Part shown: one piece after another, positions 1 through 64,000 of the stretch
Numbering within the stretch: the first letter of the stretch is position 1
Layout: each line of letters begins with the position of its first letter
Position numbers and translations under genes: made by a program
The notes under the pieces: model-generated
What the model saw: the letters and a program-made list of their open reading frames with translations, nothing else
Told to the model about the DNA's origin: nothing
Databases searched by the model: none
Sequence record: OL615013
Length of the DNA stretch: 64,000 nt
Source: Shigella phage ChubbyThor
Reading direction: 5' to 3' (one strand)

Positions 1-2133
1 TTACGTTACCGGTACGCCGTTAACCAAGAATTCTTCTGTGCCGTTACTCGTGCCGTTCGCGCCGTTGCTGAAACGGTTGGTAACAGAAGAATAGAAGTTC
101 GGCTGAACCTTAGCCACTGCCGTTCCAGTGCTGCGGGAAATGCGGTGCGCGTTTACCGTACCAAAGAATTCATTTCCTCCCCACGGGAATGTGGAGTCAG
201 TGTTCACGTAGGTTCCGTACCAAATTCCGTAACCAAAACCATAAATCTGGTTTCTTCTGACGTTCACCAGTTCGCCTTGACTTGTAATAAGGATTGATGC
301 GTTGGTGGTTACGTTGTTAGTCGTGCCGCGCATTTCAACATTTTTGATGTTTACCGGAGCAGTGATGCCGTTGGCAATCTGGATGGCATAACCATCGGTG
401 TTGCGTTCCAGTTTACCGCCTTCAATCGTGATCCTACCAAAGTTTGCAGCAGATGCCTGTGGCGTTATGAAAATGTTTGGCTTCGCCGGGTTGATGCTTC
501 GATGCCCTTTGATAAGTACGTCAACAACCTGACCAGTCATCTGGATGCCGTAGCCAAGCGAGTTTATGTCAACGTTATCAGATAGTGTGATTTTCCCTGT
601 GCCCTGCGAATCCTGGATTTTGTAAGCTGCGTTGTTTGTACCACCAAAACCAGAAACCAGGTTGCCAGAAACAATGTCACCGTCAACGATGTCGCCCAGC
701 AAGATGCCAGCGCCGATGTTGTCCTGGTTTATATTCAGACCAACATCATAAATCTGGTTGTTGGTTATCATGCACGGAAGATAGGCAACAGTTCCGTCTG
801 AACCACCTGAACGATAAATACCTGTCCAGCCAGTATCACGAAGGATATTGTTATCAACTTCGATGCCGCCACCGTAATCCTGGTGAGAAACGTAACCAAT
901 CGTGATCGCGTGTCGTTTTTTGATATCTGCCTTGGCCTTCGGCGTGAATTCAGTGTTTGAATACGTCATACAGTGGTTTCCACTGATGATCACGTTTCTG
1001 GAAGCCGAAAGAGAGTTAACAGATATACTCTGGCTTGCATCTGACAAACAGGTGTTGTTTGTAATGCGTCCAGATTTTGAGTTTCCCGGCGTGCCTGTCC
1101 ACTCGACTAAATCAGCACCTGATGAAAACGTGGTTGAACCATCCCAATCATTACGCCAACCAAAGAAATCATCAATTTCGTAACGGATGACATTCATCCA
1201 CATGGCACCGGAGTTCATCCATCCTTGCGCTTCACAGCTTTGAAGTTTCAGGAGTCGCAAGCCGGGGAAGTAGAAACCATTGGAGTTATGTGATAATGTG
1301 CTGATAACGCCATCCGCAGCATGGCTAATCATCTTCTTAATTTTAATGCTTTTCGACATAGACGCAGGACAAGTTACACCGTTTTTATTAGATGTGGTGA
1401 TGATAACTTTCATCCCGTTGCCATTTACGTTGATCGTAGAACCTGTGCCTGATAATGTAACCGTGTCGCTCGAATAATAATCAAGCGGTGAGCCAATACA
1501 GTAGTCCTGTGATGCCCAGCGGTTCAATGCCACACCGTTATCGAACGCTGGATCATTGGGTACACAACCACATTCTTCTGGGATTAGTCGTCCGCGCTTG
1601 ATATTGACCCAACGACCGGAACCCGAAACAGAATTTGGCTTGATAACAGAGAACGCATCATCTGGTGTTGTTGAAGATCCATGCCACTGGAAAACGCCCC
1701 CACCGATGTCGTAACCATCCAGGAAACTGCGCACAACCACACGATCTCCCGTGCTCAGAGACTGGATCCCACTGAAATCCTTTAAGGCAGCAACAGAAGG
1801 GAATGAACCGATCAACGCCATCCCATAATCGTCTGCGAGTTCACTGCGGAAGGTAATGGTTGGTCCTTCTAACATTTTGACCGTAACCGGACCTGTGTAA
1901 GTCAACTCAGAACCAGACACAGAAATGATTTTGGCACCGTTTGGGATGCCAGACGGCTTGCCCCAAATCTTTTGCGCCGTCTCATCATAAATAACGGTCT
2001 TGTTATCCAGATTTACAGTTGTTTCAGAACTGAAGATAACGGCGCTCTCGGCCACGTTCGCCGCGCGAGCAACAGCCTTGTGATTGATGTTCCAAGACGT
2101 CGAGCCTTTCGGCTGATTGAATTGCGGATTCAT
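1..2133 (-). CDS. tailspike protein (right-handed beta-helix / pectate-lyase-like receptor-binding protein)
   Basis: 710-aa ORF, stop codon TAA at positions 1-3; Gly/Asn/Ser/Thr-rich repetitive beta-helix-like composition; N-proximal segment (VNLDNKTVIYDETAQKIWGKPSGIP...) shared with the neighbouring 974-aa protein; RBS AGGAGA upstream of ATG at 2133. Confidence 0.55.
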   Translation of the reverse strand: MNPQFNQPKGSTSWNINHKAVARAANVAESAVIFSSETTVNLDNKTVIYDETAQKIWGKPSGIPNGAKIISVSGSELTYTGPVTVKMLEGPTITFRSELADDYGMALIGSFPSVAALKDFSGIQSLSTGDRVVVRSFLDGYDIGGGVFQWHGSSTTPDDAFSVIKPNSVSGSGRWVNIKRGRLIPEECGCVPNDPAFDNGVALNRWASQDYCIGSPLDYYSSDTVTLSGTGSTINVNGNGMKVIITTSNKNGVTCPASMSKSIKIKKMISHAADGVISTLSHNSNGFYFPGLRLLKLQSCEAQGWMNSGAMWMNVIRYEIDDFFGWRNDWDGSTTFSSGADLVEWTGTPGNSKSGRITNNTCLSDASQSISVNSLSASRNVIISGNHCMTYSNTEFTPKAKADIKKRHAITIGYVSHQDYGGGIEVDNNILRDTGWTGIYRSGGSDGTVAYLPCMITNNQIYDVGLNINQDNIGAGILLGDIVDGDIVSGNLVSGFGGTNNAAYKIQDSQGTGKITLSDNVDINSLGYGIQMTGQVVDVLIKGHRSINPAKPNIFITPQASAANFGRITIEGGKLERNTDGYAIQIANGITAPVNIKNVEMRGTTNNVTTNASILITSQGELVNVRRNQIYGFGYGIWYGTYVNTDSTFPWGGNEFFGTVNAHRISRSTGTAVAKVQPNFYSSVTNRFSNGANGTSNGTEEFLVNGVPVT

Positions 2134-2156
2134 GTGAATCTCCTGTTGTTATCACG

Positions 2157-2174
2157 AAGCCCCTGAAGGGGCTT
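2157..2174 (-). terminator. hairpin between the two tailspike genes (attenuator/terminator-like)
   Basis: AAGCCCC-TGAA-GGGGCTT; no strong T-tract. Confidence 0.3.
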
Positions 2175-2214
2175 TATCGATAGAAGTTGCTAGACATCTC
2201 TAGACAGAATCGGA

Positions 2215-5139
2215 TCAATTTGACATCTGTTTCCAGTCTGAGGAGGTTAAGCCATGTGATTTCCACCAGGAACTCGCACCTGCACTCCAGACTTCCTGTC
2301 CAATAAAACGGGGGGTTACTGTAGCCACAGGCGTAGGACCAGAGACGACAACATACCCATATTTTGCTGGGCCAGTAGCATTGTTCAGTATCGTGTCTTT
2401 GGTAATTCCAGTCGCACCATTAAACCATTCTAGGTCTGTTCCGCTCGCCCCACTAATAAACTCAGGTGAAAACTTAGTGAAACTACAGGCTGCATTTACA
2501 CGTGCGCCGTTGTATGCATTATATCCACTAGCCTGGGTATTAGTCCAACGGCCACCGATCACACTGCCGCCACTACAGCTCAGGAACCAAGCTGCGTATC
2601 TTGCGAACCCTTCCACGTTCACATTAATCAGTTCAAAACCGGAAGCACCATTACACTGAATACCATCGTTGTTTGGGACACCACTCGCGATTTGTGGGTT
2701 AGCAGCATATCCAGTTAAGTTAGCGCCATTAATGTAAATACCAGTACTTGTGTTAGTGCTGAAGAAGATACCGACACCAGAACAGTTCTGAACGCTGAGG
2801 TTGCTAATACGGATACCACGAGCATAATCGAAACTTAAAGCTCGCTCTGCCGCTGAAACAGACCGATAACCAAATCCAATATCACGCAGACGTATATTGC
2901 TCATAGTGATATTGGATGGGTTCATACCCGGTGTCACAACTTCAAAACCTTCAAAGGTGATTCCGTTACCACAGTTGGTGGCTACAACATTATCCACAAC
3001 AATGTCGGCAACGTAGCGTTTGAAACCCATAGCCCCTTGAGCGCAGTCGCGCAACACCAGGTTGGACATTGCGCAGTTACGAGTACCGCCTGCCACACTT
3101 GCAGATAAGTAGATCCCAAGGTCGCGCGTGTTTTCTACATAAAGACCATTCACCCAGCAGTTTTTGGTAGTCGCAAACATCAGACCTGAGTCGGGGGCAT
3201 TCACGAGCTTACAGTTGGTGATAGAGCATCGATTCCCACCGAACGTTAAGATGTCGGCTACAGCATACAATGTGTTGCTTGCTTGGTTTCCGTCTATATA
3301 CAAATCTATTAAATGGGTATCCTGTGCATCAAAGTTCTCGACAAGATAATATGCTTTGGTCGCATCATTACAAACATTATCTGCGAATTTCAACCAGCCG
3401 CCTGCACCCTTAACAATAGTTTTAGAACCAATATGCAGATGCGTGAACACCCAAGGGTCTCCATTTTTGTTTTTGGGTGTGATGCCAATTACGCAATGTC
3501 CGGAAACACTATCCGCATAATCCAATGCTGCCTGTAATGTTTCCTGATCTGTCATTGCGCCGAACATGAAAGCGCGAACATCAATATAGTCTTCAAATTG
3601 AATTTCAAGTTGATTACCGTCCAGGCGGTCAATTAATACCACACCGTCGGCAACTTTACCTGTGTTGGGAACAACTGAATATTTGTTGTAAATACCAGAA
3701 AGAGTTTTGCTGGCCACAATACGCCCGAGCACGGTCTGGTTCGAGTTTAGCGAGTTTCGGTCTCCTAATTCCACAGCAACGCCGCCAATAGACCCAACCC
3801 CCACATTAGACTCTAATAATTCTTGGAAAACGACCAAGCTTTCAGAAGTCGGCAAGAGCAAAGAAACAACAACATTCCCTGGTGCATATGTCAGAGTGCT
3901 CCCACTCACAGATACAACAGAAGAACCTGTCGGGATACCAGAAGGTAAGCTCCAAATCTTTTGCGCCACCACATCATAGATAACAGTCTTTCCGTCCAAT
4001 TTGGTGACAGTATCTGATGACAGAATAACCTGAGAATTTGGAACGTTCATAGAACGCGCCACTTCGTTTGGTGTACGGTCGATCTGGTTGTACAGGGTTG
4101 GGTCGCCATTAATGACGACAACAACTTCATCACCAGCTTCGAGTTCGTCGGCCAGCGTGATGATCTTCGTAACGGAGTCATAAGTGAAGCCCAGACCTTT
4201 TTGCTGGCGGGATCCATCGATAAAGATCTCAGAAACATCTTCGGCATCCACGTCCAACTCGATCTCGGTTTCACCACCCGCAGCTGATCCACTATTGTAG
4301 ATCCAAGTGATAACCGTGCCGCCGCCGGAACCACCGGAGCCATTGCCCAACTGGATCGGGACGTATTGGATGACCTGCAGCTCGGAACCTGATGGGATTG
4401 ATGGACTGAAGTCCACATTGTAACCGTTCAGGGAATACTTTGATTCCAGCAGGCGTTTGCCGTCAACATACACGTCAACGATAGAAGGTTGTGTAGTCAG
4501 CGTTACCTGAGCAGTGTCTGCCGAAACGGTTTCCGTGAAGATGGTACGACTGTAAACGCGCCCCTGACCAAGGCCGACACCAGCAGTAACAATCCAACCA
4601 CGCGCGTCTCCAGACCAGGTAAAGGTCGCAGATACGCTGTCGGTGGAGAGCGTCATAGGCTCTACAGAGCCGTACATTGGGCGACCATTTGGGTCAATGG
4701 TCAGGGGATACAGGGAGAACTTTCCATACAAGTCACAGACTGTAACAGAATCACCCACACGCGTAGGGGAAGGGAACACCACCGTAGAGACGCCTGTGGA
4801 GTTGTCTACCAGATAGCCTCGCCCTTCAGTGAGCGTTGCCGTAGAGGCATGCGGAAGGGCTTCCCAGCGGATACCACCGCCACCCAGCGGCAACCATCCA
4901 CCATTTTCGTAGAAGCCCTCAAATTCGTCGGAGTCGGCATTGTAGCGAACAGAAGACGGGAGACCTGCGTCAGCATTACCCTCAGGTAAAGTCAGGACAG
5001 CATCTGGTCCATGCTCAATCGTACCCGTGTTGAGGATACCAGCCAAAGTAGACTGCTCTTCAGCCACCAGACCGAGAGGGAAAACAGGCTGTGTTGGTTT
5101 ATTAGCCATTTCAAATACCCCTAAATGTGTTCGTTTCAT
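2215..5139 (-). CDS. tailspike / tail fibre protein with N-terminal anchor module, Gly-rich linker and beta-helix domain
   Basis: 974-aa ORF; GSGGSGGG linker; internal segment (TKLDGKTVIYDVVAQKIWSLPSGIP...) homologous to N-terminus of ORF 1..2133; likely true start is the second in-frame ATG at 5109 (SD AGGGG 8 nt upstream, late-promoter-like box at 5141-5153). Confidence 0.55.
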   Translation of the reverse strand: MKRTHLGVFEMANKPTQPVFPLGLVAEEQSTLAGILNTGTIEHGPDAVLTLPEGNADAGLPSSVRYNADSDEFEGFYENGGWLPLGGGGIRWEALPHASTATLTEGRGYLVDNSTGVSTVVFPSPTRVGDSVTVCDLYGKFSLYPLTIDPNGRPMYGSVEPMTLSTDSVSATFTWSGDARGWIVTAGVGLGQGRVYSRTIFTETVSADTAQVTLTTQPSIVDVYVDGKRLLESKYSLNGYNVDFSPSIPSGSELQVIQYVPIQLGNGSGGSGGGTVITWIYNSGSAAGGETEIELDVDAEDVSEIFIDGSRQQKGLGFTYDSVTKIITLADELEAGDEVVVVINGDPTLYNQIDRTPNEVARSMNVPNSQVILSSDTVTKLDGKTVIYDVVAQKIWSLPSGIPTGSSVVSVSGSTLTYAPGNVVVSLLLPTSESLVVFQELLESNVGVGSIGGVAVELGDRNSLNSNQTVLGRIVASKTLSGIYNKYSVVPNTGKVADGVVLIDRLDGNQLEIQFEDYIDVRAFMFGAMTDQETLQAALDYADSVSGHCVIGITPKNKNGDPWVFTHLHIGSKTIVKGAGGWLKFADNVCNDATKAYYLVENFDAQDTHLIDLYIDGNQASNTLYAVADILTFGGNRCSITNCKLVNAPDSGLMFATTKNCWVNGLYVENTRDLGIYLSASVAGGTRNCAMSNLVLRDCAQGAMGFKRYVADIVVDNVVATNCGNGITFEGFEVVTPGMNPSNITMSNIRLRDIGFGYRSVSAAERALSFDYARGIRISNLSVQNCSGVGIFFSTNTSTGIYINGANLTGYAANPQIASGVPNNDGIQCNGASGFELINVNVEGFARYAAWFLSCSGGSVIGGRWTNTQASGYNAYNGARVNAACSFTKFSPEFISGASGTDLEWFNGATGITKDTILNNATGPAKYGYVVVSGPTPVATVTPRFIGQEVWSAGASSWWKSHGLTSSDWKQMSN

Positions 5140-5153
5140 CTAGGGGTATTTAG
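5113..5153 (-). promoter_or_regulatory. late-promoter-like box CTAAATACCCC with SD-sequestering inverted repeat upstream of tailspike gene
   Basis: Minus-strand CTAAATACCCCTA = plus 5141-5153; 11-bp inverted repeat plus 5113-5123 / 5141-5151; 3' arm contains AGGGG SD for ATG 5109. Confidence 0.4.
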
Positions 5154-5161
5154 TTTTCACT

Positions 5162-6373
5162 TTAGAAAGAAGCGACTAGATTGTAGTCAACGGAGCAAGC
5201 AGTCGTCGTGTTCGCATTTGTTATCGTCAAACGAAGTTTTGAAGACACTACAGAACCCGAGAATGTCACCGTACCGGAAGTGGACTTCTGAATCAACAAC
5301 TCCGACTTGATAGTCCCGTCACGGGTGATCGTCACACGATACGTATCCACGACGTTGCCTGTACCCCATTGTGCACTGATCAACACCTGACAAAGGTTCA
5401 CCAAATCGAAGTCGGGCAACGCAGAGTTCCCCGAAGCAGAGACAGTGATGCCGCTTGGGTTGGTCTTCCCGATCTTCACACGGGCAGCAATGTCGGCGTC
5501 CAGGCTTGTCATTTTGGCGTTGTAGGTCGATGTGTTGACCTTTCCAGACAACGTGGTATTGATCGTGCCGATATCACTCTGAATGCCGCTGATGGAACTG
5601 TCCAACGCCGCCATCTTCGTGTTATACGTACTGACGTTCACTTTGTTGTTCGTCAGATCTAGTATACTGGTGTCCAGGCTAGACATCTTGGAGTTGTAAG
5701 TCGACGTGTTGACCTTCGCAGCCAGAGTGGTGTTGACAGTGTTGAACTGAGACTGGATATCCAACATGTCAGCATCGTAATCGACCACTTTCAGATACGC
5801 ATTGAAGCGCGTGTCATTGAAAATGGAAGTCACAAACGCAGATGTGTCGTACTTGACAGTGTCGGTTCCACTCACCAGTAACATGGTAGTTGGCACACCA
5901 GTACCAGAGTAAGTGACCAGATTTGTGCCGTCGAAAGTGAGTTTGTTGTAGCCGCCAGATAACAACTCGATTTTCAGACCAGAGTTAACCCCGGCAGTGT
6001 CTTCACTCACGCCGTGCTTGCGCAGCATAGACAGATTGACGCCATCAGTGGAATCAACTGGCTCATCTGCGATGGTAAGTTTCTTCCCCGTAGGGATACT
6101 GACACCAGCATTGGCTCGGATTTCTGCGGCAAAAGTCTTCCGCCCGTTGATAGTTTGTTCCCCACCGTCGGTGCGAATCACCTTATTATCCAACGTGTCG
6201 TAGATGTCATCCACAGAACGCTTCAGTTCATACGTCAGATGAGCTGAAGGAGGAAACAACGGATCATCAACAGCGAAATCGTTGATAACATCGTTCTTGC
6301 TTACTTTGTCGTCAACAGAACCAAGAATTGCGTCAATCTGCTGACCTGTATATTGACTCAGGAAATCGGCCAT
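5162..6373 (-). CDS. tail fibre protein with internal sequence repeats
   Basis: 403-aa ORF; three copies of motif VN(T/V)STYNxKMxxLD; Ser/Thr/Asn-rich; sits between baseplate genes and tailspikes. Confidence 0.5.
   Translation of the reverse strand: MADFLSQYTGQQIDAILGSVDDKVSKNDVINDFAVDDPLFPPSAHLTYELKRSVDDIYDTLDNKVIRTDGGEQTINGRKTFAAEIRANAGVSIPTGKKLTIADEPVDSTDGVNLSMLRKHGVSEDTAGVNSGLKIELLSGGYNKLTFDGTNLVTYSGTGVPTTMLLVSGTDTVKYDTSAFVTSIFNDTRFNAYLKVVDYDADMLDIQSQFNTVNTTLAAKVNTSTYNSKMSSLDTSILDLTNNKVNVSTYNTKMAALDSSISGIQSDIGTINTTLSGKVNTSTYNAKMTSLDADIAARVKIGKTNPSGITVSASGNSALPDFDLVNLCQVLISAQWGTGNVVDTYRVTITRDGTIKSELLIQKSTSGTVTFSGSVVSSKLRLTITNANTTTACSVDYNLVASF
5500..5760 (-). repeat. three imperfect direct repeats inside tail-fibre gene
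   Basis: Three related DNA segments starting near 5507, 5612 and 5685, encoding VN(T/V)STYNxKMxxLD. Confidence 0.5.
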
Positions 6374-6375
6374 TT

Positions 6376-7230
6376 TTAACTCCTTGAACTTTCCAGGAAT
6401 ACGGTAAACCCAGCAGGATGGAAATGCTGACGGAAGACGCGCTCAAACACACCTTCAAAATCAGATACGTCGCCAGGAACTCTTATCACATACGTGAATT
6501 CATCATAGTAGTAATCGTCACGCATTCCTGTCGCGCCGTCACATTCAAAGTTATCGTCCAAACCACCAATTTCTTCCTTGGGGTAATACACACTCACAGG
6601 GCAACCAAAATAAATCCAGAAGAACAATTCAATCGCTTTCTTCGTCCCGCGAATGCGATAAATGTGTTTAAGCAACTTCAACCAGCGGACATGGTCCAGC
6701 GTTCGGCGTTTGGTTCCCTCGACATACACAGAGAGCGTGTCTCCGTCTGAAGTCACCAAACTGTCCGAACCAACTGGCACAAACTTCCCGAACTCCAGGA
6801 AGGTCTTATCAACCGTTCTCTGGAATCCGAAATCAGCATACCAATCGTCGATGCGTTCGTTCTTGTCTTCCATTGAGATTAATGGCCGACCGTCTACATC
6901 CAGCAAATTTTCGAAGTCTAGCGCCATCATGTTCTCAAACGTGCGCGTCAGGAACTTGTCTTCTAAGAAGTCCTTGGCCTCGGTCCCTGGTGTCTTGCGC
7001 TTCTTGATGTCAATCAGCTGCTCAATAGGAGATTGATCCGTATTTCGGTTCACCCAACCATCAGTGTCTGCCAGATACGCCAAAATCTCCTCTTCGGTGA
7101 ATCCCTGCTGGCGATACAGCCAGTTGAAGAACGTGTCCATGAACTCGATGAACACTGGGAATTCATTCTGGTAGAACAATGGGGTTTCATATTTCACCCC
7201 ATTGTGTCCGTTATTGAGATCTTTGGACAT
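6376..7230 (-). CDS. baseplate protein (wedge component, gpI-like position)
   Basis: 284-aa ORF overlapping upstream baseplate gene by 20 nt and abutting tail fibre gene; assignment by gene order only. Confidence 0.35.
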   Translation of the reverse strand: MSKDLNNGHNGVKYETPLFYQNEFPVFIEFMDTFFNWLYRQQGFTEEEILAYLADTDGWVNRNTDQSPIEQLIDIKKRKTPGTEAKDFLEDKFLTRTFENMMALDFENLLDVDGRPLISMEDKNERIDDWYADFGFQRTVDKTFLEFGKFVPVGSDSLVTSDGDTLSVYVEGTKRRTLDHVRWLKLLKHIYRIRGTKKAIELFFWIYFGCPVSVYYPKEEIGGLDDNFECDGATGMRDDYYYDEFTYVIRVPGDVSDFEGVFERVFRQHFHPAGFTVFLESSRS

Positions 7231-8992
7231 AACGCACCTCCGGCTCCACAGTTACAGCACCGATGCGAAGCACCTGGTTTTGTGTGGCCTGAATGTTCTG
7301 GTCAAGACCGTCTGGAGACACGATGATAGTCACTCCCTCGGTGTTGTAGTTGGATACTATGATGCGCTGGAGTTCAACAACGCCATTCACATAATCAACC
7401 GTTCCAACAGCTTGTACCAGATATTCCTTGGTCGTGTCTGCTGTACTCACCTTGTACATATTCAGGACACCACTGACATCGCGCATGTAGTAAGTGAAGT
7501 CGACCTCGGCCGGAAGCGGCTTAAACCCACTGATACGCACAGAACCAGATGCAATCGAGCGCCCATAATCGAACGTGAAGCTGTCTAGTACCCCATAGTC
7601 TGGCTTGAAGTGGCGCTTGTACTTCACGGAAGCGATGTTTGACGCTATCGATCTGTCCATGTCGGTGATGGCCGACTGCAACTGCTCTTTATCGAACAGT
7701 TCGTCGAATCCTTCCAGGTTCCCCAAGCCCCAGTTGACAACACCGTTCTTTACGACTGTCTTCAACTGCTCTTCGGTGTAGGCCGTGGAAGTCGGATCCC
7801 AGAACACGCGGGTGGTGACATCAACATAAGTCAGTTCAGCGTCGACAATCTTGGGTGTGATCGTACCCACATTGTACTTGTCCAAAGTCGCCACGATATC
7901 TGCCTTCTCAGCGTCGGACAGCGTCTCACCAACAGAAGGTACTACAGCAATGTAAACGTATCCAGAGTCGGGCGGAGATAGCGTGTCTCCACCATATGCT
8001 TTGGCGCGGGAGACGTTGGAGAACAGGCGCTCGGTCAACACAGCATAATCGACTTCGGCTACCGCCGCACCCTCAGCCTGATAAGCCAGCGGAGCAAGGC
8101 GCTTGATGTCTTCAATGCTCTCTGGGTCTGTACCGCCAGAAGAACGTTCTGACACCAGTTCAACATCTACAAGGTTGAAGCCCCCGATGGAAGACGCAGA
8201 GGACAAGGCAGTGATGTCATTGCCGTCTGCACCAGAGGTCTCCAGATACTGAAGGTACACGACGTTCCCGTCTTCTACTCGCTTGCAGATATAACCGTCG
8301 CCGAATTCAAACGTGTACATCCCGTCCAACCCCAGCTCAACGAAGTAGAGTTGTGCATACTGGCTCAAATCGAACGGGCTGACATATCGTGAGAAGGTAG
8401 ACCGCACGTCGGAGGTCTCAGATTCCTGCACCTGCACCACCATGTGGTTGATGTCCACGGAAGAAGACGGGATCACATAGGTAGAGATCGCGCTGCCTTC
8501 CACGTCATAGGACTTGTACAGCCAGTTGCCCTGCACGAGTTTGATGTTCTCGAACTTGTAAGAGCCGTCTACAAGAGAGGCGCTCACAGGTTGGTCAACC
8601 GTGAAGTTGTAGGATTTGCCATCCTTCGCTCCAATGAACATCGCCCGGCGGTCCATTACAATCGTATCTGGAGCCGTGCTGGCGTCATATGGAGTGACTG
8701 TGACGTTTGCGTACAGGAACGCCGCCTGGTAGTTGTGAGGGGTGTAAGACAAGAACCCCGCCGCCAGACCAACATTAGAACGCTGTTGAGCAGAGTGAAG
8801 ATGGCTTTCGCCATTCAGCATGTTCTGCATGAACCCGATAGAGTTGGCATCCGAGGCCAAGATACGCACGATTGCACTGAGACCAGAACCTTCAAAGTCA
8901 TAATCCTTGAAAGTTGGATCAGCTTTCATGCGCTTCTTGATAAGATACTCGAAAGCCCTGACATCGAGTGAAGGAACTGTTTGTGTGGCCAT
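7211..8992 (-). CDS. baseplate wedge protein (Baseplate J / T4 gp6-like)
   Basis: ORF track 7211..9007 (598 aa); most plausible start is ATG at 8992 preceded by GGAGA SD; size and position upstream of tail fibre genes; late-promoter-like box upstream. Confidence 0.4.
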   Translation of the reverse strand: MATQTVPSLDVRAFEYLIKKRMKADPTFKDYDFEGSGLSAIVRILASDANSIGFMQNMLNGESHLHSAQQRSNVGLAAGFLSYTPHNYQAAFLYANVTVTPYDASTAPDTIVMDRRAMFIGAKDGKSYNFTVDQPVSASLVDGSYKFENIKLVQGNWLYKSYDVEGSAISTYVIPSSSVDINHMVVQVQESETSDVRSTFSRYVSPFDLSQYAQLYFVELGLDGMYTFEFGDGYICKRVEDGNVVYLQYLETSGADGNDITALSSASSIGGFNLVDVELVSERSSGGTDPESIEDIKRLAPLAYQAEGAAVAEVDYAVLTERLFSNVSRAKAYGGDTLSPPDSGYVYIAVVPSVGETLSDAEKADIVATLDKYNVGTITPKIVDAELTYVDVTTRVFWDPTSTAYTEEQLKTVVKNGVVNWGLGNLEGFDELFDKEQLQSAITDMDRSIASNIASVKYKRHFKPDYGVLDSFTFDYGRSIASGSVRISGFKPLPAEVDFTYYMRDVSGVLNMYKVSTADTTKEYLVQAVGTVDYVNGVVELQRIIVSNYNTEGVTIIVSPDGLDQNIQATQNQVLRIGAVTVEPEVRYVQRSQ

Positions 8993-8995
8993 GTT

Positions 8996-9039
8996 TATCT
9001 CCATCACCTGAACTTGAATATGGTGTTGGAGATATTTAG
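8996..9039 (-). promoter_or_regulatory. late-promoter-like box CTAAATAtCtcc with SD-sequestering inverted repeat upstream of baseplate gene
   Basis: Minus-strand CTAAATA = plus 9033-9039; 7-bp inverted repeat plus 8996-9002 / 9028-9034; 3' arm is the GGAGATA SD of ATG 8992. Confidence 0.4.
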
Positions 9040-9341
9040 TGGGATGGGATTGAAACTTCCTCGCGCGTTATTTTATTATACTATCACTCGCTTCACTGCG
9101 TTCCGCTCGGATAACACCGCCTTGACAGGCAGTCCCATTCCACAGCCATGGAGGCTGCTTTTCGTTGTTCGTTAACACTCACAACTCAAAGGGCACAGCG
9201 ATACGATACAGTCTCTGAGTGGTGTAGAAAAGTAGTTTTTGCCTATTAATAAACCGCGCTCCTATTCGTTGGCCTTTAATTCAATAACACCTTCACCAAT
9301 ATAATAGTGCGGTCAATTAACCATATATTAAGGAACCTCTC

Positions 9342-9914
9342 ATGCACATCAACACTGCTATCACGAAACACATCATTCCTTTGTTAGAGAAATATGAAGG
9401 GAAGAAATCAAAGGATATTTCGTTTGAAGATATATCCGCCGAAGTGAAGCGCTTGACACGTAAAGAAGTCAATTTCCGCCGTGTCCCCCCATCTGCAGTA
9501 GATCGGGCAAAGTCAGATTTGAACACGGCTTCCACTTTCTCCTTTAATATCGATGCCACGGCGACATTGGTATCCGAATTAACGCAGTCGTCACAAGCCC
9601 GTCGCGATCGCTTCCGCCATTTATGTGTGGCCAACGACTATCCTAGCACCCGTGTCGGCATCAAGCTTGAAGCAATCCGCTCCGAGGTGTGCTTCACAGT
9701 GAACTACATCCTGGAGCCTGAAACCAGCAACATTTATTTCGCAGCCATCATCGGCTTCTATGGTACATCCATTAATGGTTGGGCTGAGCGCGTTGAATTA
9801 AAAGAGACTCTGAACAAACACAGCATCCCGTCCACCCATTATATGTCGCTGGCCGCCGCTCGCGAATATGTGTATCTGCTCGAGCGTGATGTGAAGTTAA
9901 AAGTGGTAAAATAA
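9342..9914 (+). CDS. hypothetical protein
   Basis: 190-aa ORF starting with ATG, first plus-strand gene after divergent intergenic region 9008-9341. Confidence 0.5.
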   Translation: MHINTAITKHIIPLLEKYEGKKSKDISFEDISAEVKRLTRKEVNFRRVPPSAVDRAKSDLNTASTFSFNIDATATLVSELTQSSQARRDRFRHLCVANDYPSTRVGIKLEAIRSEVCFTVNYILEPETSNIYFAAIIGFYGTSINGWAERVELKETLNKHSIPSTHYMSLAAAREYVYLLERDVKLKVVK

Positions 9915-9971
9915 CGCTTTATTCAATAAAGAATTGCAGTAAAGTTAGTTGCATGGAAGGGAGGGAACACT

Positions 9972-10118
9972 ATGTTTTACATGATGTTACTCCTCATCCT
10001 CCTGATCGGGATTACCTTTACTCTCCTGGGTCTACCCGATCAGTCCGGTAAACAGTCGCCCACTTCGGCGCATCCGGTTTTGAGTGAAGGTTCGTCCGCA
10101 CTGCTGTGGGCAGTGTAG
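9972..10118 (+). CDS. small hydrophobic peptide (48 aa)
   Basis: ATG at 9972 preceded by GGAGGGAA SD at correct spacing; N-terminal hydrophobic helix MFYMMLLLILLIGITFTLLGL; below ORF-track length cut-off. Confidence 0.3.
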   Translation: MFYMMLLLILLIGITFTLLGLPDQSGKQSPTSAHPVLSEGSSALLWAV

Positions 10119-10119
10119 C

Positions 10120-12170
10120 TCAAAGAGGAGAGGACTTTTCAAATTAGCTGGTCTGCGGTAAAGTATTAAACACGAGGGAAACAGCGCATTGAGTTAGGCA
10201 TCTAAAGCCGACCTCACTAATCCCAGTCTCAGGGGCATGCGTGAATAGAGGCGTAATATCCACCTCGCTGGTGTCAGTGGACGCACTTGACCGTCGGAGA
10301 ACGAAACTCCCTGTTGTAGCGTGATTAGCTCAGAATCAGAGAGCACCCCGTTGGCAAGTCGACACCAACATATAAGGGGAGGTCGGGGGCGCTAATCTCC
10401 ATCACGCCGACAACATTATGAGTCTTCATAGAGGGTTCATAATGTTGCGTCAAAGGGCAACACAAAGGTTCCTGTTGGTTGAATTAACTTGATTCATAGT
10501 TCCTGCTGATCTTCCCGGATTCGAAGGAGCACCAACAGGCGAGGCCGGATGCGTAAGTTCCGGCAAATCGATGGCGAGGTGGTGCATTGGTGACACGGGG
10601 TAGCGCCCAGAAGTGTGGTTCGATTCCACACCCTCGCCAACAAATTAAAGGTTTTGTCAATAACGGGTTGCAGAGTATAGTTAACCCACTGAACGAAAAG
10701 CTGTTTGGGCACTAGACAAACACTTCGATGTGAACCCAGGACATGGCGTCTTGTGCTCAAACAGGTTTTCGTTCTCGTTGCTTGCGGCTTTGCGGGTTTT
10801 AAGAAACAGACCACAAAGATAAATGCAAATGATAACGCTTATCTGGCAGTAGCTTAACAGCTAAAACACCAGTGAGGTCTTCCGACTCCTCATAACAAAA
10901 TTCGGCGCACTAAAAATAGGCGGGAGGGTGTGATTAATAAGCTCCCGCCGACATCTGAGAGGGCACTTGATCGAGGTCGGTATCCGCTATACGGGATGCT
11001 GTAAAATGAATCCACGGAGTGTCCTCCCAGATGTGTCTCACAGCGCATCAGTTTGCAGTTATGCAAGCTTCAATAAGTTAAAACGCGCCTCAGGCGTTAT
11101 GGGATAAAGCCTTAAACAGTGGAATCCCCAGGGCTGGCAATCCCTGTTAAAGAAGTAGCCGTGTGGGGGTCAGCCCCCACAACGCAAAGTAGAGTCCTCT
11201 GGACGTTGAACTTTAACCCAAGGGTTGATTCACATGGTGAACGTTCCCGGCGGCGATAGTACAAGATGAGGGGTCATTGAAGTTCAGAGAACTCTACTTT
11301 GCGGCAGGTACTGCAAAACAGTGATCATCCTGACAAGCGTGATCACTCTTCGACAAAGCATCGCATCGTGGCTATCAACCACATCCTCGCTCTAGTGATG
11401 AGTGGTGTTATGTTCTGTCGGCCAGCCTCGTTTGGTCTGAACGTTAGAGGACAAGTGCTGAAGTGTGACGAAGACACTGAAGTGCGGGTTGTTTGGTGAA
11501 TCCTGCTAAGCGCAAGGGTTGAGTGGCAAAGAAACACCTGAGGGTAAGTCAACGCCATTATTCGCCATGATAATGGCATCGGGAGGCACCCGACGCTAAA
11601 CCGTTTGGCCTGGCGAAAGCAGGCAAGTATCTGGGGTCGATCACCTTGTCCTCTCCCAGGTGCGGGTTGTAGCATGGCTGCAACTCTGATGGCTCTGGGC
11701 ATCCGAATATCAGTTGTGGATGACTAGTGAAAAGAACGTTCAGAGCCATCAGAGTTGTGACCAACCCGATCTTGCAAGCCCGTATCCCGATCTGGTTAAG
11801 ACTTGCAAGTGGAAAGCCCTGGAAAAATAAACGCCTGTTGTGAGGCTACGGTGCAAGCCAATGACCAGCAGAAGCGCGTTGCCGTGAGGCGCACAAAGAG
11901 GCCTGCATGAACTGATCATGCACAAACGGGATAAAGGGTTGACAGTCCTTGGTTGGTTACACAACAGATTAAGGGGCGATAGTTTAAGGGATAGCTGTCC
12001 GGACAGCGAATCCTCATAGAGAACGGCTGGGAGGCCAAACCCAGCAGGTGAGGTGAAAATCCTCAAACCCCGCCAAACATTGTTGGACTGCCAGCAAGCT
12101 CCGGTCTACGGCAGGCGTGATGGGATCGCGGAATTCAAATACCGCCTTGGGAGCACCTAAATAAACCAGT
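10120..12170 (+). ncRNA. ORF-free, hairpin-dense region: candidate large structured non-coding RNA(s)
   Basis: No ORF with plausible composition or RBS on either strand over about 2 kb; many stable stems (e.g. GGCGGGAG/CTCCCGCC near 10920-10950, GTGGGGG/CCCCCAC near 11163-11183, 12-bp long-range pair GCAAAGTAGAGT/ACTCTACTTTGC); strand and boundaries undetermined. Confidence 0.3.
11680..11756. repeat. 17-bp perfect inverted repeat with 43-nt loop
   Basis: caactctgatggctctg (11680-11696) is the exact reverse complement of cagagccatcagagttg (11740-11756). Confidence 0.85.
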
Positions 12171-12193
12171 TGTTCAATAAACAATTGGTGAGT

Positions 12194-12394
12194 ATGATGA
12201 AAACGTTCGGTGATTTTATTGCTGAGTGGGATGGCCTCGCCACCGACAACAAAGAGATTGTCGAGTTTGTTGAAAAGCGAGGTGACAAGTGGGTTGTCCT
12301 TGACCACACCAAGACGAAGGTTCTTGGTACACATGACACCAAAGCTGACGCTGATGCCCAATTAAGGGCGATTGAAGCGAACAAGCACGGATAA
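12194..12394 (+). CDS. small hypothetical protein (66 aa)
   Basis: ORF track 12170..12394 begins at TTG; internal ATG at 12194 with GGTGAG SD is more plausible; stop lies 1-2 nt before tRNA-Asn. Confidence 0.35.
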   Translation: MMKTFGDFIAEWDGLATDNKEIVEFVEKRGDKWVVLDHTKTKVLGTHDTKADADAQLRAIEANKHG

Positions 12395-12395
12395 A

Positions 12396-12471
12396 GACGA
12401 TGTAGTTCAGTCGGTAGAACGGTGGACTGTTAATCCATATGTCACAGGTTCAAGTCCTGTCATCGTCGCCA
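12396..12471 (+). tRNA. tRNA-Asn (anticodon GTT)
   Basis: Hand-folded cloverleaf: acceptor GACGATG/CATCGTC, D-arm GTTC/GAAC, anticodon stem GTGGA/TCCAT with loop CTGTTAA, T-arm ACAGG-TTCAAGT-CCTGT, discriminator G, CCA encoded. Confidence 0.8.
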
Positions 12472-12727
12472 GACAATGGGTGTGAACGAAAGTGAATAGG
12501 CACGAAGTACGCGACCGACAAGCTCCAAGCCTCTGTCCAATAGCCGAACGGAATCTGAAGACGACGATAGTAACGCCCACCAAATTCAGAGTGTAGAGGC
12601 TACAGTAGTGCGCACCTCACGGGTTGCTACACCGGACACTCTGATACAAATCTGCCGCTGCGTGGATTAGCTGAGGAAGGATGGCCGATGTCCTCGAGTG
12701 TGGCCCAGCACGCAGCGGTAGACCAAA

Positions 12728-12811
12728 TGTGAGTGTGGCAGAGCGGTCGAATGCAGGAGACTGTAAATCTCCCCGTAACAGCGCGGTGGTTCGAATCCAT
12801 CCACTCACACC
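12728..12811 (+). tRNA. tRNA-Tyr (anticodon GTA), type II with long variable arm
   Basis: Acceptor GTGAGTG/CACTCAC, anticodon stem GGAGA/TCTCC loop CTGTAAA, T-arm GGTGG-TTCGAAT-CCATC, discriminator A, CCA encoded. Confidence 0.75.
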
Positions 12812-12952
12812 AAACACAGTAAGCGTTGCAGCCACGCTGTGTATCTGACCAGAAGGCACTGGTCGCCAGTTAACCAATCGGCGCTGAGAAGCGCGGGGAG
12901 TTGGGCTACGGCAGATCAAATGCTCAATCGGGTGTGAAGCCCGTTCAAATTT

Positions 12953-13036
12953 CGCGGGAGCCATAGGGGTTGGACAGTAGCCGACTGATCATCGGCGACG
13001 ATCACTGGACAGGTTCGAATCCTGATCTCCCGCTCC
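12953..13036 (+). tRNA. tRNA-like element, possibly tRNA-Ile (anticodon GAT) with irregular D/T arms
   Basis: Perfect 7-bp acceptor GCGGGAG/CTCCCGC + CCA; stem-loop GCCGA-CTGATCA-TCGGC fits an anticodon arm; TTCGAAT T-loop present but T-stem has a mismatch/extra nt; could not fold a canonical D-arm by hand. Confidence 0.4.
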
Positions 13037-13040
13037 AAAT

Positions 13041-13129
13041 TGGAAGGTTGCCCGAGAGGTTTAAGGGACTCGACTGCTAATCGAGTGGGGCTTTTAGCCC
13101 CCGAAGGTTCGAATCCTTCACCTTCCGCC
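13041..13129 (+). tRNA. tRNA-Ser (anticodon GCT), type II
   Basis: Acceptor GGAAGGT/ACCTTCC, 3-bp D-stem CCC/GGG, anticodon stem CTCGA/TCGAG loop CTGCTAA, variable-arm hairpin GGGGC/GCCCC, T-arm GAAGG-TTCGAAT-CCTTC, discriminator G, CCA encoded. Confidence 0.8.
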
Positions 13130-13540
13130 AAATTTGCGATCATCGCGGAAATCCCAGACGCGAGTGGAGGCCAGGGTGAAGACTGGCACATGGGCACTGA
13201 CGGCAAAGGTGTTCTACCTCCTGGAATTGGGTGGCCTGAATGGTAGGGAAAGCAGCCAAGCGTTGTGGGTTCAACTCCCACTCACCCAGCCCCAGATGGA
13301 ATGGGTCCATCATCGCAAATCATATTTTGGGCGTGACTTCCTGAAGAGTTAGAAGGTGTGCATGCCGACTCTCTCGTAATCGGGTGTTTAGGAAGTTAAG
13401 AAAATCGCGGCGAGGATAGTGAAATGCAAATAGCTTTCTCTACGCCGACGACTTCAGGTTCGATTCCTGACGCGCTCTCCCATAAGGCAGTACCAGTGCG
13501 AAGTGTGTAGTCTTTTCAACCCATCCCCATCGATGTGGTA

Positions 13541-13570
13541 TAGCCAGGTAAGGAAACCTGGCTTTCTTTT
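13541..13570 (+). terminator. intrinsic terminator closing the tRNA cluster
   Basis: Hairpin AGCCAGG-taaggaaa-CCTGGCT followed by TTTCTTTTG. Confidence 0.5.
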
Positions 13571-13694
13571 GCCCCCAGCTTAATGTCTTCTTATCACCCC
13601 AAATATGTAATCCTTCGTCGTAGTTTGTTCAATGATACAAAGGGGTTTAAAATTTAACCGTTAAAACCCCTATCATTGATTTGAGGATACACCA

Positions 13695-14348
13695 ATGCGT
13701 AATGTTTCTATCTGGGAAAATACTGAAGAATGGGAATTGCAGTCCACCCCAACTATAATCCGTATGTTCCAATACAAAGGCAACAAGCGTACTCTGAACG
13801 AGTTCTTGTCGCCGAATTATATCCATCGCGGCTCCCAGCTCGCTCCGCGTGATCTCAACCAGCCTGGCGAATGCACACCCTTTGATCTCGGCGTGAAGGG
13901 GCAGGTTGTCCTTATGGGTTACTCTAGTATTACCGCCGCCGAAGAGGGCAACGGTCAACCGTTCAAAGTATTCCATACACGCGAACAGGCAATCCATTGG
14001 CTGGTCAAAAACTTCTTCTATTTCTATGGCGATGAAAGCGCAACCCGCCGTTGTCGTAAAGCCGTTTCTATGGACTTCGACGCAGAGAATCGGAAGTACC
14101 AGGCCATGGCTCGCGAGTATGAAAAGAATCTCGTCAAGCCTGTCACTGTGGTTGACAACAAATACGTCGCTGAAGCCCCGCGTCATACAGTGAATATCGT
14201 TCCGGCCTGTGAAACGAAAGCGCCGACACCGCCTACTCCTCCGGTCAGTCGTGTTCTGAATGATCAGGGCGCTCCGGTAAAACAAAAGGCCAAGAAATCG
14301 TCATTTGTGGATAACATGATGAAGTTCCTGCGGTTGTTCGGGAAATAA
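13695..14348 (+). CDS. hypothetical protein
   Basis: 217-aa ORF, ATG start with GAGGAT SD upstream. Confidence 0.5.
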   Translation: MRNVSIWENTEEWELQSTPTIIRMFQYKGNKRTLNEFLSPNYIHRGSQLAPRDLNQPGECTPFDLGVKGQVVLMGYSSITAAEEGNGQPFKVFHTREQAIHWLVKNFFYFYGDESATRRCRKAVSMDFDAENRKYQAMAREYEKNLVKPVTVVDNKYVAEAPRHTVNIVPACETKAPTPPTPPVSRVLNDQGAPVKQKAKKSSFVDNMMKFLRLFGK

Positions 14349-14405
14349 TAGAAGGGGGGGTGTCTCTCTGCAGTAAATAATAGACACCCCTTATGGAGAA
14401 TTACC

Positions 14406-14915
14406 ATGAAAGCATTTTCTGATTTTGTTAACAACCGCCTCCAAGAAATAGACCACCCTCTCATGAAGGGTAAGACACCGCTCACCACACAGGAAATGGT
14501 GAAAACAATCAATGATTACTCTGGCATCCAGTTCAAACATGCGTCCAGCAAACAAGGCGGTTTACAACGACTAGACCACCAAATCGAATTAGGATACAGA
14601 ACAACAGTAGGTGGTAAAACTGTTTCTGTAAACACGTCATTCCGCCCTATCGATCAGGCGACTATAAGAAAGTTGGATCTAGACAAGAATATCACTAGTG
14701 GTATGGATAACACTCACTATGAAAATTCTGAGATCATATTCGAAGTAGGCGGTGATGGTTACTACAAGACAATGAAAGGCAAGAACGACGGAAATACCAA
14801 ATCCATTAATGAACTTAAGAACGAATTAAAAACGGCAGGCAGCGCCCTGAAATCTAGTAAAAACTCGGAAGACCTGGTCGAAAAATTGAAGTCTGCTGGA
14901 TACCAGTCCTTCTAG
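14406..14915 (+). CDS. hypothetical protein (Lys/Asn-rich, lower GC than neighbours)
   Basis: 169-aa ORF, GGAGAA SD 7 nt upstream of ATG; visibly AT-richer codon composition. Confidence 0.5.
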   Translation: MKAFSDFVNNRLQEIDHPLMKGKTPLTTQEMVKTINDYSGIQFKHASSKQGGLQRLDHQIELGYRTTVGGKTVSVNTSFRPIDQATIRKLDLDKNITSGMDNTHYENSEIIFEVGGDGYYKTMKGKNDGNTKSINELKNELKTAGSALKSSKNSEDLVEKLKSAGYQSF

Positions 14916-14950
14916 ATTCAGGAAATAATCTGAGATTCTCCTTTTCTATA

Positions 14951-14990
14951 CTCCTGTAGATACGCTATGATAAGCCAATGTCTACAGGAG
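14951..14990 (+). promoter_or_regulatory. SD-sequestering hairpin in 5' UTR of the PLP-enzyme gene
   Basis: 10-bp inverted repeat CTCCTGTAGA (14951-14960) / TCTACAGGAG (14981-14990); 3' arm contains the AGGAG SD, ATG at 14998. Confidence 0.45.
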
Positions 14991-14997
14991 AAATAGA

Positions 14998-16254
14998 ATG
15001 AACAAATTCGCTGCACAACCCCTCGCTCCATATATTCCGTTTCACACGTTAGGGAAAGGTCCATACAAAACGATTTTTGATGTCCTCTCTCTTCATCGTG
15101 AACATATTCACTGGGAAGACTACCTCTACAAACACACTCCGTGTGAACTCGTCCCCAACCCCGAAACTAACCAGCAGGTCTGGTTCAAGCGTGAAGATTA
15201 CTTCGCGCCGCTATCTTGTTATATGAATGGCAAGCAGGGCATCAACGGCAGCAAACTCCGTCAGGCCATCTGGCTCATGGTTGAGCACCTGAAGGCCGGA
15301 GGCTCCCCTGACATCATCCACGGCACTGTCGTTGGTAGTCCGCAGTCCCCTATGGCGACGGCAGTCTCTCGGCACTTCGGCGGCAAGACAACCACTGTAC
15401 TCGGCGCGACCAAACCCACCACTTGTATGAACCATGATATGGTGGAAATGAGTGCCTGGTTCGGTAGTGAGTTCAACTTCGTCGGCTCCGGCTACAACAG
15501 CACCATCCAACCTCGCTGTAAGAAGCTCATCGAGCAGGTGAATCCAAAGGCGTACTACCTGGAATATGGTATTACCCTGGACCACACAGTGCATTCCCCC
15601 GAGCGCATCGCAGGATTCCATATGCTGGGCGGCGAGCAGGTTGCTAACATCCCTGACCATATCACCGATCTGATCATCCCTGCTGGATCATGCAACTCAT
15701 GCACAAGCATCCTGACCGGGCTGGCGATGCACCCTAAGCCTAATCTGAAGCGTGTTTATCTGATTGGGATTGGACCAAACCGCCTGGACTTCATTGAGAG
15801 CCGCCTGCGCATCATCGGCAAACAGGCCAATCTGCCTCACATTGTCGACTTCACCCGTCGTTATCACGACAACCCAGACTATGTGCACGGCAAGAAGGAG
15901 CTTCAGCATGCCTCTAAGAGCGTTTCGCTGGCTGGCCTCCTAAGTGGTATCAGGCAGAAGGGAGAGCCAGAGGTCGTGCTTCCTCGCTTTGAGGTACACC
16001 ATTGGGATCTTCACACCACCAATTGGGTTCGTTACAATGACCTGATGGATTATCAGTGGGGTGATATCGAACTGCATCCTCGCTATGAAGGCAAGGTCAT
16101 GACCTGGATCCAGCAGAACAAGCCCGAGTTGCTCAATGAGAACACTCTGTTCTGGATCGTGGGAAGTAAACCATACATCGAGCCGATGAAGGCTGCATGC
16201 CCTGAGCTGGCTATCCCAGATGAAGTGAACGTCAACACCTTCACTCCTTCCTGA
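14998..16254 (+). CDS. PLP-dependent enzyme, fold type II (ACC deaminase / D-cysteine desulfhydrase / Trp-synthase-beta-like)
   Basis: 418-aa ORF; segment FKREDY...NGSKLRQAIWLM resembles the KREDx...GGNKxRKLE PLP-lysine region of the ACC-deaminase family. Confidence 0.5.
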   Translation: MNKFAAQPLAPYIPFHTLGKGPYKTIFDVLSLHREHIHWEDYLYKHTPCELVPNPETNQQVWFKREDYFAPLSCYMNGKQGINGSKLRQAIWLMVEHLKAGGSPDIIHGTVVGSPQSPMATAVSRHFGGKTTTVLGATKPTTCMNHDMVEMSAWFGSEFNFVGSGYNSTIQPRCKKLIEQVNPKAYYLEYGITLDHTVHSPERIAGFHMLGGEQVANIPDHITDLIIPAGSCNSCTSILTGLAMHPKPNLKRVYLIGIGPNRLDFIESRLRIIGKQANLPHIVDFTRRYHDNPDYVHGKKELQHASKSVSLAGLLSGIRQKGEPEVVLPRFEVHHWDLHTTNWVRYNDLMDYQWGDIELHPRYEGKVMTWIQQNKPELLNENTLFWIVGSKPYIEPMKAACPELAIPDEVNVNTFTPS

Positions 16255-16260
16255 TCCCTT

Positions 16261-16291
16261 CTAAATACCCCATACAACCCGTGTGGGGTAT
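16261..16291 (+). promoter_or_regulatory. late-promoter-like box CTAAATACCCC whose tail forms a hairpin with the SD of a 31-codon uORF
   Basis: CTAAATACCCC at 16261-16271; 8-bp stem ATACCCCA (16265-16272) / TGGGGTAT (16284-16291); small ORF ATG at 16294. Confidence 0.4.
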
Positions 16292-16360
16292 CTATGAAAC
16301 CTTTCTTGAATATTTCCGTGATATCGTCCTGTACAAACCCGGCCTGGCAGTGCGGGAAGC

Positions 16361-16371
16361 CTAAATACCCC
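16361..16371 (+). promoter_or_regulatory. late-promoter-like box CTAAATACCCC upstream of acidic-protein gene
   Basis: Exact second copy of CTAAATACCCCATA, 29 nt upstream of ATG 16400; GAGGA SD between. Confidence 0.45.
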
Positions 16372-16399
16372 ATATGGCTAACCCACTGAGGAACCCAAC

Positions 16400-16858
16400 A
16401 TGCCAACCTCCAAATTGTTTGAATCAGAATACACCAATGATATCCCCGTATGGACTGGTGTTCAAGACGGCATCACGATTGAGCTGTTTGATCGTGAAGA
16501 GACGGGCGCGGAAGAGATCTATGCAGGCGTTGAAGGCACTGATGTTGTTCGCGCCGCTGTAGCCCTTGCCACCTTCCTGGAAGATGCGCCGATTGATGGT
16601 GTGCCGTTCGAGGCGCACGTAGATCCCGAGGATCCAACGTCTATCATCATTACAGTGAATGGGGTGCCATACACTTCATACAGCATTGAGACGGACGAAG
16701 AGGGCAGCGGAGCGCTGTATATTGCTACTGACCTGCAGCTGGAAGACGATGAGATGGATTATCTGATTCAGAATGGGGTACTGCCGCCGTTCACAGATGA
16801 AGACCTGGACACGGAACTGGCCGCCGTCGGTGACGATGACGACTTCTGGGAAGAATAA
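16400..16858 (+). CDS. strongly acidic protein (about 40 Asp/Glu in 152 aa); candidate DNA-mimic / host-takeover protein
   Basis: ORF with GAGGA SD; composition by direct count; poly-Asp C-terminus GDDDDFWEE. Confidence 0.55.
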   Translation: MPTSKLFESEYTNDIPVWTGVQDGITIELFDREETGAEEIYAGVEGTDVVRAAVALATFLEDAPIDGVPFEAHVDPEDPTSIIITVNGVPYTSYSIETDEEGSGALYIATDLQLEDDEMDYLIQNGVLPPFTDEDLDTELAAVGDDDDFWEE

Positions 16859-16861
16859 GAA

Positions 16862-16890
16862 AAGGGGCGTTAAGCCCCTTTCTTTATTTC
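16862..16890 (+). terminator. bidirectional intrinsic terminator between convergent genes
   Basis: Hairpin AAGGGGC-GTTAA-GCCCCTT followed by TTTCTTTATTTC, A-rich on 5' side. Confidence 0.55.
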
Positions 16891-16896
16891 TTCACA

Positions 16897-17423
16897 TTAA
16901 AGGCGGGAATCCAGCCAGGCGTTCTTTTCGTTCTGCCATTCCCAAGCGGCCTGACCGCCTGCCATGATCACTTCCAGGGAAGGAGTATTGTCATCCTCGC
17001 CACCGTGAAGGTCAGGGTCGAAGCCGTCGTCTTCAGGATCGTCTTCACATTCATTCTGGTAAGCGGAATATTCGATATAATGGGCTTCGGCTTCGCAATC
17101 CATGTCACCCAGAGCTTCCTCGAGGGTCATTTTACCTTCGGCAATCAGTTCGGCAGTGGCATCGTCCAGACCTGCGTCTTTCGCTTCAACGAACAGTTCG
17201 TGACGTTTCTGGAAGAGGAAGAAGTTCATGGCATCAACGTAGGAGTCAAATTTCTGTTTCAACTCTTGGCGGACGCCTTTCATGATAAGATGATACACCA
17301 CCATGTAACGACCAGCAGAAAGTTTGTCGCCGTCTGCCGCGCCGAAGAAGTTACCGAAGACGTGACCTTCACCTGCGTCAGACAGAACTGTGTTTTTGTT
17401 TGCGGTTTCTGCTAAAATTTTCA
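16897..17423 (-). CDS. hypothetical acidic protein
   Basis: ORF track 16897..17604; internal ATG at 17423 has strong SD GAAGGA 7 nt upstream, giving 175 aa; acidic C-terminal half. Confidence 0.45.
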
Positions 17424-17519
17424 TGATGTATTTCCTTCTCTTCAGATTGTTGTTTGTTCGTACTACAATTAGAAGTATACGCCAGTTATTGAAGAAGTAA
17501 ACTTTATTCAATAAATATT

Positions 17520-17732
17520 TTAATAAATTTTGAACTCTGCTCCCTTGTACGTTGCCGACCCTCGTTCTATGAGACCGTCTGGGACAATCACCTTTGTCGG
17601 CCAACCACCATCTGGAGCCTTAACAGTCAGGCGTGTCTTGTGATCACCCAGCTGTGTCTGTTCATAGATCCTTCCGCGCACTATCGTCGCCCCGCCTTGG
17701 GTGACGAGCAATCTCTTGTTTACCACTTTCAT
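17520..17732 (-). CDS. hypothetical small protein
   Basis: 70-aa ORF between terminator hairpin and downstream minus-strand gene. Confidence 0.35.
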   Translation of the reverse strand: MKVVNKRLLVTQGGATIVRGRIYEQTQLGDHKTRLTVKAPDGGWPTKVIVPDGLIERGSATYKGAEFKIY

Positions 17733-17739
17733 TCCCTAA

Positions 17740-17770
17740 ACACCAAAAGAAAGGGGAGTTTCCTCCCCTT
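17740..17770 (-). terminator. intrinsic terminator (minus strand)
   Basis: Hairpin AAGGGGAG-TTTC-CTCCCCTT; on minus strand followed by TCTTTTGG. Confidence 0.45.
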
Positions 17771-17774
17771 GAAC

Positions 17775-18365
17775 TTATTTCTTCAGATCAGGCCACGCAC
17801 CAGAGGTCGCAGTAGACCCAGCTGGGGGAGCAGACTCAAGATCGGGAGCACCCGACTGAGTAACAACAGTGGGATCTTTTTGTACGACCCGGACCCCAAA
17901 TTGCTTGAGAGCATCCACAGCCTGGGCTTTTCGCCCGTTGCTTTTGTAGTGGTTGTAGCCTTTGATACCGAATGATGCACTAATTGCTGTCAATAATGAA
18001 TAGGTATACCATTCAGGTGCGGTATCGAGCGCCTGGAGGCCACCGATTACTGCTTTGATGAAATCCCCTTTATGATACTCACCAGGGAACAAAATCAGTT
18101 CCACAACCGGAGCAGTCATGACGAGGATAGCGGGTACGGCCAACACGATAGTCCAGAATTCGTCTTTCCAAGATCCGCCGACTTCGGTGATCTTAGACAG
18201 CTCCCAATCTGAGGAGGACTTGATAGCCTCCAGCTTGACGTCGTGTTTGGCCTGAACAACTTCCCGCTTATATTGAATCAAATCAGTCCCGAGGTTCCAG
18301 AGTTGCTTGAGCGCCCCTGGGATCATACCAACGAGGGGGATTGCCATAATAAACTCCTTGGTCAA
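17775..18365 (-). CDS. membrane protein
   Basis: 196-aa ORF with hydrophobic segments (IMAIPLVGMIPGAL, FWTIVLAVPAILVMTAPVV). Confidence 0.45.
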   Translation of the reverse strand: MTKEFIMAIPLVGMIPGALKQLWNLGTDLIQYKREVVQAKHDVKLEAIKSSSDWELSKITEVGGSWKDEFWTIVLAVPAILVMTAPVVELILFPGEYHKGDFIKAVIGGLQALDTAPEWYTYSLLTAISASFGIKGYNHYKSNGRKAQAVDALKQFGVRVVQKDPTVVTQSGAPDLESAPPAGSTATSGAWPDLKK

Positions 18366-18426
18366 TGAATGGCTCTATGGTTAAATATGCCCACGTGCTA
18401 ACGGCACGGATAACCTGGAGAATTAC

Positions 18427-21426
18427 ATGACCGTTTTCTATACGAACGTTGCCCGCCGGGGCAATGACCTGTTGATTCGAATCGCAGATGACATGGGTAA
18501 TCGCCGTCTGTTGAAAAAGAAATTCGAACCCACTCTCTATTTACCCACGGCTGATTATTCAAATGTTGAAAAGGTCGGCTTGCTCAACGAACCTTTGATC
18601 TCCAAGAAGTTCCCTGACATGCGCACTGCTGACAACTACCTTGAAGAGTACAAGGAAGTCCAGGGTGCAGCCATTTACGGGCAGACCGATTATGCATACC
18701 AGTTCATCGCCCACAGCTTTCCTGGGAAGATCGAGCCGGATTACTCCAATATCCATATCGCCAACCTCGATATCGAAGTGTTCACCGCCGGGTGGAAAGA
18801 TGGGGAGATGACCAAGGGTCCATTCCCTCATCCGACTATTGAGCAGCAGACGTTCAAAGGTAGCGAGGCACGCATCCGCCGCTTCCATCAGCAGGTACTG
18901 GCCAACCATGACTTCATCCGTGAGCACTTTCCCAGTTCCTTTATCAGCAATAATGTAACTGATCAGTTCCCTATCATTGATAGCAATGGCAAGATCACCC
19001 AGGACATGAATGCAGCGTTCCCTATCACGCTCATCCAGCTTCAGGACATGGCGACCAATAAGTTCATGGTGTGGGGTATGCCGTGCGCGAAGGATCGTGC
19101 GAAGTTCAGATACGATCCAGAAGACGCGGAGATCGGTGGACTTGAGGTGGAGTACAAGGAGTTTGTCACCGAGCAGGATCTGCTGCGATCTTTCCTTGAC
19201 TTCTGGTCACAGCGTCAGTTTGATGGCTGGACAGGCTGGAACATTGAAACGTTCGATAGCCCGTATCTTGTTGAGCGCATGAACCAGGTTCTGGGCGAAG
19301 CCGAAACATCGCGCCTCAGTCCTTGGGGTATCATCAAGAAGCGTATCATTCGCGATAAGAAGGGCGATATCACGACGTATCAGTTCGTGGGCTGTCCTAT
19401 GCTCGATTATATGCAGATCTACAAGAAGCACACGTACACCACCCGTGAGCGGTACTCTCTTGATTGGATTGCTTACTGTGAGTTGGGTGAGAAGAAGATG
19501 GACTACAGTGAGAGCAAGTCGCTCTTTGATCTGTACTTCAATGACTATGCCAAGCACACCCGATATGGTATCAAGGACGTCAAGCTGGTATGGCGTCTCG
19601 AACAGAAGCTGCGTCTGCTCCAGCTGATGTTCGTCCTTGCGTACCGCACCAAGTCGAACTATGAAGACGGCCTGGGTACAGTGGCTCCGTGGCTGGCCAT
19701 GTGCTACTATCGTCTGTATGAGAAGGGCATCGTGCCTAAGATCCAGCGTGTATACGATGGTCCGACCGATTTTGAGGGCGCATACGTCATGGAGGTGACA
19801 CCAGGAATCTACTTCTGGGTCTTCTCTGAGGACTTGAACTCCCTCTACCCTCACATCATCCAGCAATACAACCTCGGTCCTGAGACTATCGTTGGCGACA
19901 AACACCAGCGCCGTGAGATCATTGAGGCTATGTGTGAAGAGCTGGCTGCTCAGATGAATAACATGGCAACGCCGATGCACAAACGTCGGTTGATGAAAGC
20001 CCTTCACGACAAACTGTTGCGCGCGATTGACGAACGCCTGCAGGTTGTTGATGAACTGGTTGCTCTGGGTGAGTTCCACTTTGAAACCCTGCGCCGCTAC
20101 AACGTGTCCTTCACGCCGAACGTTCAGTTCTTCAGCAACGAGAAGATGTCGTTCCTGTCTGAAATCATGCGCGGTATCTACAGCGACCGTAAAGTAGAGA
20201 AGGCCAAGGGGCTGAAGTACGAGCAGTGGGCTGGTTGGTGTAAAGAGATGGCGAAGGGTGACTTCCATCTTGAGTCCGCCATGAAGTCCCGCTACTACGA
20301 TCCAGAGTGGTATGAAGAGCACAAGAACATCGATCTTGATGCACTGACCGAAGTGATGAAGAAGTGGGAAGATCTGGGCGTTGCCCAAGATACCCTACAG
20401 CAAGGTCTGAAGATCTTGATGAACGCAGGTTATGGCGCGATCTCAAACGTCTGGTTCAAAGAGTACTTCAACCTCAACATCGCCGAAGCCATCACAACGT
20501 CCGGTCAGCTGATCAACAAGTGGAACAAGCGCTACACCGATGACTATCTGAACAAGCTGTGCGGCACGACAGGCCAGGACTTCGTCATCGCGGGTGATAC
20601 CGACTCCAACTACATCTGCATTGAGCGTCTTGTCAAGCAGTTGTGGCCTGATGTTACTGACCATCATGCTATGGTTGATAATATCGACCAATGGATCAAA
20701 GACAACTACCAGCCGAAGACCAATGAGTGGGCACAGCTTCTGTGTAACACCATGAACGGATTTGAACAGCGCATGGTGTGGGAGCGTGAAGTAATTGCAT
20801 CAGCTGCCGTCTGGCGAGCCAAGAAGATGTATGCCATGGCTGTGTACGACAGTGAGGGTATCAAGTACGAGAAGCCGAAGATCAAGTTCAAAGGTCTGGA
20901 AGCCCGTAAGTCCACCACGCCGGAATGGTGTCGTGAGCGCCTTGTCAAGTGCTATGAGAAGATCCTACTCGGCACCGAAGAGGAAGTACAGACGCTCATC
21001 TCCCAGTACAAAGAGGAGTACATGAAACTCTCTGTAGACGATATCGCCAAGGCGTCAGGCGTGTCCGACATAGAGAAGTGTGTGGCCGCCGACGGCTCGT
21101 TCATCTCTGGTGCTCACTATGCTGCCAAGGCTTGTGTGGGTTACAACCGCATGGTAGAGAAGAACGAAGACCTCGGCCTGCCGATGATTGAGTCGGGTGA
21201 TAAGGTCAACATGGTACTGCTGAAGAATGGCAACCCGTTTGGCCAGAATTACTTCGCATATCCTGAGTTCTTCCCCGAGGAACTGGGTATGGGTAAATGG
21301 GTGGATTACCATACAGCCTTTGAGAAGTCCTTCATCGACCCGATTCAGTCCATCCTTGACGTGGTCGGCTGGTCACACAAGCGTCGTGTGAACCTTCTTG
21401 CCATGATGCAAAAGAAGAAAGGTTGA
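18427..21426 (+). CDS. DNA polymerase, family B (T4 gp43-like) with 3'-5' exonuclease domain
   Basis: 999-aa ORF; Exo I motif ANLDIEVF, polymerase motif A DLNSLYPHII, motif C IAGDTDSNYI. Confidence 0.95.
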   Translation: MTVFYTNVARRGNDLLIRIADDMGNRRLLKKKFEPTLYLPTADYSNVEKVGLLNEPLISKKFPDMRTADNYLEEYKEVQGAAIYGQTDYAYQFIAHSFPGKIEPDYSNIHIANLDIEVFTAGWKDGEMTKGPFPHPTIEQQTFKGSEARIRRFHQQVLANHDFIREHFPSSFISNNVTDQFPIIDSNGKITQDMNAAFPITLIQLQDMATNKFMVWGMPCAKDRAKFRYDPEDAEIGGLEVEYKEFVTEQDLLRSFLDFWSQRQFDGWTGWNIETFDSPYLVERMNQVLGEAETSRLSPWGIIKKRIIRDKKGDITTYQFVGCPMLDYMQIYKKHTYTTRERYSLDWIAYCELGEKKMDYSESKSLFDLYFNDYAKHTRYGIKDVKLVWRLEQKLRLLQLMFVLAYRTKSNYEDGLGTVAPWLAMCYYRLYEKGIVPKIQRVYDGPTDFEGAYVMEVTPGIYFWVFSEDLNSLYPHIIQQYNLGPETIVGDKHQRREIIEAMCEELAAQMNNMATPMHKRRLMKALHDKLLRAIDERLQVVDELVALGEFHFETLRRYNVSFTPNVQFFSNEKMSFLSEIMRGIYSDRKVEKAKGLKYEQWAGWCKEMAKGDFHLESAMKSRYYDPEWYEEHKNIDLDALTEVMKKWEDLGVAQDTLQQGLKILMNAGYGAISNVWFKEYFNLNIAEAITTSGQLINKWNKRYTDDYLNKLCGTTGQDFVIAGDTDSNYICIERLVKQLWPDVTDHHAMVDNIDQWIKDNYQPKTNEWAQLLCNTMNGFEQRMVWEREVIASAAVWRAKKMYAMAVYDSEGIKYEKPKIKFKGLEARKSTTPEWCRERLVKCYEKILLGTEEEVQTLISQYKEEYMKLSVDDIAKASGVSDIEKCVAADGSFISGAHYAAKACVGYNRMVEKNEDLGLPMIESGDKVNMVLLKNGNPFGQNYFAYPEFFPEELGMGKWVDYHTAFEKSFIDPIQSILDVVGWSHKRRVNLLAMMQKKKG

Positions 21427-21479
21427 TTCAATAAACCAAAGGGGGATATAATTCCCCCTGTTAACCCTTTGACAAACAG

Positions 21480-21830
21480 GTGATTGAAATGAAACTCAAT
21501 AAGATTCTTCTGGTGTGTGCTCTGGCTTTCTCTACCACCGCATGCTCTACCCTTCTGGACGTTGCGTCTACTGTAGACCTTGACGCGCCGACGTTCACCA
21601 ATGAACAAGCCGTGGCCAAGATGGAAGATACCATTAAGGCGCATGCGGCGTTGGATAACGCCACCCCAGGTCCGCTCCAAACTGTCTGCAACTATGACGA
21701 TTCCATCCAGGAAGACGAAACCTACCACTGCACCACCTACGTGAAGCAGGCTTCCGTCGTTCTGTATGCGGATTGTACCGAAGAACAGTGCGTTGCTACG
21801 GGCTACGACAAAGTGGAGAAAGATCAATGA
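21480..21830 (+). CDS. putative lipoprotein
   Basis: 116 aa; signal peptide followed by lipobox-like LAFSTTAC. Confidence 0.45.
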   Translation: MIEMKLNKILLVCALAFSTTACSTLLDVASTVDLDAPTFTNEQAVAKMEDTIKAHAALDNATPGPLQTVCNYDDSIQEDETYHCTTYVKQASVVLYADCTEEQCVATGYDKVEKDQ

Positions 21831-22606
21831 ACAACCTGGTCTGTCTCTATGATATGAAATCAAAGGTCGGTGGTCTGTATCGCGTCCTCGTGGATGTTGA
21901 CCTGACGCTGGTCGACAGCCTCTCCCCTTGGGTGCAGTGGTTCAATGAAGAGAACATCGCTGCCGCTGCTATCGCTACGGGGGAACATAAGTCATATCAG
22001 TTCCAGCCGATCACCAAAGAGTGCTATATGGCTCATGCTGGCGACCTGGCTATTCTGATGCGAGAACGTGCACATCCGGCGTGGTTGATACGCCGCGTGT
22101 ACCTCGCTGGGCAATGGATGTATGCTCCTACAGGGCGTGATCCTATGGATTGGTGGCGTCGCCCCGATCTGTATGCCAAGATGAACCCGCTCCCGGGTGC
22201 TTACGAGTTCCTGGTGAATCTGAAGAAGATTCTGCTCGAAGACTTTGACAATGTTGAATTCATCGCAGTGTCCAAGTGTGAGCCGGAACACGAGCGCAGC
22301 AAGCGCCAGTTTGTCTACGACAAGTTCCCTGGCATCTTCAACGGATTTGTCAGTACTGACGAAAAGCATCTGCTGGCAGGCGATGTCCTGATTGATGACA
22401 ATCCGAAGTATGTTGAGCCGTGCGGCCTGAACAACATCTTCGTCATCTTTGTTCCTCAGGGCAATTATGAAAAACTGGATCTTTCGAATTCGGAAGATAT
22501 GCTTTATATTAAACCAGTAGAAGGCCAGAACCACTTCGACTTCCTGAATCACAATATTGTTGAAGTGGTGAACCGCTTGATTGGTCATTATCAATACGTC
22601 CGATAG
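21827..22606 (+). CDS. HAD-superfamily phosphatase (putative 5'-deoxynucleotidase)
   Basis: ORF track 21773..22606; start ATG 21827 overlaps upstream stop (ATGA); N-terminal DVDLTLVD matches HAD motif I DxDxT. Confidence 0.5.
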   Translation: MNNLVCLYDMKSKVGGLYRVLVDVDLTLVDSLSPWVQWFNEENIAAAAIATGEHKSYQFQPITKECYMAHAGDLAILMRERAHPAWLIRRVYLAGQWMYAPTGRDPMDWWRRPDLYAKMNPLPGAYEFLVNLKKILLEDFDNVEFIAVSKCEPEHERSKRQFVYDKFPGIFNGFVSTDEKHLLAGDVLIDDNPKYVEPCGLNNIFVIFVPQGNYEKLDLSNSEDMLYIKPVEGQNHFDFLNHNIVEVVNRLIGHYQYVR

Positions 22607-22615
22607 GAGGACATC

Positions 22616-22921
22616 GTGCAAGAACAATCCAAGTTTGGGGAAACCCCAGACAAGCGTTCCGGTGATAGCGATATGGATGGCGTGATTATCCATGTCAACA
22701 ACTTTATTCGCCAGCAGGAGACTCCGACTCCTATCGGCGCAGCCAAGGCTCTTCATGACGTACTGGTAGAGATCGGTCAGCGCTCTGAAGCGGATGAAAT
22801 CTTCTATAACTTCGACGACCAGTATAAAGTGAAGTTTGAAGAGAATGGCCGTCCACAGGTTGCTGTATTCTGGGCACCATGGATGGGCGGCGTGAGCTGG
22901 CGTATTGAGGATGCTGTGTAA
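22616..22921 (+). CDS. hypothetical protein
   Basis: 101-aa ORF in co-directional array. Confidence 0.45.
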   Translation: MQEQSKFGETPDKRSGDSDMDGVIIHVNNFIRQQETPTPIGAAKALHDVLVEIGQRSEADEIFYNFDDQYKVKFEENGRPQVAVFWAPWMGGVSWRIEDAV

Positions 22922-23607
22922 TGCTGTCGCTCTACCTGATCACGAATCTCGTCAATCATAAATTCTATATCGGTGTCACTTCAGAACCGGATAGGCGGTT
23001 GGCTGAGCATAAGTGTGGTCAGGGGAGCATTGCATTACAACGAGCGTTCAAGAAATATGGTGAAGATCAGTTCAAGTTTGAAGTTCTGTTCCGAGGGAAA
23101 GATTCGGTTATCCTTCAGATAGAGTCTGAACTGGTCTGCCAGGAGATCCTCGATAGCGGGTGGTGTTACAACATGGTCGCCGGGGGTGGGAAGCCTCCAT
23201 TGGCCACGCCAGAGTCATCCGCAAAGAGCGCCGCAACCCGCAAACGTTTGATCGCTGAGGGTAAGATTAAACCTCCACCAAGACTCACCCCTGAAGCACA
23301 AGCCAGAAAGGGTAAGATCATAAGCAAATTGATGTCAGAAGGGAAGATCCCCAAACCACCAAGACCTTCCTCTGAATCTCAAACGCGTGGAGGGGAAACT
23401 AGGAAGAGGCTGCATGCTCTTGGCCTGATAGACATTGGTCCTGGCCGTGATGAAACGATTTACAAATGGCAGCACAAAGATGGTCGCATCGTTGAGTTAA
23501 GGAGGTGTGACATGGAACTTCAATATGGCCTCCCTTCCGGTAATATAACGAATCTCTTGAAAGGTAGGGCTAAAACATGTCTCGGTTGGAGAATATTAAA
23601 TGGCTAA
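22921..23607 (+). CDS. GIY-YIG homing endonuclease (free-standing)
   Basis: N-terminal LYLITNLVNHKFYIGVT...RRLAEHK matches GIY-YIG catalytic module; basic C-terminal DNA-binding region. Confidence 0.7.
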   Translation: MLSLYLITNLVNHKFYIGVTSEPDRRLAEHKCGQGSIALQRAFKKYGEDQFKFEVLFRGKDSVILQIESELVCQEILDSGWCYNMVAGGGKPPLATPESSAKSAATRKRLIAEGKIKPPPRLTPEAQARKGKIISKLMSEGKIPKPPRPSSESQTRGGETRKRLHALGLIDIGPGRDETIYKWQHKDGRIVELRRCDMELQYGLPSGNITNLLKGRAKTCLGWRILNG

Positions 23608-24517
23608 AATAATTGTAGTGAAAGGCACCTCGGCCACGGGCAAGGGTACGAGAGTGGTCCAGTTCATCGAATGGCTCCGTACGAAGCTGGAGCCTACCGA
23701 ACTCACCTACACCATTGGTGGCAAGACGCGCCCGTTTGGCCTGAAATTCGAAGAGCTGAAGTTGATCTTCGTCGGCCAGTACACTGTGTCCAACAAATCC
23801 GGCCTGGCTTCCTGGACTTCCATGGACGCCATTCATGCTGCCACAGGCTCGGGTGATATCGCTCGTGACCTGGTCAAAGGCTGGCTGGCTCAGGGTTACA
23901 CCCTGGTGTGTGAGGGCGAACCCCTCATGCTGTCGGACAAATGGCGTCCTGAGTGGATGTTCAAGAACTATCCGATTGAATCATTGGCGCTGCTGTACTT
24001 TGCGTACCCCGACCGCTATCAGTACGATGCCCGCATCCGTGGTCGCTCTGGTAAAGAAGCAGGGGACTCCGGCTGGTCTCGCAACGAATCTTACTCCAAG
24101 GAGTTTGAGAAGTCGAAGGCCGAAATGCTGGCGCTGGGCTTCACCCCTGTGGTTGACAACTACAGCGGGCAGGATATCCTGTATAAAGCGCCAGAGGCCA
24201 ACACCCAGGAGTTCACGACCAAACAGCAGTCCGAGTTGGCGGTGCTCCCATACGACGCCCCGCTGTGGGTTGTGGGTAATGCGATTTGTCATCAGATACG
24301 GTCCGAACTGCGTGAAGTGAACATGGACACCAAAGACTTCTATGGTTTCTGTGAGACCGACCCAATGACCCGTGAGGTCGGCGGTGATGATCCTTTGGCG
24401 CACAGAGTGCCTGAGAAGCCGCAGAAGGCATCCAAAACTAAAACCAAGGCGAGCGCCCAGCCAGAAGCACCGAAGGCAGCGTCGCGCTCCCTCCTTGACC
24501 TGATGAAGAAGGGGTGA
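23600..24517 (+). CDS. P-loop kinase / NTPase (candidate DNA 5-hydroxymethylpyrimidine kinase)
   Basis: 305 aa; Walker A-like VVKGTSATGKGT at N-terminus; functional assignment inferred. Confidence 0.5.
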   Translation: MAKIIVVKGTSATGKGTRVVQFIEWLRTKLEPTELTYTIGGKTRPFGLKFEELKLIFVGQYTVSNKSGLASWTSMDAIHAATGSGDIARDLVKGWLAQGYTLVCEGEPLMLSDKWRPEWMFKNYPIESLALLYFAYPDRYQYDARIRGRSGKEAGDSGWSRNESYSKEFEKSKAEMLALGFTPVVDNYSGQDILYKAPEANTQEFTTKQQSELAVLPYDAPLWVVGNAICHQIRSELREVNMDTKDFYGFCETDPMTREVGGDDPLAHRVPEKPQKASKTKTKASAQPEAPKAASRSLLDLMKKG

Positions 24518-24717
24518 TCATGAAACGGTTGTCTAATTATCTGTTATTCGTCGGTCTGGTTATGGCAGCCGTTTCAATGTGCGCTGCCCTAGCCTATCAT
24601 TTCACTCCTCTGGACTTAACAACCTCAGAGAAGTTGAACGTGACTGTGATGTACTGTATTGGCGCGGTGATGTCTATCGGCGCTGCTGGTTACAAAATAT
24701 TCAAGGAACCAAAATGA
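24514..24717 (+). CDS. small membrane protein
   Basis: 67 aa with two hydrophobic helices. Confidence 0.4.
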   Translation: MIMKRLSNYLLFVGLVMAAVSMCAALAYHFTPLDLTTSEKLNVTVMYCIGAVMSIGAAGYKIFKEPK

Positions 24718-25070
24718 AAATTCAAATCCCTCGCGATGCTGTGGCTGTCGCAATTGACTACACCGGAAACGCCAAGCACATTACTGCTGTGCGCCTGATT
24801 CCTGAAAAGAACTGCGTGATCCCTCAGTTCCAGCTGAATGCCAACCCGTCGTCTAAAGACTTCGGTCAGTGGCTGCAAGCGGCTCCGTTCCGCACCCAGA
24901 CGAATGCCCAGATGTTCATCTCGGGTAAGACTCACACTGCAGCCCGTCTGTGGTTCGTGACCGCTGACCGTCGCTTTGTCGATATGTGGGAGCGCCCGAT
25001 GGGGTTCGTGAAACCAGAAGACATTCAGCTGGCTCCTGAAGAGGAAGCGAAAGATGACGCATCTATCTAA
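24714..25070 (+). CDS. hypothetical protein
   Basis: ORF track 24579..25070; ATG at 24714 overlaps upstream stop. Confidence 0.45.
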   Translation: MKIQIPRDAVAVAIDYTGNAKHITAVRLIPEKNCVIPQFQLNANPSSKDFGQWLQAAPFRTQTNAQMFISGKTHTAARLWFVTADRRFVDMWERPMGFVKPEDIQLAPEEEAKDDASI

Positions 25071-26280
25071 AATGCCGACGGGATATACACCCCCGGCTGA
25101 ATGGAAGTATCCGATTGACCTGGCTGTTGATTATCGCAAGCCTGAGAATCGCATGTACCTGCTCAAGGCTTGGGTGGAGGCGCTGTCCTACACCGAAGAG
25201 CACAATCAGCAGATGCGTCTGATGGACTATGCTATCGAAGTCACTGAAGGTATCAGCCTCGAACAGAAAGTCGAGCGCAAGATCTGGATGGCATTCCTTT
25301 GGGGTTGTTGCTATAACGCCATCGGTCCATGGACGATCTACAGTGAGTTCCCTGTGCCACCACAGTCCAAAGAAGAGATGCAGCGCTTCTCTGATTGGTA
25401 TAACCTGAACTTTGATCGCATGCGCTTCGATACCGACTGTCGCTACCGCAAGTCGAAGATGATTCCATGTGTTCAGTCCTATATTGACTGGCTGGCTGGC
25501 CGTACTCAATATGACGCTTTCCGTGAGATGCTGGTGTGCATCGATAAAGCAGAACAATTCACTCAGCTGTGGGACACGGCGATGTCCTGGAAATACTTCG
25601 GTCGCCTCAGTGCCTGGAACTTCCTGGAAGCCCTGAACATGGTCTTCGGGGACGAATACACCATTGACGTCCCTGGCTTCATGCTGCGTGACCGTGATGG
25701 TAGCGAGTCCAACCGCAACGGCGCGGCGTTCTTGTCCAACCGTGACGACTGGGTGACCAAGCACGGGAAGAAAAAGATCAACGGTTGTCCTATCACGGAT
25801 GAAGAGTGTGACATCCTTGAGGCCGACCTTGAGCAGGCGTTCCAGGATTGCGTGGCTGAGTTCGGGCATCTGACGTTCATCAATCGCCTGAACTTTGAAA
25901 CCTCCGGCGCATGCTGGCTGAAGAAGTTCTTCCGTGAGAAGAATACCCGTTACATTGGGTGGGATGCCGAGCGTACCTGGGATGAGATCGACTACATGGA
26001 ACGCATCTGGCCGGAGTACTCCTGTGCAGCGCTCTGGGAAGCCCGTTCGCTCTGGCTACCAGATACCCTGTTATGCGAAAAGGCACCTCCAGGGCACGTT
26101 CCAGGCGTTCAGAAGTGGAAGATGCCTGTGTTCTTTGAGACTGGCGTTCCTCTGCACATCTGGCATCTGCAAAAGGGTACGCGCTGGGAGCCTGACCAGG
26201 TGTATCAAGAATTGGGTAAACCGAAGATTGATAAACCGAAGTCCAACAGCGTCAACCTCATGGCACTCTTGAAACGCTGA
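25054..26280 (+). CDS. hypothetical protein (408 aa), candidate base-modifying transferase partner of the kinase
   Basis: Large Trp/Cys-rich ORF immediately downstream of kinase; function inferred from context only. Confidence 0.45.
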   Translation: MTHLSKMPTGYTPPAEWKYPIDLAVDYRKPENRMYLLKAWVEALSYTEEHNQQMRLMDYAIEVTEGISLEQKVERKIWMAFLWGCCYNAIGPWTIYSEFPVPPQSKEEMQRFSDWYNLNFDRMRFDTDCRYRKSKMIPCVQSYIDWLAGRTQYDAFREMLVCIDKAEQFTQLWDTAMSWKYFGRLSAWNFLEALNMVFGDEYTIDVPGFMLRDRDGSESNRNGAAFLSNRDDWVTKHGKKKINGCPITDEECDILEADLEQAFQDCVAEFGHLTFINRLNFETSGACWLKKFFREKNTRYIGWDAERTWDEIDYMERIWPEYSCAALWEARSLWLPDTLLCEKAPPGHVPGVQKWKMPVFFETGVPLHIWHLQKGTRWEPDQVYQELGKPKIDKPKSNSVNLMALLKR

Positions 26281-26312
26281 TATAAATATCCTCGCCTATA
26301 AAGTGAGGATAT
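26281..26312 (+). promoter_or_regulatory. T4-type late-promoter box TATAAATA whose tail forms an SD-sequestering hairpin
   Basis: TATAAATA at 26281-26288; 8-bp stem ATATCCTC (26286-26293) / GAGGATAT (26305-26312); ATG of small ORF at 26317. Confidence 0.4.
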
Positions 26313-26316
26313 TATC

Positions 26317-26484
26317 ATGTTACAAGATCTGTTGGTCTACGCACTTCCGGGTGTGGTTGTTGGATTCATCGCAGGTGCTCTGGTCTTCCGCAAACACGCG
26401 CAAGACGGTGAAGTGATTGTTCAGAAGGGTAAAGACATCCTGGAACAAATCGAAGCCAAACTGGATGAGCTGAAGAAAAAGTAA
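26317..26484 (+). CDS. small protein (55 aa) with N-terminal hydrophobic helix
   Basis: ATG 26317 with GAGGA SD; below ORF-track cut-off. Confidence 0.3.
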   Translation: MLQDLLVYALPGVVVGFIAGALVFRKHAQDGEVIVQKGKDILEQIEAKLDELKKK

Positions 26485-26512
26485 TCTGATTGCGATTGCG
26501 TTCTTCAATAAA

Positions 26513-26550
26513 GGGGAATGGGTTAATATTAGCCCGTTCCCCTTTCTTTT
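26513..26550 (+). terminator. intrinsic terminator
   Basis: 10-bp stem GGGGAATGGG/CCCGTTCCCC followed by TTTCTTTT; preceded by TTCTTCAATAAA motif. Confidence 0.55.
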
Positions 26551-26565
26551 GCAAGGAAATACATC

Positions 26566-26778
26566 ATGGCAATGCAACGAATTGAAGATATGTCCCTACT
26601 GGATATGGAAGCGACTTTTGGTGATTACTTTGAGTCCACTCCGAAACAAAAAGACCCTCTGGTTGGCCGTCTGGTGGTTTCTGAAGCGTTCGCACAGAAA
26701 GTTCGCGAAGGTCTTCCGCCTGAATATGGGTGCTTCCGTAATGGCGCTTCCGTTATCGTCATGGGTGAATCTAAATGA
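26566..26778 (+). CDS. hypothetical protein
   Basis: 70-aa ORF. Confidence 0.4.
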   Translation: MAMQRIEDMSLLDMEATFGDYFESTPKQKDPLVGRLVVSEAFAQKVREGLPPEYGCFRNGASVIVMGESK

Positions 26779-27161
26779 CACAGTCCGAATACAAACAGTA
26801 CCTGTACGATCTGTTCATGAAAGAAACGGATGGTACACTCCATCCTAAGAAAGCCACTATCGTCGTGCTGCATTCACAAGGTGCCCTGTCATTCTCCTAT
26901 CTTTTCAAAGAATTGGATCTGATGGGCATTGAATATAAAAAGCACATTACGCCAGAACGCACTCTGAAGCGCGCAACCGCTCACTGCGTCCATTCAGTGG
27001 CAACTGTTATGTTCCGCCATCACATCACATTTGATGAAGCGCTGGACCCACAGTATCACGAAGAACGCTGGGGACTGTTGTTGCATAACGGTGCCAATCC
27101 TGAGCACAAAGATCAACTCCTTGGGATGACCAAGGCACAACTCGTGGATGGTGTGTTATGA
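26775..27161 (+). CDS. hypothetical protein
   Basis: 128-aa ORF, start overlaps upstream stop. Confidence 0.45.
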   Translation: MTQSEYKQYLYDLFMKETDGTLHPKKATIVVLHSQGALSFSYLFKELDLMGIEYKKHITPERTLKRATAHCVHSVATVMFRHHITFDEALDPQYHEERWGLLLHNGANPEHKDQLLGMTKAQLVDGVL

Positions 27162-28273
27162 TCTATCTCCTGTTTGGTGTGCCATTGATACTGGCCATCC
27201 TGTTTGTGGTCTACCACCGCAAGACCCATGAGCCGAAAGAGACTCTGATTGCGACGGCGATTGTGGTGGTGCTGTCCTGTCTGATTCAGGTCGGGGCTTA
27301 TGCTGCGTTCTCCCTCGGCAGTTCAGGGGACGTTGAGATCCTGAACGGATACGTCACTGGCAAAGAGCGCAATAAGGTGAGCTGCGAGCACTCGTATCAG
27401 TGCAACTGCTACTACACCACATCATGCTCCGGCTCCGGTAGCAGCAAGTCCTGTACCCGTACCCGTCATTGTAGTACCTGCTATGAGCATTCGTATGACG
27501 TGGACTGGGATGTGCTGACGACTGTCGGTAATCTGACAATTGACCGCATTGACCGCCGTGGTCTTGGCCAGCCGCCGCGCTGGGCGCAGGTTCAGATTGG
27601 TGAGCCAGCCGCCCGTGAGCACTCCTACATGAACTATGTGCTGGGCAACAAGGACTCTCTGTTCTCCCGCTCAGACCAGCAGTTTGCTGAGCGCTTCAAA
27701 GACAAGATTCCCAAGTACCCTGAGGTCTATGACTACTATCGTGTCACTCGTGTGCTGAACGTGTCCGGTCTGGCTTTGCCGACCACATACTGGAACGACT
27801 ACCTGAATGATGTTCTGAAGAAGCTGGGCGCGGCCAAGCAGGTGAACATCGTCTGGGTTGTGACATCCGGGCAGCCAGTTGAATATTTCCAGGGCTTGGT
27901 CTATGCATGGGATGGCGGTAAAAAGAACGACGTTATCGTCGTGACCGACATCAGCAAAGACCTGAAGATCAATTGGGGTAAGAGCACTTCGTTCGCTGAT
28001 GGTATGCACAACCGTGAACTTCACTCCCGCAACGGTATGGACCTGACTGGGCATGATATGGGTATCGGCGTCATGACAGACGTTGTCGCCAACATCACCA
28101 AAGGCTACAACCGCGTTGAGATGAAGGAAATGGAGTACCTGAAGTGGCGGGAACTCAAGACCTGGGAAGTTGTGGTTGTTGTTCTGCTGGGCTGCTTGCC
28201 GTTCACCGCAATTTTCATATTGCAGCGAATGGAGTACAATGGTGGCCGTCGTCGTTATCCGTTTAATTTTTAA
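27158..28273 (+). CDS. Cys-rich membrane protein
   Basis: 371 aa; N- and C-terminal hydrophobic helices; cluster CEHSYQCNCYYTTSCSGSGSSKSCTRTRHCSTC. Confidence 0.5.
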   Translation: MIYLLFGVPLILAILFVVYHRKTHEPKETLIATAIVVVLSCLIQVGAYAAFSLGSSGDVEILNGYVTGKERNKVSCEHSYQCNCYYTTSCSGSGSSKSCTRTRHCSTCYEHSYDVDWDVLTTVGNLTIDRIDRRGLGQPPRWAQVQIGEPAAREHSYMNYVLGNKDSLFSRSDQQFAERFKDKIPKYPEVYDYYRVTRVLNVSGLALPTTYWNDYLNDVLKKLGAAKQVNIVWVVTSGQPVEYFQGLVYAWDGGKKNDVIVVTDISKDLKINWGKSTSFADGMHNRELHSRNGMDLTGHDMGIGVMTDVVANITKGYNRVEMKEMEYLKWRELKTWEVVVVVLLGCLPFTAIFILQRMEYNGGRRRYPFNF

Positions 28274-28291
28274 TCAAAAGAGGAAGTAAGA

Positions 28292-28861
28292 ATGTCTCAA
28301 TCTAAGGGTATTGCAACAGGTTGGATCGTTGGTTTGGCTTTGCTGGGTATGGTGATTGTCGGCATCGGCACAGTCATCAGCTACTTCAACGACTTCAACC
28401 GCACCGAACAGCAGGTCAAGAAGTTCAACAAAGACTCAGAGAACTACCTGAGCAACTACACGCTCAAAGTTCAGGAGACGGCGCAGATTCCTGACATGTA
28501 CAAAGACGGCCTGAAGGAAGTGATCAAAGGCACGTTCGAAGGGCGTTATGGCGCTGATGGTTCCAAGGCTGTTATGCAGTGGATCCAGGAGCAGAACATT
28601 CAGTTCGATTCCAGCCTGTACAAAGAGATCCAGGTGGTGATCAGTTCTGGGCGTGATGAATTCCGCATCAGTCAGACCAAGAAGCTGGATATCTGCGCAA
28701 TGTACGAAACCAAGCTGGCTCAGTTCCCTGGTTCGTTGATTGCTGGCATGTTCGGCTACCCACGCATCGATCTTGACAAGACCTGTCAGGTGGTGAGCGA
28801 TACCCGTACCCAGGCTGCGTTTGACGCTGGGGTTCAGAAACCGATCAACTTCAAAGGCTGA
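28292..28861 (+). CDS. membrane-anchored protein
   Basis: 189 aa with N-terminal TM helix. Confidence 0.45.
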   Translation: MSQSKGIATGWIVGLALLGMVIVGIGTVISYFNDFNRTEQQVKKFNKDSENYLSNYTLKVQETAQIPDMYKDGLKEVIKGTFEGRYGADGSKAVMQWIQEQNIQFDSSLYKEIQVVISSGRDEFRISQTKKLDICAMYETKLAQFPGSLIAGMFGYPRIDLDKTCQVVSDTRTQAAFDAGVQKPINFKG

Positions 28862-28865
28862 TATC

Positions 28866-29291
28866 ATGAGCGTGAAACTCACTGAATCACTGACGCTGGA
28901 CCAGCAGCAGGCGCTGTTAGACGAAGTGGTGATCTCTGCTGTCAAACAGGGGATCATCCGTGACGACACACTGATCAACCGCCCGGAGATGATTCATCAT
29001 CTGGCGGTGTGCCTGGGTGAGGCCAGCAACCCTCGCAAGAAGATCCGTATGTTCAAGGGCGGCGTGATCTATCCAAACGGGCGTTTCGGTTTCATTGAAC
29101 CAGTGCTGAAGACCGACGGCACCCCAAACAATAATGGTGGTCATATCAAGACCTCTGTTCCAGTAACGCCGTATACTGAAGGGGTCGATCAGCTGTCTTG
29201 GTTCGAGACAATCAACACCATCTATATCATGGCACCTGACGGAGAGCCTGTTCAGGATTTGCGAGGCGTCAAAGTAGAATCTGAAGACTAA
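28866..29291 (+). CDS. hypothetical protein
   Basis: ORF track 28821..29291; ATG at 28866 follows upstream stop. Confidence 0.45.
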   Translation: MSVKLTESLTLDQQQALLDEVVISAVKQGIIRDDTLINRPEMIHHLAVCLGEASNPRKKIRMFKGGVIYPNGRFGFIEPVLKTDGTPNNNGGHIKTSVPVTPYTEGVDQLSWFETINTIYIMAPDGEPVQDLRGVKVESED

Positions 29292-29307
29292 TCGTTCTTC
29301 AATAAAA

Positions 29308-29341
29308 GGGGATAGGGTATTATTGCTCTATCCCCTTTTTC
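29308..29341 (+). terminator. intrinsic terminator
   Basis: Stem GGGGATAG/CTATCCCC followed by TTTTT; preceded by GTTCTTCAATAAA. Confidence 0.55.
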
Positions 29342-29353
29342 GTGGACAGGAAC

Positions 29354-29722
29354 ATGACAGACAAGCCAAGAAAGATCGCGATTATTGGAGCCGGACTGGG
29401 ATCTCGGTTGATCAAAGTTCTACTGGAAGAGAAGCTGCCAGGAGTTGAGGTTGTGCACATCACTCCCGATGATATCCCGAAGCGTCGAAGTGAATCGGGT
29501 GAACGCATGATCATCTGCGACGAGCTACAGCAGATGCCAGACACCAAGGAATTGATCGCCAAGCTGAAACGACTGGATGAAAGAGAATTACCAGCCGAGG
29601 CCAGCATGCGTGAATTTTACGCCGACCGCCGCTATCAAGAACCCACACGCCTGCGTGGAGCCGCTGCTCACAAACGTCAGGCCGCTAAAATGAAGAATAA
29701 ACGCCGGAGCAAACGCAAATGA
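29354..29722 (+). CDS. hypothetical protein with basic C-terminus
   Basis: ORF track 29342..29722 (GTG); ATG at 29354 likelier. Confidence 0.45.
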   Translation: MTDKPRKIAIIGAGLGSRLIKVLLEEKLPGVEVVHITPDDIPKRRSESGERMIICDELQQMPDTKELIAKLKRLDERELPAEASMREFYADRRYQEPTRLRGAAAHKRQAAKMKNKRRSKRK

Positions 29723-30171
29723 CTACCAAACCAACTTATGAAGAACTGGCGCAGACCGTTCTGACCTTCGACAGCACCCTGAAGAATCTGTACAAGGTGC
29801 TGGGGAATAACCCGACTTCGCAGTCAGGCAACACAGTCAATCTTCTGTTACTGCTGAACCCTCTGTGGGATATTGATGCCACTGTTGCTGCCCTGAAAGA
29901 TCCTGGGGCACAGGAACCGGAGCCGGAGCCAGCCCCTGTATCCACGGGGATTCAGAATTATCTGGAGAACTTTGATGAGTACTCCTTCACCGACCTGCTC
30001 CTGCGTGATATGATCAACGCAGAACGCCGTCGCCAGGAAAAGAACTGTCCTGAAGTTCAGTCTGATGAAGAAATCGAGCAGAGCGTTCGCGAAGGACTGG
30101 AGGCTTCTATAGGCCTGGCTGTGATGATTGTTCAGGCGCTGTCCTATGCTGCCAAGGGGGAAACGAAATGA
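29719..30171 (+). CDS. hypothetical protein
   Basis: 150-aa ORF, start overlaps upstream stop. Confidence 0.45.
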   Translation: MTTKPTYEELAQTVLTFDSTLKNLYKVLGNNPTSQSGNTVNLLLLLNPLWDIDATVAALKDPGAQEPEPEPAPVSTGIQNYLENFDEYSFTDLLLRDMINAERRRQEKNCPEVQSDEEIEQSVREGLEASIGLAVMIVQALSYAAKGETK

Positions 30172-30368
30172 AGAAATCATCTGCGGCTGTTGCTGCTATG
30201 CTAGCGCTGTCAGAAATGGAAATCGTCGCCGCGCATCGTGGTGATGACATGTGGGGGCGTCGTTACACTCAGGGTGGCACACCCGGCGAACCGGGACATG
30301 GTCGTCCATCTGTAACCCGCAAGAAGAAGGCGAAGACCAATGGAAAGAACAAGCGCAAACGTAAGTGA
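30168..30368 (+). CDS. hypothetical small basic protein
   Basis: 66-aa ORF. Confidence 0.35.
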   Translation: MKKSSAAVAAMLALSEMEIVAAHRGDDMWGRRYTQGGTPGEPGHGRPSVTRKKKAKTNGKNKRKRK

Positions 30369-30523
30369 GGAGCGCCTGAAGGATTTGTCCGTTGGCAATC
30401 CCAAGTTAGCCAGATCATGGGTGATGTTTGAAGAAGGTAAGATGATGGCCGACGAGATCATCTTCCTTCGAGCAGAGGTCGCTCGATTAAGTAAAACCGA
30501 ACCCAAAAAGTAGAGGATATGTT

Positions 30524-30871
30524 ATGAGTTCTATTGAACAGCTGATCACCCCACAGTATGTGTACTCCAACATTGTTGAGCATCTGCGCTCACAGTTGAA
30601 CGTGGGAACCCTGAGCAGCACTGACCTGAAAGATCTACAGATCACTGAAGTTGAAGTGGCCGCGTTCGGTAGCCGTTATCACTTCAATGTGGACTACACG
30701 CGTGTAGAAGAGCAGCAGTCCTCTATCATCACACTGGCCACTCCGGTCAACCCTCGCAAAGAGCCTGTGTCAGTCACCCGCACCGTCGTGGGCTATCTTG
30801 AGGAAACCCTTGAGCCTGGGGCAACCCGACCGACATTCAACTTCCAGGCACGATTTGCCACCGAAGATTGA
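30524..30871 (+). CDS. hypothetical protein
   Basis: 115-aa ORF followed by terminator. Confidence 0.45.
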   Translation: MSSIEQLITPQYVYSNIVEHLRSQLNVGTLSSTDLKDLQITEVEVAAFGSRYHFNVDYTRVEEQQSSIITLATPVNPRKEPVSVTRTVVGYLEETLEPGATRPTFNFQARFATED

Positions 30872-30877
30872 TCTGAA

Positions 30878-30903
30878 CAAAGCCCTCAGCCGAGGGCTTT
30901 TTC
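30878..30903 (+). terminator. intrinsic terminator
   Basis: AAAGCCCTC-AGCC-GAGGGCTTT then TTTC. Confidence 0.55.
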
Positions 30904-30977
30904 AATTGAAGCCCACCACAGTATCATACCCACTCAATCAATATGTTTCCCTTTGACATTGATAGGATTTCTATACT

Positions 30978-33734
30978 ATGAAAATGCGCAAGTCCGAGCA
31001 CTTCATCCGCTCGTCGTCTTCCATTCAGGGGCAGGCGTTTAACGTCAAAATGAACGACAAGATGTTTGAGACTCTGTTCTCATCATTGTATCGTTACAAA
31101 GAGGCCGCAGCCCTGCGTGAGACCGTCTGTAACGCCATTGACTCCCATGGCATGCGTGATCGTATGCACCGCATGGTCGCATCCCACTACGCGCCTCTCA
31201 CTCCCCCTCCTGCCCGCCACAGCAAATATCTCGCGCCGAAGGGCACACGAGTTGTTGTGCATTTGCCTGATGACTTTGAGCCATGGCTGGAAATCCGTGA
31301 TTACGGTATCGGTCTGCCGCTTGAGAAGATCATCGGTGAAGCCATCCCAGCGCAGGAAGATGAGGTGCTGCTGGAAGGCAACATGGTCGTGAAGGAAGAC
31401 GAGATCCCCGATTCGGCCGAAGTCATCGGTATTCCAGGGTTCTACAATGGGTCTTTGGTGTTCCGTCGTGAAGACGGCGAGATCATTCGTGCGCCTGGAT
31501 TGTACACCACCCTCTTCCACAGTACGAAGGAAGAAGATGATGATCAGATTGGGGCATTCGGTCTTGGCTCCAAATCACCATTTGCGGTATCGGATTCGTT
31601 CACTGTGGAAAGCCGCATGGATGGTAAACTCCATCGCTTCCTGATGTACCTGAACGCCAAGCGCATCCCGACTGTTGATCTGATCACCAAAGATCTTGAA
31701 ACCCGTGATCCTAAGCCGGAAGACACCGATGAGTTCAACGGCATGACGGTGAAGATCCCGGTGAAGAACGCTCGTTTCTCTGCATTCTCCGATGAACTGG
31801 TCCGTCTTGGTCGTGTTATGCGCCCTGAACAACGCCCGGTTGTTGAGAACGCTTCATACCGCTTCAGCTGGGAAGATATCAGTTATGATTTCAAGGTCAA
31901 CAATACGTACATCCAGCCGAAAGGCCAGGGGAACACCCATTATGCTGTGATGGGCGGCGTGTCATACCCGATTGACCTGGACCAGCTGGACCCGGACACT
32001 GCTTCCATCATGAGCAAGTTCCCGTCGTCCTATACGTTCTTCGAACTCGGCTCGCTGAACGTACCGCCGTCGCGTGAAGACCTGTCGTATGACGAATTCA
32101 CGCGTGAGACGCTCTCTGAGGAGTTTAAGGGCACCGCCAATGCAATCTTGACAGAAAAGATGCGCGACCTGGAGTTGGCGTGTAAGCGTGGTCCTCTTGC
32201 CCTGTATATGGAGAAGGCAAGACTGAGCGAAATGTTCGGCAGCGGGTTCCGTAAGATGGTTGAAAAGGAATACCCGGCGGACAAGCGCTTCCACGATTCA
32301 TATTATCGTTACCCGCTGCCTGTTGAGATTGATCGCGATTATGACCATACCGCTCCGTTCAATGAGCTGTCATCGCCGTTCTCTATGGAGATCTTCTATG
32401 ACTGGGGTGAGTCCAGTACTTTGACCATTTCAGAAATCCAGAAGTGGATTGATCGTGGACAGCATGTTACTGTGGTGATCGAAGATAGTGTTCGTGCACG
32501 TAATCTGAAGATCAAGCAGCTGAAAGATACAGGAACGATGGTCATCGTGGCCAAGCCGAACACATCCTATGTCACCAAGCGCAACCAATCTAAGGACAAC
32601 CCTGCGTTCAATAATTCTCAGGCTCTCTATGATTTCTTTGAAACTTGGATTGGTAAAGAAGAAACGACGGTTGATTATCTGTGCTTCGCTGACAAGTTCG
32701 TCGATTGGCTGAGTGCGGTGCTGGAGCCTGCTGAAGTCAAGTTCATGAACGAACTGACGTATGTCACGCCTCCGGTCACCAAAGACCCTGGCCTGTTTCC
32801 GTTCACGTCCAGCAACTTCGACATAAAACAGTATGAAGAACTGACGGGCGACCAGATCTCAGATATTATCAACAAGGGCGAGCGCATCGTCTACATTGAG
32901 GTGTCTGGCCATGAGTGTATCCATCAGGTGATGGACAGAACGTTGACGGCTGCGGCGGCTCGGGGTATTCGCAAATCTCTGTACGAGCACGCTGTCGGTG
33001 CAGACGATGAAGGCAAGCCAGTGTATATCAGCGACATGCTGAACGTTCACAAGAGGATCTTCTTAGCTCGCCGTAAATCCGTGCCAATGATGAAGAAGTT
33101 TCCAGAGGTCTTCATCCCGATCGATGAAATTCTGAAGATCATGTTGGAAAACGTGAAGCCTATGATGGAGCGCGATAGCGCCAGGCGCATACTGGAATCA
33201 CACCGCCGCATGCGCCTTGGGGCGGACCGATTAAAATACGGGAGCCGTCTGGTTCATCAGGCGTTTGGTGATGTTGAAGATGATCGTTATGGCAAATTGG
33301 TCAGTCGTTACAACAAGTTAATGAAAGTTGTGGACGATATCTTGGATGAGCAGACTATACGTCATTACCAAAGCCTGGCGAAAGCCCCAGTGTCGATCCA
33401 TGATAAACGTCGTTTTAGTCATTTCCAAGACACGATAAGTTCTCTTAACGTGAATTTGTACGCCAACGAGCGTGACGAAAAGATCTTCCGTTCAGAACAT
33501 CAGATGCTACAGATCTTTGGTTACGCTTCGGATGTGTTGCGGTCTCATGGATTTACGCCGTTTGATATATCGAGGACTCCGTCATTGAAAGCAAGGCGGG
33601 AAAACCGATTGACCATTGAGCGTCACCGTGTTATCCGGTTCTTGAAAGAGAATTACAAACCAAGCGCCCTGAACCCGATTGAAAATTCTTCGGATTACTT
33701 GGACGTTATTTCAAATTCCATCATCAGGGCATAA
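30978..33734 (+). CDS. rIIA: rIIA protein (GHKL-type ATPase fold)
   Basis: 918 aa; blocks matching T4 rIIA as recalled: ALRETVCNAIDSH, IRDYGIGLP, GAFGLGSKSPFAVSDSF, LGSLNVPPSREDLSYDEFTRE. Confidence 0.9.
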   Translation: MKMRKSEHFIRSSSSIQGQAFNVKMNDKMFETLFSSLYRYKEAAALRETVCNAIDSHGMRDRMHRMVASHYAPLTPPPARHSKYLAPKGTRVVVHLPDDFEPWLEIRDYGIGLPLEKIIGEAIPAQEDEVLLEGNMVVKEDEIPDSAEVIGIPGFYNGSLVFRREDGEIIRAPGLYTTLFHSTKEEDDDQIGAFGLGSKSPFAVSDSFTVESRMDGKLHRFLMYLNAKRIPTVDLITKDLETRDPKPEDTDEFNGMTVKIPVKNARFSAFSDELVRLGRVMRPEQRPVVENASYRFSWEDISYDFKVNNTYIQPKGQGNTHYAVMGGVSYPIDLDQLDPDTASIMSKFPSSYTFFELGSLNVPPSREDLSYDEFTRETLSEEFKGTANAILTEKMRDLELACKRGPLALYMEKARLSEMFGSGFRKMVEKEYPADKRFHDSYYRYPLPVEIDRDYDHTAPFNELSSPFSMEIFYDWGESSTLTISEIQKWIDRGQHVTVVIEDSVRARNLKIKQLKDTGTMVIVAKPNTSYVTKRNQSKDNPAFNNSQALYDFFETWIGKEETTVDYLCFADKFVDWLSAVLEPAEVKFMNELTYVTPPVTKDPGLFPFTSSNFDIKQYEELTGDQISDIINKGERIVYIEVSGHECIHQVMDRTLTAAAARGIRKSLYEHAVGADDEGKPVYISDMLNVHKRIFLARRKSVPMMKKFPEVFIPIDEILKIMLENVKPMMERDSARRILESHRRMRLGADRLKYGSRLVHQAFGDVEDDRYGKLVSRYNKLMKVVDDILDEQTIRHYQSLAKAPVSIHDKRRFSHFQDTISSLNVNLYANERDEKIFRSEHQMLQIFGYASDVLRSHGFTPFDISRTPSLKARRENRLTIERHRVIRFLKENYKPSALNPIENSSDYLDVISNSIIRA

Positions 33735-33765
33735 TAGTCCTGTTAACCAACGTGGGAACTACAAG

Positions 33766-35328
33766 ATGAACAAGATTGACGAAAAGATCCTCAAGCATTT
33801 GAAGGCAGGCATGAGCCAGAGCGCAATTGCTACTCTGTTGGGCATACCCCGCTCGACTGTACAACGTGTTGCAGACACGGAACTCGGTGTTAACCCGTTA
33901 TCGCTGAAATCTCTGACCACTGAAGAGATTCAGCAGATTCAGGTGAAGAGCAAGGCTGGTGAAAGCAACCGCGCCCTGGCTGAGTTCTTTGCTGTAAGCG
34001 CCAAGACCATTGCTCGCGCTCTGCTGGTCCGGATTACTGAGGAGGAAAACAAGGTAACTGTGATCTCTCCTATCAAGCAGGAAGAGCAGGAAGTGTTCGA
34101 GGTCCAACCGGGCGGCACGGCCAAAGACAAAGATGACTCAGAATGGTATGTTGGGGCATATCTACCGAACCACAACAAGTATCTGTGTCTCACCAAAGAC
34201 GGTAATTTCACAGGGGCTTTCTTTGAAAAGTCTGAATTGACTCCTGTTGAAGGAAACAGCCGCGCTTTCGGCGTTGAAGCTATCGGTAAGATGGCAGAAA
34301 TTTCTGTGGCGCTGTCAGAAGGTGCGGATAAAGTTCCGAGCAACGTTGAAATCAGCGTTGTGGTTGACGGGGAAACTTATCCTGTTCGTGGATCTCTGGA
34401 TGCCCGTCGCCGTGTTGGTTACTTCGATGCCATCCTCGGCCGCACTCTGCGCCTGGCTCTGTCTTCTGTGGAATTCGCTGTCGCTATCAAAGACGTTGAA
34501 GAAGTGGCTGAAGACAAGAAGACCAAGCAGGACTTCGGCGCGAAAGACCTGGACGTGTTCCTGAACGAACACCAGATCCTGATTCTGCCTGACAGCGTTG
34601 TTATCGCGATTGATGGCAAGCCGGAAACGATCACCACTTCACATCCAGCATATGACCGCATCGTACAGGCGATCAAAGACAAAGACGTGAAGCTGGCATA
34701 CTCGCTGATGCGCCCTCGTGATGCCATCGCGAAGTACGCTGAAGGTCTGGTAGACGTGTCTGACAACCGTGTCCGCTGGTCTGGTCATGACATCACAGGC
34801 ACATCCATCGCCAAGCGTGTACTGGCGCTGATGCTGAAGGGTGACTTCCACAACCTGGACCGCATGGCGAAGTTTATGGATAAAATGTTCCAGAACCCGT
34901 CGGCTGCTCTGGTTCAGTCCGGGCGCATCTACGAGTTCATGGCGTACTCCGACATCGAGATTGACGACGATGGTGACATCATCCTCTACAAATCGGTGCG
35001 CGGGAACTACATGGACAAGTACAGCAACACGATCAGCAACGCCCCAGGCACTATCGTGCGCATGGCTCGCTCATTCGTGAACGACAACAACTCTGACCTG
35101 TGTTCATACGGTCTGCATGTGTGCTCCCTGGCCTACCTGAAACAGTGTTTCGGTTCTGTTGGCCAGCGCGTTGTTCGCTGTAAGCTGAACCCGAAAGATA
35201 TCGTGTCTATCACCAACGATTATGGCTCCAGTAAAATCCGCTGCTGCGAATACCTGGTGTTGGATGACTACACTGCTGAGTACAACCGCCAGCACAAGTC
35301 TATTGACGTCACTGGCCTGTACAAGTAA
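33766..35328 (+). CDS. rIIB: rIIB protein
   Basis: ORF track 33679..35328; ATG at 33766; N-terminal HTH-like region and C-terminal block NAPGTIVRMARSFVNDNNSDLCSYGLHVCSLAYLKQCFGS...RVVRCKLNPKDIVSI matching T4 rIIB as recalled. Confidence 0.85.
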   Translation: MNKIDEKILKHLKAGMSQSAIATLLGIPRSTVQRVADTELGVNPLSLKSLTTEEIQQIQVKSKAGESNRALAEFFAVSAKTIARALLVRITEEENKVTVISPIKQEEQEVFEVQPGGTAKDKDDSEWYVGAYLPNHNKYLCLTKDGNFTGAFFEKSELTPVEGNSRAFGVEAIGKMAEISVALSEGADKVPSNVEISVVVDGETYPVRGSLDARRRVGYFDAILGRTLRLALSSVEFAVAIKDVEEVAEDKKTKQDFGAKDLDVFLNEHQILILPDSVVIAIDGKPETITTSHPAYDRIVQAIKDKDVKLAYSLMRPRDAIAKYAEGLVDVSDNRVRWSGHDITGTSIAKRVLALMLKGDFHNLDRMAKFMDKMFQNPSAALVQSGRIYEFMAYSDIEIDDDGDIILYKSVRGNYMDKYSNTISNAPGTIVRMARSFVNDNNSDLCSYGLHVCSLAYLKQCFGSVGQRVVRCKLNPKDIVSITNDYGSSKIRCCEYLVLDDYTAEYNRQHKSIDVTGLYK

Positions 35329-35345
35329 TCTTCAGTAAACCTACA

Positions 35346-35370
35346 AGGGGGCTTCGGCCTCCTTTTCTTT
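35346..35370 (+). terminator. intrinsic terminator
   Basis: AGGGGGC-TTCG-GCCTCCT then TTTCTTT. Confidence 0.5.
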
Positions 35371-35379
35371 GAGGTCGAT

Positions 35380-35685
35380 ATGTTAACCACTGATGTCTAC
35401 TTCAAATATGCCCAGCAAGCATATGGACCACACCGCCGGATAACGAAGTTCCTGATTGACTCTTTCCAATTCGAAGGAGAGACCAGGGAATACTCCCACA
35501 AACAATTCCCTCCCCGTGAAGTGCATGGCGACCAGTTCGTGAAGTTGTTCTGTCGCTGTGGTGGTTGTGACTTCACAGATGATGGGTATGCAATGCACGT
35601 ATACTGCTGCAATTGCTGTGGTAAATACATAACAGTCTATAGGAGAACCAATCATGGCGAAGAAACCCGAAACCAAGAAAGTTGA
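35380..35685 (+). CDS. small Cys-rich (zinc-binding?) protein
   Basis: 101 aa; CRCGGC...CCNCCGKY cysteine cluster. Confidence 0.4.
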   Translation: MLTTDVYFKYAQQAYGPHRRITKFLIDSFQFEGETREYSHKQFPPREVHGDQFVKLFCRCGGCDFTDDGYAMHVYCCNCCGKYITVYRRTNHGEETRNQES

Positions 35686-36079
35686 AACCGCAACTACAGC
35701 CCCCGTTGATGACATCCAGGCGAAGGAGGAAGGTGTGTTACCCACCTACCTGCAACGCGCTGTGGACAACATACCTACAGGCGGGGATGGAGGCGTCGTC
35801 TACGCTGGCGGGTACGGTTGGGTGTGCGAATACCAAGACGGCACCAAAGAACTCCTTCAGGAGCTTCCAGGACTGGCGTCCACGCTGAAGCGTTATGGTC
35901 GCGACAAGTATGGCAAGCCGTTTGAGAAGGGCGCTGTCGTCTCCACCAACATTACTGCAGATACTCTGAACCTTCTGGGCGTGGACGACCTGAAGCTGCT
36001 GGCTGAACCTTTGGGTATCACAGTAGAAGATCGCATTACGTTGATTGCTCAACTGATCGAAAAATTGCAGATTAAATAA
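35654..36079 (+). CDS. hypothetical protein
   Basis: 141-aa ORF. Confidence 0.45.
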   Translation: MAKKPETKKVETATTAPVDDIQAKEEGVLPTYLQRAVDNIPTGGDGGVVYAGGYGWVCEYQDGTKELLQELPGLASTLKRYGRDKYGKPFEKGAVVSTNITADTLNLLGVDDLKLLAEPLGITVEDRITLIAQLIEKLQIK

Positions 36080-36108
36080 AGCAGTGTACAACAGCTGAAT
36101 TAATCTAT

Positions 36109-36501
36109 ATGGTTATCGTTGACGAAAGCAATCTGATAGAGTATGCCCTGAGGCATTACATTGTTGATTCTATCTCACGGGATGAGTTGCTGACAGACAT
36201 ACAGCGAATTTCGCTAATTAACCAATCATTGAAGAGATTTGTGCCTGGCAAGAGTCCAAGGCTCATATTGAATCAGCTGATCACTCTCTTCAATACGTTC
36301 GAAGCAGAAGCAGTCTGTCGTATGCTTGTGTTGAAAACGGATAAGTCTCAGCTTCCGCGCCTCAAGGCTGCTTTGTTGACGTTAGGCGTATGGCGTGATG
36401 ATTTATGTTCCGGTTCATACGAACCAGATAACGAGCTATTAATGGCTCTGAACAACGATTTGGGCGAGTGGAGGAAACCATGCCAACAATCACTGTATTA
36501 G
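36109..36501 (+). CDS. hypothetical protein
   Basis: 130-aa ORF. Confidence 0.45.
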   Translation: MVIVDESNLIEYALRHYIVDSISRDELLTDIQRISLINQSLKRFVPGKSPRLILNQLITLFNTFEAEAVCRMLVLKTDKSQLPRLKAALLTLGVWRDDLCSGSYEPDNELLMALNNDLGEWRKPCQQSLY

Positions 36502-37289
36502 TAGCACCGGAAGTTGTTCGCAACAAACCGGAAACCGAGCGTCTGCACACCGTGACAGGCACTGCCAAGGGTTGGGAAAAGACCAGTCTTAACCAAGACC
36601 CTGACGAGATCCTGACCGAGTGTAAAGGCCTGGATGCACTTCTGACCAAGAGCAATCTTCAGGCTGATGGCGTGACCAAAGTTGATCCAACCAAGCCTAT
36701 CGGCTTCGAGATCTCTTACGAAATTCACGACCCAAGCGCCGTGCTGACCACTGGCCTGACCATCACCCCTGCTACTGCTGGTGGTGAAGTCGGTCAGGTT
36801 GTTGAACTGCTGGCGACCGTCGCTCCGGCGAACGCGACCTACCAGGGTGTCAACTGGTACTCTGGTGACATCACCAAAGCTGTACACATCGGCGGTGGTA
36901 AATTCAAGCTGCTGGCTCCTGGTTCTGTGACTGTGTACGGTGTTACCATCGAAGGTGGCCACACTGACTCCACGGTCATCACAGTGGCGGGTGCGCTGGC
37001 TCTGTCTACCGATCTGGCTGCTTCTCAGGATGTAACAGCAGGTGAAGACGCAACCTTCACCATCGCTGCTACAGGCGGCACCACCCCATACACATATGCT
37101 TGGTACTTCTCTGATGTCCCTGGCGGTGAAGGTGTGGTGATCGATGCTGGCGCTAACGCCACTGCTGCTACAGCAAGCCTGGTTATCACTGCAGTTGATG
37201 CCGCCGACGAGGGTGAGTACTGGTGTGTTGTTGAAGACGCCGACGGCCACTCTGTGACCTCCACCCGTTGTGAAATGGCTGTGGTCTAA
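36480..37289 (+). CDS. Ig-like (Big_2-type) domain protein, possible capsid/virion decoration protein
   Basis: ORF track 36468..37289; ATG 36480 after GGAGGAAA SD; beta-rich segments resembling bacterial Ig-like repeats. Confidence 0.5.
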   Translation: MPTITVLVAPEVVRNKPETERLHTVTGTAKGWEKTSLNQDPDEILTECKGLDALLTKSNLQADGVTKVDPTKPIGFEISYEIHDPSAVLTTGLTITPATAGGEVGQVVELLATVAPANATYQGVNWYSGDITKAVHIGGGKFKLLAPGSVTVYGVTIEGGHTDSTVITVAGALALSTDLAASQDVTAGEDATFTIAATGGTTPYTYAWYFSDVPGGEGVVIDAGANATAATASLVITAVDAADEGEYWCVVEDADGHSVTSTRCEMAVV

Positions 37290-37291
37290 TC

Positions 37292-37522
37292 ATGAAGGGC
37301 TTCCAGGACTTTCTTGAAGACTCGGCAGCCCCTGGCACCACTACCACCGATGTGGGGAAACCCGAAGGTGGTATGGTGAAAGAGCCTGTCAAGAAGCCCA
37401 AGGATCTCGAGGAAGAACAAGAGCAGACCGACTTCCAAAAGATCTTTGGAAACATCTTCAAAGACCTCGACCTGAAGAATGCACGAAAGTGGAACTTCAG
37501 GACAGGCAAATATGAAGACTAA
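37292..37522 (+). CDS. hypothetical small protein
   Basis: 76-aa ORF followed by terminator. Confidence 0.4.
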   Translation: MKGFQDFLEDSAAPGTTTTDVGKPEGGMVKEPVKKPKDLEEEQEQTDFQKIFGNIFKDLDLKNARKWNFRTGKYED

Positions 37523-37524
37523 AA

Positions 37525-37546
37525 GAGGCTCCGGCCTCTTTTTCAT
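37525..37546 (+). terminator. intrinsic terminator
   Basis: AGAGGC-TCCG-GCCTCT then TTTTTC. Confidence 0.55.
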
Positions 37547-37610
37547 TTCCAGCATTCGGTGTATAATGGACCCGTTCCCCATGAGCGGAACCTAACTGAG
37601 GATACACCAA

Positions 37611-38123
37611 ATGCAATCCATGATCAAACGTAAAGTAGAAATCTCCCTGAATGCCCATGTTGAAATGATCCAGCAGCTTGTGTCTGACGCATATGAGATA
37701 CAAAAGGATCGCCAATCGAAGGGAGGCGTGATGGACCCCACCTGTCCCGGAAACATACTACACTATCGCATGCTGCGCTGGACTGGGCATACGGCTGCTC
37801 TGAAGAAACTGCTTTCTAAAAGATTCCAGGCCGAAAACGACGCCTATGTGTTTGGCGTCTTCCATAATTCGCGTGAACGCGATGCGCTCTTCTATCCTTC
37901 CCGCAACCCAAAGACAGGCGAAGAACTGCCTATCCCTGATGTCGACAAGGAAGAGAGCACGGCCACCATCGCCCATTTCATGGGCACGAATATCGATAAA
38001 GCAAACATCATCGTGTTCTCTGATACACTTCATGATCCGAAACGCTTGGCTGCCGCCCATGAAATGTTGCGCAATAGCCGCAGTGCTTTCACAAATTTGA
38101 CTTTAGTAGTGTTTCTGGGCTAG
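37611..38123 (+). CDS. hypothetical protein
   Basis: 170-aa ORF. Confidence 0.45.
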   Translation: MQSMIKRKVEISLNAHVEMIQQLVSDAYEIQKDRQSKGGVMDPTCPGNILHYRMLRWTGHTAALKKLLSKRFQAENDAYVFGVFHNSRERDALFYPSRNPKTGEELPIPDVDKEESTATIAHFMGTNIDKANIIVFSDTLHDPKRLAAAHEMLRNSRSAFTNLTLVVFLG

Positions 38124-38172
38124 ATAGTTACAGGGGAGGAAACTCCCCTATTTCCCTAACAGGAGGCGCACA

Positions 38173-38403
38173 ATGTACAAGTTCAGAATTAACAGAGAAC
38201 GTAATTCGTTCAAGTTCAGAATTAACAGAGAACGTAATTCGTTCAAGTTCGGTGTAGTCGCTGGAGTTTGTTTGTTCCTGGCGCTCGAAAGCGTTGTCAG
38301 CCTGCTTACAACATCACAAATGCAGGTGACTCGTTACCTACTTGCCATTATATTTTCTGCTGTCGGTTTACTCTGCTCCTATTTGGGGTGTGTGAAGAAA
38401 TAA
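38173..38403 (+). CDS. small membrane protein containing an in-frame tandem duplication
   Basis: 76 aa; KFRINRERNSF encoded twice by exact 33-nt tandem repeat; C-terminal TM helix. Confidence 0.4.
   Translation: MYKFRINRERNSFKFRINRERNSFKFGVVAGVCLFLALESVVSLLTTSQMQVTRYLLAIIFSAVGLLCSYLGCVKK
38179..38250 (+). repeat. exact 33-bp tandem direct repeat (2.2 copies)
   Basis: aagttcagaattaacagagaacgtaattcgttc x2 followed by partial aagttc. Confidence 0.85.
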
Positions 38404-38430
38404 ACTGGCTGCACACAGCAATACTTTGAT

Positions 38431-38934
38431 TTGAGAAACTACATCATGATGCTGTTAATGAGCGTTCCACAGAACAAGATGACCCCTGAAACAGAGGGTA
38501 AGAATCACTTCAACATCTACAGCCAGAGCCAAACGGAACTCGGGCGCTTCCTCTCGCATTTTGCCCATCATCCAGTGACTACCTATGAGCACGGCGTGTT
38601 CAACTCCATGGAAGGCTACTGGTATTGGCTAAAGTACAGGGATGACAACCTGCGCTTGCTCGACGGCTACGAAGCCAAGCAATATGGGCAGGGGTTGGCG
38701 GCCACTCGCATCGCTGTCCTTGATCCATCATCCGAAGAATTCAAGCGGGACATTCTGTTTGCCACCAGCATGAAACTCCAGACAATGCCCGACCTGCTGA
38801 AGATCAGATTGGCGTACAGTCGACTCCCTCTGATCCATGCATACGTTCGGAACGGGAAATATAGTTTTCAAAACTCTATGGACTATATCATTGCACACAT
38901 TAATCGTCTCCGCATACAAGGAACTCTGAAATGA
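38431..38934 (+). CDS. NADAR (YbiA/DUF1768)-like domain protein, candidate ADP-ribose N-glycosidase
   Basis: 167 aa; FNIYSQS...ELGRFLSHFAHHP...MEGYWYWLKY resembles NADAR signature (NFYS...G.FSNFA..P...SEHYFQAQKF) as recalled. Confidence 0.4.
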   Translation: MRNYIMMLLMSVPQNKMTPETEGKNHFNIYSQSQTELGRFLSHFAHHPVTTYEHGVFNSMEGYWYWLKYRDDNLRLLDGYEAKQYGQGLAATRIAVLDPSSEEFKRDILFATSMKLQTMPDLLKIRLAYSRLPLIHAYVRNGKYSFQNSMDYIIAHINRLRIQGTLK

Positions 38935-39515
38935 AATTTATACACACCATCGTCGGCACTTCCTATGATTGCACCGCACACGAGCCAAACCGCTCGCCCG
39001 TGTTTGTTCTGAACAAACTGGGTGAAGAGATCTGTGAACTGTCTGATGTGTTTCATGGTATCGGCACAGCGTCCGAACCGTTGAATGGTGAAGTTGCTGA
39101 CGTCATTATCTCTGCCATTGACCTCCTGTATGTTATGGATTTCAATGACCAACAACTGCATGGTTGCATGACCAAAGAAGAGTTGGTCGACTCGGTTCAG
39201 ACACGTTTGGGGTTGTGTGGTGATTGTTCTCCCGAATATCTTGAAGCAGATTGGTTCCGCATTATCGATCGTGAACCCCAGAAGCATCTGAACCTCATTC
39301 ACCATTACCATGGCCGGATCATCCGATTATGCAATCAGCCTTATCGTAGCCAAGACATTCTAGAGAGGCTCGTTGCTAATTTGATCAAACATGTCGCACG
39401 GATGGCTTGCGGTGAAGGTGCCTTGCACAGCGTGAATATGTTGAGTACCCACATCAAAGTAGAGCACGCCATTGAACACAAAGTTGAAAAGTGGCGCATT
39501 AAATTTGGCCTATGA
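38931..39515 (+). CDS. MazG-like nucleoside triphosphate pyrophosphohydrolase
   Basis: 194 aa; LGEEICELSDV ... EVADVIISAIDLL matches all-alpha NTP-PPase EExxE/D motifs. Confidence 0.45.
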   Translation: MKFIHTIVGTSYDCTAHEPNRSPVFVLNKLGEEICELSDVFHGIGTASEPLNGEVADVIISAIDLLYVMDFNDQQLHGCMTKEELVDSVQTRLGLCGDCSPEYLEADWFRIIDREPQKHLNLIHHYHGRIIRLCNQPYRSQDILERLVANLIKHVARMACGEGALHSVNMLSTHIKVEHAIEHKVEKWRIKFGL

Positions 39516-40342
39516 AATACAAAATAATTTTGGATGCTCTTATACAGAGAGCAAAACTTCGAGGTAGAATGGAAGGCGTTTATCAAGAACGCCACCACAT
39601 AATCCCTGTGTGTTTGGGTGGAACCAACCATTTTTCCAACCTTGTGTGGCTCACGCCAGAAGAACATTATGTTGTTCATCACCTGCTTTGGAGGATAACC
39701 CCGCTTAACCCCGGAGTGAGGAAAGCTTGGACTGGGATGAACAACATGTCTAGGAGCAACAAAGAATTTGGGGAATTCAGGAGAAATAATTCCACCAGAA
39801 TGAAAGAAGTGATGTCATCTGATGAACAAAAGGAACGTTGTCGTAAGCAATCCAAGAAAAACTCATTGAACCCAGAAGTGCAGAAGAAACGTGCGGGTAG
39901 CTTGAGAGGTTACACTTGGGATGACGAATCAAGGCGCAGGTTGTCAAAATCCAGGAAAGGGATACCACACTCCGAAGCACACAAAGCCAACCTTACCAAA
40001 TCAGTCACCGAACGGATGAGGCGACCAGAAGAAAGGGAGAGGTATTCTGCTATGTGGCGCCAGAACAATCCCATGAATAACATACAACCTTGGGAACACC
40101 CGACTGTCGTAAAGACGGGTAAATCCCGACAATGGCTCCTGGCTGGTGAATTCTTTGAATGGTGGTGTGGTAACGGTGAAGACAAAGTGAAGAACCGTTA
40201 TTGTTTAATGTTGAAAGAAACCGGGTTAAGCTCTGTGTGTTCTAAGGCCACAGCTCAAACTTGTATATCTAAATTTCAGAAAGGTTGGATACCAAAAGAA
40301 GATCCCGCCTGGTTGAAATTTTACGGAGATAATAATGGTTGA
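39512..40342 (+). CDS. HNH homing endonuclease (free-standing)
   Basis: 276 aa; ERHHIIPVCLGGTNHFSNLVWLTPEEHYVVHH HNH motif; AT-rich; paralogous to ORF 56926..57621; overlaps topo II start by 8 nt. Confidence 0.7.
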   Translation: MKYKIILDALIQRAKLRGRMEGVYQERHHIIPVCLGGTNHFSNLVWLTPEEHYVVHHLLWRITPLNPGVRKAWTGMNNMSRSNKEFGEFRRNNSTRMKEVMSSDEQKERCRKQSKKNSLNPEVQKKRAGSLRGYTWDDESRRRLSKSRKGIPHSEAHKANLTKSVTERMRRPEERERYSAMWRQNNPMNNIQPWEHPTVVKTGKSRQWLLAGEFFEWWCGNGEDKVKNRYCLMLKETGLSSVCSKATAQTCISKFQKGWIPKEDPAWLKFYGDNNG

Positions 40343-42236
40343 TGTAAACAGAAAATACAAAAAGCTCTCACACATCGAGCATATACTCCTTCGCCCAGAG
40401 CGCCATCTGGGGAGTATCCGTTCTTCTGTCGGGTTGGCTTGGGTATATGATCTCAGCAAAGACAAAGTTGTATTTAAAGACAATTTTGAATATAACCCCG
40501 CTCTTATCAAACAGTTTGATGAAATCATCACCAACTGCGTTGACCACAGCAAGACGCCTGAGGGTAAATCCCTGACGGAAATCACTGTCACGGTTTCCCC
40601 GATGAACGGTCAAATCATCGTTGCTGACAACGGGGGCATCCCTGTGGTCAAGCATGAATCTGGTATGTGGTTGCCAGAAATGCTATTTTCGGAATTGTTT
40701 GCGGGATCAAACTTCAACGACGATGACGAAGAGTACAACAACCAGAAGTCTGGTGGCCAGAACGGTGAAGGGGCTTCGCTCGTCAACGTGTTCTCAAAGT
40801 GGTTCCGTGTTGCTACCAGTGACGGCAAGAAGTCTTATGCCCAGCTGTTTGAAGACAACATGAGCAAGAAGTCTAATCCGGTCATCAGCAATACGCCGAA
40901 AGAGTTCGGCACCACCATCGCCTGGATCCCTGACTATGCTCGCCTGGGCGTCAAAGGGCTTGACCAGAACAACCTGCTGATGATCTATCGCCGCGCGTTT
41001 GAAGTGGCTGCGTGTAACCCGCGCCTGAAGGTTGTGTTGAACGGGAAGCAAATCCGGATTGACCGCTTTGGTCACTTCGTTGATTACTTCCATGCTGGTT
41101 CCGCTGTTGATGAATCTGGTGAATGGTCGGTTGCTGTAGCCCCTTCATCCGGTACGTTCATGCACGCATCATACGTGAACTCTATTGCCACCCACATCGG
41201 TGGTCCTCACGTTGATTATGTCGCCGACCAGATCGTGGCTGCGATTCGTCCTCAGCTGGTGAAGAAGTTCAAGACCGAGCTGAAACCTGCCATGATCAAG
41301 AACCACATGTCCTTGTTCATTGCCGCCGACATCAACAACCCGCGCTTTGACAGCCAGACCAAGGAGCGCATGACCACTCCTGTAAGCCAGTTCGGTACGT
41401 CGTACAAGCCGAGTGACAAACTCATCCGCAAGGCGCTTGAGTTCGTTATGGCTGGTCTGAGCAAAGAACTGGCTTCCCTGCGCAATGAGCAGGATGATGC
41501 TGAGTTTGAAAAGGCCAAGAAGGATATCAGCAAGCGGGATTATCGTGAGATTGAGAAGTATTACCCGGCGACCGCCCGTGGTGACCGCAGTGGTTGCTCC
41601 CTGTTGCTGACAGAGGGTGATAGCGCCTCCAACCCTATCCTGAACGCCCGTGACACCAAGAAGATCGGATTGTTCCCGCTTCGTGGTAAGTTCATCAACT
41701 GCCTGAACGCCCCGCGCACAAAGGTGATGAACAATGAAGAGTTCAAGAACCTGTGTACGATTCACGGCGGCGCAGTGCCAGGCCAGCCCCTTGACATCAG
41801 CCGCTACCCACAGACTGTTGTGGCTACCGATGCGGACGATGACGGCATTCACATCCGTGGGTTGTTGATCACCCTGTATTGCACCTACTGGCCGGAGTAC
41901 GTCCGTCAGGGCAGGCTGAAGCTGCTGCGTACCCCTTACATGCGCGTGTGGTGTGGTAAGGTGATGCATGAGTTCATGAACAACGCCGAGTATGAGGAGT
42001 TCCTGAAGACACCTGATGCCAAGAAGATCACGAAGAAGAAATATCTGAAAGGTCTGGGCGGTAACAGCACTGAAGACTTCAAACGTATTCTAAACAACCT
42101 GGATGCGTATACTACGACGGTCACGCTGGACGATGGCTATCAACAGTCACTGAAGAATGGCTTCGGTGATGAGGCCGCCGATTACCGCAAAACCTGGTTT
42201 AGCGATGTTTGCCTGTTTGAAACTGAGGATGAATAA
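40335..42236 (+). CDS. DNA topoisomerase II large subunit (T4 gp39/gp60-like, GyrB-type ATPase + TOPRIM), unsplit
   Basis: 633 aa; RFDSQTKER, TOPRIM LTEGDSAS, DADDDG, YLKGLG blocks matching T4 gp39 as recalled. Confidence 0.9.
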   Translation: MVDVNRKYKKLSHIEHILLRPERHLGSIRSSVGLAWVYDLSKDKVVFKDNFEYNPALIKQFDEIITNCVDHSKTPEGKSLTEITVTVSPMNGQIIVADNGGIPVVKHESGMWLPEMLFSELFAGSNFNDDDEEYNNQKSGGQNGEGASLVNVFSKWFRVATSDGKKSYAQLFEDNMSKKSNPVISNTPKEFGTTIAWIPDYARLGVKGLDQNNLLMIYRRAFEVAACNPRLKVVLNGKQIRIDRFGHFVDYFHAGSAVDESGEWSVAVAPSSGTFMHASYVNSIATHIGGPHVDYVADQIVAAIRPQLVKKFKTELKPAMIKNHMSLFIAADINNPRFDSQTKERMTTPVSQFGTSYKPSDKLIRKALEFVMAGLSKELASLRNEQDDAEFEKAKKDISKRDYREIEKYYPATARGDRSGCSLLLTEGDSASNPILNARDTKKIGLFPLRGKFINCLNAPRTKVMNNEEFKNLCTIHGGAVPGQPLDISRYPQTVVATDADDDGIHIRGLLITLYCTYWPEYVRQGRLKLLRTPYMRVWCGKVMHEFMNNAEYEEFLKTPDAKKITKKKYLKGLGGNSTEDFKRILNNLDAYTTTVTLDDGYQQSLKNGFGDEAADYRKTWFSDVCLFETEDE

Positions 42237-42237
42237 G

Positions 42238-43569
42238 ATGGTTGCCAAGAGCATTACTGTAACGGACTTTGTCAACACTGACCATAAGCAGTTTTCTGTG
42301 GTCAACAGCATCCGTCAAATCCCTCAGCTGATTGACAGCCTCAAGCCGAGCCAGCGCAAGATCCTCTTTGCTGCTCTTGAGTACAACAAGGAGGAGATCG
42401 TTGACCGCCTTGGTATGTTCGCCGCCGCCCGGACCAACTACAAGTCTGGTGGTGAGAACATGAGCGGCACTATCGTGAACATGGCTCAGGGGTTCCCAGG
42501 CACGAACAACATCCCGTACTTTGACCGCGACGGCCAGTTTGGTTCTATCATGGGGCGTGATGCTTCATCTGCCCGATACATATCCGTCGCTGTATCTGAT
42601 GTTATCCGCAAGATCTTCCGCAAGGAGGATGAGGGTATTTTAGAATACAATTACCTTGGTGAAGAAAGACTGGAGCCGAAGTTCTTCCTGCCCATCCTCC
42701 CCATGTTCCTGGTGAATGGGATCAATGGTATCGGCACCGGATATTCCACCGACACCCCGTGTCATTGCGTTAAGTCCGTGCTCAGTGCCCTGAGAGCGCT
42801 TCTCCGTGGCGAAGACCCGAAAGACTTAAAACCGTACTGGAACGGCTACAAAGGGGAGACAGGCTATACTGAGGAAGGAAGAGCATACAGTCGCGGCATC
42901 TTCCGTCGCGTCAATGCCACCACCCTGCATATCACCGAAGTCCCAGTGGGTTGGTTCGCCAAGACCTATGAGACCAAGGTGTTGCTGCCTCTGTACAAGG
43001 CTGGTATCCTGACCGAGTACGCCAACGACACGACCGAAGATGGCTGGGATATCACGGTTGTATTCAAGCGGGGTGAACTGTCCAAGCTGGATGATAATCA
43101 GGTTGAGCAGATGTTCAAGTTGTACTCTGCTAACAAGCCTGTTTGGACAGCATGGGATGAAGACGGGGTAATCCATCGTTATGCGGGTTGGCAGGATATG
43201 TTGCTACCGTTCTTCAATTATCGCCTGTCACGGTATGAAGACCGTCGCCAGTATCTGTTGAAGGACATGGCAGACAGGATCCGCAAGCTGGGTGACCGGG
43301 CGGTGTTCATTGAATGGGCGACGCGTGTTGATCTCCGCCAAAAGATTGACGTACTGAAGTCTCTGTTCATGCAGGACTACCCGGACTTTGGCGGTGATCT
43401 TGACGAGTTGTTCAAGATGCCGCTGTCATCCATCACCCTAGACGCCCGTGAGCGCCTACTCAAGCAGATTGAGAACCTTGAAGCACAGCACAAGGAATTA
43501 AGTAAGAAAGAGGACATCGATCTTTACACTGAAGACCTTGATGACCTTGAAAAGGCTCTTGGCCTATAA
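42238..43569 (+). CDS. DNA topoisomerase II medium subunit (T4 gp52-like, GyrA-type)
   Basis: ORF track 42157..43569; ATG at 42238 after GAGGATGAATAAG; 444 aa similar to gp52 length; adjacent to large subunit. Confidence 0.8.
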   Translation: MVAKSITVTDFVNTDHKQFSVVNSIRQIPQLIDSLKPSQRKILFAALEYNKEEIVDRLGMFAAARTNYKSGGENMSGTIVNMAQGFPGTNNIPYFDRDGQFGSIMGRDASSARYISVAVSDVIRKIFRKEDEGILEYNYLGEERLEPKFFLPILPMFLVNGINGIGTGYSTDTPCHCVKSVLSALRALLRGEDPKDLKPYWNGYKGETGYTEEGRAYSRGIFRRVNATTLHITEVPVGWFAKTYETKVLLPLYKAGILTEYANDTTEDGWDITVVFKRGELSKLDDNQVEQMFKLYSANKPVWTAWDEDGVIHRYAGWQDMLLPFFNYRLSRYEDRRQYLLKDMADRIRKLGDRAVFIEWATRVDLRQKIDVLKSLFMQDYPDFGGDLDELFKMPLSSITLDARERLLKQIENLEAQHKELSKKEDIDLYTEDLDDLEKALGL

Positions 43570-43576
43570 CATCGGA

Positions 43577-43600
43577 GGGGTTAGCCCCTCCTCACCTGCG
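43577..43600 (+). terminator. hairpin (possible terminator)
   Basis: GGAGGGG-TTAG-CCCCTCC after topo gene stop; weak T-tract. Confidence 0.35.
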
Positions 43601-43611
43601 AGGGTTGTGCT

Positions 43612-43899
43612 ATGTTCTATCTCCGTTCTGCGGCACCTGTGGTATTCATCATTTTCCTATTTGATTTCCTGGTTCCTCGCTTTATCAAAGAAGAGGTGGC
43701 GTTTGGTCTCTATGGTGAGACGGAAGACCCAGAGGTCGATGAATATTACCCAATGTGCGCCCTGAAAGATATCGAGGAGGGGGAAGATGTTGCAATGGTC
43801 GGCACCATGCGTTCTTTCAACCTGTTTGGGCTTGCACTCTTTCCGAAACTGATCGGCGAACTTCGCCCCTACGATCCTGATGCTACTGTAGAGGGTTGA
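43612..43899 (+). CDS. small membrane protein
   Basis: 95 aa, N-terminal hydrophobic helix. Confidence 0.4.
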   Translation: MFYLRSAAPVVFIIFLFDFLVPRFIKEEVAFGLYGETEDPEVDEYYPMCALKDIEEGEDVAMVGTMRSFNLFGLALFPKLIGELRPYDPDATVEG

Positions 43900-44213
43900 C
43901 CATGTCACAGCTTCTGAGTCCTAAACTTCTGTCTATGGGTGATTCCCTGTATTTTCACTGCCCTGGATGTGGTATGCTTCACCCATATCGCGTAAAGGGT
44001 GATACCCAAGGTCCGATGTGGTCGTGGAACAACAATGTTGTTGAGCCTACGTTCACGCCGAGCCTGCTGGTGAATGCATCTGATCCAGCATCACGTTGCC
44101 ATCTGTTCCTGACCGACGGCAAAATACAATTCCTCGGCGACTGTTTCCATGATCTGAAGAACCAGACAGTGGATATGGTCGACATCCCTGAACCTGAAAT
44201 TTGGATTGAATAG
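43896..44213 (+). CDS. hypothetical protein (CxxC zinc-ribbon-like)
   Basis: 105 aa; FHCPGCGMLH. Confidence 0.4.
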   Translation: MTMSQLLSPKLLSMGDSLYFHCPGCGMLHPYRVKGDTQGPMWSWNNNVVEPTFTPSLLVNASDPASRCHLFLTDGKIQFLGDCFHDLKNQTVDMVDIPEPEIWIE

Positions 44214-44216
44214 ATT

Positions 44217-44627
44217 ATGAAATTACTCGGTTATTTTCGCGAACTCCCAACGGGTACTGAAGGCAAGTTGTTCTCACAGGTGAAAGGGAATGACATCGGT
44301 GATACGATGGTTCCATTGTACACCCGTGACCTTCCTGCCGAAGGTGCCTGGGAGCGCCGTGTGGTCGCTGCCGCCAACAAATATGGTGATGTGATCGTCG
44401 TTGCCGACCGTCATCACAGCCGATTCATGAACAGTCAGCTCAAGATCCTGAAAGAGGCTGGCGTCATTAAATCCACCCATACCCGCGAACAGGGATTCAT
44501 CGACAACCAGGGCAACTTCCTCACTCGTGAAGAGGCTTGCGTCGTAGCCCGTGAAGCCGGACAAATCAATCAGGTGCGCCTGAAGACAACCCCATTCCGC
44601 GAACTCTTTTCCGAAGACCTCTATTGA
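44217..44627 (+). CDS. hypothetical protein
   Basis: 136-aa ORF. Confidence 0.45.
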   Translation: MKLLGYFRELPTGTEGKLFSQVKGNDIGDTMVPLYTRDLPAEGAWERRVVAAANKYGDVIVVADRHHSRFMNSQLKILKEAGVIKSTHTREQGFIDNQGNFLTREEACVVAREAGQINQVRLKTTPFRELFSEDLY

Positions 44628-44676
44628 AGAAAAAGGCGGTATTATTACCGCCTGATCCCCATACGAGATAACAACT

Positions 44677-44901
44677 ATGGCTAATGAAATTGGTGATGTC
44701 GCTCAGTTCCGCGCTATCTCTCGACGCCTGAAAATGTCAGGATTTGAAAAGGAAGAGATCGACGAAGATGTGCTGGGAGTATTGGAAGGAATGTTCGGTA
44801 CTTCTGTTGGGACGGAATTGTTTGAACTCTTAAAGATGGCGGCAGACAATGAGTTTGTAGAATACGCAACCGAACGAGCCATACATGGTATAAACTCATG
44901 A
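44677..44901 (+). CDS. hypothetical small acidic protein
   Basis: 74-aa ORF. Confidence 0.4.
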   Translation: MANEIGDVAQFRAISRRLKMSGFEKEEIDEDVLGVLEGMFGTSVGTELFELLKMAADNEFVEYATERAIHGINS

Positions 44902-45140
44902 ACCAAGAATTTGAAAACCTGTTTGAGCGTTGCTTTGAGCCTGCGTCTGTTGCGGGTTACATGGACCGCCTCAGTAAAGAGATCATATCCCGTCTGGTGG
45001 CGAAGGGTATCCATGTTGGTACGCTCGTGCGCAACGGTGACAACTTCATCATACAGATGTCCGACTGTCGTCATCGTTCTGGCATCTTCTACGTTAAATG
45101 CATTGACAACAGCATTATTGAATGGAGACAGTACGCATGA
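44898..45140 (+). CDS. hypothetical small protein
   Basis: 80-aa ORF. Confidence 0.4.
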   Translation: MNQEFENLFERCFEPASVAGYMDRLSKEIISRLVAKGIHVGTLVRNGDNFIIQMSDCRHRSGIFYVKCIDNSIIEWRQYA

Positions 45141-45736
45141 CCACATATGTAATCCATGGTGGCGATCTACTGAAAGCCGCCTGCAGCTTTAATCTGATCG
45201 ACATCTTTGCCCATGGTGCCAACTGCTGGTCTACCATGGGCGCGGGTATTGCCCTGCACATCGGCAACAACTTCCCAGCCCTACGCGAAGTCGATGCGAA
45301 CGATCCTCGTGGTCCAGAGCAACGCCTGGGTGGCATGACCTATGCATTCGACCACAGCAAGGGCGTTTGGGGCGCGAACCTCTACACTCAGTTCTACCCA
45401 GGTCCGAATGCCCGCATGCCGTCTGTCATCAGTTCTGTTCAGACCCTGTTTGAGCAGGTTCACGAAATTGTGGAAGCAACGGATGAAGAAACCGTCTATG
45501 TCGGCCTGCCTGCTATCGGCTGTGGTATCGGCGGCCTGAATCTCTACAGCGTAGTACGCCATATTAACCGGATCGCTGAAAGCGTGTATGAAGAGACCCG
45601 CCGTCGTGTCGTCCCAGTCTTCTATATCAGGGAAGGAGACGGGTTCGATGATGATCTGATGGAACTTTCTCATCTGGACGCAGAAGGTATCATGATTGTC
45701 GAAGATGAGCAAGAAATCATCGACGAGGAGGCGTAA
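45137..45736 (+). CDS. macro-domain protein (ADP-ribose binding / hydrolase)
   Basis: ORF track 45122..45736; ATG 45137 overlaps upstream stop; GDLL...IDIFAHGANCWSTMGAGIALHI and VYVGLPAIGCGIGGLNL match the two conserved macro-domain glycine-rich loops. Confidence 0.65.
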   Translation: MTTYVIHGGDLLKAACSFNLIDIFAHGANCWSTMGAGIALHIGNNFPALREVDANDPRGPEQRLGGMTYAFDHSKGVWGANLYTQFYPGPNARMPSVISSVQTLFEQVHEIVEATDEETVYVGLPAIGCGIGGLNLYSVVRHINRIAESVYEETRRRVVPVFYIREGDGFDDDLMELSHLDAEGIMIVEDEQEIIDEEA

Positions 45737-46369
45737 ATGTACAAGTCTAACTTCTTGGCAGTGGCCGACAGCGAGACTCTGGGGCGCTGGGATGATGCAG
45801 TTGTGTTGTCCTGGGCGCATACCATTGCCGACCTGACCAAGCGTTATACTCTTCAGCAGCTGGTTGAGGAGCGCACGACGTTCATTAAGCTGAATGTCAA
45901 AGAGCAGATCGAACTCGGTCGCGTGAAGGACCAGGGGACGGTAGAATGGTGGTTGGGGACGGGTAAACGTAACCCGTGTGATGCGGCTCGCGCCGTCAGT
46001 CTGTACCCGACTGAGCAGGACGTCTCTATCTTCCAGCTGGCCGATGAAATCCGCAAGGGTTGTCATCGTCTTGGGGTAGACCCGCGCTCGGTTGACTGGT
46101 GTGACCGTAACTTGTTCGATCTGCGCAAGGCTCAACACATCATTGAGGTGACGTGCAAGCAGGACTCCAACGAGCCTTGGGACTACCACCACACCTTCGA
46201 CATCGTGAGCTGGCTGAAGGGTGTCGGGCAACAAGATCGCTACGCTGGCATCAAGGCGTGGGAACTGGAAGGCATGGTCTATCATGATCCTCGTTATGAC
46301 GCCGCGCTTGATTGGCTTCGCATTCAAAAGACTATGGAAGACCTGATGGGTCTGGAGGTGGTAGGATGA
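45737..46369 (+). CDS. hypothetical protein, possible DEDD-type 3'-5' exonuclease
   Basis: 210 aa; N-terminal AVADSETLG resembles DxE(T) Exo I motif and YHHTFDIVS a possible Exo III; weak. Confidence 0.3.
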   Translation: MYKSNFLAVADSETLGRWDDAVVLSWAHTIADLTKRYTLQQLVEERTTFIKLNVKEQIELGRVKDQGTVEWWLGTGKRNPCDAARAVSLYPTEQDVSIFQLADEIRKGCHRLGVDPRSVDWCDRNLFDLRKAQHIIEVTCKQDSNEPWDYHHTFDIVSWLKGVGQQDRYAGIKAWELEGMVYHDPRYDAALDWLRIQKTMEDLMGLEVVG

Positions 46370-46671
46370 GCGCATTCTTCGAATTCGTCGGCGTCATAAC
46401 AGTGACGGTATTCCTCGTCGTTGTACTTGGTGTGATCTATTCCCTGTTTGTCCACCCAGTGTTCCAGGCCGTCAGTATCATGCGTTGGATCACAGCTTGC
46501 TCCTTGTCGGTGGGTAACAAGCCGCCGACCCTGAAAGAGAGATGGAGTTTCTTCAAATGGGGATATGAAATCGGTGGTCCCAGAACAACCCGCTACTCTA
46601 ACAACACCGGAGAATGGTGTGGGATAGGCCGATGGCAAGTATTCAAATCTGAAGAAGATGAAGCCCCGTGA
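46366..46671 (+). CDS. small membrane protein
   Basis: ORF track 46312..46671; ATG 46366 overlaps upstream stop; strongly hydrophobic N-terminus. Confidence 0.4.
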   Translation: MSAFFEFVGVITVTVFLVVVLGVIYSLFVHPVFQAVSIMRWITACSLSVGNKPPTLKERWSFFKWGYEIGGPRTTRYSNNTGEWCGIGRWQVFKSEEDEAP

Positions 46672-46682
46672 GGGGCTTTTCT
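46661..46682 (+). terminator. intrinsic terminator
   Basis: AAGCCCC-GTGA-GGGGCTT then TTCTAT; overlaps stop codon. Confidence 0.5.
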
Positions 46683-46713
46683 ATATCCGGGATAGAGTAT
46701 CATTGTTTCACCA

Positions 46714-46947
46714 ATGAATCCTCGGGAAACTGCTATGACTACAGCAAGAAGTTACAGAAAGAACTTCAACATCGAAGGGATTGAGTTCTACCACCATTAC
46801 GCCCAGGACACCCATGGCACTGTATGCAACACATACATGCTTGACGGTCGCCCTGTAGGTTCCGATGAGTTCTATCGTGTTTTGCGCGAGTCTACAGAAG
46901 AATCCCTGTCTTACATTATCAATGCCAACGGATTGATTAAACCATGA
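46714..46947 (+). CDS. hypothetical small protein
   Basis: 77-aa ORF. Confidence 0.4.
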   Translation: MNPRETAMTTARSYRKNFNIEGIEFYHHYAQDTHGTVCNTYMLDGRPVGSDEFYRVLRESTEESLSYIINANGLIKP

Positions 46948-47630
46948 TCAACGTATCAATAAACGACCGAGATTTCGTCCACGCTGTTATGACAAACAAC
47001 AAAGACCCTCTTGCGTACAACGGGGAGAAGGTTACTCTGTTCTGGTCAGGCGGCGTGGACAGCACGTACATGCTATTCTGGCTGTTGGCTCACGGGTACG
47101 AAGTTCACACGATCTACTGCGAACTGGAGAACAACTCCTTCAAGGTGAAGCGTGAGAACTGGTCGCGCAAGAAGATCAGGGAATGGGTGACCACAAATTC
47201 GCCGAGGTTGAACACTCATTGGCATCACAGAGAAACCCCGATCAGCAAAATGAGCATCCAGTCTGGTGAGTTCCGGCCTTGTCTGGCTCAAGCCCCTGTG
47301 TGGTTGGTGAACACCCAATTCGCGGGTGGCCATTTTGATCGAGGACTGCCAAGAACTTATGTGATGGCATACGTCAACGGAGACGACGCTCTACACTGGA
47401 TCCCTGCCTTCAACAAGATCGTGGAGGGTTATAACATGTTGGCCAAAGACGGGCATGAGATCACCGTTCTCTTCCCTCTCGCCAGCATGAAGAAGACATG
47501 GTTCTACGAAGCCTTGTCGCCAATCTACGGGCTGATGACCTGGTGTGAATATCTCGTTCTGAAAAAGAACTGTGAATGCCCCGCTTGTGTCCGCCACCGT
47601 CATGAACTTTCCGTGTTTGAGGGGAAATAA
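46944..47630 (+). CDS. PP-loop ATP pyrophosphatase (QueC/ExsB-like)
   Basis: 228 aa; SGGVDS PP-loop motif near N-terminus; C-terminal Cys cluster WCEY...CECPAC like QueC zinc site. Confidence 0.55.
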   Translation: MINVSINDRDFVHAVMTNNKDPLAYNGEKVTLFWSGGVDSTYMLFWLLAHGYEVHTIYCELENNSFKVKRENWSRKKIREWVTTNSPRLNTHWHHRETPISKMSIQSGEFRPCLAQAPVWLVNTQFAGGHFDRGLPRTYVMAYVNGDDALHWIPAFNKIVEGYNMLAKDGHEITVLFPLASMKKTWFYEALSPIYGLMTWCEYLVLKKNCECPACVRHRHELSVFEGK

Positions 47631-47971
47631 TGAAACCGTCTGTTGTGGTGAACGACATCACCAGATTGATAAACCTTGTCAAAGATGTGTTCCCACAACA
47701 GGTGGATGTCGAGTATGTTGGGAAGAACGGGAAGTGCTATCAGGTTGCTCTGTTGTTGAAGCACGTGTACCCTCAAGCAGAGATCCATTACAGTCAGATT
47801 GAAGGCCACGTGTACACTCTGATTGATGGGAATTATTACGACATCGACGGCATCCACTTCAGTGTGCCACCGGACACGTGTTTGCTCGAACACAACAGAG
47901 GCCACAAACCACATCGCTGGCATAAAGGATTTGTGAACGTACCGATTTTAGAATGGTTGAGGAGACCATAA
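47630..47971 (+). CDS. hypothetical protein
   Basis: 113-aa ORF, start overlaps upstream stop. Confidence 0.4.
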
Positions 47972-48531
47972 TGGCAGGAATTGTGAAGTATCTGGGCGAC
48001 ACCCACCTTGGGCACAAGAAGATCTTCAAGCCCCGTGGGTTCGACACACAGGAAGCCCACGACGCTGCGGTCATTGACAGTATCTATCAGGGACTGAAGT
48101 CCCGAGACGTCCTTGAACTTGCAGGCGACATCTGCTTCATCGGGGCTGAGGGGTTCATTCGCCTGATGCGCGAGGGTGCCAAGCGGAACATTGATGAGTT
48201 CAAGCGCCGCCCAGTTCCCGATGACTGGCGTCCGAACTTTATCATCAGGGTGGCGCAAGGCAACCATGACAGCTTCAAGATGTTGATGCAGCTGTATCAA
48301 GAGGGATGGATTAGCTCCTTCGGTGCGATGTATGAGCGTGACACTCCGGTTGGTCGTGTGCTGACCACTCACGTTCCTTATCAATTAGACCGCTGGGCGT
48401 ATAATATCCATGGTCATCTTCACGGCGAAATGCGTGAAGAACGCGAATACCTGAACTGCAGCTGGGAACAATTCAAGCGCCCTGTGACATTGGCCGAGCT
48501 GCTCTATACCAATCTGGGGATTGAAATATGA
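47971..48531 (+). CDS. calcineurin-like metallophosphoesterase
   Basis: ORF track 47953..48531; motifs GDTHLGH, GDICF, GNHD, HGHLH. Confidence 0.55.
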
Positions 48532-48845
48532 AAATTTATTTTCCTGGTCAGAAAGTGCCTTCTGAAGTGGAGAAGGTGGAGTTCACGGGTTATCGGGGAG
48601 GAGATCCCAACTTGCGTTTCTCCTCTCCTTGTATCGTGAAAAGAACAGAAACGGGCTATTACGTCAGACCAATCGTATTGATGGGCAGCGTGATGACATT
48701 AAGAGCAACCGCCGACCATGTTTCTATACAAGGCAGCCCAGAGATTACATGTGGGATAACCCACATGAACTGCAAGCCGATTATCCCGACATGGTTGATT
48801 ATTGGTGTGCTTTCTGTTTTGGCTCTGAAAGGGGTATTGTTATGA
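48528..48845 (+). CDS. hypothetical protein with C-terminal TM helix
   Basis: 105-aa ORF. Confidence 0.4.
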
Positions 48846-49180
48846 AAAAGCCGCGCATCACAGGACACCAACTCTCGGTTCTCTACGGGATAGAGAACTT
48901 TGAGAAAGGTCATCGCCGTTATGGTGAACGGTACTTGCATCCCAAATCCTGGGCCAATGACAAGGGCAACACCGTCTGGACGTTCCAGGTATGCCCGAAC
49001 GCTGGTGGTTTCACCTCCGTCAAAGGCGATCCATGGGACACCCGCACAGGGGCTTCCCTGCTCGCCAAGGGGTTGATCGAACCAGCTGGCTCAATGGTTC
49101 ATGACGGTTCGTACGTGAACTGGCCGAACACTGAGGTGACGTTCTACCGCCTGACTGAACTCGGTAAGTCTTATCTCTGA
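48842..49180 (+). CDS. hypothetical protein
   Basis: ATG 48842 inside ORF-track entry 48629..49180. Confidence 0.4.
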   Translation: MKKPRITGHQLSVLYGIENFEKGHRRYGERYLHPKSWANDKGNTVWTFQVCPNAGGFTSVKGDPWDTRTGASLLAKGLIEPAGSMVHDGSYVNWPNTEVTFYRLTELGKSYL

Positions 49181-49202
49181 ATAAAGATTCAGCGGTTATT
49201 GA

Positions 49203-49232
49203 AGAAGGGGGAGTATATACTTCCCCTTAGTT
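49203..49232 (+). terminator. long GC-clamped hairpin (terminator-like)
   Basis: AAGGGGGAGTATA/TATACTTCCCCCTT; flanked by TTATTGAAGAAG motif. Confidence 0.4.
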
Positions 49233-49250
49233 TATTAAGAGGAACCGGAA

Positions 49251-49592
49251 ATGACCCCATTAAAAGAAATGTATGAGCGCCTGGCTGAACTGCAGGCGAA
49301 GGAAAAGCGCTTCTCGGAAGAAGAGACAGAGCTGTCCGAGCTGAACACTTTGATCGCCACTCGCGAGAAGTACCTCCAGCGCTACATCAACCATCCTCCC
49401 CACATGGTGGAGCGTGTGTCTGAAGCGATCATGCCGTTTGCTGGGCGTGAGTTTAATGAGCAAACTCGTGAAGAGATACTCAAAGTCATCGTAGCAGAAG
49501 TCCATTCCATGGTCTCCCTCGGCCAGATCTTTGGCCGCGCAGACCAGGAGGACATGATCTTCCTTCTGAACAAGAATGTGGTGGTGAAATAA
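49251..49592 (+). CDS. hypothetical protein
   Basis: 113-aa ORF. Confidence 0.4.
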   Translation: MTPLKEMYERLAELQAKEKRFSEEETELSELNTLIATREKYLQRYINHPPHMVERVSEAIMPFAGREFNEQTREEILKVIVAEVHSMVSLGQIFGRADQEDMIFLLNKNVVVK

Positions 49593-50095
49593 TGTCCATC
49601 AAGCCCCGTATGATGTTTGCGCACATGCGCTCGGCTCATGCATATGCACTGTCCAGCTATGCTCGGCGCCTGAAGGTCGGCTGTGTTATCGTTGACCCAA
49701 ATATTGACCAACCTGTTGCCATCGGCTGGAACGGGACTGCTCCTGGTGCTCCTAACGTCTGTGAGCAAGAAGTGGACGGTCAGTTGGTAAGCCTCGAAAG
49801 TGTTGTCCATGCTGAAGAGAATGCCCTGGACAATATACGAAAGGCTCACACCGGGCTTGTAATGTTCGTAACACACAGCCCCTGTCCGAGATGCACGAAG
49901 AAGATAATCGAAAGCGGTAATATCGACCAGATCTTTTACAATGTGCCATATCGAATCACAGACGGCATCGTTGAGATGATGAACGCTGGCATTGAAGTCT
50001 ATCGCATGGTCGACCAGTACGCCGTCGTCAAACATTGCTTTGATACCGAAGGCAAATTAACATCCACCCCTGTTTTAGTGAACCCTGACAAGTAA
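49592..50095 (+). CDS. cd: dCMP deaminase (cytidine/deoxycytidylate deaminase family)
   Basis: 167 aa; zinc-binding HAEENAL and PCPRC motifs. Confidence 0.75.
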   Translation: MSIKPRMMFAHMRSAHAYALSSYARRLKVGCVIVDPNIDQPVAIGWNGTAPGAPNVCEQEVDGQLVSLESVVHAEENALDNIRKAHTGLVMFVTHSPCPRCTKKIIESGNIDQIFYNVPYRITDGIVEMMNAGIEVYRMVDQYAVVKHCFDTEGKLTSTPVLVNPDK

Positions 50096-50105
50096 GGAAT
50101 TTATC

Positions 50106-50513
50106 ATGCGTTATGTAGATCGTATGCTCGGCAAAGACGAGCACGTTATTGCCTTCACTCGCCCGACCTGGTGGAGCGGCTTCTGGATGTATGTGTTGGT
50201 TGTGCTTCTGTTTGTGCCAACCTTCGGCGTCAGTCTGTTGTTCCTGATCCCGACTGTACTGAACGTCCTGACCACTGAATTCGCTGTGACCAACAAGCGT
50301 GTCATCGTCAAACGTGGTTTCATCCGTCGTGATGCTGATGAGTTGCGCATCGGCAAGGTGGAAACAGTGAAGGTCGACCAGTCTATCACAGGCCGCATCC
50401 TGGGCTTCTCTACCATCAGTGTCATCGGTACGGGCGGCACTCGCCTGCTGGCCACGGGTTGTGCTGGCGGCAATGCGTTCCGTCAGAAGATCTACGACCA
50501 GCTGGACGATTGA
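50106..50513 (+). CDS. membrane protein with bacterial PH-like domain
   Basis: 135 aa; two N-terminal TM helices then NKRVIVKRGFIRRD...VETVKV pattern. Confidence 0.45.
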   Translation: MRYVDRMLGKDEHVIAFTRPTWWSGFWMYVLVVLLFVPTFGVSLLFLIPTVLNVLTTEFAVTNKRVIVKRGFIRRDADELRIGKVETVKVDQSITGRILGFSTISVIGTGGTRLLATGCAGGNAFRQKIYDQLDD

Positions 50514-50515
50514 TT

Positions 50516-50728
50516 GTGATCACTTCAGGCTACACCATCGACCTGTATTGTGAATGCTCCGACTGCAAATCATGTAGTTGGGCTTGGGAAGAACACCACC
50601 CCAAATGCGGATTCAAGCAATACTCTGGTGAGACTTGGGGTGAGTGTGTCAAACAGGCGCGAGCAGACGGCTGGCAAATCGGGCGTGACAGATATACCTG
50701 CTACGCCCCTGGCCACAAAAGAAGTTAA
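50516..50728 (+). CDS. small Cys-rich protein
   Basis: Within ORF-track entry 50459..50728; only non-overlapping start is GTG 50516; weak. Confidence 0.3.
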   Translation: MITSGYTIDLYCECSDCKSCSWAWEEHHPKCGFKQYSGETWGECVKQARADGWQIGRDRYTCYAPGHKRS

Positions 50729-51339
50729 GGCAATAGAAGTCCATCATCCCGCTCCGTTGGGGCGGGTTTAATCTCCTTCCGCATCTGTTCCTTCAGCACC
50801 CTGACGCGTTCGGCATGTCGGCGGTCTTGCATCTCCATATCCCGTTTCTTCTTCGACTTCAGCTCAAACTGTTTGCGGACATCCGGATCTTCACCTGGAA
50901 CAAGATGCTCTTCAGTCCAGATAATGAACTTCCAGTTCTTCTTGGCACACAGTTCACGGGTAGCCTCCCACTTGGCAGAGTTGACCAACCAGGTTCGCAT
51001 CGCATTGTTGAATGTCGACTCCTTCATGTTCGGAGTCTTCTTCGGCTGCTTGATCTGGTCTTTGGGCTTGATCTCAATGAGGGTGACCTGCAGTTCCTCT
51101 TGCCCTTCACGGCGCGTCCAGACCTTGAGGTCCATGAAGTAACGATGGGTGCGCCCGTCGACTGGGGAAATGTAAGGGATTACAGTCTCCTCGCTCGACC
51201 ACTTCACTATCGCGGAGTTCATATCACAGAACTTGAAAGCCACCAACTCCAGCGAAGAGCGGAAGATGATGTTGTTCACATTCCCCTGATACTTCTTGGG
51301 ATTAACCGGGGTGTATTTCCCCTGAAGATAGTTGCTCAT
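50725..51339 (-). CDS. PD-(D/E)xK-fold protein, possibly head-completion (gp4-like) protein
   Basis: 204 aa; FMDLKVW ... LIEIKP D...ExK arrangement; divergent from structural operon. Confidence 0.35.
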   Translation of the reverse strand: MSNYLQGKYTPVNPKKYQGNVNNIIFRSSLELVAFKFCDMNSAIVKWSSEETVIPYISPVDGRTHRYFMDLKVWTRREGQEELQVTLIEIKPKDQIKQPKKTPNMKESTFNNAMRTWLVNSAKWEATRELCAKKNWKFIIWTEEHLVPGEDPDVRKQFELKSKKKRDMEMQDRRHAERVRVLKEQMRKEIKPAPTERDDGLLLP

Positions 51340-51348
51340 AATTTAGTC

Positions 51349-51380
51349 CTAAATAGCCATAACACTCTATCTATTTAAGG
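51349..51380 (+). promoter_or_regulatory. late-promoter-like box CTAAATAG with downstream inverted copy overlapping the SD
   Basis: CTAAATAG 51349-51356; inverted copy CTATTTAAGG 51371-51380; ATG 51390. Confidence 0.35.
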
Positions 51381-51389
51381 GCTGAGACC

Positions 51390-52358
51390 ATGTCCGACTT
51401 CAAAAAGACAATCGATAAGATCAAAGTTCTGAACACGAAGGGATTGTCCCAGGCTCAGAAGCAATTGACTTATCCCCTGGACGTCACTGGGGGTAAGACC
51501 CTGGGCCACTATGTCCTATTCAACATCAACCGCATCTCCGGTTCATCTTACGGTGACACGGCTACCCAGACTGTCGAGAACCCAATACAGAACCCTCTGG
51601 GGAATACTCCTGTGGTCTATGGGTCCAAGTCTGGTTCCATCACCAAATATGCATGGGCGCGTCACGTTCGCTCGAACGAATCCATCGTCCTGTGTATGCC
51701 AGAGTCCATTACAACCAACTATGGCGTTGGCTGGAATGGCAGTGAGCTGGGGCTGGCTGGAATGGGGGCACAGTTCCTTTCCCGCGCCGCCCAAGACATG
51801 ACTCAGTTTAAACTGGGTGATGCATTGAACGTCGGGAAGGAGATGGGGCGATTCGCTGCCACCAAGGCCATTCAGTCGGCCTCTGAGTCTATTCCGTTCC
51901 TACCGACCATTAACGCCCATGACACCCTTGAGTTGTTCACAGGCACCATGACCAACCCGTATGTGGAGATGATCTTCCAGGGCGTCCGCAACCGTGAGAT
52001 TCCATTTACATTCAAATTCACGCCGCGATCTCAGAAGGAAGCCAAGATGGTCCGTGAGATCATCCGTCTGTTCAAGATGCACATGTACCCTGAGTACAAG
52101 TACAACAAGAACTCCAGTGCCTTCTATCTGCATCCATCGACCTTTGATATCACGTTCATGGTCAATGGTGAGCGTAACCAATGGCTCCACCGCATCTCCA
52201 CCTGCGTGCTGTCCAACATGTTCGTCAACGAGACGCCGGACAGTTCATACGCGGTTCACAAAGATGATGGTATCGTGTCCACGCAGGTTGACATGACCTT
52301 CATCGAACTGGAGCCTCTGCATAAAGGGCGCTTTGAAACCGAAGGCGATAGCTTCTAA
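51390..52358 (+). CDS. tail tube / baseplate-tube junction protein (gp48/gp54-like)
   Basis: 322 aa; first gene of plus-strand late operon; assignment by size/order/composition. Confidence 0.35.
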   Translation: MSDFKKTIDKIKVLNTKGLSQAQKQLTYPLDVTGGKTLGHYVLFNINRISGSSYGDTATQTVENPIQNPLGNTPVVYGSKSGSITKYAWARHVRSNESIVLCMPESITTNYGVGWNGSELGLAGMGAQFLSRAAQDMTQFKLGDALNVGKEMGRFAATKAIQSASESIPFLPTINAHDTLELFTGTMTNPYVEMIFQGVRNREIPFTFKFTPRSQKEAKMVREIIRLFKMHMYPEYKYNKNSSAFYLHPSTFDITFMVNGERNQWLHRISTCVLSNMFVNETPDSSYAVHKDDGIVSTQVDMTFIELEPLHKGRFETEGDSF

Positions 52359-52369
52359 GAGAGGATGCC

Positions 52370-52924
52370 ATGAAATATTTTGAGAAGTTTCCCCTTGTTT
52401 GGCATCAATTGCAAGATGTCCAAGAGAATGACCAGGTGCTGTTACAGAACTTAACGCGCCGGGTAATGATCTTACAGAAAATTAAGGACATCGAAGGGCT
52501 TCTCCTGCCGTATACGATCCAAGAGGGGGAAACCCCAAGGTCTTTCGCAGAACGCGTTTACGGATCCTTCGAGTTGTTTTGGATACCTTGTCTGATAAAC
52601 GGCATCATGGACATCAATAAGGACTGGCCGAAACCGGAACGTCGTATTGTTGAAGAACTGACTGCAGACTATGGCATCGATGGTATGTGGGATACAGCCT
52701 ATTATGTCGACCAGTTCAACAATGTGACCGACGCCCGTGCGATCAAATTTGCGTATAACCTGGACCTGGATGAGCCGTCCATAATTGCTAACTATGGTCT
52801 GACGGCAGTTTCATATCATGATGATGCAATCAGTAAGAACGAAGCCAAACGGAACATCCAAGTACTCGACCCAGATTATGTGTCTTCGTTTGTCAATCAG
52901 CTGGAGCAGGAGTTGGCGAAATGA
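52370..52924 (+). CDS. baseplate structural protein
   Basis: 184-aa ORF in structural operon. Confidence 0.35.
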   Translation: MKYFEKFPLVWHQLQDVQENDQVLLQNLTRRVMILQKIKDIEGLLLPYTIQEGETPRSFAERVYGSFELFWIPCLINGIMDINKDWPKPERRIVEELTADYGIDGMWDTAYYVDQFNNVTDARAIKFAYNLDLDEPSIIANYGLTAVSYHDDAISKNEAKRNIQVLDPDYVSSFVNQLEQELAK

Positions 52925-54309
52925 TCGAAAACAGAGAGACCCAAGACGGTATTGTAACACCGTCAACAACATTTGACCTGAAGTATATGGCGATCCTCCC
53001 TCATACACCCCAGGGCGGAACACCAACGCCATACGACCTGACGGCGTTGTTTGAGGAGTTCAACGTCTTCCAGGATCTGGGTCTTGAAGGGAAGTCATCT
53101 CCATCGCTTACAGCCAATGTCTTGATAAAAGAGGGGTGGGACATTCTGGACACAATGCCTATCTTGGGTGGTGAAGAAGTTGTGGTGTCATTCAAGAGTC
53201 CGGCGGCCTCGGATTACACCACTCTCTCCCTGCGCGTGGCGCGGGTAGGGCGCGTGGCTGATGAGTCCAACAGCTCGTCCAAGAAAGCATTCTGGTTGCA
53301 CATGGTGACTACCGATGCCTACAAGGACAGCATGATCCGCTGCTCCCTCGGTCTTGACGGTTCGTACTCTGACATGGCAAAGGTAATCTTCAACCAGCTG
53401 GAGTCGCGCACCAAGTTCGAAGACATCGACCCGTCATATGGCATTCAAGAGCGATTCGCCACCCCGCTCTGGCCTGTGCTGCGATCTATTGATTATATGG
53501 CGAGCCGTTCTTATGACGAATTGTTCATGCCATTCGTCTTCTATGAAGACTTCAATGGCTATCACTTCAAGAGCCTGACGACGTTGTTCAACCAGGGCAG
53601 CCAGTCATTGACGGCAGAAGAGAAGCAGGAACTGGCTCAGCAGAACAAGTTATTCCGTGATCCTCAGGACGCGCCGCTCATGCAGGATAACAACTTCAAC
53701 TCTGAGCGTTTCATGCGCACTATCATTAAGGCAGAGAAGAAGCTGGCGCGTGACCAGTTCATGGCAAACTACCGTGATGTCCTGGCGGTGAATGAGCGTG
53801 TATACGACTTTGAGACCAAGACAGTCACCCCTACACAGCGCATCTACACTGAGTGGTTTGCAGAGACGGCTCACCTTGACCCATTCCCGATGTTCTCAGA
53901 TGAATTCGATCGTCAGAACGTCCGTTATATTGAAGCCCAACCGGATGGAGCGGAGCAGATTGATTATGCTCGTCGTGTTATCAACTTCAGTCTTGCCAGT
54001 ACTGTGATGCGCGTGTTGCTCGTTGGTGATAACCGCCTGAACGTCGGCCAGGTGTTCTACATCGAAGACCAGTCCAACCGTCCTAAGAAGAACGAAAACC
54101 TGGCAGAGTTAAGTAAGCTATCGACAGGCCACTATATCGTGACCAAAGTACGTCACAAGATTTCCCGCCTGACCAAAGATTATCAGTGCATCGCTGAGAT
54201 TGCCAAGGACAGTTTGCTGGAGCAGGTGCTTCCACCTCAGACCAATCAGACAACTGCTTCCACCACTACTCCTCAGGCGATTGAGAAAGGCCAAGCACAG
54301 AAGGTTTAA
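52921..54309 (+). CDS. baseplate hub-like structural protein
   Basis: 462-aa ORF in structural operon. Confidence 0.35.
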   Translation: MIENRETQDGIVTPSTTFDLKYMAILPHTPQGGTPTPYDLTALFEEFNVFQDLGLEGKSSPSLTANVLIKEGWDILDTMPILGGEEVVVSFKSPAASDYTTLSLRVARVGRVADESNSSSKKAFWLHMVTTDAYKDSMIRCSLGLDGSYSDMAKVIFNQLESRTKFEDIDPSYGIQERFATPLWPVLRSIDYMASRSYDELFMPFVFYEDFNGYHFKSLTTLFNQGSQSLTAEEKQELAQQNKLFRDPQDAPLMQDNNFNSERFMRTIIKAEKKLARDQFMANYRDVLAVNERVYDFETKTVTPTQRIYTEWFAETAHLDPFPMFSDEFDRQNVRYIEAQPDGAEQIDYARRVINFSLASTVMRVLLVGDNRLNVGQVFYIEDQSNRPKKNENLAELSKLSTGHYIVTKVRHKISRLTKDYQCIAEIAKDSLLEQVLPPQTNQTTASTTTPQAIEKGQAQKV

Positions 54310-54320
54310 CGAGGTGACCC

Positions 54321-56267
54321 ATGGCACAGGAAGCAACGAACAATGATGTTGTCAAAGTTCTAGACAAGATCAAGGCGGAGATGATGCAGCGCAAACAACT
54401 CCGCGCTCAGAATGAAACCAACAAACAGCTTGACCGGATGAACAAGAATCTGGCCAAGCTGGAATCTGCTGCTAAACAGGACACCAAGGCCGAGTCCAAG
54501 CCATTTGAAATCCGCATCCCGACGGTCAATGAGATCGTCATGGGATTCGCTCGCATGTCTCCGATCTTCACCCGCGATTTCGGCGTATGGATGAAGGATA
54601 CCGTCGATGTGGGCAACGAAGGCAATCGGGAACTGGAGAACATCGCAGGCAAAATTGACCGCCTCGGCGAGATCACCCGCATGCCAACAGATGACACGTC
54701 CCTGGAGTATCTGAACCTCATCTCAGATCAGTTGAAGTCGGCCAATGATGACAGCCTCAAGCGCATGGACGAGCAGAGTGTGTCTCTGGTTCGTGTAGGA
54801 TCATTCCTGAACATGATCGACGGAGTGATGATCGAGGTTCGTGATGATGTTGCTGAACTGAAAAAGAACTCCGATGACAGCCTTACTCGCTTGTCTAGCA
54901 TTGAAGACAAGATTGGGCGCACGGGTGGTCATATCGTTGGAGCGCTGACACGCATCTTTGATGAAGACCAGAAGTGGCGTGAGAAGGACGAGATGCGCCG
55001 TGGGGAAACCGACAAAGAAACGGGTGGTCATCCTCAGGCGAGTTCTGTTATACCCAAAGACGATGACCAGAAAGACGATTCCTCCGGTATCGGGGCGGCG
55101 GTGGCGGCCATGCTTGGCCTGAATGCACTGAAGGGATTCCTGCTCAAGCCATTCAAGATCATCGGTGGCGTTGTCGGGGCTTTCCTCGGTATGTTCTCCA
55201 AGCTGGGAGAAGGTATCACCAAACTTCTGGGTCCATTTGGGAAGGTGTTCAAGTTCCTGAAAGTCGGTCCACTGGCTCTTCTGTCTATGATCTGGGACTT
55301 CGGTAAAGGCTTCATTGATGCGAAGGAGATCCTGGGTAAAGGTGCTGTCACGATAGTTGACCGAGTACGGGCGGGCATATCCGAGTTGGTCGGCGGCTTT
55401 GGTGATCTATTTGACTGGGTGTCCAAGATCTTTGGCTTCGATACAGAGGCGGGAGAAACCCTGCGCAAATATACCCTCATGCTCACTGAGGCTCCCGCTC
55501 GCTGGCTGAATGGTATTGTAGACTGGATTAGTAACGACTTGTTTGCAGGGATCGGGAGAGGGACGTCTCTTACGGATATCCCTGGCAAGCTGGCAGACAA
55601 CCTTCAGTCGGAATTGATGAAGCTGGTCGACTGGATCACAGGTGGCATCAGTGGTGTTATCGACGAGGGCATGGGTGTCGCCAACAAGGTCATTGACGAT
55701 ATCAAGAAGGGTTTTGCCGAAAACGTGAAGAAGCCTTTCTTCAACATGCTGAACGCTATCACCAACGCGATGTTCGATATCGTTGACAAATTCGTCAGCA
55801 TCATCCCAGACGCTCTGGGTGGACAGGCTGCGAAGCAGAAGATGGATGAGGCTCGCCAGTCTATGCTGATTGGCACTGATGAGAATCCGTCTCCTAATAC
55901 GACAGCGGCCTCGCAGCCACAGACGCCACCACAACCGAACATTGATCCACAAACGCTGACTCCGATACCTTCTGGTGTGTCTTCAGATTACAAGAATGTG
56001 ACTGATGACCGCACCTCTCAGCTGAAAGATGCGTATGGTTCTATTGGGGGTGGTACTCTGGGTGGGGCTATGCCATCACAAGGGAGGGCGCTGTCTAATA
56101 TTGAACAAGTGCAAGGCGGCTATTCACCGCCTCCAGCCAGCGTCGTAATGCCAGTGCAGCAGAATGTGGATGCTTCTAAGAAGATCAACACGACCAATAA
56201 CTTCAACAGCTCATCCCTTGAGCCTGAGAACAAAACAGATAATTCCCGCATCCTGTGGGAATGGTAA
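54321..56267 (+). CDS. tape-measure / baseplate hub protein (gp29-like)
   Basis: 648 aa; N-terminal coiled-coil-like region, central Gly-rich hydrophobic stretch GIGAAVAAMLGLNALKGFLL...GGVVGAFLGMF. Confidence 0.4.
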   Translation: MAQEATNNDVVKVLDKIKAEMMQRKQLRAQNETNKQLDRMNKNLAKLESAAKQDTKAESKPFEIRIPTVNEIVMGFARMSPIFTRDFGVWMKDTVDVGNEGNRELENIAGKIDRLGEITRMPTDDTSLEYLNLISDQLKSANDDSLKRMDEQSVSLVRVGSFLNMIDGVMIEVRDDVAELKKNSDDSLTRLSSIEDKIGRTGGHIVGALTRIFDEDQKWREKDEMRRGETDKETGGHPQASSVIPKDDDQKDDSSGIGAAVAAMLGLNALKGFLLKPFKIIGGVVGAFLGMFSKLGEGITKLLGPFGKVFKFLKVGPLALLSMIWDFGKGFIDAKEILGKGAVTIVDRVRAGISELVGGFGDLFDWVSKIFGFDTEAGETLRKYTLMLTEAPARWLNGIVDWISNDLFAGIGRGTSLTDIPGKLADNLQSELMKLVDWITGGISGVIDEGMGVANKVIDDIKKGFAENVKKPFFNMLNAITNAMFDIVDKFVSIIPDALGGQAAKQKMDEARQSMLIGTDENPSPNTTAASQPQTPPQPNIDPQTLTPIPSGVSSDYKNVTDDRTSQLKDAYGSIGGGTLGGAMPSQGRALSNIEQVQGGYSPPPASVVMPVQQNVDASKKINTTNNFNSSSLEPENKTDNSRILWEW

Positions 56268-56933
56268 TCAGATTCCGTGGGCTTGTATTAGCTCACGGAG
56301 TCTCTGTTTTGAATATGTTGTATCCTCATCCGGCACCACAGCATTCGTCTTCCTGAGCAGGAAAGCCTCAGAGTTCCAGTAGATGTCCTCCCGCAGCTGG
56401 GTGTCATACAGGTGGATGAACCCCACTATCTTGTTCAGACCAACCAGGAACCACATCGGGAACCGCTTGGTGATGATGTCTGTCAGCAGCGCCGGGTGCC
56501 CCTGGCCTGTACCCTTCACATAATCAATGAACGATAGGTTGCGCTCTTTGATGGCCGGGATCATCTCCCTCTCGAACTCCTCAAGGAAGTTGTATGTGAA
56601 GTTGTCGTACAGCTTGCGATATTCATCATAATTCGATTGCGCCTGGCGGGTAAGCAATGTTGTCACCCAGGTCTTCGGTGATTTGATGAAGTTGGCGATG
56701 ATGTAGTTCTCTACCACTTCACCCTGGGATGTTTCGAACCGACGAGCCAGGCGAGCAAACTGTTTGCACACGGCTTCCTTCGCCAAGAAGGTTTCGAACT
56801 TGTAGTTCATCGGTCCATACAAACTGTAGTCGAAGTCCTTGGTGGTGAAGTGCAACTTAATCGCCATGAAGACACAATACACGTTGAACGCCCGTTCAAA
56901 CTGCATTTTTTCCCAATCGGTATACTCACGCAT
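56268..56933 (-). CDS. hypothetical protein (possibly helicase-loader gp59-like)
   Basis: 221 aa; size and loose similarity to T4 gp59; low confidence on function. Confidence 0.4.
   Translation of the reverse strand: MREYTDWEKMQFERAFNVYCVFMAIKLHFTTKDFDYSLYGPMNYKFETFLAKEAVCKQFARLARRFETSQGEVVENYIIANFIKSPKTWVTTLLTRQAQSNYDEYRKLYDNFTYNFLEEFEREMIPAIKERNLSFIDYVKGTGQGHPALLTDIITKRFPMWFLVGLNKIVGFIHLYDTQLREDIYWNSEAFLLRKTNAVVPDEDTTYSKQRLRELIQAHGI
56275..56298 (+). terminator. hairpin between convergent genes
   Basis: CCGTGGGC-ttgtatta-GCTCACGG; lies in 3' end of minus-strand ORF. Confidence 0.3.
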
Positions 56934-57621
56934 TTTTCATTTCCTCGAAAAACTTAACCCAATTCTCATCATTGTACGGCACCCATCCTTTTTGAAATCT
57001 TTGTATGCAACTTTTGGCGGTCATTTCGGCGCGATCTACCCCCAATTCCTTGGCCATCGTTACATTTCGACATATGCCCAACCTGGCACCATCGGCTACC
57101 CACCAATCATAGAATACTCCTGCCAAAGCCCAATATTTGCGGGTATGCTTCGCATTTGGACTCTCCCAAGGCTTTGAATGGATTTGTTTTAATTTGGAAC
57201 GTTGTGAATCTGATTTGGGTCTGTCCATCAGCGAATCGGAAATTTTCGATCTGTGTTCGCGGGATAACGCCACCCCCTTGAATCTTTCACTGCATTTTCG
57301 TTTAAACTCTGGAGTGCTGTTGGCTGCCTTCATCCTTTCCCATTTTCTGAGAGCAAACTCTTCATATTGGCGTGAAGTTTGTGATTTTGATCTATTTCTC
57401 ATCAAAGAAAAGATTTTCACGTATGCAGGGGACATACTGAATATCTTGGCCAAAAGTTTGTGAACTATGAAATGCTCCCGAGCAGTTAGAACAGCAATAT
57501 TCTCCGCAGTATCACTCCCTCCCAAGCTCCTGGGTTCTCTATGGTGTCTTTCTGAATACCCAATCAGATTGCGAGAATAAGACCTTTCAAGGATAGAAAA
57601 CAACGCTCGGGTGTAGTTCAT
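56926..57621 (-). CDS. HNH homing endonuclease (paralog of 39512..40342)
   Basis: 231 aa; SERHHREPRSLGGSDTAENIAVLTAREHFIVHKLL; C-terminal CIQRFQKGWVPYNDENWVKF matches CISKFQKGWIPKEDPAWLKF in the other HNH. Confidence 0.7.
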   Translation of the reverse strand: MNYTRALFSILERSYSRNLIGYSERHHREPRSLGGSDTAENIAVLTAREHFIVHKLLAKIFSMSPAYVKIFSLMRNRSKSQTSRQYEEFALRKWERMKAANSTPEFKRKCSERFKGVALSREHRSKISDSLMDRPKSDSQRSKLKQIHSKPWESPNAKHTRKYWALAGVFYDWWVADGARLGICRNVTMAKELGVDRAEMTAKSCIQRFQKGWVPYNDENWVKFFEEMKNA

Positions 57622-57956
57622 TTGCGCTTCCTCTTATTTCGCCCAGCTTCTACATCATTTAGTTTCAGCCAGTTGGTCTCCTTGACGTCAGAAGACCCCC
57701 AGCCCTGGGATTCATGGTGTTTGATGTATTTCATCAACTCTGGCATGAGGTCCAGTTCGTGAATAAACCGCAACACCAGCATGAACCGCTTGAAGGAAAC
57801 AGGAATCTGTCGATACCCCATAGTCCAATGGTTCACCACGTTAGAGCAAGACAGCACCCTTGTCAATGCGCTCTGGTTCATCCCCATCATCTTCAAGAAT
57901 TTCAATAGGAACAGAGAGTCATTATTTTCCTTGACTTCTCGAAGTTTTGAAATCAT
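57618..57956 (-). CDS. hypothetical protein
   Basis: 112-aa ORF. Confidence 0.4.
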   Translation of the reverse strand: MISKLREVKENNDSLFLLKFLKMMGMNQSALTRVLSCSNVVNHWTMGYRQIPVSFKRFMLVLRFIHELDLMPELMKYIKHHESQGWGSSDVKETNWLKLNDVEAGRNKRKRK

Positions 57957-58179
57957 GATATTTGTCCGCTAATGTCTTGTAATGTTTGTCAGGATTATAC
58001 TCCTGTTTGGAATAGTGAAGAGTAAGGGAAGCGCTCAGACCGAGGATCATCACGGCGATGAGAACCCTGTGGTTCTTGATGTCGGGAATAGCTATCCACA
58101 CCAGCACCATTACAAGCGAGCTGACAACCAGGGACAGCAAGAACGTTAATGTAAACACCAATGCGAATAGCTCGTCCAT
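57922..58179 (-). CDS. small membrane protein
   Basis: 85 aa, two hydrophobic helices. Confidence 0.35.
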   Translation of the reverse strand: MDELFALVFTLTFLLSLVVSSLVMVLVWIAIPDIKNHRVLIAVMILGLSASLTLHYSKQEYNPDKHYKTLADKYHDFKTSRSQGK

Positions 58180-58180
58180 A

Positions 58181-58414
58181 TTACACCTCTTTGTGATTCT
58201 TCATCTTGCGAACAGTGCCCACAAATCCAAGATCCTTCCCACAGTGGGTGCAGATAGCATGGCAAGCACGGTTCTCGCGGTAGGTGCTGTGCTTACAGCG
58301 CCATTGCCTGAAAGCCGAACGGATAACCGGAATCATGCCGATACAGAAGAGGACCAGGAACACAATACCGGATATCTGAAGTTCAACCAAGAACTTCGCC
58401 CACCAGAAACTCAT
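58181..58414 (-). CDS. small membrane / Cys4 zinc-finger protein
   Basis: ORF track 58181..58531 overlaps ligase by 113 nt; internal ATG 58414 with GGGTGAG SD gives 77 aa. Confidence 0.35.
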   Translation of the reverse strand: MSFWWAKFLVELQISGIVFLVLFCIGMIPVIRSAFRQWRCKHSTYRENRACHAICTHCGKDLGFVGTVRKMKNHKEV

Positions 58415-58418
58415 ATAC

Positions 58419-59849
58419 TCACCCATTATCCGACTCCAACAGGAACACGATGTTTTCGATGTATGCTTTTTGAATCGCATAGACTTCATCCAGCGTGTTG
58501 GCCACTTTCTTGTCAATACGGATTTCCGCAAGGCGTGGCAGGAACAATGACTTCAGCGCATCATCTGTCTTATCCTGTACGCCATTGGAGAGCACTGCGG
58601 CAATCTTGCCAATGTAGTCGCCCTGGTTCTCCCACATCCGGAGCCTCAGCTCATCTGAGATCCCTGAGACGCCAACAACAAGCAAGCCATCGGAAGTCTT
58701 ACACAGCAGGGAGCCAAAGGTCTTGGCGTGTTTGCCCTTCTTGTCGGCTTCGTTGAAACCAACAATTTCAAGGTCACACTCCACTTCCATCTTCAGCTTC
58801 AGACCTTCGGAAGAAGTCCCATCTTCCCACGGCATGTCGGCGGCCTTACAGATCGTGCCTTCTTCTTTACGAGCCAGCGCGTCTTTGAAGTGGTCGACAG
58901 CTTCGGCAAATGAGTGAACAACACGGGTTTCCTGAACCTGAACCAGCCCATCTTCTCCGTGGAACATTTGCATGATCATGTCGAAGCGGGTTTCATACGG
59001 TAGGTCTATGCGCTCGGCGTTGAACCATTTCTCATAAGGCACGACATCCCACACCCGATAGATCACCTGATAACGATCTTCCAGGGGTTCGCCAGTCTGA
59101 ATCACACTGTTGAGTTTGCCGTTACCGACAGCGCGAGGTAGGATAGAATTCGACTTGAGGTCAACAACGAGTAGTTCGCCATGGAACACGCTCTCACCAA
59201 TCCCCGTATCATAGATAATGTCCTTGAACACCAGTGACAGATTGTCAACCGAACCGCCTGCGATAAGGGAACCGGAGCGAGAGCGTATCTCAGGCTCTTT
59301 GTTGTAACGACAGATGATGTTGGCGAACATACCGTCTGACTTCAGCTGGCTGTAGACGCCGCGCTTGAAGTCCATCTTCTTCAGCAGGTCAATCGTCATG
59401 TTGTCATAACGATGATATGGAAGGATGTTGATCAGGCGGCCTGTACCCCCAGCTGCGTTGAATGCAGCGTTGATGCCCTTTTCAGCAATACCCGCCTTGA
59501 TATCACGGTCCAGGATCATCTGGATGAGTTCGTGGTATTGGGGATCCATCTTCAGGGCAACAGAGGCCAACAGGGCATCAGCCTTTTGACCACCGACAAG
59601 GCGCTGCGCCATCTGGTCGAGGACGTCATAGACTTCGCTGATGTCATCAGTCTTCTCACGGACGAGCATGCGAGGATACGCGCTGAGCTTCAACTCAGTC
59701 CGATAGAACGACGTCATTGGGTCATAGACATACTGCAGGAAGTCTACCAAGTCTGGGTTGTTCTTGAATGCTTCGGTCAGCACAGCTTTCTTCGCATTGC
59801 TGCCTTTGGTTTCGCGAAGTCGGTGAACTGTTTCGAGGATAGGGATCAT
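58419..59849 (-). CDS. ATP-dependent DNA ligase (T4 gp30-like)
   Basis: 476 aa; adenylation motif I LKSDGMFANI (KxDG). Confidence 0.85.
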   Translation of the reverse strand: MIPILETVHRLRETKGSNAKKAVLTEAFKNNPDLVDFLQYVYDPMTSFYRTELKLSAYPRMLVREKTDDISEVYDVLDQMAQRLVGGQKADALLASVALKMDPQYHELIQMILDRDIKAGIAEKGINAAFNAAGGTGRLINILPYHRYDNMTIDLLKKMDFKRGVYSQLKSDGMFANIICRYNKEPEIRSRSGSLIAGGSVDNLSLVFKDIIYDTGIGESVFHGELLVVDLKSNSILPRAVGNGKLNSVIQTGEPLEDRYQVIYRVWDVVPYEKWFNAERIDLPYETRFDMIMQMFHGEDGLVQVQETRVVHSFAEAVDHFKDALARKEEGTICKAADMPWEDGTSSEGLKLKMEVECDLEIVGFNEADKKGKHAKTFGSLLCKTSDGLLVVGVSGISDELRLRMWENQGDYIGKIAAVLSNGVQDKTDDALKSLFLPRLAEIRIDKKVANTLDEVYAIQKAYIENIVFLLESDNG

Positions 59850-59962
59850 GTGGTGTCTCCAGGGTTATATGTGCTGCTATTATAACCCTGGCGACTTCAA
59901 TAGATTATTGGCGGGTGCGGGATCTTGCCTGGCTGACGATGAGGTCAGTATGTAGTCCTCAG

Positions 59963-60304
59963 TTATTTCTTCGGGGGTTTAATGGAGGTGAAAGAATCCT
60001 TCCAACTCTTGAATTGTTCAACCAGAGCATCTTTACCCAGCTCGCCATTTGACACGCTGTGAACGTAGGCGAATGCTCCATAGCCGGATCCTGGCATAGC
60101 CTTGCAGATGCGCAGACTGACCAAAGACTCGCCCACAGAAACAAGGTAATGGTCGCGGCGATTGTTCATGGCATAGTGGTTGTCGTGAAACTTGTCGATA
60201 ACAACACAGTTCTGAGGTTCGACGTCAATCGGTAGCCCGTTGGCTTCGGATCCACCGCGCCCAAGCACGCAGCCTGGGAATAATGTTTCTACGAGTGTGG
60301 TCAT
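59963..60304 (-). CDS. hypothetical protein
   Basis: 113-aa ORF. Confidence 0.4.
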   Translation of the reverse strand: MTTLVETLFPGCVLGRGGSEANGLPIDVEPQNCVVIDKFHDNHYAMNNRRDHYLVSVGESLVSLRICKAMPGSGYGAFAYVHSVSNGELGKDALVEQFKSWKDSFTSIKPPKK

Positions 60305-60358
60305 GGTCTGTTCCTTCTGTAAGTTCCCATGTATTATATGGGTGAATCGTTTAATGAA

Positions 60359-60709
60359 TTATTTGTTATGAAATCCCAGAGCCTTGCGGACTTCTTCACG
60401 GTGTTTCTGCTCTTTCTGAGCCTCTGTGCGATTAATCCGGCGCTTGTGGTGTCGGACAAGGGCTCTGTGCACAGCCTTGGCTTCATGGTGAGGCAGGCAA
60501 TCTGTGTTATAACCAATATCGACCGTGTAGCCCGAACAGCTGTTGACCGTGTAAGCATACACTTTGACGCCGTTATAGATCACAGCATCGATCCCAACCA
60601 GTCGCTCTCCGTTCCATTCAACGTCATCGGCGTCAATGGCATCGATTAGACAACGGATTTCGGCGCTTAGTGGTGGTATACAGAACAACCAGTTGATAAA
60701 CTTGATCAT
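60359..60709 (-). CDS. hypothetical protein
   Basis: 116-aa ORF. Confidence 0.4.
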   Translation of the reverse strand: MIKFINWLFCIPPLSAEIRCLIDAIDADDVEWNGERLVGIDAVIYNGVKVYAYTVNSCSGYTVDIGYNTDCLPHHEAKAVHRALVRHHKRRINRTEAQKEQKHREEVRKALGFHNK

Positions 60710-60710
60710 G

Positions 60711-60926
60711 TCACTTCCTCATCAGTGAGAGCAGGTTGACCACAGCCGGACGCGCATCAGGGGCGTAGAAGACGTCCTGAGAGTGCCTCTTACAGCACGG
60801 GCAATCCTTCGTGGCGATTACACAGGGAGCCTTGTCCACGGCAAATCCGGCGGCTTCGGCTTCCTTCACGGTGGTGAATGGCAGGTAAGCACTTGTGCCC
60901 TGCCCTCCGCATGAACATTCCATCAA
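60711..60926 (-). CDS. small Cys-rich protein
   Basis: 71 aa; CSCGG...CPCCKRH. Confidence 0.35.
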   Translation of the reverse strand: MMECSCGGQGTSAYLPFTTVKEAEAAGFAVDKAPCVIATKDCPCCKRHSQDVFYAPDARPAVVNLLSLMRK

Positions 60927-61039
60927 CGTTTCCTCTTAAAGGGGATGATCAGAGCTATGATGACAAGCATAGCTGTAATCACCCCGCATGCTATCAGACC
61001 AAAGGCGAACGACTTCAGAACAAACTCAATCAAATTCAT
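60925..61039 (-). CDS. small membrane peptide (38 aa)
   Basis: ATG with GAGGAAG SD; stop overlaps next start (TGATG); hydrophobic; below ORF-track cut-off. Confidence 0.3.
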
Positions 61040-62241
61040 AACTTCCTCAATTTGGCTCTGGTGACCTGAGTTTGTTTAACGCCATTATACTCGGTCAGTT
61101 CTTTGACACGACCGCGGATGATCATATCGCCCTGCAGGAACTCGGTATCCATGTACGAGGTCTTCCAGGTAATTGTATTACCTTCTGCTGTTTTGAAAGT
61201 GAACAGGTAGCTGTCGCCGTATTCATTAGAGAAGAGGAAGGTACGCTTGTCAAACGTGACGCGGACTTCCAGCATTTCACCGACTTCTGCTACCCACTTG
61301 TTCTCCGTCTTGCGGTCGGTGCGAGGACGATGGATGTAATCGTAATATTTCTTGGCACCCCAACGGACTGTGTTATTGTCCTTGATGAGGTGGTAGCCCG
61401 GTTCGCACATGCGTTTCAGACGAACGTTGAACTCGTTGGATTCAGACAGCGCGCTGATGAAGAGCATCATGTGGTACATTTCTGACTCGGCATCTTCGCG
61501 ATATTCACGAGCCTTAATCAGAAACATCTCGGCATCAGAACCCGCCTTTGGCTTCTGCCCAGCACGCAGGTAGCCCAGCACCTGGTCAAACAGTTCTGAT
61601 TTGATGTCCACTCCGGCCAGCAGCACCTGGAAGCATGCACGCAAATAACCGTGGGTGTCCACGAAGCGTTCATTCCGGACGCGATAGATCCCCTCTGGGT
61701 CGTCTTCATCCGGCATGAAGAATTCGGTGATACCCAGATAGTAGGACATAATCGCATCAAGCGATTTCTGATGCGGTACGTAGTGATGCATGCAGGTGCT
61801 ACCAATCAGCATCTGGGTGTGGGTCTGCTCATTCTCAATCACATATGTGTTCTTGCGATTGATGAGCAGATTGCAGTGCTGGCACCAAGAAACGTTCTCC
61901 CCCTCGAAGCGGCGGATGAAGTCGGCATTGATGTTGTCAGACAGTTTGTTCAGGATGACCTTTGGGTATTCGTGATTGAACTGACCGATAATCTTCCATC
62001 CGCCGTAAGAAACCGGGCGGTCAATGCCTTCTCCTTCGAGGGTGACGGGTTTCCACCAGTGAGTGAGAATCTCACCAGTGATGTCACGGGTGTGGGTCTT
62101 GAAGGGTTCACCATAAGTCACAGTCGGGAACGGGACACCCAGCCTTTCGGCAGTGCGCTCGAGCTTCTTCAGCCGCTCAACGACCAGTTCTTCATTGTCG
62201 ATCGGAATGTTGAATGTTTTGGCGTTCATTTCCAGCCTCAT
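61036..62241 (-). CDS. hypothetical protein (401 aa)
   Basis: Large ORF in replication module; Cys/His cluster WCQHCN...CMHHY; no Walker A or TOPRIM recognised. Confidence 0.45.
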   Translation of the reverse strand: MRLEMNAKTFNIPIDNEELVVERLKKLERTAERLGVPFPTVTYGEPFKTHTRDITGEILTHWWKPVTLEGEGIDRPVSYGGWKIIGQFNHEYPKVILNKLSDNINADFIRRFEGENVSWCQHCNLLINRKNTYVIENEQTHTQMLIGSTCMHHYVPHQKSLDAIMSYYLGITEFFMPDEDDPEGIYRVRNERFVDTHGYLRACFQVLLAGVDIKSELFDQVLGYLRAGQKPKAGSDAEMFLIKAREYREDAESEMYHMMLFISALSESNEFNVRLKRMCEPGYHLIKDNNTVRWGAKKYYDYIHRPRTDRKTENKWVAEVGEMLEVRVTFDKRTFLFSNEYGDSYLFTFKTAEGNTITWKTSYMDTEFLQGDMIIRGRVKELTEYNGVKQTQVTRAKLRKL

Positions 62242-62312
62242 GATTTAGTAACAACTCTTCAATAGAGATTAAATATTAGGCGCTTTATTCTTGAAAGTAA
62301 AGTTATTGAAAT

Positions 62313-62340
62313 TAAAAAGCCCAGTACTTGACTGGGCTTC
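62313..62340 (-). terminator. intrinsic terminator (minus strand)
   Basis: AGCCCAGT-ACTTG-ACTGGGCT; on minus strand followed by TTTTTAATTTC. Confidence 0.5.
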
Positions 62341-62356
62341 TTGGTATTCGGTCCGT

Positions 62357-62677
62357 TTATTCTTCAGCAGAATCAACGTTCGGGTCGCGATCCGGTTTAG
62401 CGTTCGGGAACAAGGATTCATAAAGATCCTGATACTTCTCGCTCGTTTCGATCGTTTTCTGGTAGGTGCCGTTCGCGCGGTCAGACACAACCTTACGCAG
62501 GTCGCTGGCCTTAATGCCCGTGTCTTTCGCCAGCTCGGCCAGAGTCTCAGTAATGAAAGTCTGTTCCGATTTGATGCGGACCTGGGCGGCGCGGCAGTTT
62601 TCAATCGCGCCCATCAGCTTGCGGCGAGACTCAGGATCAGACGGTAGTGCATAAAAGCCGATTTGTTCTACAGACAT
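62357..62677 (-). CDS. hypothetical protein
   Basis: 106-aa ORF. Confidence 0.4.
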   Translation of the reverse strand: MSVEQIGFYALPSDPESRRKLMGAIENCRAAQVRIKSEQTFITETLAELAKDTGIKASDLRKVVSDRANGTYQKTIETSEKYQDLYESLFPNAKPDRDPNVDSAEE

Positions 62678-62692
62678 TTGTTGTTCCTCTTG

Positions 62693-63049
62693 TTAAGATC
62701 TCATGCCTTGTGGGATCAGATTAGCCCCACGGCGGCGTAAAAAGAAGTTTACGATGGAGTGATATTGGAACTTCGGGATGATCTCTACACCGTCTTCCGT
62801 CGTATACCATTCCACTGTGTTGGTGCGCACTGGAAGGGGGAATGACGGCAGATCCAGCTGTACGAGTTCACCCTCTTGGCAGATCATGCCGATGCCATAT
62901 TCCTCCCAGATTTTACGATTGTCAAAGAACTCCAGAGTCTGCTCCGGACTCAGTTCAATCGCTTGTTTGGTGTGGCACACCTGTTTGGCGGCCTGCACCA
63001 GGCCAGCCATAAAATCATTGTGTAACATGATGTGCTCCTGGTTTAACAT
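62693..63049 (-). CDS. hypothetical protein
   Basis: 118-aa ORF. Confidence 0.4.
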   Translation of the reverse strand: MLNQEHIMLHNDFMAGLVQAAKQVCHTKQAIELSPEQTLEFFDNRKIWEEYGIGMICQEGELVQLDLPSFPLPVRTNTVEWYTTEDGVEIIPKFQYHSIVNFFLRRRGANLIPQGMRS

Positions 63050-63090
63050 TCAGATCATAGAATTATACCCTATGACCCACGGTATTGAAT

Positions 63091-64000
63091 TTAGCCGAAA
63101 TTCCAATTATTGACTGTTTGGGCTTTCTGCTCATCGCTCGCCGCCGAACCTGACTTGTTGAGGTCATGTTTGATGTGTACATTCTCAACATATTTGGCCT
63201 CAGCCTCAGTCAGGTCCTTCTTAACTTCATTCCAGTCCAGGTCAAACAGGATCTGTTTGTCTTGGTCCATACCAAACAGGAATGACTTGAGCTTCTGCTT
63301 GTTGGCATAACGGTTCTTGAGTATTGAGGCTCGGGCTTTCTTGACCGCCGCCAGTTCGTCAGGAGCATAGAATGCCATGATGAAGTCGGCCACCTTCGGG
63401 ATACCGATAGCATCTGCCAGATCACTGATTCCACCATCCGTGCTATTCTGATTCTCACGGTTGAACTGCATACCAGTCCATACAGGGACATCAAACTCAA
63501 ATCCCAGCGCACGAAACTCACGAGCCACAGACGTGTAATAGACGTTCGTGTTCTGCATCAGGTGGGCGGGCAGGCGCGAGGAAGCGGCTTCACCAAGATA
63601 GTCAATAACGATAACATCAGGAGCGCGACCTGTCGCCTGGATATACTCAAGGATGTCGCGGCGGAATAAACCTGTGTGTCCAGCGCCGGACGGATATTCC
63701 TTGATGACGATATCACCCTTGGGCGCACCATCTTGGCGACTGCGGAGCTTCTCTATCGTGGCGATGTACTCGTGCCTTGTGAGTTTCTCTAAAGACTCAA
63801 AGTCGCGACGCATGATACGGGCATCAAGACGGTGTCGCCAGACGTTCTCGGCCACTTCGAGGGTGAAGACAAAGACGTTCAGCCCCTGCTCCGAGTACCC
63901 TGCGGTCAGGTCAATCAGCGTTGTGGTCTTACCTGCGTTGATCGCGCCTGTTACGATGTTCAGTGTCTTCTTACCAACGCCGCCGCGCGTCGCCTTGTTG
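63091..64000 (-). CDS. DnaB-like replicative helicase (T4 gp41-like), partial: N-terminus beyond window
   Basis: Reading frame stays open to position 64000; Walker A VTGAINAGKTTTLIDL and DnaB motif H2-like IVIDYLGEA. Confidence 0.6.
   Translation of the reverse strand, partial: NKATRGGVGKKTLNIVTGAINAGKTTTLIDLTAGYSEQGLNVFVFTLEVAENVWRHRLDARIMRRDFESLEKLTRHEYIATIEKLRSRQDGAPKGDIVIKEYPSGAGHTGLFRRDILEYIQATGRAPDVIVIDYLGEAASSRLPAHLMQNTNVYYTSVAREFRALGFEFDVPVWTGMQFNRENQNSTDGGISDLADAIGIPKVADFIMAFYAPDELAAVKKARASILKNRYANKQKLKSFLFGMDQDKQILFDLDWNEVKKDLTEAEAKYVENVHIKHDLNKSGSAASDEQKAQTVNNWNFG

Follow-up and report, generated by a model that had tools for sequence, protein, structure and literature searches.

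What does a phage gain from a protein that is almost free of basic residues, and at which point of the infection would such a protein act? We addressed this question for a 152-aa protein of Shigella phage ChubbyThor, whose gene lies in the window, i.e. the whole 64,000-nt stretch of sequence record OL615013 that was analysed. A sequence-only reading of the locus had proposed a DNA mimic of the Ocr/ArdA/Arn type that blocks restriction enzymes or other DNA-binding defence proteins. Its estimate of about 40 Asp/Glu versus about 4 Lys/Arg is right, because the protein contains 20 Asp and 20 Glu against 1 Lys and 2 Arg (40 versus 3), which results in a net charge of −37; the computed pI of 4.05 is the floor of the calculator. 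The poly-Asp C-terminus that it described is also present: the protein ends in ...AAVGDDDDFWEE, in which four consecutive Asp precede Phe-Trp-Glu-Glu. Among all ATG-initiated open reading frames of at least 80 aa in the window, the acidic protein ranks first in acidity, with a net acidic fraction of 0.243 compared to 0.137 for the next.

Megablast of the region and 24 kb around it identifies the window as DNA of an Agtrevirus (Ackermannviridae) phage with 97–98% identity to Shigella phage Ag3 and 94–97% identity to SKML-39, P46FS4, Gloob, MK-13 and EspM4VN, all of them Agtrevirus. Agtrevirus phages are distant relatives of T4, and Ag3 encodes homologues of the late-transcription proteins gp55, gp33 and gp45 (PMC3121705). 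The acidic protein matches phrog_3852 over residues 1–152 of 152 (E = 3.5e-82), a family that is unannotated in PHROGs, and has 28 homologues at 47–98% identity. Its orthologues are Ag3 gp189/orf00227, LIMEstone1 ORF174 (98% identity), ViI Vi01_184 and Sajous1 gp115 (75%, with orthology checked by translation); MK-13 gp086 is 100% identical. By tblastn, the gene is found in 277 phage records, 276 of which cover at least 80% of the protein, and nearly all carry the names of enterobacteria that Ackermannviridae infect (Salmonella, Klebsiella, Escherichia, Dickeya, Serratia, Shigella, Erwinia, Enterobacter, Yersinia). A profile search of 1.84 billion representative proteins returned 8 matches, namely 7 short family members and a repeat protein of 559 aa that matched weakly. 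As judged from these searches, phrog_3852 is confined to the Ackermannviridae. Known families yielded no match in Pfam-A at E ≤ 1, none in NCBIfam and only phrog_3852 in PHROGs, and neither single-protein nor profile searches of PDB sequences returned anything under E = 0.39. Matches to the type III secretion chaperones ExsC and AvrPphF ORF1 were far too weak to build on.

Gene order was compared in Ag3, MK-13, Gloob, CAU_YEP3, LIMEstone1, ViI, Sajous1 and the metagenome locus L010. A gene for a PLP-dependent enzyme, followed or not by an ADP-ribosyltransferase (ART) gene, leads to the acidic gene, which converges with a minus-strand block that leads to the DNA polymerase gene. Even in L010, where the homologue is 45% identical, the acidic gene adjoins the DNA polymerase gene. 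The orthologous loci of Ackermannviridae agree with the window in position, promoter box and terminator; their sole difference is the upstream ART gene, which is absent in the window phage, Ag3 and MK-13. Within the Aglimvirinae, the acidic protein is as conserved as DNA polymerase (98% to LIMEstone1), whereas at greater distance it diverges faster, with 45% identity compared to 60–68% for DNA polymerase and neighbouring proteins. Comparison of the gene with five relatives gave 10–33 synonymous and 0–10.5 non-synonymous differences (dN/dS 0–0.09), so that by this codon-level measure it is under strong purifying selection. Across 32 distinct family members, the net charge ranges from −25 to −40 with a mean of −35.6; the outlying value of −25 comes from ViI, in whose sequence one stretch looks frameshifted, and the other members fall between −33 and −40. 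In the aligned family, the extreme negative charge is thus conserved beyond chance.

The features of the locus are collected in Table 1. Exact motif matching finds the box CTAAATACCCCATA twice upstream of the gene, at 16261 and 16361, and the comparison with relatives assigns the two copies to different genes. The counterpart of the box at 16261 precedes an intact ART-PolyVal gene in Gloob, LIMEstone1 and CAU_YEP3. In the window, the first ~5 and the last ~18 codons of this gene are left after an internal deletion of ~390 bp with its junction at 16310/16311, and the frame is broken; Ag3 has the identical deletion, and the gene table of MK-13 shows the same gap. The second box is located 31 nt before the ATG of the acidic gene and overlaps the old ART stop codon (TAA, 16362–16364). 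The LIMEstone1 annotation lists a putative late promoter at the counterparts of both boxes. The dedicated promoter boxes of the sequence-only reading are therefore to be divided: the second is a late-type promoter of the acidic gene, and the first belongs to the ART remnant. The bidirectional terminator, on the other hand, was recognized correctly. On either strand, the hairpin leads into a run of T residues (−18.2 and −21.6 kcal/mol; z −5.5 and −5.0), two opposed terminators are annotated at this place in the Ag3 record, and LIMEstone1 likewise annotates a terminator on both strands.

Table 1 Features of the acidic-protein locus in window coordinates
Feature	Position	Strand	Basis or remark
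First CTAAATACCCCATA box	16261..16274	+	Putative late-promoter box; belongs to the deleted ART gene and not to the acidic gene
ART-PolyVal gene remnant	16294..16364	+	Alignment with Gloob, Ag3 and LIMEstone1
Second CTAAATACCCCATA box	16361..16374	+	Putative T4-type late promoter (−10 element) of the acidic gene
Ribosome-binding site GAGGA	16388..16392	+	7 nt before ATG; read from the sequence
Coding sequence, 152-aa acidic protein	16400..16858	+	ATG start, TAA stop; phrog_3852
N-terminal leader, residues 1–10 (MPTSKLFESE)	16400..16429	+	Alignments, list of N-termini
Folded core, residues 16–125	16445..16774	+	Three strands, helix, four strands, helix (AlphaFold2)
Disordered acidic tail, residues 132–152 (TDEDLDTELAAVGDDDDFWEE)	16793..16855	+	pLDDT <50
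Two-way intrinsic terminator	16860..16882	both	Hairpin; shared with the convergent gene 16897–17424 (minus strand)

The type of promoter determines when the protein can be made. CTAAATAcCcc is a published regulatory motif of ViI-like phages (PMC7283392). Within the window, the same type of box also precedes the 974-aa tail-spike gene, the gp6 baseplate wedge gene and a 65-aa open reading frame at 12197. Scanning for sigma-70 promoters revealed no convincing early promoter ahead of the acidic gene, and the only element upstream is the late-type CTAAATA box. We infer that late expression is a conserved property of the gene, because each of the homologous loci examined has a CTAAATA box ~30 nt before the start codon, and this extends to the metagenome loci L009 and L010, whose homologues share 37–46% identity with the acidic protein.

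These results bear directly on the proposal of an Ocr/ArdA/Arn-type mimic that is expressed in the infected cell and blocks restriction or other DNA-targeting defences. The likeness in composition stands: T7 Ocr has 117 aa with 29% Asp+Glu and a net charge of −28, the acidic protein 152 aa with 26% and −37, and the gene is real and has its own late-type promoter box and terminator. Kinship by sequence or predicted fold is what did not hold up. Alignment of the family profile by hhalign gave a probability of 0.1% over 7 aligned columns against T7 Ocr and of 0.11% against T4 Arn, and ArdA appears neither among the fold matches nor, given the searches above, as a Pfam family at E ≤ 1 or a PDB sequence match. 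Ocr is an all-helical rod. Whereas Ocr forms an all-helical dimer, the predicted fold of the acidic protein is β-rich, and among solved structures, DNA mimics and phage structural proteins included, it has no convincing neighbour. Since DNA mimics share no common fold, the missing fold match does not exclude mimicry; the predicted model, however, places the acidic residues mainly in loops and in the disordered tail and not in a rigid array of the kind that Ocr displays in bent B-DNA geometry. Timing differs as well. Ocr is immediate-early, whereas the acidic gene, because its box corresponds to the published late motif of ViI-like phages, does not encode an early factor of the Ocr type, and its product is virion-borne. 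A late-type promoter, present in all homologues, gives the wrong timing for a factor that has to precede restriction of incoming DNA, unless the protein is packaged beforehand. The gene is furthermore a conserved family gene, not a variable accessory one. The Taipeivirus phage phiHS2, also of the Ackermannviridae, is sensitive to type I BREX, which, provided that phiHS2 carries the acidic gene, argues weakly against an Ocr-like anti-BREX activity. That the protein is a mimic expressed during infection is very unlikely. The broader suggestion of an independently regulated counter-defence or host-takeover factor is reasonable, because the usual neighbour of the gene encodes a virion-carried, host-modifying enzyme.

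Published virion proteomes and record annotations locate the protein in or at the particle. In the LIMEstone1 virion proteome, ORF174 is listed as an unknown structural protein of 16.62 kDa, identified by one peptide with 12.5% coverage (PMC3296691), and the LIMEstone1 record tags it as 'confirmed structural protein'. A coverage of 12.5% of 152 aa equals 19 aa, which is the length of the tryptic peptide EETGAEEIYAGVEGTDVVR. A single peptide is what should be expected, because trypsin releases only two peptides of workable size from the acidic protein, the rest being a 101-residue piece. For Sajous1 gp115, 31 spectra were obtained from CsCl-purified virions, a number similar to that of the neck protein and larger than that of the baseplate tail-tube protein (PMC10892097). 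In the ViI record, Vi01_184 and Vi01_183 are labelled 'phage associated protein', while the neighbours 181–182 and 185c–189c are 'putative uncharacterised'; according to the LIMEstone paper, every unknown structural protein listed there has a structural counterpart in ViI (PMC3296691). Spectral counts were considered as a measure of copy number and rejected, because per residue the portal (12 copies) and the sheath (>100 copies) of Sajous1 yield similar values.

The virion proteomes also hold clearly non-structural proteins, e.g. RegB in Sajous1 (31 spectra) and ligase and gp44 in LIMEstone1, so that carry-over is possible and virion association falls short of certainty. We therefore considered a late, abundant non-virion protein that co-purifies with particles, for instance an acidic assembly chaperone of tail spikes, hub or head. 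This explanation is quite unlikely: the protein was found in LIMEstone1 and Sajous1 by different preparations including CsCl banding, with the ViI label in addition, the single peptide is nearly all that trypsin can give, and the Sajous1 spectra reach the level of the neck protein and exceed that of the baseplate tail-tube protein. With high confidence, then, the acidic protein is late-made and virion-associated. By orthology, its gene encodes the Ackermannviridae-wide 'unknown structural protein' (ORF174/Vi01_184/gp115), and the family is one that was previously recorded as an uncharacterised virion protein. The sequence-only reading had named detection as an acidic virion scaffold or chaperone component with no defence phenotype as the result that would speak against it; half of this is now seen, with orthologues detected in LIMEstone1 and Sajous1 virions and ViI labelled 'phage associated'.

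What a virion-associated acidic protein may do is suggested by the gene that has been deleted upstream. The intact ART gene encodes ~152 aa and is present in 229 records; intact copies match Pfam PF18760 (ART-PolyVal, E = 8e-12) and carry HGS and GxGFYLT motifs. In most relatives, the gene upstream of the acidic gene encodes a virion-borne ART with a T4-type capsid-targeting leader. Its N-termini read MKTFLQYLQE/S or MKTFLEYLKE/A (the slash marks the putative cleavage site) and closely resemble leaders encoded in the T4 genome, MKTYQEFIAE/A of IPII and IPIII and MKTFKEF of IPI. The T4 leaders direct proteins to the prohead core, where gp21 cuts after L/I-x-E (PMC9026906), and for polyvalent-protein domains a transfer along with the DNA is predicted (PMC5512222). 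The ART product is found in virions too (Sajous1 gp116, 10 spectra; LIMEstone1 ORF173). In the window, the 65-aa open reading frame at 12197 starts with MKTFGDFIAE and is another candidate for a tagged passenger, and the LIMEstone1 virion proteins ORF080 and ORF082 start with MKPFIQYFNE and MSKPSFLQFMQE, respectively. Because the ART, the 12197 frame and LIMEstone1 ORF080 and ORF082 all carry T4-like leaders, Ackermannviridae appear to package in their heads a set of passengers that bear T4-style tags.

Small acidic inhibitors of toxins are common. The acidic protein could in this sense be a partner of ART-PolyVal, i.e. an inhibitor, immunity protein or packaging adaptor that silences the transferase in the producing cell or in the head. 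The tandem arrangement with twin promoter boxes in most relatives and the presence of both products in virions would agree with such a pairing. The acidic gene, however, is intact and under purifying selection where the ART gene has been lost (window phage, Ag3, MK-13), it occurs in 277 records compared to 229 for ART, and in the distant locus L010 no ART gene lies between the upstream gene and the acidic gene. We consider a dedicated ART partner highly improbable.

We analysed the architecture of the protein in an AlphaFold2 model (m82d244f96230, 29 sequences; mean pLDDT 77.5, pTM 0.73) together with the family alignment. The model shows no secondary structure before residue 16, and the leader has a pLDDT of 68. 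Of the 32 distinct family members, 30 have an N-terminal M-x-x-S-[KTNS]-L-F, whereas P0023 is short of one residue before Ser and P0028 has LFLKE (L-K-E/A). L6 and F7 do not vary, E8 hardly does, and Ser or Ala comes next; the resulting motif, M-x-x-S-[KT]-L-F-E-[SA], is among the best-conserved parts of the whole protein and is retained at 37–50% overall identity. L-F-E followed by Ser/Ala fits the L/I-x-E motif that T4-type prohead proteases cleave. Similar sites occur in Sajous1 in the scaffold (NLFE/G) and the major capsid protein (NLGE/S), and the leader of T4 Alt, MELITELFDE, resembles that of the acidic protein. Compared to the canonical capsid-targeting leader MKT[FY]x[EQ][FY]xxE, the acidic protein matches at only 4 of 10 positions: MPTSKLFESE shares M1, T3, F7 and E10 with the T4 leader, and T3 is not conserved. 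The ART, the 12197 frame and LIMEstone1 ORF080 and ORF082 match this canonical leader well.

The folded core contains 29 Asp/Glu and 3 Lys/Arg, with the acidic residues of the model mostly in loops. In the tail, 11 of 21 residues are Asp or Glu, and it ends in a near-invariant D-[F/L]-W: D148, F149 and W150 are invariant in the alignment except for a Phe-to-Leu exchange in the most distant homologues. SSB-tail and clamp-binding motifs require either that the aromatic residue is the last of the chain or that the pattern is rich in Leu/Phe. DDDDFWEE was considered as an SSB-tail-like or sliding-clamp-binding motif and rejected, 0–5 residues following Phe-Trp in the family.

Two explanations of the virion-associated protein have to be weighed above all. 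In the first, the acidic protein is most likely a passenger of the head, like the ART-PolyVal enzyme encoded upstream, that leaves the particle along with the DNA and then serves as an acidic decoy; we assign a probability of roughly 35% to this full chain. A passenger is favoured by (i) the ART neighbour, (ii) the protease-type site in the leader, (iii) a locus that, like those of T4 ip and alt, belongs to neither the head nor the tail module, and (iv) the precedent of T4 gp67. The leader, being non-canonical for capsid targeting, argues against a passenger, as does a net charge of −37, which would be unfavourable beside packed DNA; the genes upstream include tail parts ('tail needle knob'), which argues against a location in the head.

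In the second explanation, the protein belongs to the particle itself as a structural or accessory component, located at the tail, baseplate, tail-spike hub, neck or capsid surface, and has no further function once ejection has taken place; its acidic tail and D-F-W tip would dock onto a basic patch of another virion protein. Detection in LIMEstone1 and Sajous1 virions and the 'phage associated' label in ViI agree with such a part. The gene lies in the vicinity of tail and baseplate genes, its type of promoter box also drives tail-spike and baseplate genes, and the leader is not a canonical capsid-targeting sequence. Universal presence and the very low dN/dS speak more for a structural or assembly role than for a factor in an arms race, and T4 internal proteins are highly diverse (PMC3012670). 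The acidic protein, however, resembles no solved phage structural protein in its predicted fold, it diverges faster at larger distance (45%) than its neighbours (60–68%), its gene is paired with that of an injected-type enzyme, and such an extreme charge would be unusual in a component of a lattice. Although on balance doubtful by itself, a purely structural part is a serious competitor, and a structural or assembly role is nearly as likely as the reading as packaged decoy.

How far the passenger explanation can lean on T4 becomes clear from a comparison with its known head passengers. The internal proteins and Alt of T4 are made late, targeted by their leaders to the prohead core, cut by gp21 after L/I-x-E and ejected with the DNA, and IPI* blocks a restriction enzyme of the GmrSD type. 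The acidic protein resembles them in its late promoter, its association with the virion, an unstructured leader with L-x-E followed by Ser/Ala, the location of its gene outside the head module and a neighbour that encodes an ejected-type ADP-ribosyltransferase like Alt. It differs from them in having neither sequence nor fold similarity and no canonical MKT[FY]..E leader. T4 internal proteins are basic or near neutral (IPI, pI 8.9) and highly variable, whereas the acidic protein is extremely acidic and family-wide; and while those of T4 are ejected from the head, cleavage, head location and ejection of the acidic protein are predicted. Very acidic proteins can sit inside T4-type heads, because T4 gp67 does: with 35 Asp/Glu in 80 aa and a poly-acidic C-terminal tail, it is a prohead core protein of the head interior and the source of an acidic internal peptide. 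The two proteins are not homologous, however, since gp67 is a helical core or scaffold protein encoded in the head cluster, whereas the acidic gene lies outside the head cluster and its product has a predicted globular, β-rich core.

In the packaged-decoy reading, the acidic protein would be made late by transcription machinery of the gp55/gp33 type and then loaded into the particle, where a T4 gp21-like prohead protease would remove the leader at S-K-L-F-E/S. It would leave the head together with the DNA and act in the new host before any phage gene is expressed. The acidic core and the flexible tail with its D-F-W tip may then occupy a basic, nucleic-acid-binding host protein; candidate targets of such a decoy, which would be pre-packaged instead of expressed, are a nuclease, a defence sensor or a nucleoid protein. 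A more specific version would rescue mimicry: a DNA-mimic-like decoy is pre-loaded in the capsid and ejected with the hypermodified, partly cationic (5-NeOmdU) genome, and would neutralise a DNA-binding defence or nucleoid protein of the host in the first seconds of infection. In a variant of this, the acidic protein would pair specifically with the aminated DNA inside the head. We regard the pre-loaded mimic as unlikely; either version, if true, would amount to an acidic mimic of new fold that the virion delivers, a mode of delivery that is undescribed for proteins of the Ocr, ArdA and Arn types.

Beyond the earlier record of an uncharacterised virion protein, the new elements of our analysis are the link to a passenger cassette, the conserved terminal motifs, the exclusion of known mimic families and the recognition of the first box as a relic of the deleted ART gene. 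Should the acidic protein be simply structural, the finding is an ordinary one. Ackermannviridae (ViI, CBA120, LIMEstone, Ag3 and relatives) find wide use in biocontrol and therapy directed at Salmonella, E. coli O157, Shigella, Klebsiella and Dickeya, and more than half of their genes are without an assigned function, of which the acidic protein is a family-wide example recovered from particles. If these phages carry T4-style head passengers, ready-made effectors would enter the host with the DNA, comprising the ART, the 65-aa protein and the acidic protein. This would have consequences for host range and for resistance to bacterial defences, and may provide a handle for loading foreign proteins into the capsid.

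Directly upstream of the gene for the acidic 152-aa protein, the window carries the remnant of an ART-PolyVal ADP-ribosyltransferase gene, in which the gene start and the final ~18 codons are retained, the reading frame is broken and ~390 bp are lost at the junction 16310/16311. The identical deletion is present in Ag3, and the gene table of MK-13 has a matching gap; Gloob, CAU_YEP3, LIMEstone1, ViI and Sajous1 carry an intact copy, and the label 'N-acetyltransferase' that the gene bears in one record looks wrong. Further upstream lies a PLP-dependent enzyme with 92–94% identity between genera, which we take to be a candidate PLP-dependent decarboxylase of the 5-NeOmdU thymidine hypermodification pathway of ViI-like phages.

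The gene convergent with that of the 152-aa protein also encodes a very acidic product (174 aa, 38 Asp/Glu, net −24), which is absent from the reported virion proteins and is better conserved over long distances (92% to Sajous1, compared with 75% for the 152-aa protein). In the ViI orthologue of the latter, the internal stretch IMHRYRARMCPRCRSPCNVLRRR differs from every other family member; it looks like a compensating frameshift pair, probably caused by sequencing errors in the 2010 ViI record.

A late-type box lies 38 nt upstream of DNA polymerase, a replication gene, and the LIMEstone1 record likewise annotates a late promoter ahead of its DNA polymerase gene. The gene is unbroken in the window (999 aa); the LIMEstone1 copy is interrupted by two introns.

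Coordinates of the features discussed
Feature	Sequence	Position	Strand	Remark
65-aa ORF, phrog_3684	Window	12197-12394	+	unknown; N-terminus MKTFGDFIAE
tRNA-Asn-GTT, -Tyr-GTA, -Ser-GCT	Window	12396-13130	+	three genes
PLP-dependent enzyme, phrog_3650	Window	14998-16254	+	weak Pfam PALP match
ART-PolyVal remnant	Window	16294-16364	+	
Convergent acidic neighbour, phrog_4823	Window	16897-17424	-	unknown
Late-type box TTAAATAT	Window	18381-18388	+	
Orthologue of the 152-aa protein (P0027)	ViI locus (L014)	5338-5793		
Scaffold protein	Sajous1 locus (L015)	3646-4485		
Major capsid protein	Sajous1 locus (L015)	4577-5899		
ORF080	LIMEstone1 locus (L018)	13789-14358	-	virion protein
ORF082	LIMEstone1 locus (L018)	15520-16011	-	virion protein

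The Sajous1 scaffold protein begins with MKPELQNLFE/G (slash, putative cleavage site) and carries the poly-acidic stretch DDVDDDKDDDDKDE in its C-terminal part, and the major capsid protein has one early L-x-E site only, NLGE/S at residue 51. Each of the two proteins fits the idea that Ackermannviridae follow a T4 gp21-type cleavage rule.

The leader of the 65-aa ORF is identical at 8/10 positions to the capsid-targeting sequence MKTYQEFIAE of T4 IPII/IPIII, and a late-type CTAAATA box lies upstream at window position 12157; the product is a candidate internal head protein. tRNA-Asn begins 2 nt past the stop codon, and the tRNA cluster separates the tail/baseplate block from the region of the 152-aa protein gene. 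T4-like targeting leaders are also found on the LIMEstone1 virion proteins ORF080 (MKPFIQYFNE...) and ORF082 (MSKPSFLQFMQE...). Ackermannviridae seem to possess an entire set of head passengers with such tags; no description of this set was found in the literature examined.

Follow-up and report, generated by a model that had tools for sequence, protein, structure and literature searches.

We analysed a 64-kb stretch of the genome of Shigella phage ChubbyThor (OL615013; hereafter, the window), whose DNA is 95-96% identical to that of phages P46FS4, MK-13 and SKML-39, and which is of the Agtrevirus type within the Ackermannviridae. Four tightly packed open reading frames on the + strand, running from a 305-aa P-loop protein to a 408-aa protein, lie downstream of a gene for a GIY-YIG endonuclease (Table 1). 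An earlier note, made from the letters of the window, had described this layout, and both the four frames and the upstream endonuclease were recovered, the latter through Pfam and PHROG profile matches. The overlapping stops and starts reported there were found at three junctions: the end of the endonuclease gene runs 8 nt into the kinase gene, the small frame and the 118-aa frame share an ATGA, and the 118-aa frame overlaps the transferase gene by 17 nt. Between the kinase and the small frame, a GTG start (24514-24717, 67 aa) would give a 4-nt overlap; the ATG at 24520 (65 aa), which is preceded by an AAGGGG ribosome-binding site and is the likelier start, leaves instead a gap of 2 nt. The gene order from the polymerase to the transferase is identical in Salmonella phage ViI (Vi01). 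Across 17500-27500, a scan gave promoter-like sites at no higher frequency than in shuffled sequence, and a convincing + strand terminator was not seen inside this run of genes.

Table 1. Genes of the ChubbyThor window discussed in the text
Feature	Position	Strand	Support
PLP-dependent decarboxylase, ViI gp226 orthologue	14998..16254	+	92% identity to ViI YP_004327553
Family B (T4-like) DNA polymerase	18427..21426	+	Pfam DNA_pol_B, DNA_pol_B_exo1
NT5C-type 5'(3')-deoxyribonucleotidase-like protein	21827..22606	+	Pfam NT5C 2.3e-08
GIY-YIG homing endonuclease, 228 aa, SegD-like, free-standing	22921..23607	+	Pfam GIY-YIG 5.7e-08; PHROG 19446 1.8e-104
Predicted 5-hmdU DNA kinase, clade HMUD2, 305 aa, ViI gp243 orthologue	23600..24517	+	Pfam PF18747; ViI identity; synteny
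Small protein, two hydrophobic segments, ViI orf00244 orthologue	24520..24717	+	34% identity to ViI orf00244; PHROG 4514
118-aa protein, ViI orf00245 orthologue	24714..25070	+	
AADT (formerly aGPT-Pplase clade 2), 408 aa, ViI gp247 serine:DNA transferase orthologue	25054..26280	+	
71-aa Cys-rich protein, ViI orf00053 orthologue	60711..60926	-	Motif scans of the window and the whole ViI genome

The 408-aa protein is rich in Trp and Cys, as had been noted (20 Trp, 4.9%; 11 Cys, 2.7%), and matches the Pfam family ADDT (PF18724) with 205.4 bits (cutoff 26.2; E = 1.4e-60). It is 88% identical to the syntenic gp247 of ViI (YP_004327568), with no indel before residue 389. Purified ViI gp247 transfers serine to DNA containing 5-PmdU, an activity that is lost in Cys and Glu mutants (PMC8989533). 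In ChubbyThor the catalytic segment, E282-T283-S-G-A-C287, is encoded at 25897-25914; among homologues no substitution of E282 or T283 is seen, C287 is kept in at least 90%, and DTDCRYR at residues 126-132 is invariant. Both motifs (ETSGACW and DTDCRYR) are identical in gp247, which also has the same tail, SVNLM[AS]LLKR, and the difference between the two proteins is confined to the linker before this tail, including a 3-residue deletion.

Searches of PDB sequences with the kinase, with the AADT and with a 60-sequence AADT profile returned no match. Structure prediction, which the earlier note had recommended together with profile comparison, gave a transferase model that matches the helical, helix-hairpin-helix (HhH) glycosylase-like fold of the solved 5-PmdU glycinyltransferase PUGT (Pseudomonas phage PaMx11 gp46; PDB 8z2m) at a sequence identity of about 11%. 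E282, T283 and C287 align with PUGT E243, T244 and C247, the roles of which were described previously (PMC11472151). The two enzymes differ in length (292 aa for PUGT, 408 aa here) and in catalytic spacing (E-T-x-x-C in PUGT, E-T-x-x-x-C here); PUGT uses glycine, attached through an N-linkage, as its donor, and is devoid of the C-terminal linker and tail. We assign the 408-aa protein to the AADT family as an orthologue of gp247; serine specificity is suggested by the 88% identity to gp247. Enzymes of this type transfer a free amino acid, which is serine in the case of ViI; they are not pyrophosphorylases. A second scan of viral contigs, run with the AADT profile, found mostly the same contigs again.

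The 305-aa protein carries the N-terminal Walker A motif GTSATGKGT (residues 9-17; nt 23624-23650) that had been pointed out before. The accompanying statement that it has no other recognisable domain did not stand, because a match to Pfam PF18747, HMUD2, spans the entire protein (residues 1-304, profile positions 1-298 of 298; E = 9.1e-159; 527.8 bits, cutoff 25) and is its sole Pfam match at E <= 0.1. Its full length is 84% identical to the syntenic ViI gp243 (YP_004327565), which as a purified protein phosphorylates 5-hmdU in DNA (PMC8989533). The two kinases have the same P-loop (GTSATGKGT here, GTSGTGKGT in gp243), the same linker and terminal motif (SRSLLDLMKKG here, SVSLLGLMRKA in gp243) and the same place after the polymerase, NT5C and DUF7254 genes, and differ in that the homing endonuclease gene is inserted directly upstream of the kinase in ChubbyThor. 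In an alignment of 23 diverse homologues, down to 40% identity, the Walker A motif and the core are invariant, including G9, S11, G14, K15, G16, R18, E105-G-E107, R116, R139, D143, R145 and R149. The AADT gene begins about 540 nt downstream of the kinase gene, and the two are linked in 27/27 related loci (L013-L039), as well as in loci L042, L074 and L075.

These data assign the 305-aa protein to the HMUD2 clade, with a predicted 5-hmdU DNA kinase activity. The P-loop pattern GxxxxGKGT is similar to the one found in NMP kinases of the adenylate-kinase type; the RefSeq label on the orthologues and the name of PHROG 4409 are both 'guanylate kinase', and one UniRef entry reads 'thymidylate kinase'. 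An ordinary guanylate, thymidylate or dNMP kinase feeding the dNTP pool is nevertheless very unlikely, given the full-length match to HMUD2 and to no other Pfam family at E <= 0.1, the action of the ViI orthologue on 5-hmdU in DNA, and the presence of a linked AADT gene at each of the loci examined. The name 'guanylate kinase' is an error of annotation that has been propagated in RefSeq and PHROGs. Neither membership of a dNMP or nucleoside kinase family for the first protein nor an unrelated fold for the second, the outcomes that the earlier note had named as speaking against the pair, was found.

We propose, with a probability of roughly 0.93, that the kinase and the AADT serve as the second and third enzymes in the pathway by which Ackermannviridae hypermodify thymidine to 5-NeOmdU. 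The system itself is already known, the two proteins being close relatives of characterised ViI enzymes: the pathway has been reconstituted in vitro with ViI enzymes (PMC8989533), and a review describes the modification genes as conserved throughout the Ackermannviridae (PMC11721090). The present analysis establishes the families of the proteins, their orthology, their fold and catalytic residues, and the synteny, and the chemistry has been established for the ViI orthologues. The kinase-then-transferase logic of the earlier note is upheld by HMUD2, ADDT and the ViI synteny, and its pyrophosphorylase is not; the intermediate is the monophosphate 5-PmdU rather than a pyrophosphate.

By this model, a ThyA-like hydroxymethylase encoded outside the window would make 5-hydroxymethyl-dU from dUMP, and the polymerase would incorporate it into DNA. 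The 305-aa enzyme would then phosphorylate hmU in duplex DNA on its 5-hydroxymethyl group, taking the gamma-phosphate from ATP and yielding 5-phosphomethyl-dU (5-PmdU). The 408-aa enzyme would flip this base into its helix-hairpin-helix-glycosylase-like pocket, where Cys287 would add to C6 and departure of the phosphate would leave an exocyclic methylene, to which the side-chain hydroxyl of free L-serine would add, giving O-serinyl-thymidine; Glu282 would serve as general acid or metal ligand. Finally, the PLP enzyme would remove CO2 from O-serinyl-thymidine to yield 5-(2-aminoethoxy)methyl-dU (5-NeOmdU), a base that blocks many restriction endonucleases. ViI gp226 decarboxylates the gp247 product (PMC8989533), and its aldimine lysine, Lys92, is conserved in the ChubbyThor orthologue as Lys86; the match of this orthologue to Pfam PALP (1.1e-07) reaches only 32 bits, below the 35-bit gathering cutoff. 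Against the model, the genes for the dUMP hydroxymethylase, a gp67-like first kinase and a gp160-like protein all lie outside the window, and the phage would have two kinases and two proteins with a glycosylase fold, a duplication for which the model does not call.

Related pairs in other phages, gp54/gp51 of Pseudomonas phage M6 and gp37/gp109 of Delftia phage phiW-14, follow the same logic, in which hmU is phosphorylated in DNA and an amine or hydroxyl donor then displaces the phosphate (PMC8989533). Their kinases belong to a different clade, their donors are glycine and putrescine, respectively, and their downstream tailoring differs from the ViI type, M6 using a radical-SAM isomerase. Since AADT donors vary in this way, from glycine (M6 and PaMx11) to putrescine (phiW-14) and serine (ViI), the ChubbyThor pair might be active and yet build a side chain other than that of ViI, with another amino acid or an amine as nucleophile. 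This is very unlikely, considering the 88% identity of the AADT to gp247 with no indel up to residue 389, the matching decarboxylase at 92% identity, and the occurrence of 5-NeOmdU in ViI, CBA120 and phiHS2, the last being another member of the Ackermannviridae in which the base was confirmed by mass spectrometry. We infer that ChubbyThor makes the same base, 5-NeOmdU, and the assignment predicts that its DNA resists many restriction enzymes. Its practical value lies in annotation, as public records call such proteins 'guanylate kinase', 'terminase small subunit' or 'hypothetical protein'.

While the enzymes are known, the one new feature at this locus is a tail that they share. The kinase core is followed by a Lys/Pro/Ala-rich linker (~24389-24481), variable across the alignment in which the core is conserved, and then by the terminal motif SRSLLDLMKKG (24482-24514). 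Similarly, the AADT has a linker at residues ~379-398 followed by SVNLMALLKR (26248-26277); in its structural model the linker block has a pLDDT of 51-68, and a terminal helix is predicted at residues 402-407. Among homologues these low-complexity linkers vary in sequence and, by 16-20 residues, in length, and the terminal motif is retained. A motif scan found the same motif in the C-terminal tail of the polymerase, RRVNLLAMMQKKKG (21382-21423), which is kept in relatives, so that the terminal motif of the enzymes, behind its linker, appears to copy the tail of the phage's own T4-like polymerase. The 71-aa Cys-rich protein, which has no Pfam match, also ends with it (VVNLLSLMRK). ViI has further bearers besides the polymerase, kinase and AADT: gp160 ends in the motif as well, and in kinase 1 (gp67) it is found at the N-terminus. 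The consensus, [SV][NS]L[LM]x[LM][LM]K[KR], was drawn post hoc from three of the sequences that it matches; three further ViI matches are independent of it, with p ~0.005 for all three being terminal.

The motif changes in distant lineages in step with the tail of the polymerase or of a gp55-like sigma factor. In the enteric lineage the tails read VNLL[AS]MM, SLL[DG]LM and SVNLM[AS]LL; locus L042 has [SAD]LW at the end of the polymerase and of the enzymes alike; and in L073 the tails are SLEDFF(S) and SLFDF. This co-variation with the polymerase tail suggests a shared peptide for docking to the sliding clamp. The motif also lies at the very C-terminus of the polymerase, the place at which T4 gp43 (SLDFLF) and gp55 (SLDFLY) carry SLDFL[FY], their clamp-binding motif; there, too, a short hydrophobic C-terminal sequence is common to the polymerase and an unrelated DNA-acting protein, although the consensus of the putative clamp peptide described here differs. 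We consider it slightly better than an even chance that the DNA-acting enzymes (the HMUD2 kinase, the AADT and gp160-type HMUDK_hel) are recruited to new DNA by such a peptide. A literature search found no report of hypermodification enzymes being recruited to the clamp through a tail. The clamp gene lies outside the window; in ViI, orf00165, annotated as gp45, scores 21.2 bits against Pfam gp45-slide_C, below the 25-bit cutoff, and adjoins genes for gp44- and gp62-type loaders.

A serious competing possibility, which we rate below even odds, is that the motif does not bind the clamp and is instead an amphipathic or basic helix that contacts membrane or DNA, a degradation signal, or a docking peptide for another hub, for instance SSB, RNA polymerase or the scaffold of a modification complex. 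One of the six ViI matches is the N-terminus of the PspA/IM30-like orf49, where an amphipathic helix is expected and where the match may be merely that. A partial match is all that L036 and L038 show, with K[KR]LW in the enzymes and a different tail, KKVNV[LF].F[FI]K, in the polymerase; against this, the gp55-like sigma factor of L038 ends in SLRRLFKK, resembling the enzyme tails of that locus. The joint change of enzyme and polymerase tails in the enteric lineage, L042 and L073 likewise speaks for the clamp, as does the absence of the tail from homologues in one small phage contig, where the stretch read holds no T4-type replication genes. The sole precedent proposed for a clamp-bound modification enzyme, the binding of T4 alpha-glucosyltransferase to gp45, was dropped as support, because a 2025 preprint could not reproduce the interaction, which favours the non-clamp explanations.

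Were the tail to bind the sliding clamp, this would explain how hmU-seeking enzymes are concentrated behind the replication fork, and post-replicative thymidine hypermodification would be physically coupled to clamps left on the DNA. Clamp binding would also give a handle on why thymidine is modified only in part, at ~40% in ViI and ~16% in phiHS2.

The remaining genes of the run appear peripheral to the chemistry. The small membrane protein, whose PHROG has no function assigned, is absent between the kinase and the AADT in loci L025-L028, L030, L031 and L034-L039, and the 118-aa protein is restricted to Ackermannviridae; the in vitro ViI pathway needs neither, and both, which distant relatives lack, are lineage-specific inserts that are not universal to the module. 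The GIY-YIG homing endonuclease is a mobile passenger outside the pathway: it is absent upstream of the kinase in ViI, and also in SKML-39 and MK-13, where matches start at query position 700. In L042, the position-equivalent of the NT5C-type gene, 229 aa long, has no Pfam match on record; in Ackermannviridae-type loci the NT5C-type gene sits between the polymerase and the kinase, with a match in 27/27 (L013-L039), and it is also found near the module in L073-L075. In L032, L033 and L035, the kinase frame is 529-532 aa long, with an N-terminal extension that has a GIY-YIG-like start, MxxYHYxYRITH.

The two genes in question lie in a tightly packed run of co-directional plus-strand genes that extends from the DNA polymerase through the 408-aa protein. 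An earlier note had described a P-loop kinase and a 408-aa partner, with overlapping starts and stops, as a candidate DNA-base kinase/transferase pair. The ORF listing confirmed this arrangement, and the functional reading is supported by protein families, synteny and identity: Pfam HMUD2 ('5-hmdU DNA kinase 2') covers the 305-aa protein along its whole length (E = 9.1e-159), and the ADDT family ('amino acid:DNA transferase') recognises the 408-aa protein, hereafter AADT, at E = 1.4e-60. Gene order in Salmonella phage ViI is identical (polymerase, orf237, orf239, orf240, orf243, orf244, orf245, orf247), with 84% identity for the kinase (gp243), 88% for AADT (gp247), 34% for the small protein (orf244) and 59% for the 118-aa protein (orf245). 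The pair is already known from a close relative, in which experiments have characterised it. Sequence identity over the region is 94% with Shigella phage Ag3 and 88-96% with many Aglimvirinae, and a 24-kb stretch shares 95-96% identity with phages P46FS4, MK-13 and SKML-39. The kinase matches a Shigella phage ChubbyThor protein at 100% identity. By sequence comparison, the phage is an Agtrevirus-like member of the Ackermannviridae (ViI-like phages). Public records of ViI and its relatives still carry the second kinase as 'guanylate kinase', the first (gp67) as 'terminase small subunit', and AADT and the PLP enzyme as 'hypothetical'.

Features located in the window
Feature	Position	Strand
tRNA genes (n = 3; Asn-GTT, Tyr-GTA, Ser-GCT), gene-poor stretch upstream of PLP decarboxylase	12396-13130	
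PLP decarboxylase (gp226 orthologue)	14998-16254	
Family B DNA polymerase	18427-21426	+
Polymerase C-terminal peptide RRVNLLAMMQKKKG	21382-21423	+
DUF7292 protein	21480-21830	+
NT5C-like nucleotidase	21827-22606	+
DUF7254 protein	22616-22921	+
GIY-YIG endonuclease	22921-23607	+
305-aa P-loop protein (kinase)	23600-24517	+
Kinase C-terminal peptide SRSLLDLMKKG	24482-24514	+
Small protein, two hydrophobic segments	24520-24717 (alternatively from GTG 24514)	+
118-aa protein	24714-25070	+
408-aa protein (AADT; Trp 4.9%, Cys 2.7%)	25054-26280	+
AADT C-terminal peptide SVNLMALLKR	26248-26277	+
71-aa Cys-rich protein	60711-60926	-
71-aa protein tail VVNLLSLMRK	60714-60743	-

The kinase retains its P-loop, along with several invariant Arg, Asp and Glu positions, in comparison with homologues as distant as 40% identity. 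An AlphaFold2 model of AADT, built with 60 homologues, was confident (pLDDT 93.1, pTM 0.90) except at residues ~381-400, which precede a short terminal helix (402-407). The 60-sequence alignment shows no variation at E282, T283, W288, K290 or K291, and conservation of at least 90% at C287; hhalign placed E282, T283 and C287 opposite E243, T244 and C247 of the PaMx11 5-PmdU (5-phosphomethyl-dU) glycinyltransferase, with a one-residue insertion. In the PaMx11 enzyme the metal is bound by E243 and T244, and the cysteine C247 acts as the nucleophile (PMC11472151). The present analysis itself establishes family membership, fold, catalytic residues and synteny.

The pathway chemistry is established for the ViI orthologues. 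Lysates containing five ViI proteins, gp67, gp160, gp226, gp243 and gp247, reconstituted 5-(2-aminoethoxy)methyl-dU (5-NeOmdU; Lee et al., PMC5889632). Purified gp243 and gp67 each phosphorylate 5-hmdU within DNA, gp247 joins L-serine to 5-PmdU DNA through the serine hydroxyl and is inactivated by a Cys-to-Ala or a Glu-to-Ala mutation, and gp226 decarboxylates the gp247 product (PMC8989533). The gp226 orthologue of the window is 92% identical to that of ViI and retains the proposed aldimine lysine; the ViI map places the gp67-type kinase, a ThyA-like hydroxymethylase and gp160 outside the window. We put the probability that the kinase/AADT module represents this known pathway at about 0.93. 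The polymerase would incorporate hmU, which the kinase would turn into 5-PmdU; AADT would then form a Cys287-C6 adduct, with loss of phosphate and addition of the serine hydroxyl giving O-serinyl-thymidine, which the PLP decarboxylase would convert to 5-NeOmdU. This base has been detected by mass spectrometry in ViI, CBA120 and phiHS2, and the modification genes are reported to be conserved family-wide; from this conservation and detection we infer that the present phage probably makes 5-NeOmdU too.

The kinase and AADT genes are linked in each of 27 related IMG/VR loci. The small membrane protein is absent from 12/27 and the 118-aa protein from 7/27, the kinase and AADT genes being adjacent or overlapping in those seven; neither small protein was required for in vitro reconstitution with ViI proteins. 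The 118-aa family is restricted to the Ackermannviridae and carries no Pfam domain, and a structural neighbour search with its confident predicted model returned none. We treat both small proteins as lineage-specific inserts. The GIY-YIG gene encodes a mobile homing endonuclease. ViI, SKML-39 and MK-13 lack it at the corresponding site, and genomes sharing over 90% identity differ in whether they carry it. In three related loci (L032, L033, L035) the kinase ORF forms one continuous frame of 529-532 aa, whose N-terminal extension has a GIY-YIG-like start (MxxYHYxYRITH). The polymerase gene of the window is uninterrupted (999 aa); in phage RPN242 (locus L001, 345-4527) and loci L018 and L032 it is two CDS split by an inserted ORF of ~0.9 kb ending ...SEDLNSLKLAA, likely an intron, intein or homing-endonuclease insertion. 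An NT5C-type deoxyribonucleotidase-like gene, whose product may shape the dTMP/hmdUMP pool, lies between polymerase and kinase throughout Ackermannviridae-type loci (L013-L039), and one lies near the hypermodification module in other lineages (L073-L075).

The part of these findings worth follow-up is a C-terminal peptide shared by polymerase, kinase and AADT, preceded in the latter two by a Lys/Pro/Ala-rich linker. Among 84 kinase and 62 AADT homologues, linker length and sequence vary while the terminal hydrophobic motif is retained. A regular expression derived from the three peptides matched six times in the window, four at C-termini (these three and the 71-aa protein), and six times among the 1101 six-frame ORFs (108,795 residues) of the complete ViI genome, all at protein termini: C-terminal in polymerase, gp243, gp247 and orf53, N-terminal in gp67 (MSYSLKGLLKR) and orf49. 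The C-terminus of ViI gp160, GSVNLLDRLKKPE, comes close to the motif but escaped the expression; no tail of this kind is present on the PLP enzyme. The 71-aa protein, orthologous to ViI orf00053, carries a CxC...CPCC pattern and possibly binds zinc, has no Pfam family, and ends in a linker and tail like those of the polymerase and the modification enzymes.

The motif changes by lineage, in step among different enzymes of one genome and between these and the polymerase (the window, ViI, L036, L038, L042, L073-L076).

Terminal tails in related phage loci (HMUDK_hel, gp160-like protein)
Locus	Polymerase	Kinase	AADT	HMUDK_hel
Enteric Ackermannviridae	VNLL[AS]MM	SLL[DG]LM	SVNLM[AS]LL	SVNLLDRL (ViI gp160)
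L036	KKKVNVLKFFK	RKTKKLW	GKTKRLW	GTKKLW
L038	KKKVNVFSFIKKKAE	NKSRKLW	NSKRLW	TTKKLW
L042	TSALW	NDLW, SSLW (two kinases)	NALW	NSLW
L073 (T4-like)	VSLEDFFS	ILEFFDIFH	LSLFDF	absent
L074	outside locus	NVFDIF	NVLDFFG	SILDLL
L043 (35-kb siphovirus-like contig)	outside locus	tail-less	tail-less	absent

The gp55-like sigma factor of L038 ends SSLRRLFKK. The distant 141-kb phage contig L042 has a far more compact hypermodification cluster than the Ackermannviridae: a tandem pair of HMUD2 kinase genes (8531-9988), then ADDT and HMUDK_hel, and after these ThyA-like and dUTPase genes.

In T4, gp43 ends SLDFLF(G) and gp55 ends SLDFLY(EAND), and this SLDFL[FY] ending is the clamp-binding motif, as reportedly described by Berdis et al. 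(1996) and by Shamoo and Steitz (1999). Genes for a gp45-like clamp, a loader of the gp44/gp62 type and a gp33-like coactivator are present in ViI. Very probably, the tails are a docking motif common to several proteins, for some common partner. The simplest, stronger reading, which we favour by a little, is that they are putative clamp-interaction peptides recruiting the modification enzymes to replicated DNA. Some caution is called for: the polymerase tails of L036 and L038 are only loosely like the enzyme tails, one regular-expression match may be a mere amphipathic helix, and the T4 alpha-glucosyltransferase-gp45 precedent is disputed. Full-text literature searches found no paper linking sliding clamps to these hypermodification enzymes. 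The gp62-like clamp-loader subunits of ViI (orf00163), L074 and L075 have SLFDYL, GLFDWL or ALFDWL at the N-terminus, sequences resembling T4-type clamp-binding motifs; T4 gp62 itself starts MSLFKD.

What the first reader, a model, noticed from the sequence alone, without database searches (positions are those of the whole stretch)
26495..26550. Recurrent 12-nt motif TTCTTCAATAAA in both orientations next to GC-clamped hairpins
The motif, or its reverse complement TTTATTGAAGAA, occurs near 9913, 12172, 17468, 17500, 21427, 26497, 29285, 44625 and 49195, almost always within a few nt of a G5/C5-stem hairpin whose loop is AT-rich and often TATAAT-like. It is too conserved for a generic A/T-tract and could be a regulator-binding site or a processing/termination signal.
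Basis: seen in the sequence. Interest (0 to 1): 0.45.

Follow-up and report, generated by a model that had tools for sequence, protein, structure and literature searches.

The report
Phage promoter box inside terminator hairpins
The repeated TTCTTCAATAAA motif is most likely a shared building block of this Ackermannviridae phage's own early and middle gene promoters, several of which sit inside the terminator hairpin of the preceding gene; it probably marks promoter classes that the papers I could read list as unidentified for this family, but this rests on sequence analysis alone.

Summary
The window comes from an Agtrevirus phage (Ackermannviridae), about 96% identical to Shigella phage Ag3.

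**Observation.** The motif is real and far above chance, but only two copies are exact.

**Core and architectures.** The core is the 8-mer TTCAATAA. It occurs in three promoter-like arrangements, all pointing the same way as the next gene:
- **M:** TTCAATAA(A/C), then 11 nt (range 9-13), then a TAnnnT hexamer, with no -35 element. This is the spacing of a T4 middle promoter.
- **R:** the inverted 8-mer at the same distance from the hexamer.
- **E:** TTTAC-TTCTTCAATAA-N5-TATACT, a T4-early-like promoter in which the motif is the spacer.

**Hairpins.** In 8 M/R sites the -10 hexamer lies at the top of a GC-clamped RNA hairpin. New transcripts would start in the descending arm and so escape termination.

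**Conservation.** The box, its spacing and the -10 hexamer are kept across Ackermannviridae genera while the flanks diverge.

**Closest known kind.** PeSL/PmSL promoter-terminator cassettes of T4-like phages. Here the box is new and no MotA/AsiA is known in the family.

**Limits.** No transcript data exist, and the factor that reads the box is unknown.

**Verdict.** New variant of a known kind, moderate interest.

The parts
26501..26512 (+). Exact 12-mer TTCTTCAATAAA. The core box TTCAATAAA is 26504-26512. It lies 17 nt after the TAA stop (26482-26484) of the upstream 55-aa gene.
26524..26529 (+). -10-like hexamer TAATAT, exactly 11 nt after the box and at the apex of the hairpin. The transcription start is predicted (inference) near 26536, in the descending arm.
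   Evidence: Kuttervirus SFP10 has TATTAT here, so TAnnnT is kept.
26510..26552 (+). Hairpin with a 16-bp stem (two G.U pairs) and loop AUAU, followed by the U-tract TTTCTTTTG. This is the intrinsic terminator of the upstream gene. The RBS AAGGAAA and the ATG at 26566 follow.
   Evidence: One search gives -25.8 kcal/mol, z = -6.0. It is annotated as terminator Torf248 in Ag3.
29295..29341 (+). Second exact 12-mer (29295-29306), with the -10 hexamer TATTAT at 29318-29323 (N11). The hairpin has a 16-bp stem (29304-29339) and a U-tract. The downstream ATG is at 29354.
   Evidence: One search gives -24.3 kcal/mol. The cassette is conserved across 13 IMG/VR relatives whose downstream protein is only 55% identical.
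21424..21459 (+). TGATTCAATAAA, which contains the DNA polymerase stop codon TGA, then N11, then TATAAT (21447-21452) forming the 6-nt loop of hairpin 21440-21459. There is no U-tract on the + strand. The downstream ATG is at 21489.
   Evidence: Listed as the sigma-70-like early promoter Porf237 in the Ag3 paper and by the generic scan.
9280..9305 (+). TTCAATAAC-N11-TATAAT with no hairpin, 36 nt upstream of the first gene (ATG 9342) of a + strand unit in a divergent intergenic region.
   Evidence: In Klebsiella phage Bullseye the box and the -10 are identical but the spacer and flanks have diverged.
9918..9945 (+). Perfect palindrome TTTATTCAATAAA, then N9, then TAAAGT. A TTTATT hexamer sits at the -35 position.
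   Evidence: The N9 spacing is kept in Bullseye and in Serratia phage Kevin.
10656..10681 (+). GTCAATAAC-N11-TATAGT in the non-coding/tRNA region (Ag3 has TTCAATAAT here).
12170..12198 (+). TTGTTCAATAAA-N11-TATGAT. This site is doubtful: the hexamer overlaps the ATG of a small annotated ORF, so it could at best serve the downstream tRNAs.
13628..13653 (+). Variant TTCAATGAT-N11-TAAAAT, overlapping a hairpin, upstream of the ATG at 13695.
17474..17515 (-). This is a T4-early-like -35/-10 pair in which the motif forms the spacer.
   Evidence: It is conserved in Bullseye, Kevin and six IMG/VR Ackermannviridae contigs.
30879..30927 (+). Plain terminator hairpin whose U-tract runs into the variant box TTCAATTGA, followed by N12 and TATCAT, upstream of rIIA (ATG 30978).
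   Evidence: The same layout occurs in Bullseye and Kevin.
44620..44653 (+). R-class site. The inverted box is CTATTGAA (44621-44628, containing the stop codon TGA). After N11 comes TATTAT (44640-44645) at the apex of hairpin 44634-44653. The downstream ATG is at 44677.
   Evidence: The box, spacing and hexamer are kept family-wide. A 244-nt insertion relative to Ag3 starts exactly at 44653.
49195..49228 (+). R-class site. The inverted box is TTATTGAA (49196-49203). After N12 comes TATACT (49216-49221) inside hairpin 49205-49228. The downstream ATG is at 49251.
   Evidence: TATACT and the N11-12 spacing are kept family-wide, and the stem shows compensatory changes.
59859..59903 (-). R-class site on the - strand: CTATTGAAG-N10-TATAAT inside an 11-bp hairpin, upstream of the DNA ligase gene.
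60326..60358 (-). M-class variant TTCATTAAA-N11-TATAAT with the hexamer in a small hairpin.
62273..62310 (-). E-class variant: TTCAATAAC, then TTTAC, then TTTCAAGAATAAAG..., then TAATAT.
63053..63089 (-). M-class variant TTCAATACC-N13-TATAAT with the hexamer at the apex of a 13-bp hairpin, just downstream of the gp41 helicase gene.
   Evidence: Bullseye has TTCAATAAA-N12-TATAAT at the orthologous site.

Best explanation
The motif is a conserved module of the phage's own promoters for its pre-late (early and middle) genes.

**Main form (M).** The box TTCAATAA(A/C) lies 11 bp (range 9-13) upstream of a near-consensus sigma-70 -10 hexamer, where a -35 element would otherwise be. This is the layout of a T4 middle promoter, so RNA polymerase probably needs a phage factor, or a remodelled sigma region 4, to use it. 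That step is inferred.

**Inverted form (R).** The inverted 8-mer TTATTGAA occupies the same position, about -32 to -25.

**Early-like form (E).** The same 12-mer forms the spacer of T4-early-like promoters, TTTAC-N17-TATACT.

**Overlap with terminators.** In about half of the M/R sites the promoter overlaps the intrinsic terminator of the upstream gene, with the -10 hexamer at the apex of a GC-clamped hairpin.
- Transcripts arriving from upstream fold the full hairpin plus U-tract and stop.
- Transcripts started at the embedded promoter begin in the descending arm, lack the ascending arm and read on into the next gene.
- The result is a compact terminator/promoter cassette that insulates neighbouring transcription units.

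**Shown:** the sequence architecture, the statistics and the conservation. **Inferred:** promoter activity, the start sites, the temporal class and the reading factor.
For: **Statistics.**
- TTCAATAA-N12-TANNNT occurs 5 times against 0.015 expected, and TTCAATAA 13 times against 2.4.
- All 16 catalogued sites point the same way as the next gene or RNA on that strand. Where a start codon follows, it lies about 25-65 nt after the hexamer.

**Position.**
- None lies in the late structural gene blocks of the window.
- Across the whole Ag3 genome, a scan allowing one mismatch gave 48 hits. By my reading, about 20 are intergenic M sites. There are also 3 R sites and about 10 E sites.
- The M/R sites lie in front of replication genes, nucleotide-metabolism genes, tRNA genes and small genes of unknown function.
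- One site (9280) heads a transcription unit in a divergent intergenic region, where a promoter must exist.

**Cross-genus conservation.**
- Box, spacing and -10 are kept while spacers and flanks diverge (Klebsiella phage Bullseye; Serratia phage Kevin; profile search over these loci).
- In IMG/VR relatives the cassettes are almost invariant while the flanking proteins are only 55-70% identical.
- A loop change from TAATAT to TATTAT keeps TAnnnT.

**Hairpins.**
- They are stable RNA structures, -14 to -26 kcal/mol, with G.U pairs and compensatory changes.
- AT-apex hairpins carry the box in 8 of 8 cases, plain terminators in 1 of 10.

**Literature.**
- The T4 MotA box lies 12 +/- 1 bp from an excellent -10 (PMC2988021).
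- PeSL stem-loops of G-runs and C-runs most often lie between -35 and -10 or overlap the -10 (PMC2839356).
- Early and middle promoters of ViI-like phages were reported as not identified (PMC3184105).
Against: - No transcript 5' or 3' ends are available for any Ackermannviridae phage in the searchable literature, so promoter activity is unproven.
- The box sits at different distances from the -10: N5 in class E, N9 at 9919, N10-13 in class M. It also works in both orientations, which is not what a single rigid MotA-like contact predicts.
- No MotA, AsiA or other candidate reader was found.
- The -10 hexamers in hairpin tops could partly reflect AT-rich palindromic apices.
- Site 12170 overlaps a start codon.
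- Hairpin 21440 lacks a U-tract on the + strand.
- The Ag3 authors read one site as an ordinary sigma-70 promoter, TTGATT-N18-TATAAT.
- The extreme conservation leaves little variation for covariation tests.
Confidence: 0.7

Rival explanations
1. The motif is an operator for a dimeric phage (or host) DNA-binding regulator, which acts mainly as a repressor or temporal switch rather than as the element that recruits RNA polymerase. Binding over the spacer and just upstream of the -35 would shut off the E-class early promoters. This could coexist with activation at M/R sites.
For: - The consensus is a near-palindrome, TTATT-S-AATAA. It is perfect at 9918 and 17503, and at the 44620 site in other genera.
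- It occurs in both orientations at the same place.
- At the two E-class sites in the window, two copies about 18 bp apart flank the TTTAC -35 (17474-17515 and 62273-62310). Other E-class sites in Ag3 and IMG/VR contigs also carry a TTGAA- or TTCAATAA-like arm upstream of TTTAC.
- A small protein of PHROG 639 ('transcriptional regulator') with a weak match to Pfam Phage_DsbA is encoded at 62357-62677, next to one such promoter.
Against: - No binding protein has been identified.
- Most sites are single and asymmetric (TTCTTCAATAA).
- The fixed N11 distance to a -10 in promoters lacking a -35 points to a positive role.
- The two roles are not mutually exclusive.
Confidence: 0.25
2. These are ordinary sigma-70 promoters used by unmodified host polymerase. 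TTnTTC or TTGATT serves as a weak -35 at 17-18 bp, or TTCAAT as a -35 with a short spacer. The conserved CAATAAA is only a favoured AT-rich spacer inherited among related cassettes.
For: - The generic scan and the Ag3 authors call 21424 TTGATT-N18-TATAAT.
- Two of the M sites start the -35-position hexamer with TTG: TTGTTC at 12170 and 13628, at 17 bp.
- The -10 hexamers are near consensus.
- E-class sites do have a T4-early-like TTTAC -35.
Against: - At the best-conserved hairpin-free site, 9280, the hexamer at the -35 position is TAATTC in the window and ATATTC in Bullseye. It is neither -35-like nor conserved, while the box is identical.
- TTCAAT would leave a 14-bp spacer at N11 sites, below the workable range for sigma-70 (established knowledge).
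- Conservation peaks on TTCAATAA, not on the -35 position.
- No extended -10 TG is present, except at one Ag3 site.
Confidence: 0.2
3. The motif is an accessory of the terminators. It would supply the A-tract that extends the stem by pairing with the U-tract, and a T-rich tract on the opposite strand that makes the hairpins bidirectional terminators, or it would be an RNA processing site.
For: - AAA of the motif pairs with the U-tract at 26510 and 29304.
- Read on the - strand, each hairpin is followed by TTTATTG or TTCTTC. The scan calls 21440 a - strand terminator.
Against: - The motif occurs without hairpins, at 9280, 9918, 12170 and 17485.
- 9 of 10 plain terminators lack it.
- This reading explains neither the fixed distance to TAnnnT nor its conservation where the spacer diverges.
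- The box is kept from its first T even where the upstream gene is replaced (L041).
Confidence: 0.08
4. The repeats reflect copying or gene conversion among mobile promoter-terminator cassettes (PeSL-type recombination), with no base-specific function for the 12-mer itself.
For: - Some E-class cassettes share about 60 nt beyond the motif (Ag3 100549 and 64904).
- Three of about 12 indel breakpoints against Ag3 lie at cassettes: 44653, 46727 and 59946.
Against: - The paralogous M/R cassettes share only the box, the hexamer and the G/C clamp, not the stems or flanks.
- Orthologous sites keep the box across genera.
- The breakpoint association is not significant once one allows that indels must fall at gene boundaries.
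Confidence: 0.07

Closest known systems
PeSL / PmSL composite promoter-terminator cassettes of T4-like phages (Arbiol et al. 2010, PMC2839356; Comeau et al. 2014, PMC4122927)
   Same: - Intergenic cassettes that combine a promoter with a stem-loop made of a G-run and a C-run, acting as terminator for the upstream gene.
- The stem-loop commonly lies between -35 and -10 or overlaps the -10.
- The cassette runs from the stop codon to the RBS and ATG.
- They are found before small genes of unknown function and replication genes.
- PmSLs pair a -30 box with a TATTAT-type -10.
- Some indels abut the cassettes.
   Different: - The phage family differs (Ackermannviridae, not Straboviridae).
- The upstream element is TTCAATAA in either orientation, not TTGACA/TTTAC at 17 bp and not the TGCTT Mot box.
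- Activity, terminator function and recombination were shown by experiment for PeSLs. Nothing has been shown here.
T4 middle promoters (MotA box plus -10, sigma appropriation by AsiA/MotA; Hinton 2010, PMC2988021)
   Same: - No -35 element.
- A 9-bp box centred near -30, placed 12 +/- 1 bp from an excellent sigma-70 -10. Here the distance is 11 bp, range 10-13.
- The targets include rIIA and tRNA genes, as for T4 middle promoters, and also ligase, topoisomerase (in phage Kevin) and other replication genes.
   Different: - The box sequence is unrelated: TTCAATAAA against (a/t)(a/t)(a/t)TGCTTtA.
- It also works inverted, whereas MotA is a monomer on a directional site.
- ViI-like phages are reported to lack MotA and AsiA.
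T4-type early promoters (-35 TTTAC(A/T), about 17 bp, -10 TAYWAT)
   Same: The E-class sites (17474-17515, 62273-62310 and about 8 more in Ag3) have TTTAC, a 16-17 bp spacer and TATACT/TATAAT. They are often directly preceded by a terminator hairpin whose U-tract runs into TTTAC.
   Different: The spacer is itself conserved (TTCTTCAATAA), and a second, inverted copy often lies upstream of the -35. I did not find this described for T4.
Predicted regulatory sites in the Shigella phage Ag3 paper (Anany et al. 2011, PMC3121705, Table S2)
   Same: The orthologues of 21424 (Porf237), 26510 (Torf248), 44634 (Torf021) and 49205 (Torf031) are listed there one by one, as a sigma-70-like promoter or as terminators.
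   Different: The paper does not mention the shared box, the box-to-hexamer spacing, the -10 inside terminator loops or the three architectures. Only 9 'early' promoters are listed, against about 33 sites found here.

Membership tests
PeSL/PmSL cassettes | An intergenic composite of a promoter and a stem-loop, lying between the stop codon of one gene and the RBS/ATG of the next | tested here: met
   Eight window sites have the box, the hexamer and the hairpin within 35-50 nt between genes.
PeSL/PmSL cassettes | G-run/C-run stem-loop placed between -35 and -10 or overlapping the -10 | tested here: met
   The hexamer lies at the hairpin apex at 21440, 26510, 29304, 44634, 49205, 59859, 60326 and 63053. 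Compare.
PeSL/PmSL cassettes | Sigma-70-like -35 and -10 about 17 bp apart (PeSL), or a TGCTT Mot box plus -10 (PmSL) | tested here: not met
   M/R sites have neither a -35 nor TGCTT. Only the E-class sites have TTTAC-N16/17.
PeSL/PmSL cassettes | The stem-loop terminates transcription and the cassette drives expression (shown with reporters in RB49/phi1) | not testable with these tools
   Prediction only: -14 to -26 kcal/mol, with U-tracts at 26510 and 29304 but none at 21440.
PeSL/PmSL cassettes | Association with indels and gene replacements between close relatives (modular shuffling) | tested here: inconclusive
   Three of about 12 breakpoints against Ag3 abut cassettes, one of them exactly at the hairpin end (44653). 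This is not significant given that indels fall at gene boundaries.
T4 middle (MotA-dependent) promoters | An excellent sigma-70 -10 and no -35 element | tested here: met
   The hexamers are TATAAT, TATTAT, TAATAT, TATGAT and TATAGT. The hexamers at the -35 position are neither -35-like nor conserved.
T4 middle (MotA-dependent) promoters | A 9-bp box centred near -30, 12 +/- 1 bp from the -10 | tested here: met
   The spacing is 11 bp at 8 window sites and 10-13 bp in Ag3, Bullseye and Kevin.
T4 middle (MotA-dependent) promoters | MotA box sequence (a/t)(a/t)(a/t)TGCTTtA | tested here: not met
   The box is TTCAATAA(A/C), or its inverse.
T4 middle (MotA-dependent) promoters | MotA and AsiA encoded by the phage | tested here: inconclusive
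   The literature reports none in ViI-like phages. Pfam, PHROG and PDB scans of 18 candidate proteins found none. The full proteome was not screened, and no fold searches were run.
Intrinsic (rho-independent) terminators | A GC-rich RNA hairpin followed directly by a U-tract | tested here: met
   Met at 26510 and 29304, and at 30879. At 21440, 44634 and 49205 it is met only weakly or on the opposite strand.
T4-type early promoters | TTTAC(A/T) -35, a spacer of about 17 bp, and a TAYWAT-like -10 | tested here: met
   Met at 17474-17515 and 62273-62310, and at about 8 more sites in Ag3. This applies only to the E-class sites.

The most novel reading that the evidence does not exclude
Ackermannviridae redirect host sigma-70 RNA polymerase to a class of middle promoters that lack a -35 element, using a so far unidentified factor unrelated to MotA/AsiA. 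That factor reads an 8-bp box (TTCAATAA, in either orientation) at about -32 to -25. The same box inside the spacer, and upstream of the -35, of the TTTAC early promoters lets the factor shut those promoters off. One protein and one motif would then drive the early-to-middle switch, with many promoters nested inside terminator hairpins.
Probability: 0.3. Interest if true: 0.7.

Novelty: new variant of a known kind. Interest (0 to 1): 0.5.

Why it matters
- **A gap in a well-used phage family.** Ackermannviridae (ViI, CBA120, Ag3, LIMEstone and relatives) are widely used for biocontrol and engineering. Yet the CBA120 genome paper stated that their early and middle promoters could not be identified and that no MotA/AsiA exists. 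A 2024 family review does not mention promoters or transcription at all.
- **What the catalogue offers.** About 33 sites per genome, with a defined box, spacing and -10, give a testable promoter map. That map is useful for annotation, for reporter and engineering constructs, and for designing insulated expression units.
- **A possible second route.** The sites point to a second, independent way of replacing the -35 contact.
- **A design principle.** Nesting the promoter inside the terminator is a compact arrangement so far documented only for T4-like PeSLs.

Tried and rejected
- **Motif in the literature.** Searches for TTCAATAA and CTTCAATAA with phage or promoter terms found nothing relevant. 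The 'Viunalikevirus' paper (Adriaenssens 2012), which as I recall mentions 'conserved regulatory sequences', and the phiMAM1 paper are not held. Prior description there cannot be excluded.
- **Transcriptome or start-site data for the family.** None found.
- **IMG/VR scan for TTTACTTCTTCAATAA.** It was dominated by chance hits in unrelated contigs. Only six contigs of 154-160 kb were informative.
- **Candidate readers.** Pfam, PHROG and PDB sequence searches of the proteins nearest the double-box promoters, and of the first genes behind E-class promoters, gave only 'unknown function'. The exceptions were PHROG 639 and a sub-threshold Phage_DsbA match for 62357-62677.
- **Sigma-70 -35 readings (TTCTTC at 17 bp, TTCAAT at 14 bp).** Rejected as the main explanation; see the rival explanations.
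- **IHF or H-NS site resemblance.** Checked by eye only. The IHF consensus WATCAANNNNTTR is not met.
- **N4-type DNA-hairpin promoter or cruciform.** Disfavoured. The stems contain G.T positions that pair only in RNA, and the stems are long.
- **Formal covariation statistics.** Not run, because the orthologous cassettes are nearly invariant. Only individual compensatory or wobble changes are reported.
- **First gene call.** My first naive gene call mislabelled several intergenic sites as coding. It was corrected using the Ag3 annotation.
Full report
**Source of the window.** The window comes from an Agtrevirus phage (Ackermannviridae). Positions 24000-30000 are about 96% identical to Shigella phages Ag3 and Gloob. 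Window position 30978 corresponds to Ag3 coordinate 1, the start of rIIA. The window holds three kinds of region:
- late tail genes on the - strand (1-9007);
- a block of tRNA genes and small ORFs;
- DNA polymerase, rIIA/B, topoisomerase and many small early-type genes on the + strand (18427-50728), followed by baseplate genes and a - strand block of replication genes.

**Check of the observation.**
- The exact 12-mer TTCTTCAATAAA occurs twice, at 26501 and 29295. No match appeared in any of 100 shuffles.
- Enrichment is solid. There are 18 matches at up to 2 mismatches against 5.4 expected. The core TTCAATAA occurs 13 times against 2.4, and TTCTTCAATA 5 times against 0.28.
- Only five of the nine sites touch a hairpin, so 'almost always' is too strong.
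- The remark that the loops look like TATAAT is correct, and it turned out to be the key.

**Anatomy of the flagged site (26495-26550).**
- The upstream 55-aa gene ends with TAA at 26482-26484.
- The 12-mer lies at 26501-26512, with the box TTCAATAAA at 26504-26512.
- Exactly 11 nt later comes TAATAT (26524-26529).
- A 16-bp hairpin spans 26510-26545, and TAATAT lies at its apex. The hairpin contains two G.U pairs and folds at -25.8 kcal/mol with z = -6.
- A U-tract TTTCTTTTG follows, then AAGGAAA, then the ATG at 26566.
- The sites at 29295 and 21424 are built the same way: box, N11, then TATTAT or TATAAT at the hairpin apex.

**The box-to-hexamer rule.**
- TTCAATAA-N12-TANNNT occurs 5 times against 0.015 expected.
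- The rule also holds where there is no hairpin. At 9280, TTCAATAAC-N11-TATAAT lies 36 nt before the first gene of a + strand unit, in a divergent intergenic region where a promoter must exist.
- A catalogue of the window gives three architectures:
  - **M (forward box, N9-13):** 9280, 9918, 10656, 12170 (doubtful, because the hexamer overlaps a start codon), 13628, 21424, 26501, 29295, 30898 (variant TTCAATTGA, before rIIA), and on the - strand 60358 and 63089.
  - **R (inverted box YTATTGAA, N11-12):** 44620, 49195 and 59903 (-). Each has the hexamer in a hairpin top.
  - **E:** 17474-17515 (-) and 62273-62310 (-). Here TTTAC is followed directly by TTCTTCAATAAC, then N5, then TATACT. This is a T4-early-like -35/-10 pair with the motif as the spacer, and it has a second, inverted copy upstream.
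- In M and R the 8-mer occupies the same position, about -32 to -25, whichever way it points.
- All sites point the same way as the next gene, and none lies in the late gene blocks.

**Two kinds of hairpin.** In the intergenic hairpin census, 8 of 8 hairpins with an AT-rich TAnnnT apex have the 8-mer 11-14 nt upstream of the hexamer. Of 10 plain terminators with GC stems and tetraloops, 9 lack it. The exception is 35345, which has TTCAGTAA. Fisher p is about 2e-4. Several plain terminators are instead followed by a box-like element plus a -10 (30879, 37521, 46660).

**Whole genome.**
- I assembled the Ag3 genome from five fetched pieces.
- A scan allowing one mismatch in the box gave 48 hits, of which I judged about 20 to be intergenic M sites. 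About half of these have the hexamer in a hairpin loop.
- There are also 3 R sites and about 10 E sites.
- M/R sites precede ligase, the gp41 neighbourhood, thymidylate synthase and related nucleotide-metabolism genes, the HU-like gene, the sliding-clamp gene, the tRNA region, and the gene just after the DNA polymerase gene.
- E sites precede small genes with no Pfam match and with PHROG 'unknown function'.
- This split parallels the T4 middle and early gene sets. That parallel is an inference.

**Conservation.**
- In Klebsiella phage Bullseye and Serratia phage Kevin, which belong to other genera, the orthologous sites keep the box and the hexamer while spacers and flanks change. For example, the spacer at window 9280 is accttcaccaa and in Bullseye it is attcgttctat. 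In Kevin the spacing drifts to 10-13.
- SFP10 (Kuttervirus) and JA15 (Limestonevirus) have an almost identical 26501 cassette. Their only loop change, TAATAT to TATTAT, keeps TAnnnT.
- In IMG/VR relatives the 21424, 29295, 44620 and 49195 cassettes are almost invariant while the neighbouring proteins fall to 55-70% identity. In one contig (L041) the upstream gene is replaced, and conservation begins exactly at the box.
- Stem differences are wobble or compensatory changes: G-C to A-U at 49205, U.G to U-A at 29304, and C to U giving G.U in Kuttervirus. This fits an RNA hairpin rather than a DNA cruciform.
- E-class cassettes are conserved from the inverted arm through TTTACTTCTTCAATAA and the -10, and end in a similar AAGGAAnTAnATnATG ribosome site and start codon.

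**Mechanism.**
- *Shown.* The motif is a positionally constrained, conserved partner of a sigma-70-type -10 hexamer in front of genes. In many cases the hexamer sits at the top of the upstream gene's terminator hairpin.
- *Inferred.* These are promoters.
  - Polymerase coming from upstream transcribes both arms plus the U-tract and terminates.
  - Polymerase initiating about 7 nt after the hexamer starts in the descending arm (near 26536, for example). Its RNA cannot form the hairpin, so it continues.
- M/R sites have no usable -35. TTCAAT would leave a 14-bp spacer, and at 9280 the hexamer 17 bp upstream is neither -35-like nor conserved.
- The layout matches T4 middle promoters, which have a 9-bp box 12 +/- 1 bp from an excellent -10. 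A phage factor that replaces the sigma region 4 contact is therefore the most economical reading.
- Three facts weigh against a simple MotA analogue:
  - the box is unrelated to the MotA box;
  - it works inverted;
  - it also appears at N5 and N9, and in pairs around the -35 of E-class promoters.
- Those facts fit a symmetric DNA-binding protein that could activate at about -28 and repress early promoters. This last step is speculation, and no candidate protein emerged.

**What is known.**
- The nearest described kind is the PeSL/PmSL cassette of T4-like phages. These are promoters fused to stem-loops of G-runs and C-runs that terminate upstream transcription. The stem-loop usually lies between -35 and -10 or over the -10. 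PmSLs use a Mot box plus TATTAT.
- The cassettes here have the same architecture, but they occur in another phage family and have a different upstream element.
- For the ViI-like phages, Kutter et al. wrote that there is no MotA or AsiA and that they could not identify potential early promoters by informatics.
- The Ag3 paper lists only nine sigma-70-like 'early promoters' and 40 terminators. These include the orthologues of 21424 (as a promoter) and of 26510, 44634 and 49205 (as terminators). It does not note the shared box or the overlap of promoter and terminator.
- The LIMEstone paper gives only counts of promoters. A 2024 family review does not mention promoters.
- I could not read Adriaenssens et al. 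2012, which as I recall mentions 'conserved regulatory sequences'. Some prior description therefore cannot be ruled out.

**Link to genome plasticity.** Against Ag3, a 244-nt gene is inserted exactly at the 3' end of the 44634 hairpin. A 0.9-kb insertion follows the 46660 terminator/promoter. A 1.65-kb indel lies about 45 nt from the 59859 cassette. Kuttervirus has an extra ORF right after the 26501 cassette. This is what PeSL-type shuffling would give. However, indels must fall at gene boundaries in any case, so the association is not significant.

**Verdict.** The finding is real and not a chance A/T tract. The motif is best read as a promoter module within terminator/promoter cassettes. That makes it a new variant of a known kind, of moderate interest to phage biologists, and it needs 5'- and 3'-end mapping to confirm.

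Noticed in passing
window 18392-18408 (and 18378-18386): The 5' leader of the DNA polymerase gene (ATG 18427) holds a hairpin, CGTGC-TAAC-GGCACG, preceded by GGTTAAATA. The block is almost identical in Serratia phage Kevin although the flanks differ. It could be a translational operator like that of T4 gp43, or a late-type promoter.
   Followed up: partly
window 16261-16271 and 16361-16371 (+); 5143-5153 (-): CTAAATACCCC occurs three times. The first copy is part of an 11-bp hairpin (16265-16291). The same motif precedes the orthologous genes in Bullseye and Kevin. It is a candidate gp55-type late promoter of this family.
   Followed up: partly
window 26281-26313: A T4-late consensus TATAAATA (its only copy in the window) overlaps an 11-bp hairpin directly before the 55-aa gene at 26317.
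   Followed up: no
window 10119-10586 and 11964/12844: About 470 nt have no convincing ORF but contain a 17-bp hairpin (two G.T positions) at 10411-10447. The window also lacks the tRNA-Ser(tga) of Ag3 and a further 85 nt.
   Followed up: no
window 44653-44898, 46727-47630, 39197-40353, 59946-59951, 16885-16892: These are gene-sized insertions, deletions or replacements relative to Ag3. The first begins at the last base of the 44634 hairpin and the second just after the 46660 terminator/promoter. ORF 39512-40342, inside a 1.15-kb segment whose Ag3 counterpart is only about 0.4 kb, was not characterised.
   Followed up: partly
window 62357-62677 (-): A 106-aa protein matches PHROG 639 'transcriptional regulator' (E = 3e-31), with a sub-threshold match to Pfam Phage_DsbA (the T4 dsDNA-binding late regulator). 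It is encoded next to a double-box E-class promoter.
   Followed up: partly
window 35328-35364: ATCTTCAGTAAA (box with one mismatch) lies 6 nt before a plain UUCG-loop terminator, with no -10 hexamer. It looks like a degraded half cassette, and Bullseye lacks the box here.
   Followed up: partly
Ag3 100549 and 64904 (L010 near 20549, L009 near 30904); IMG/VR L107, L129: Some E-class cassettes share about 60 nt beyond the promoter (tcattccataagcagtacgacac...), so they look like duplicated leader cassettes. In some of them a CGGGG/CCCCG hairpin encloses the -35 and the 12-mer.
   Followed up: no
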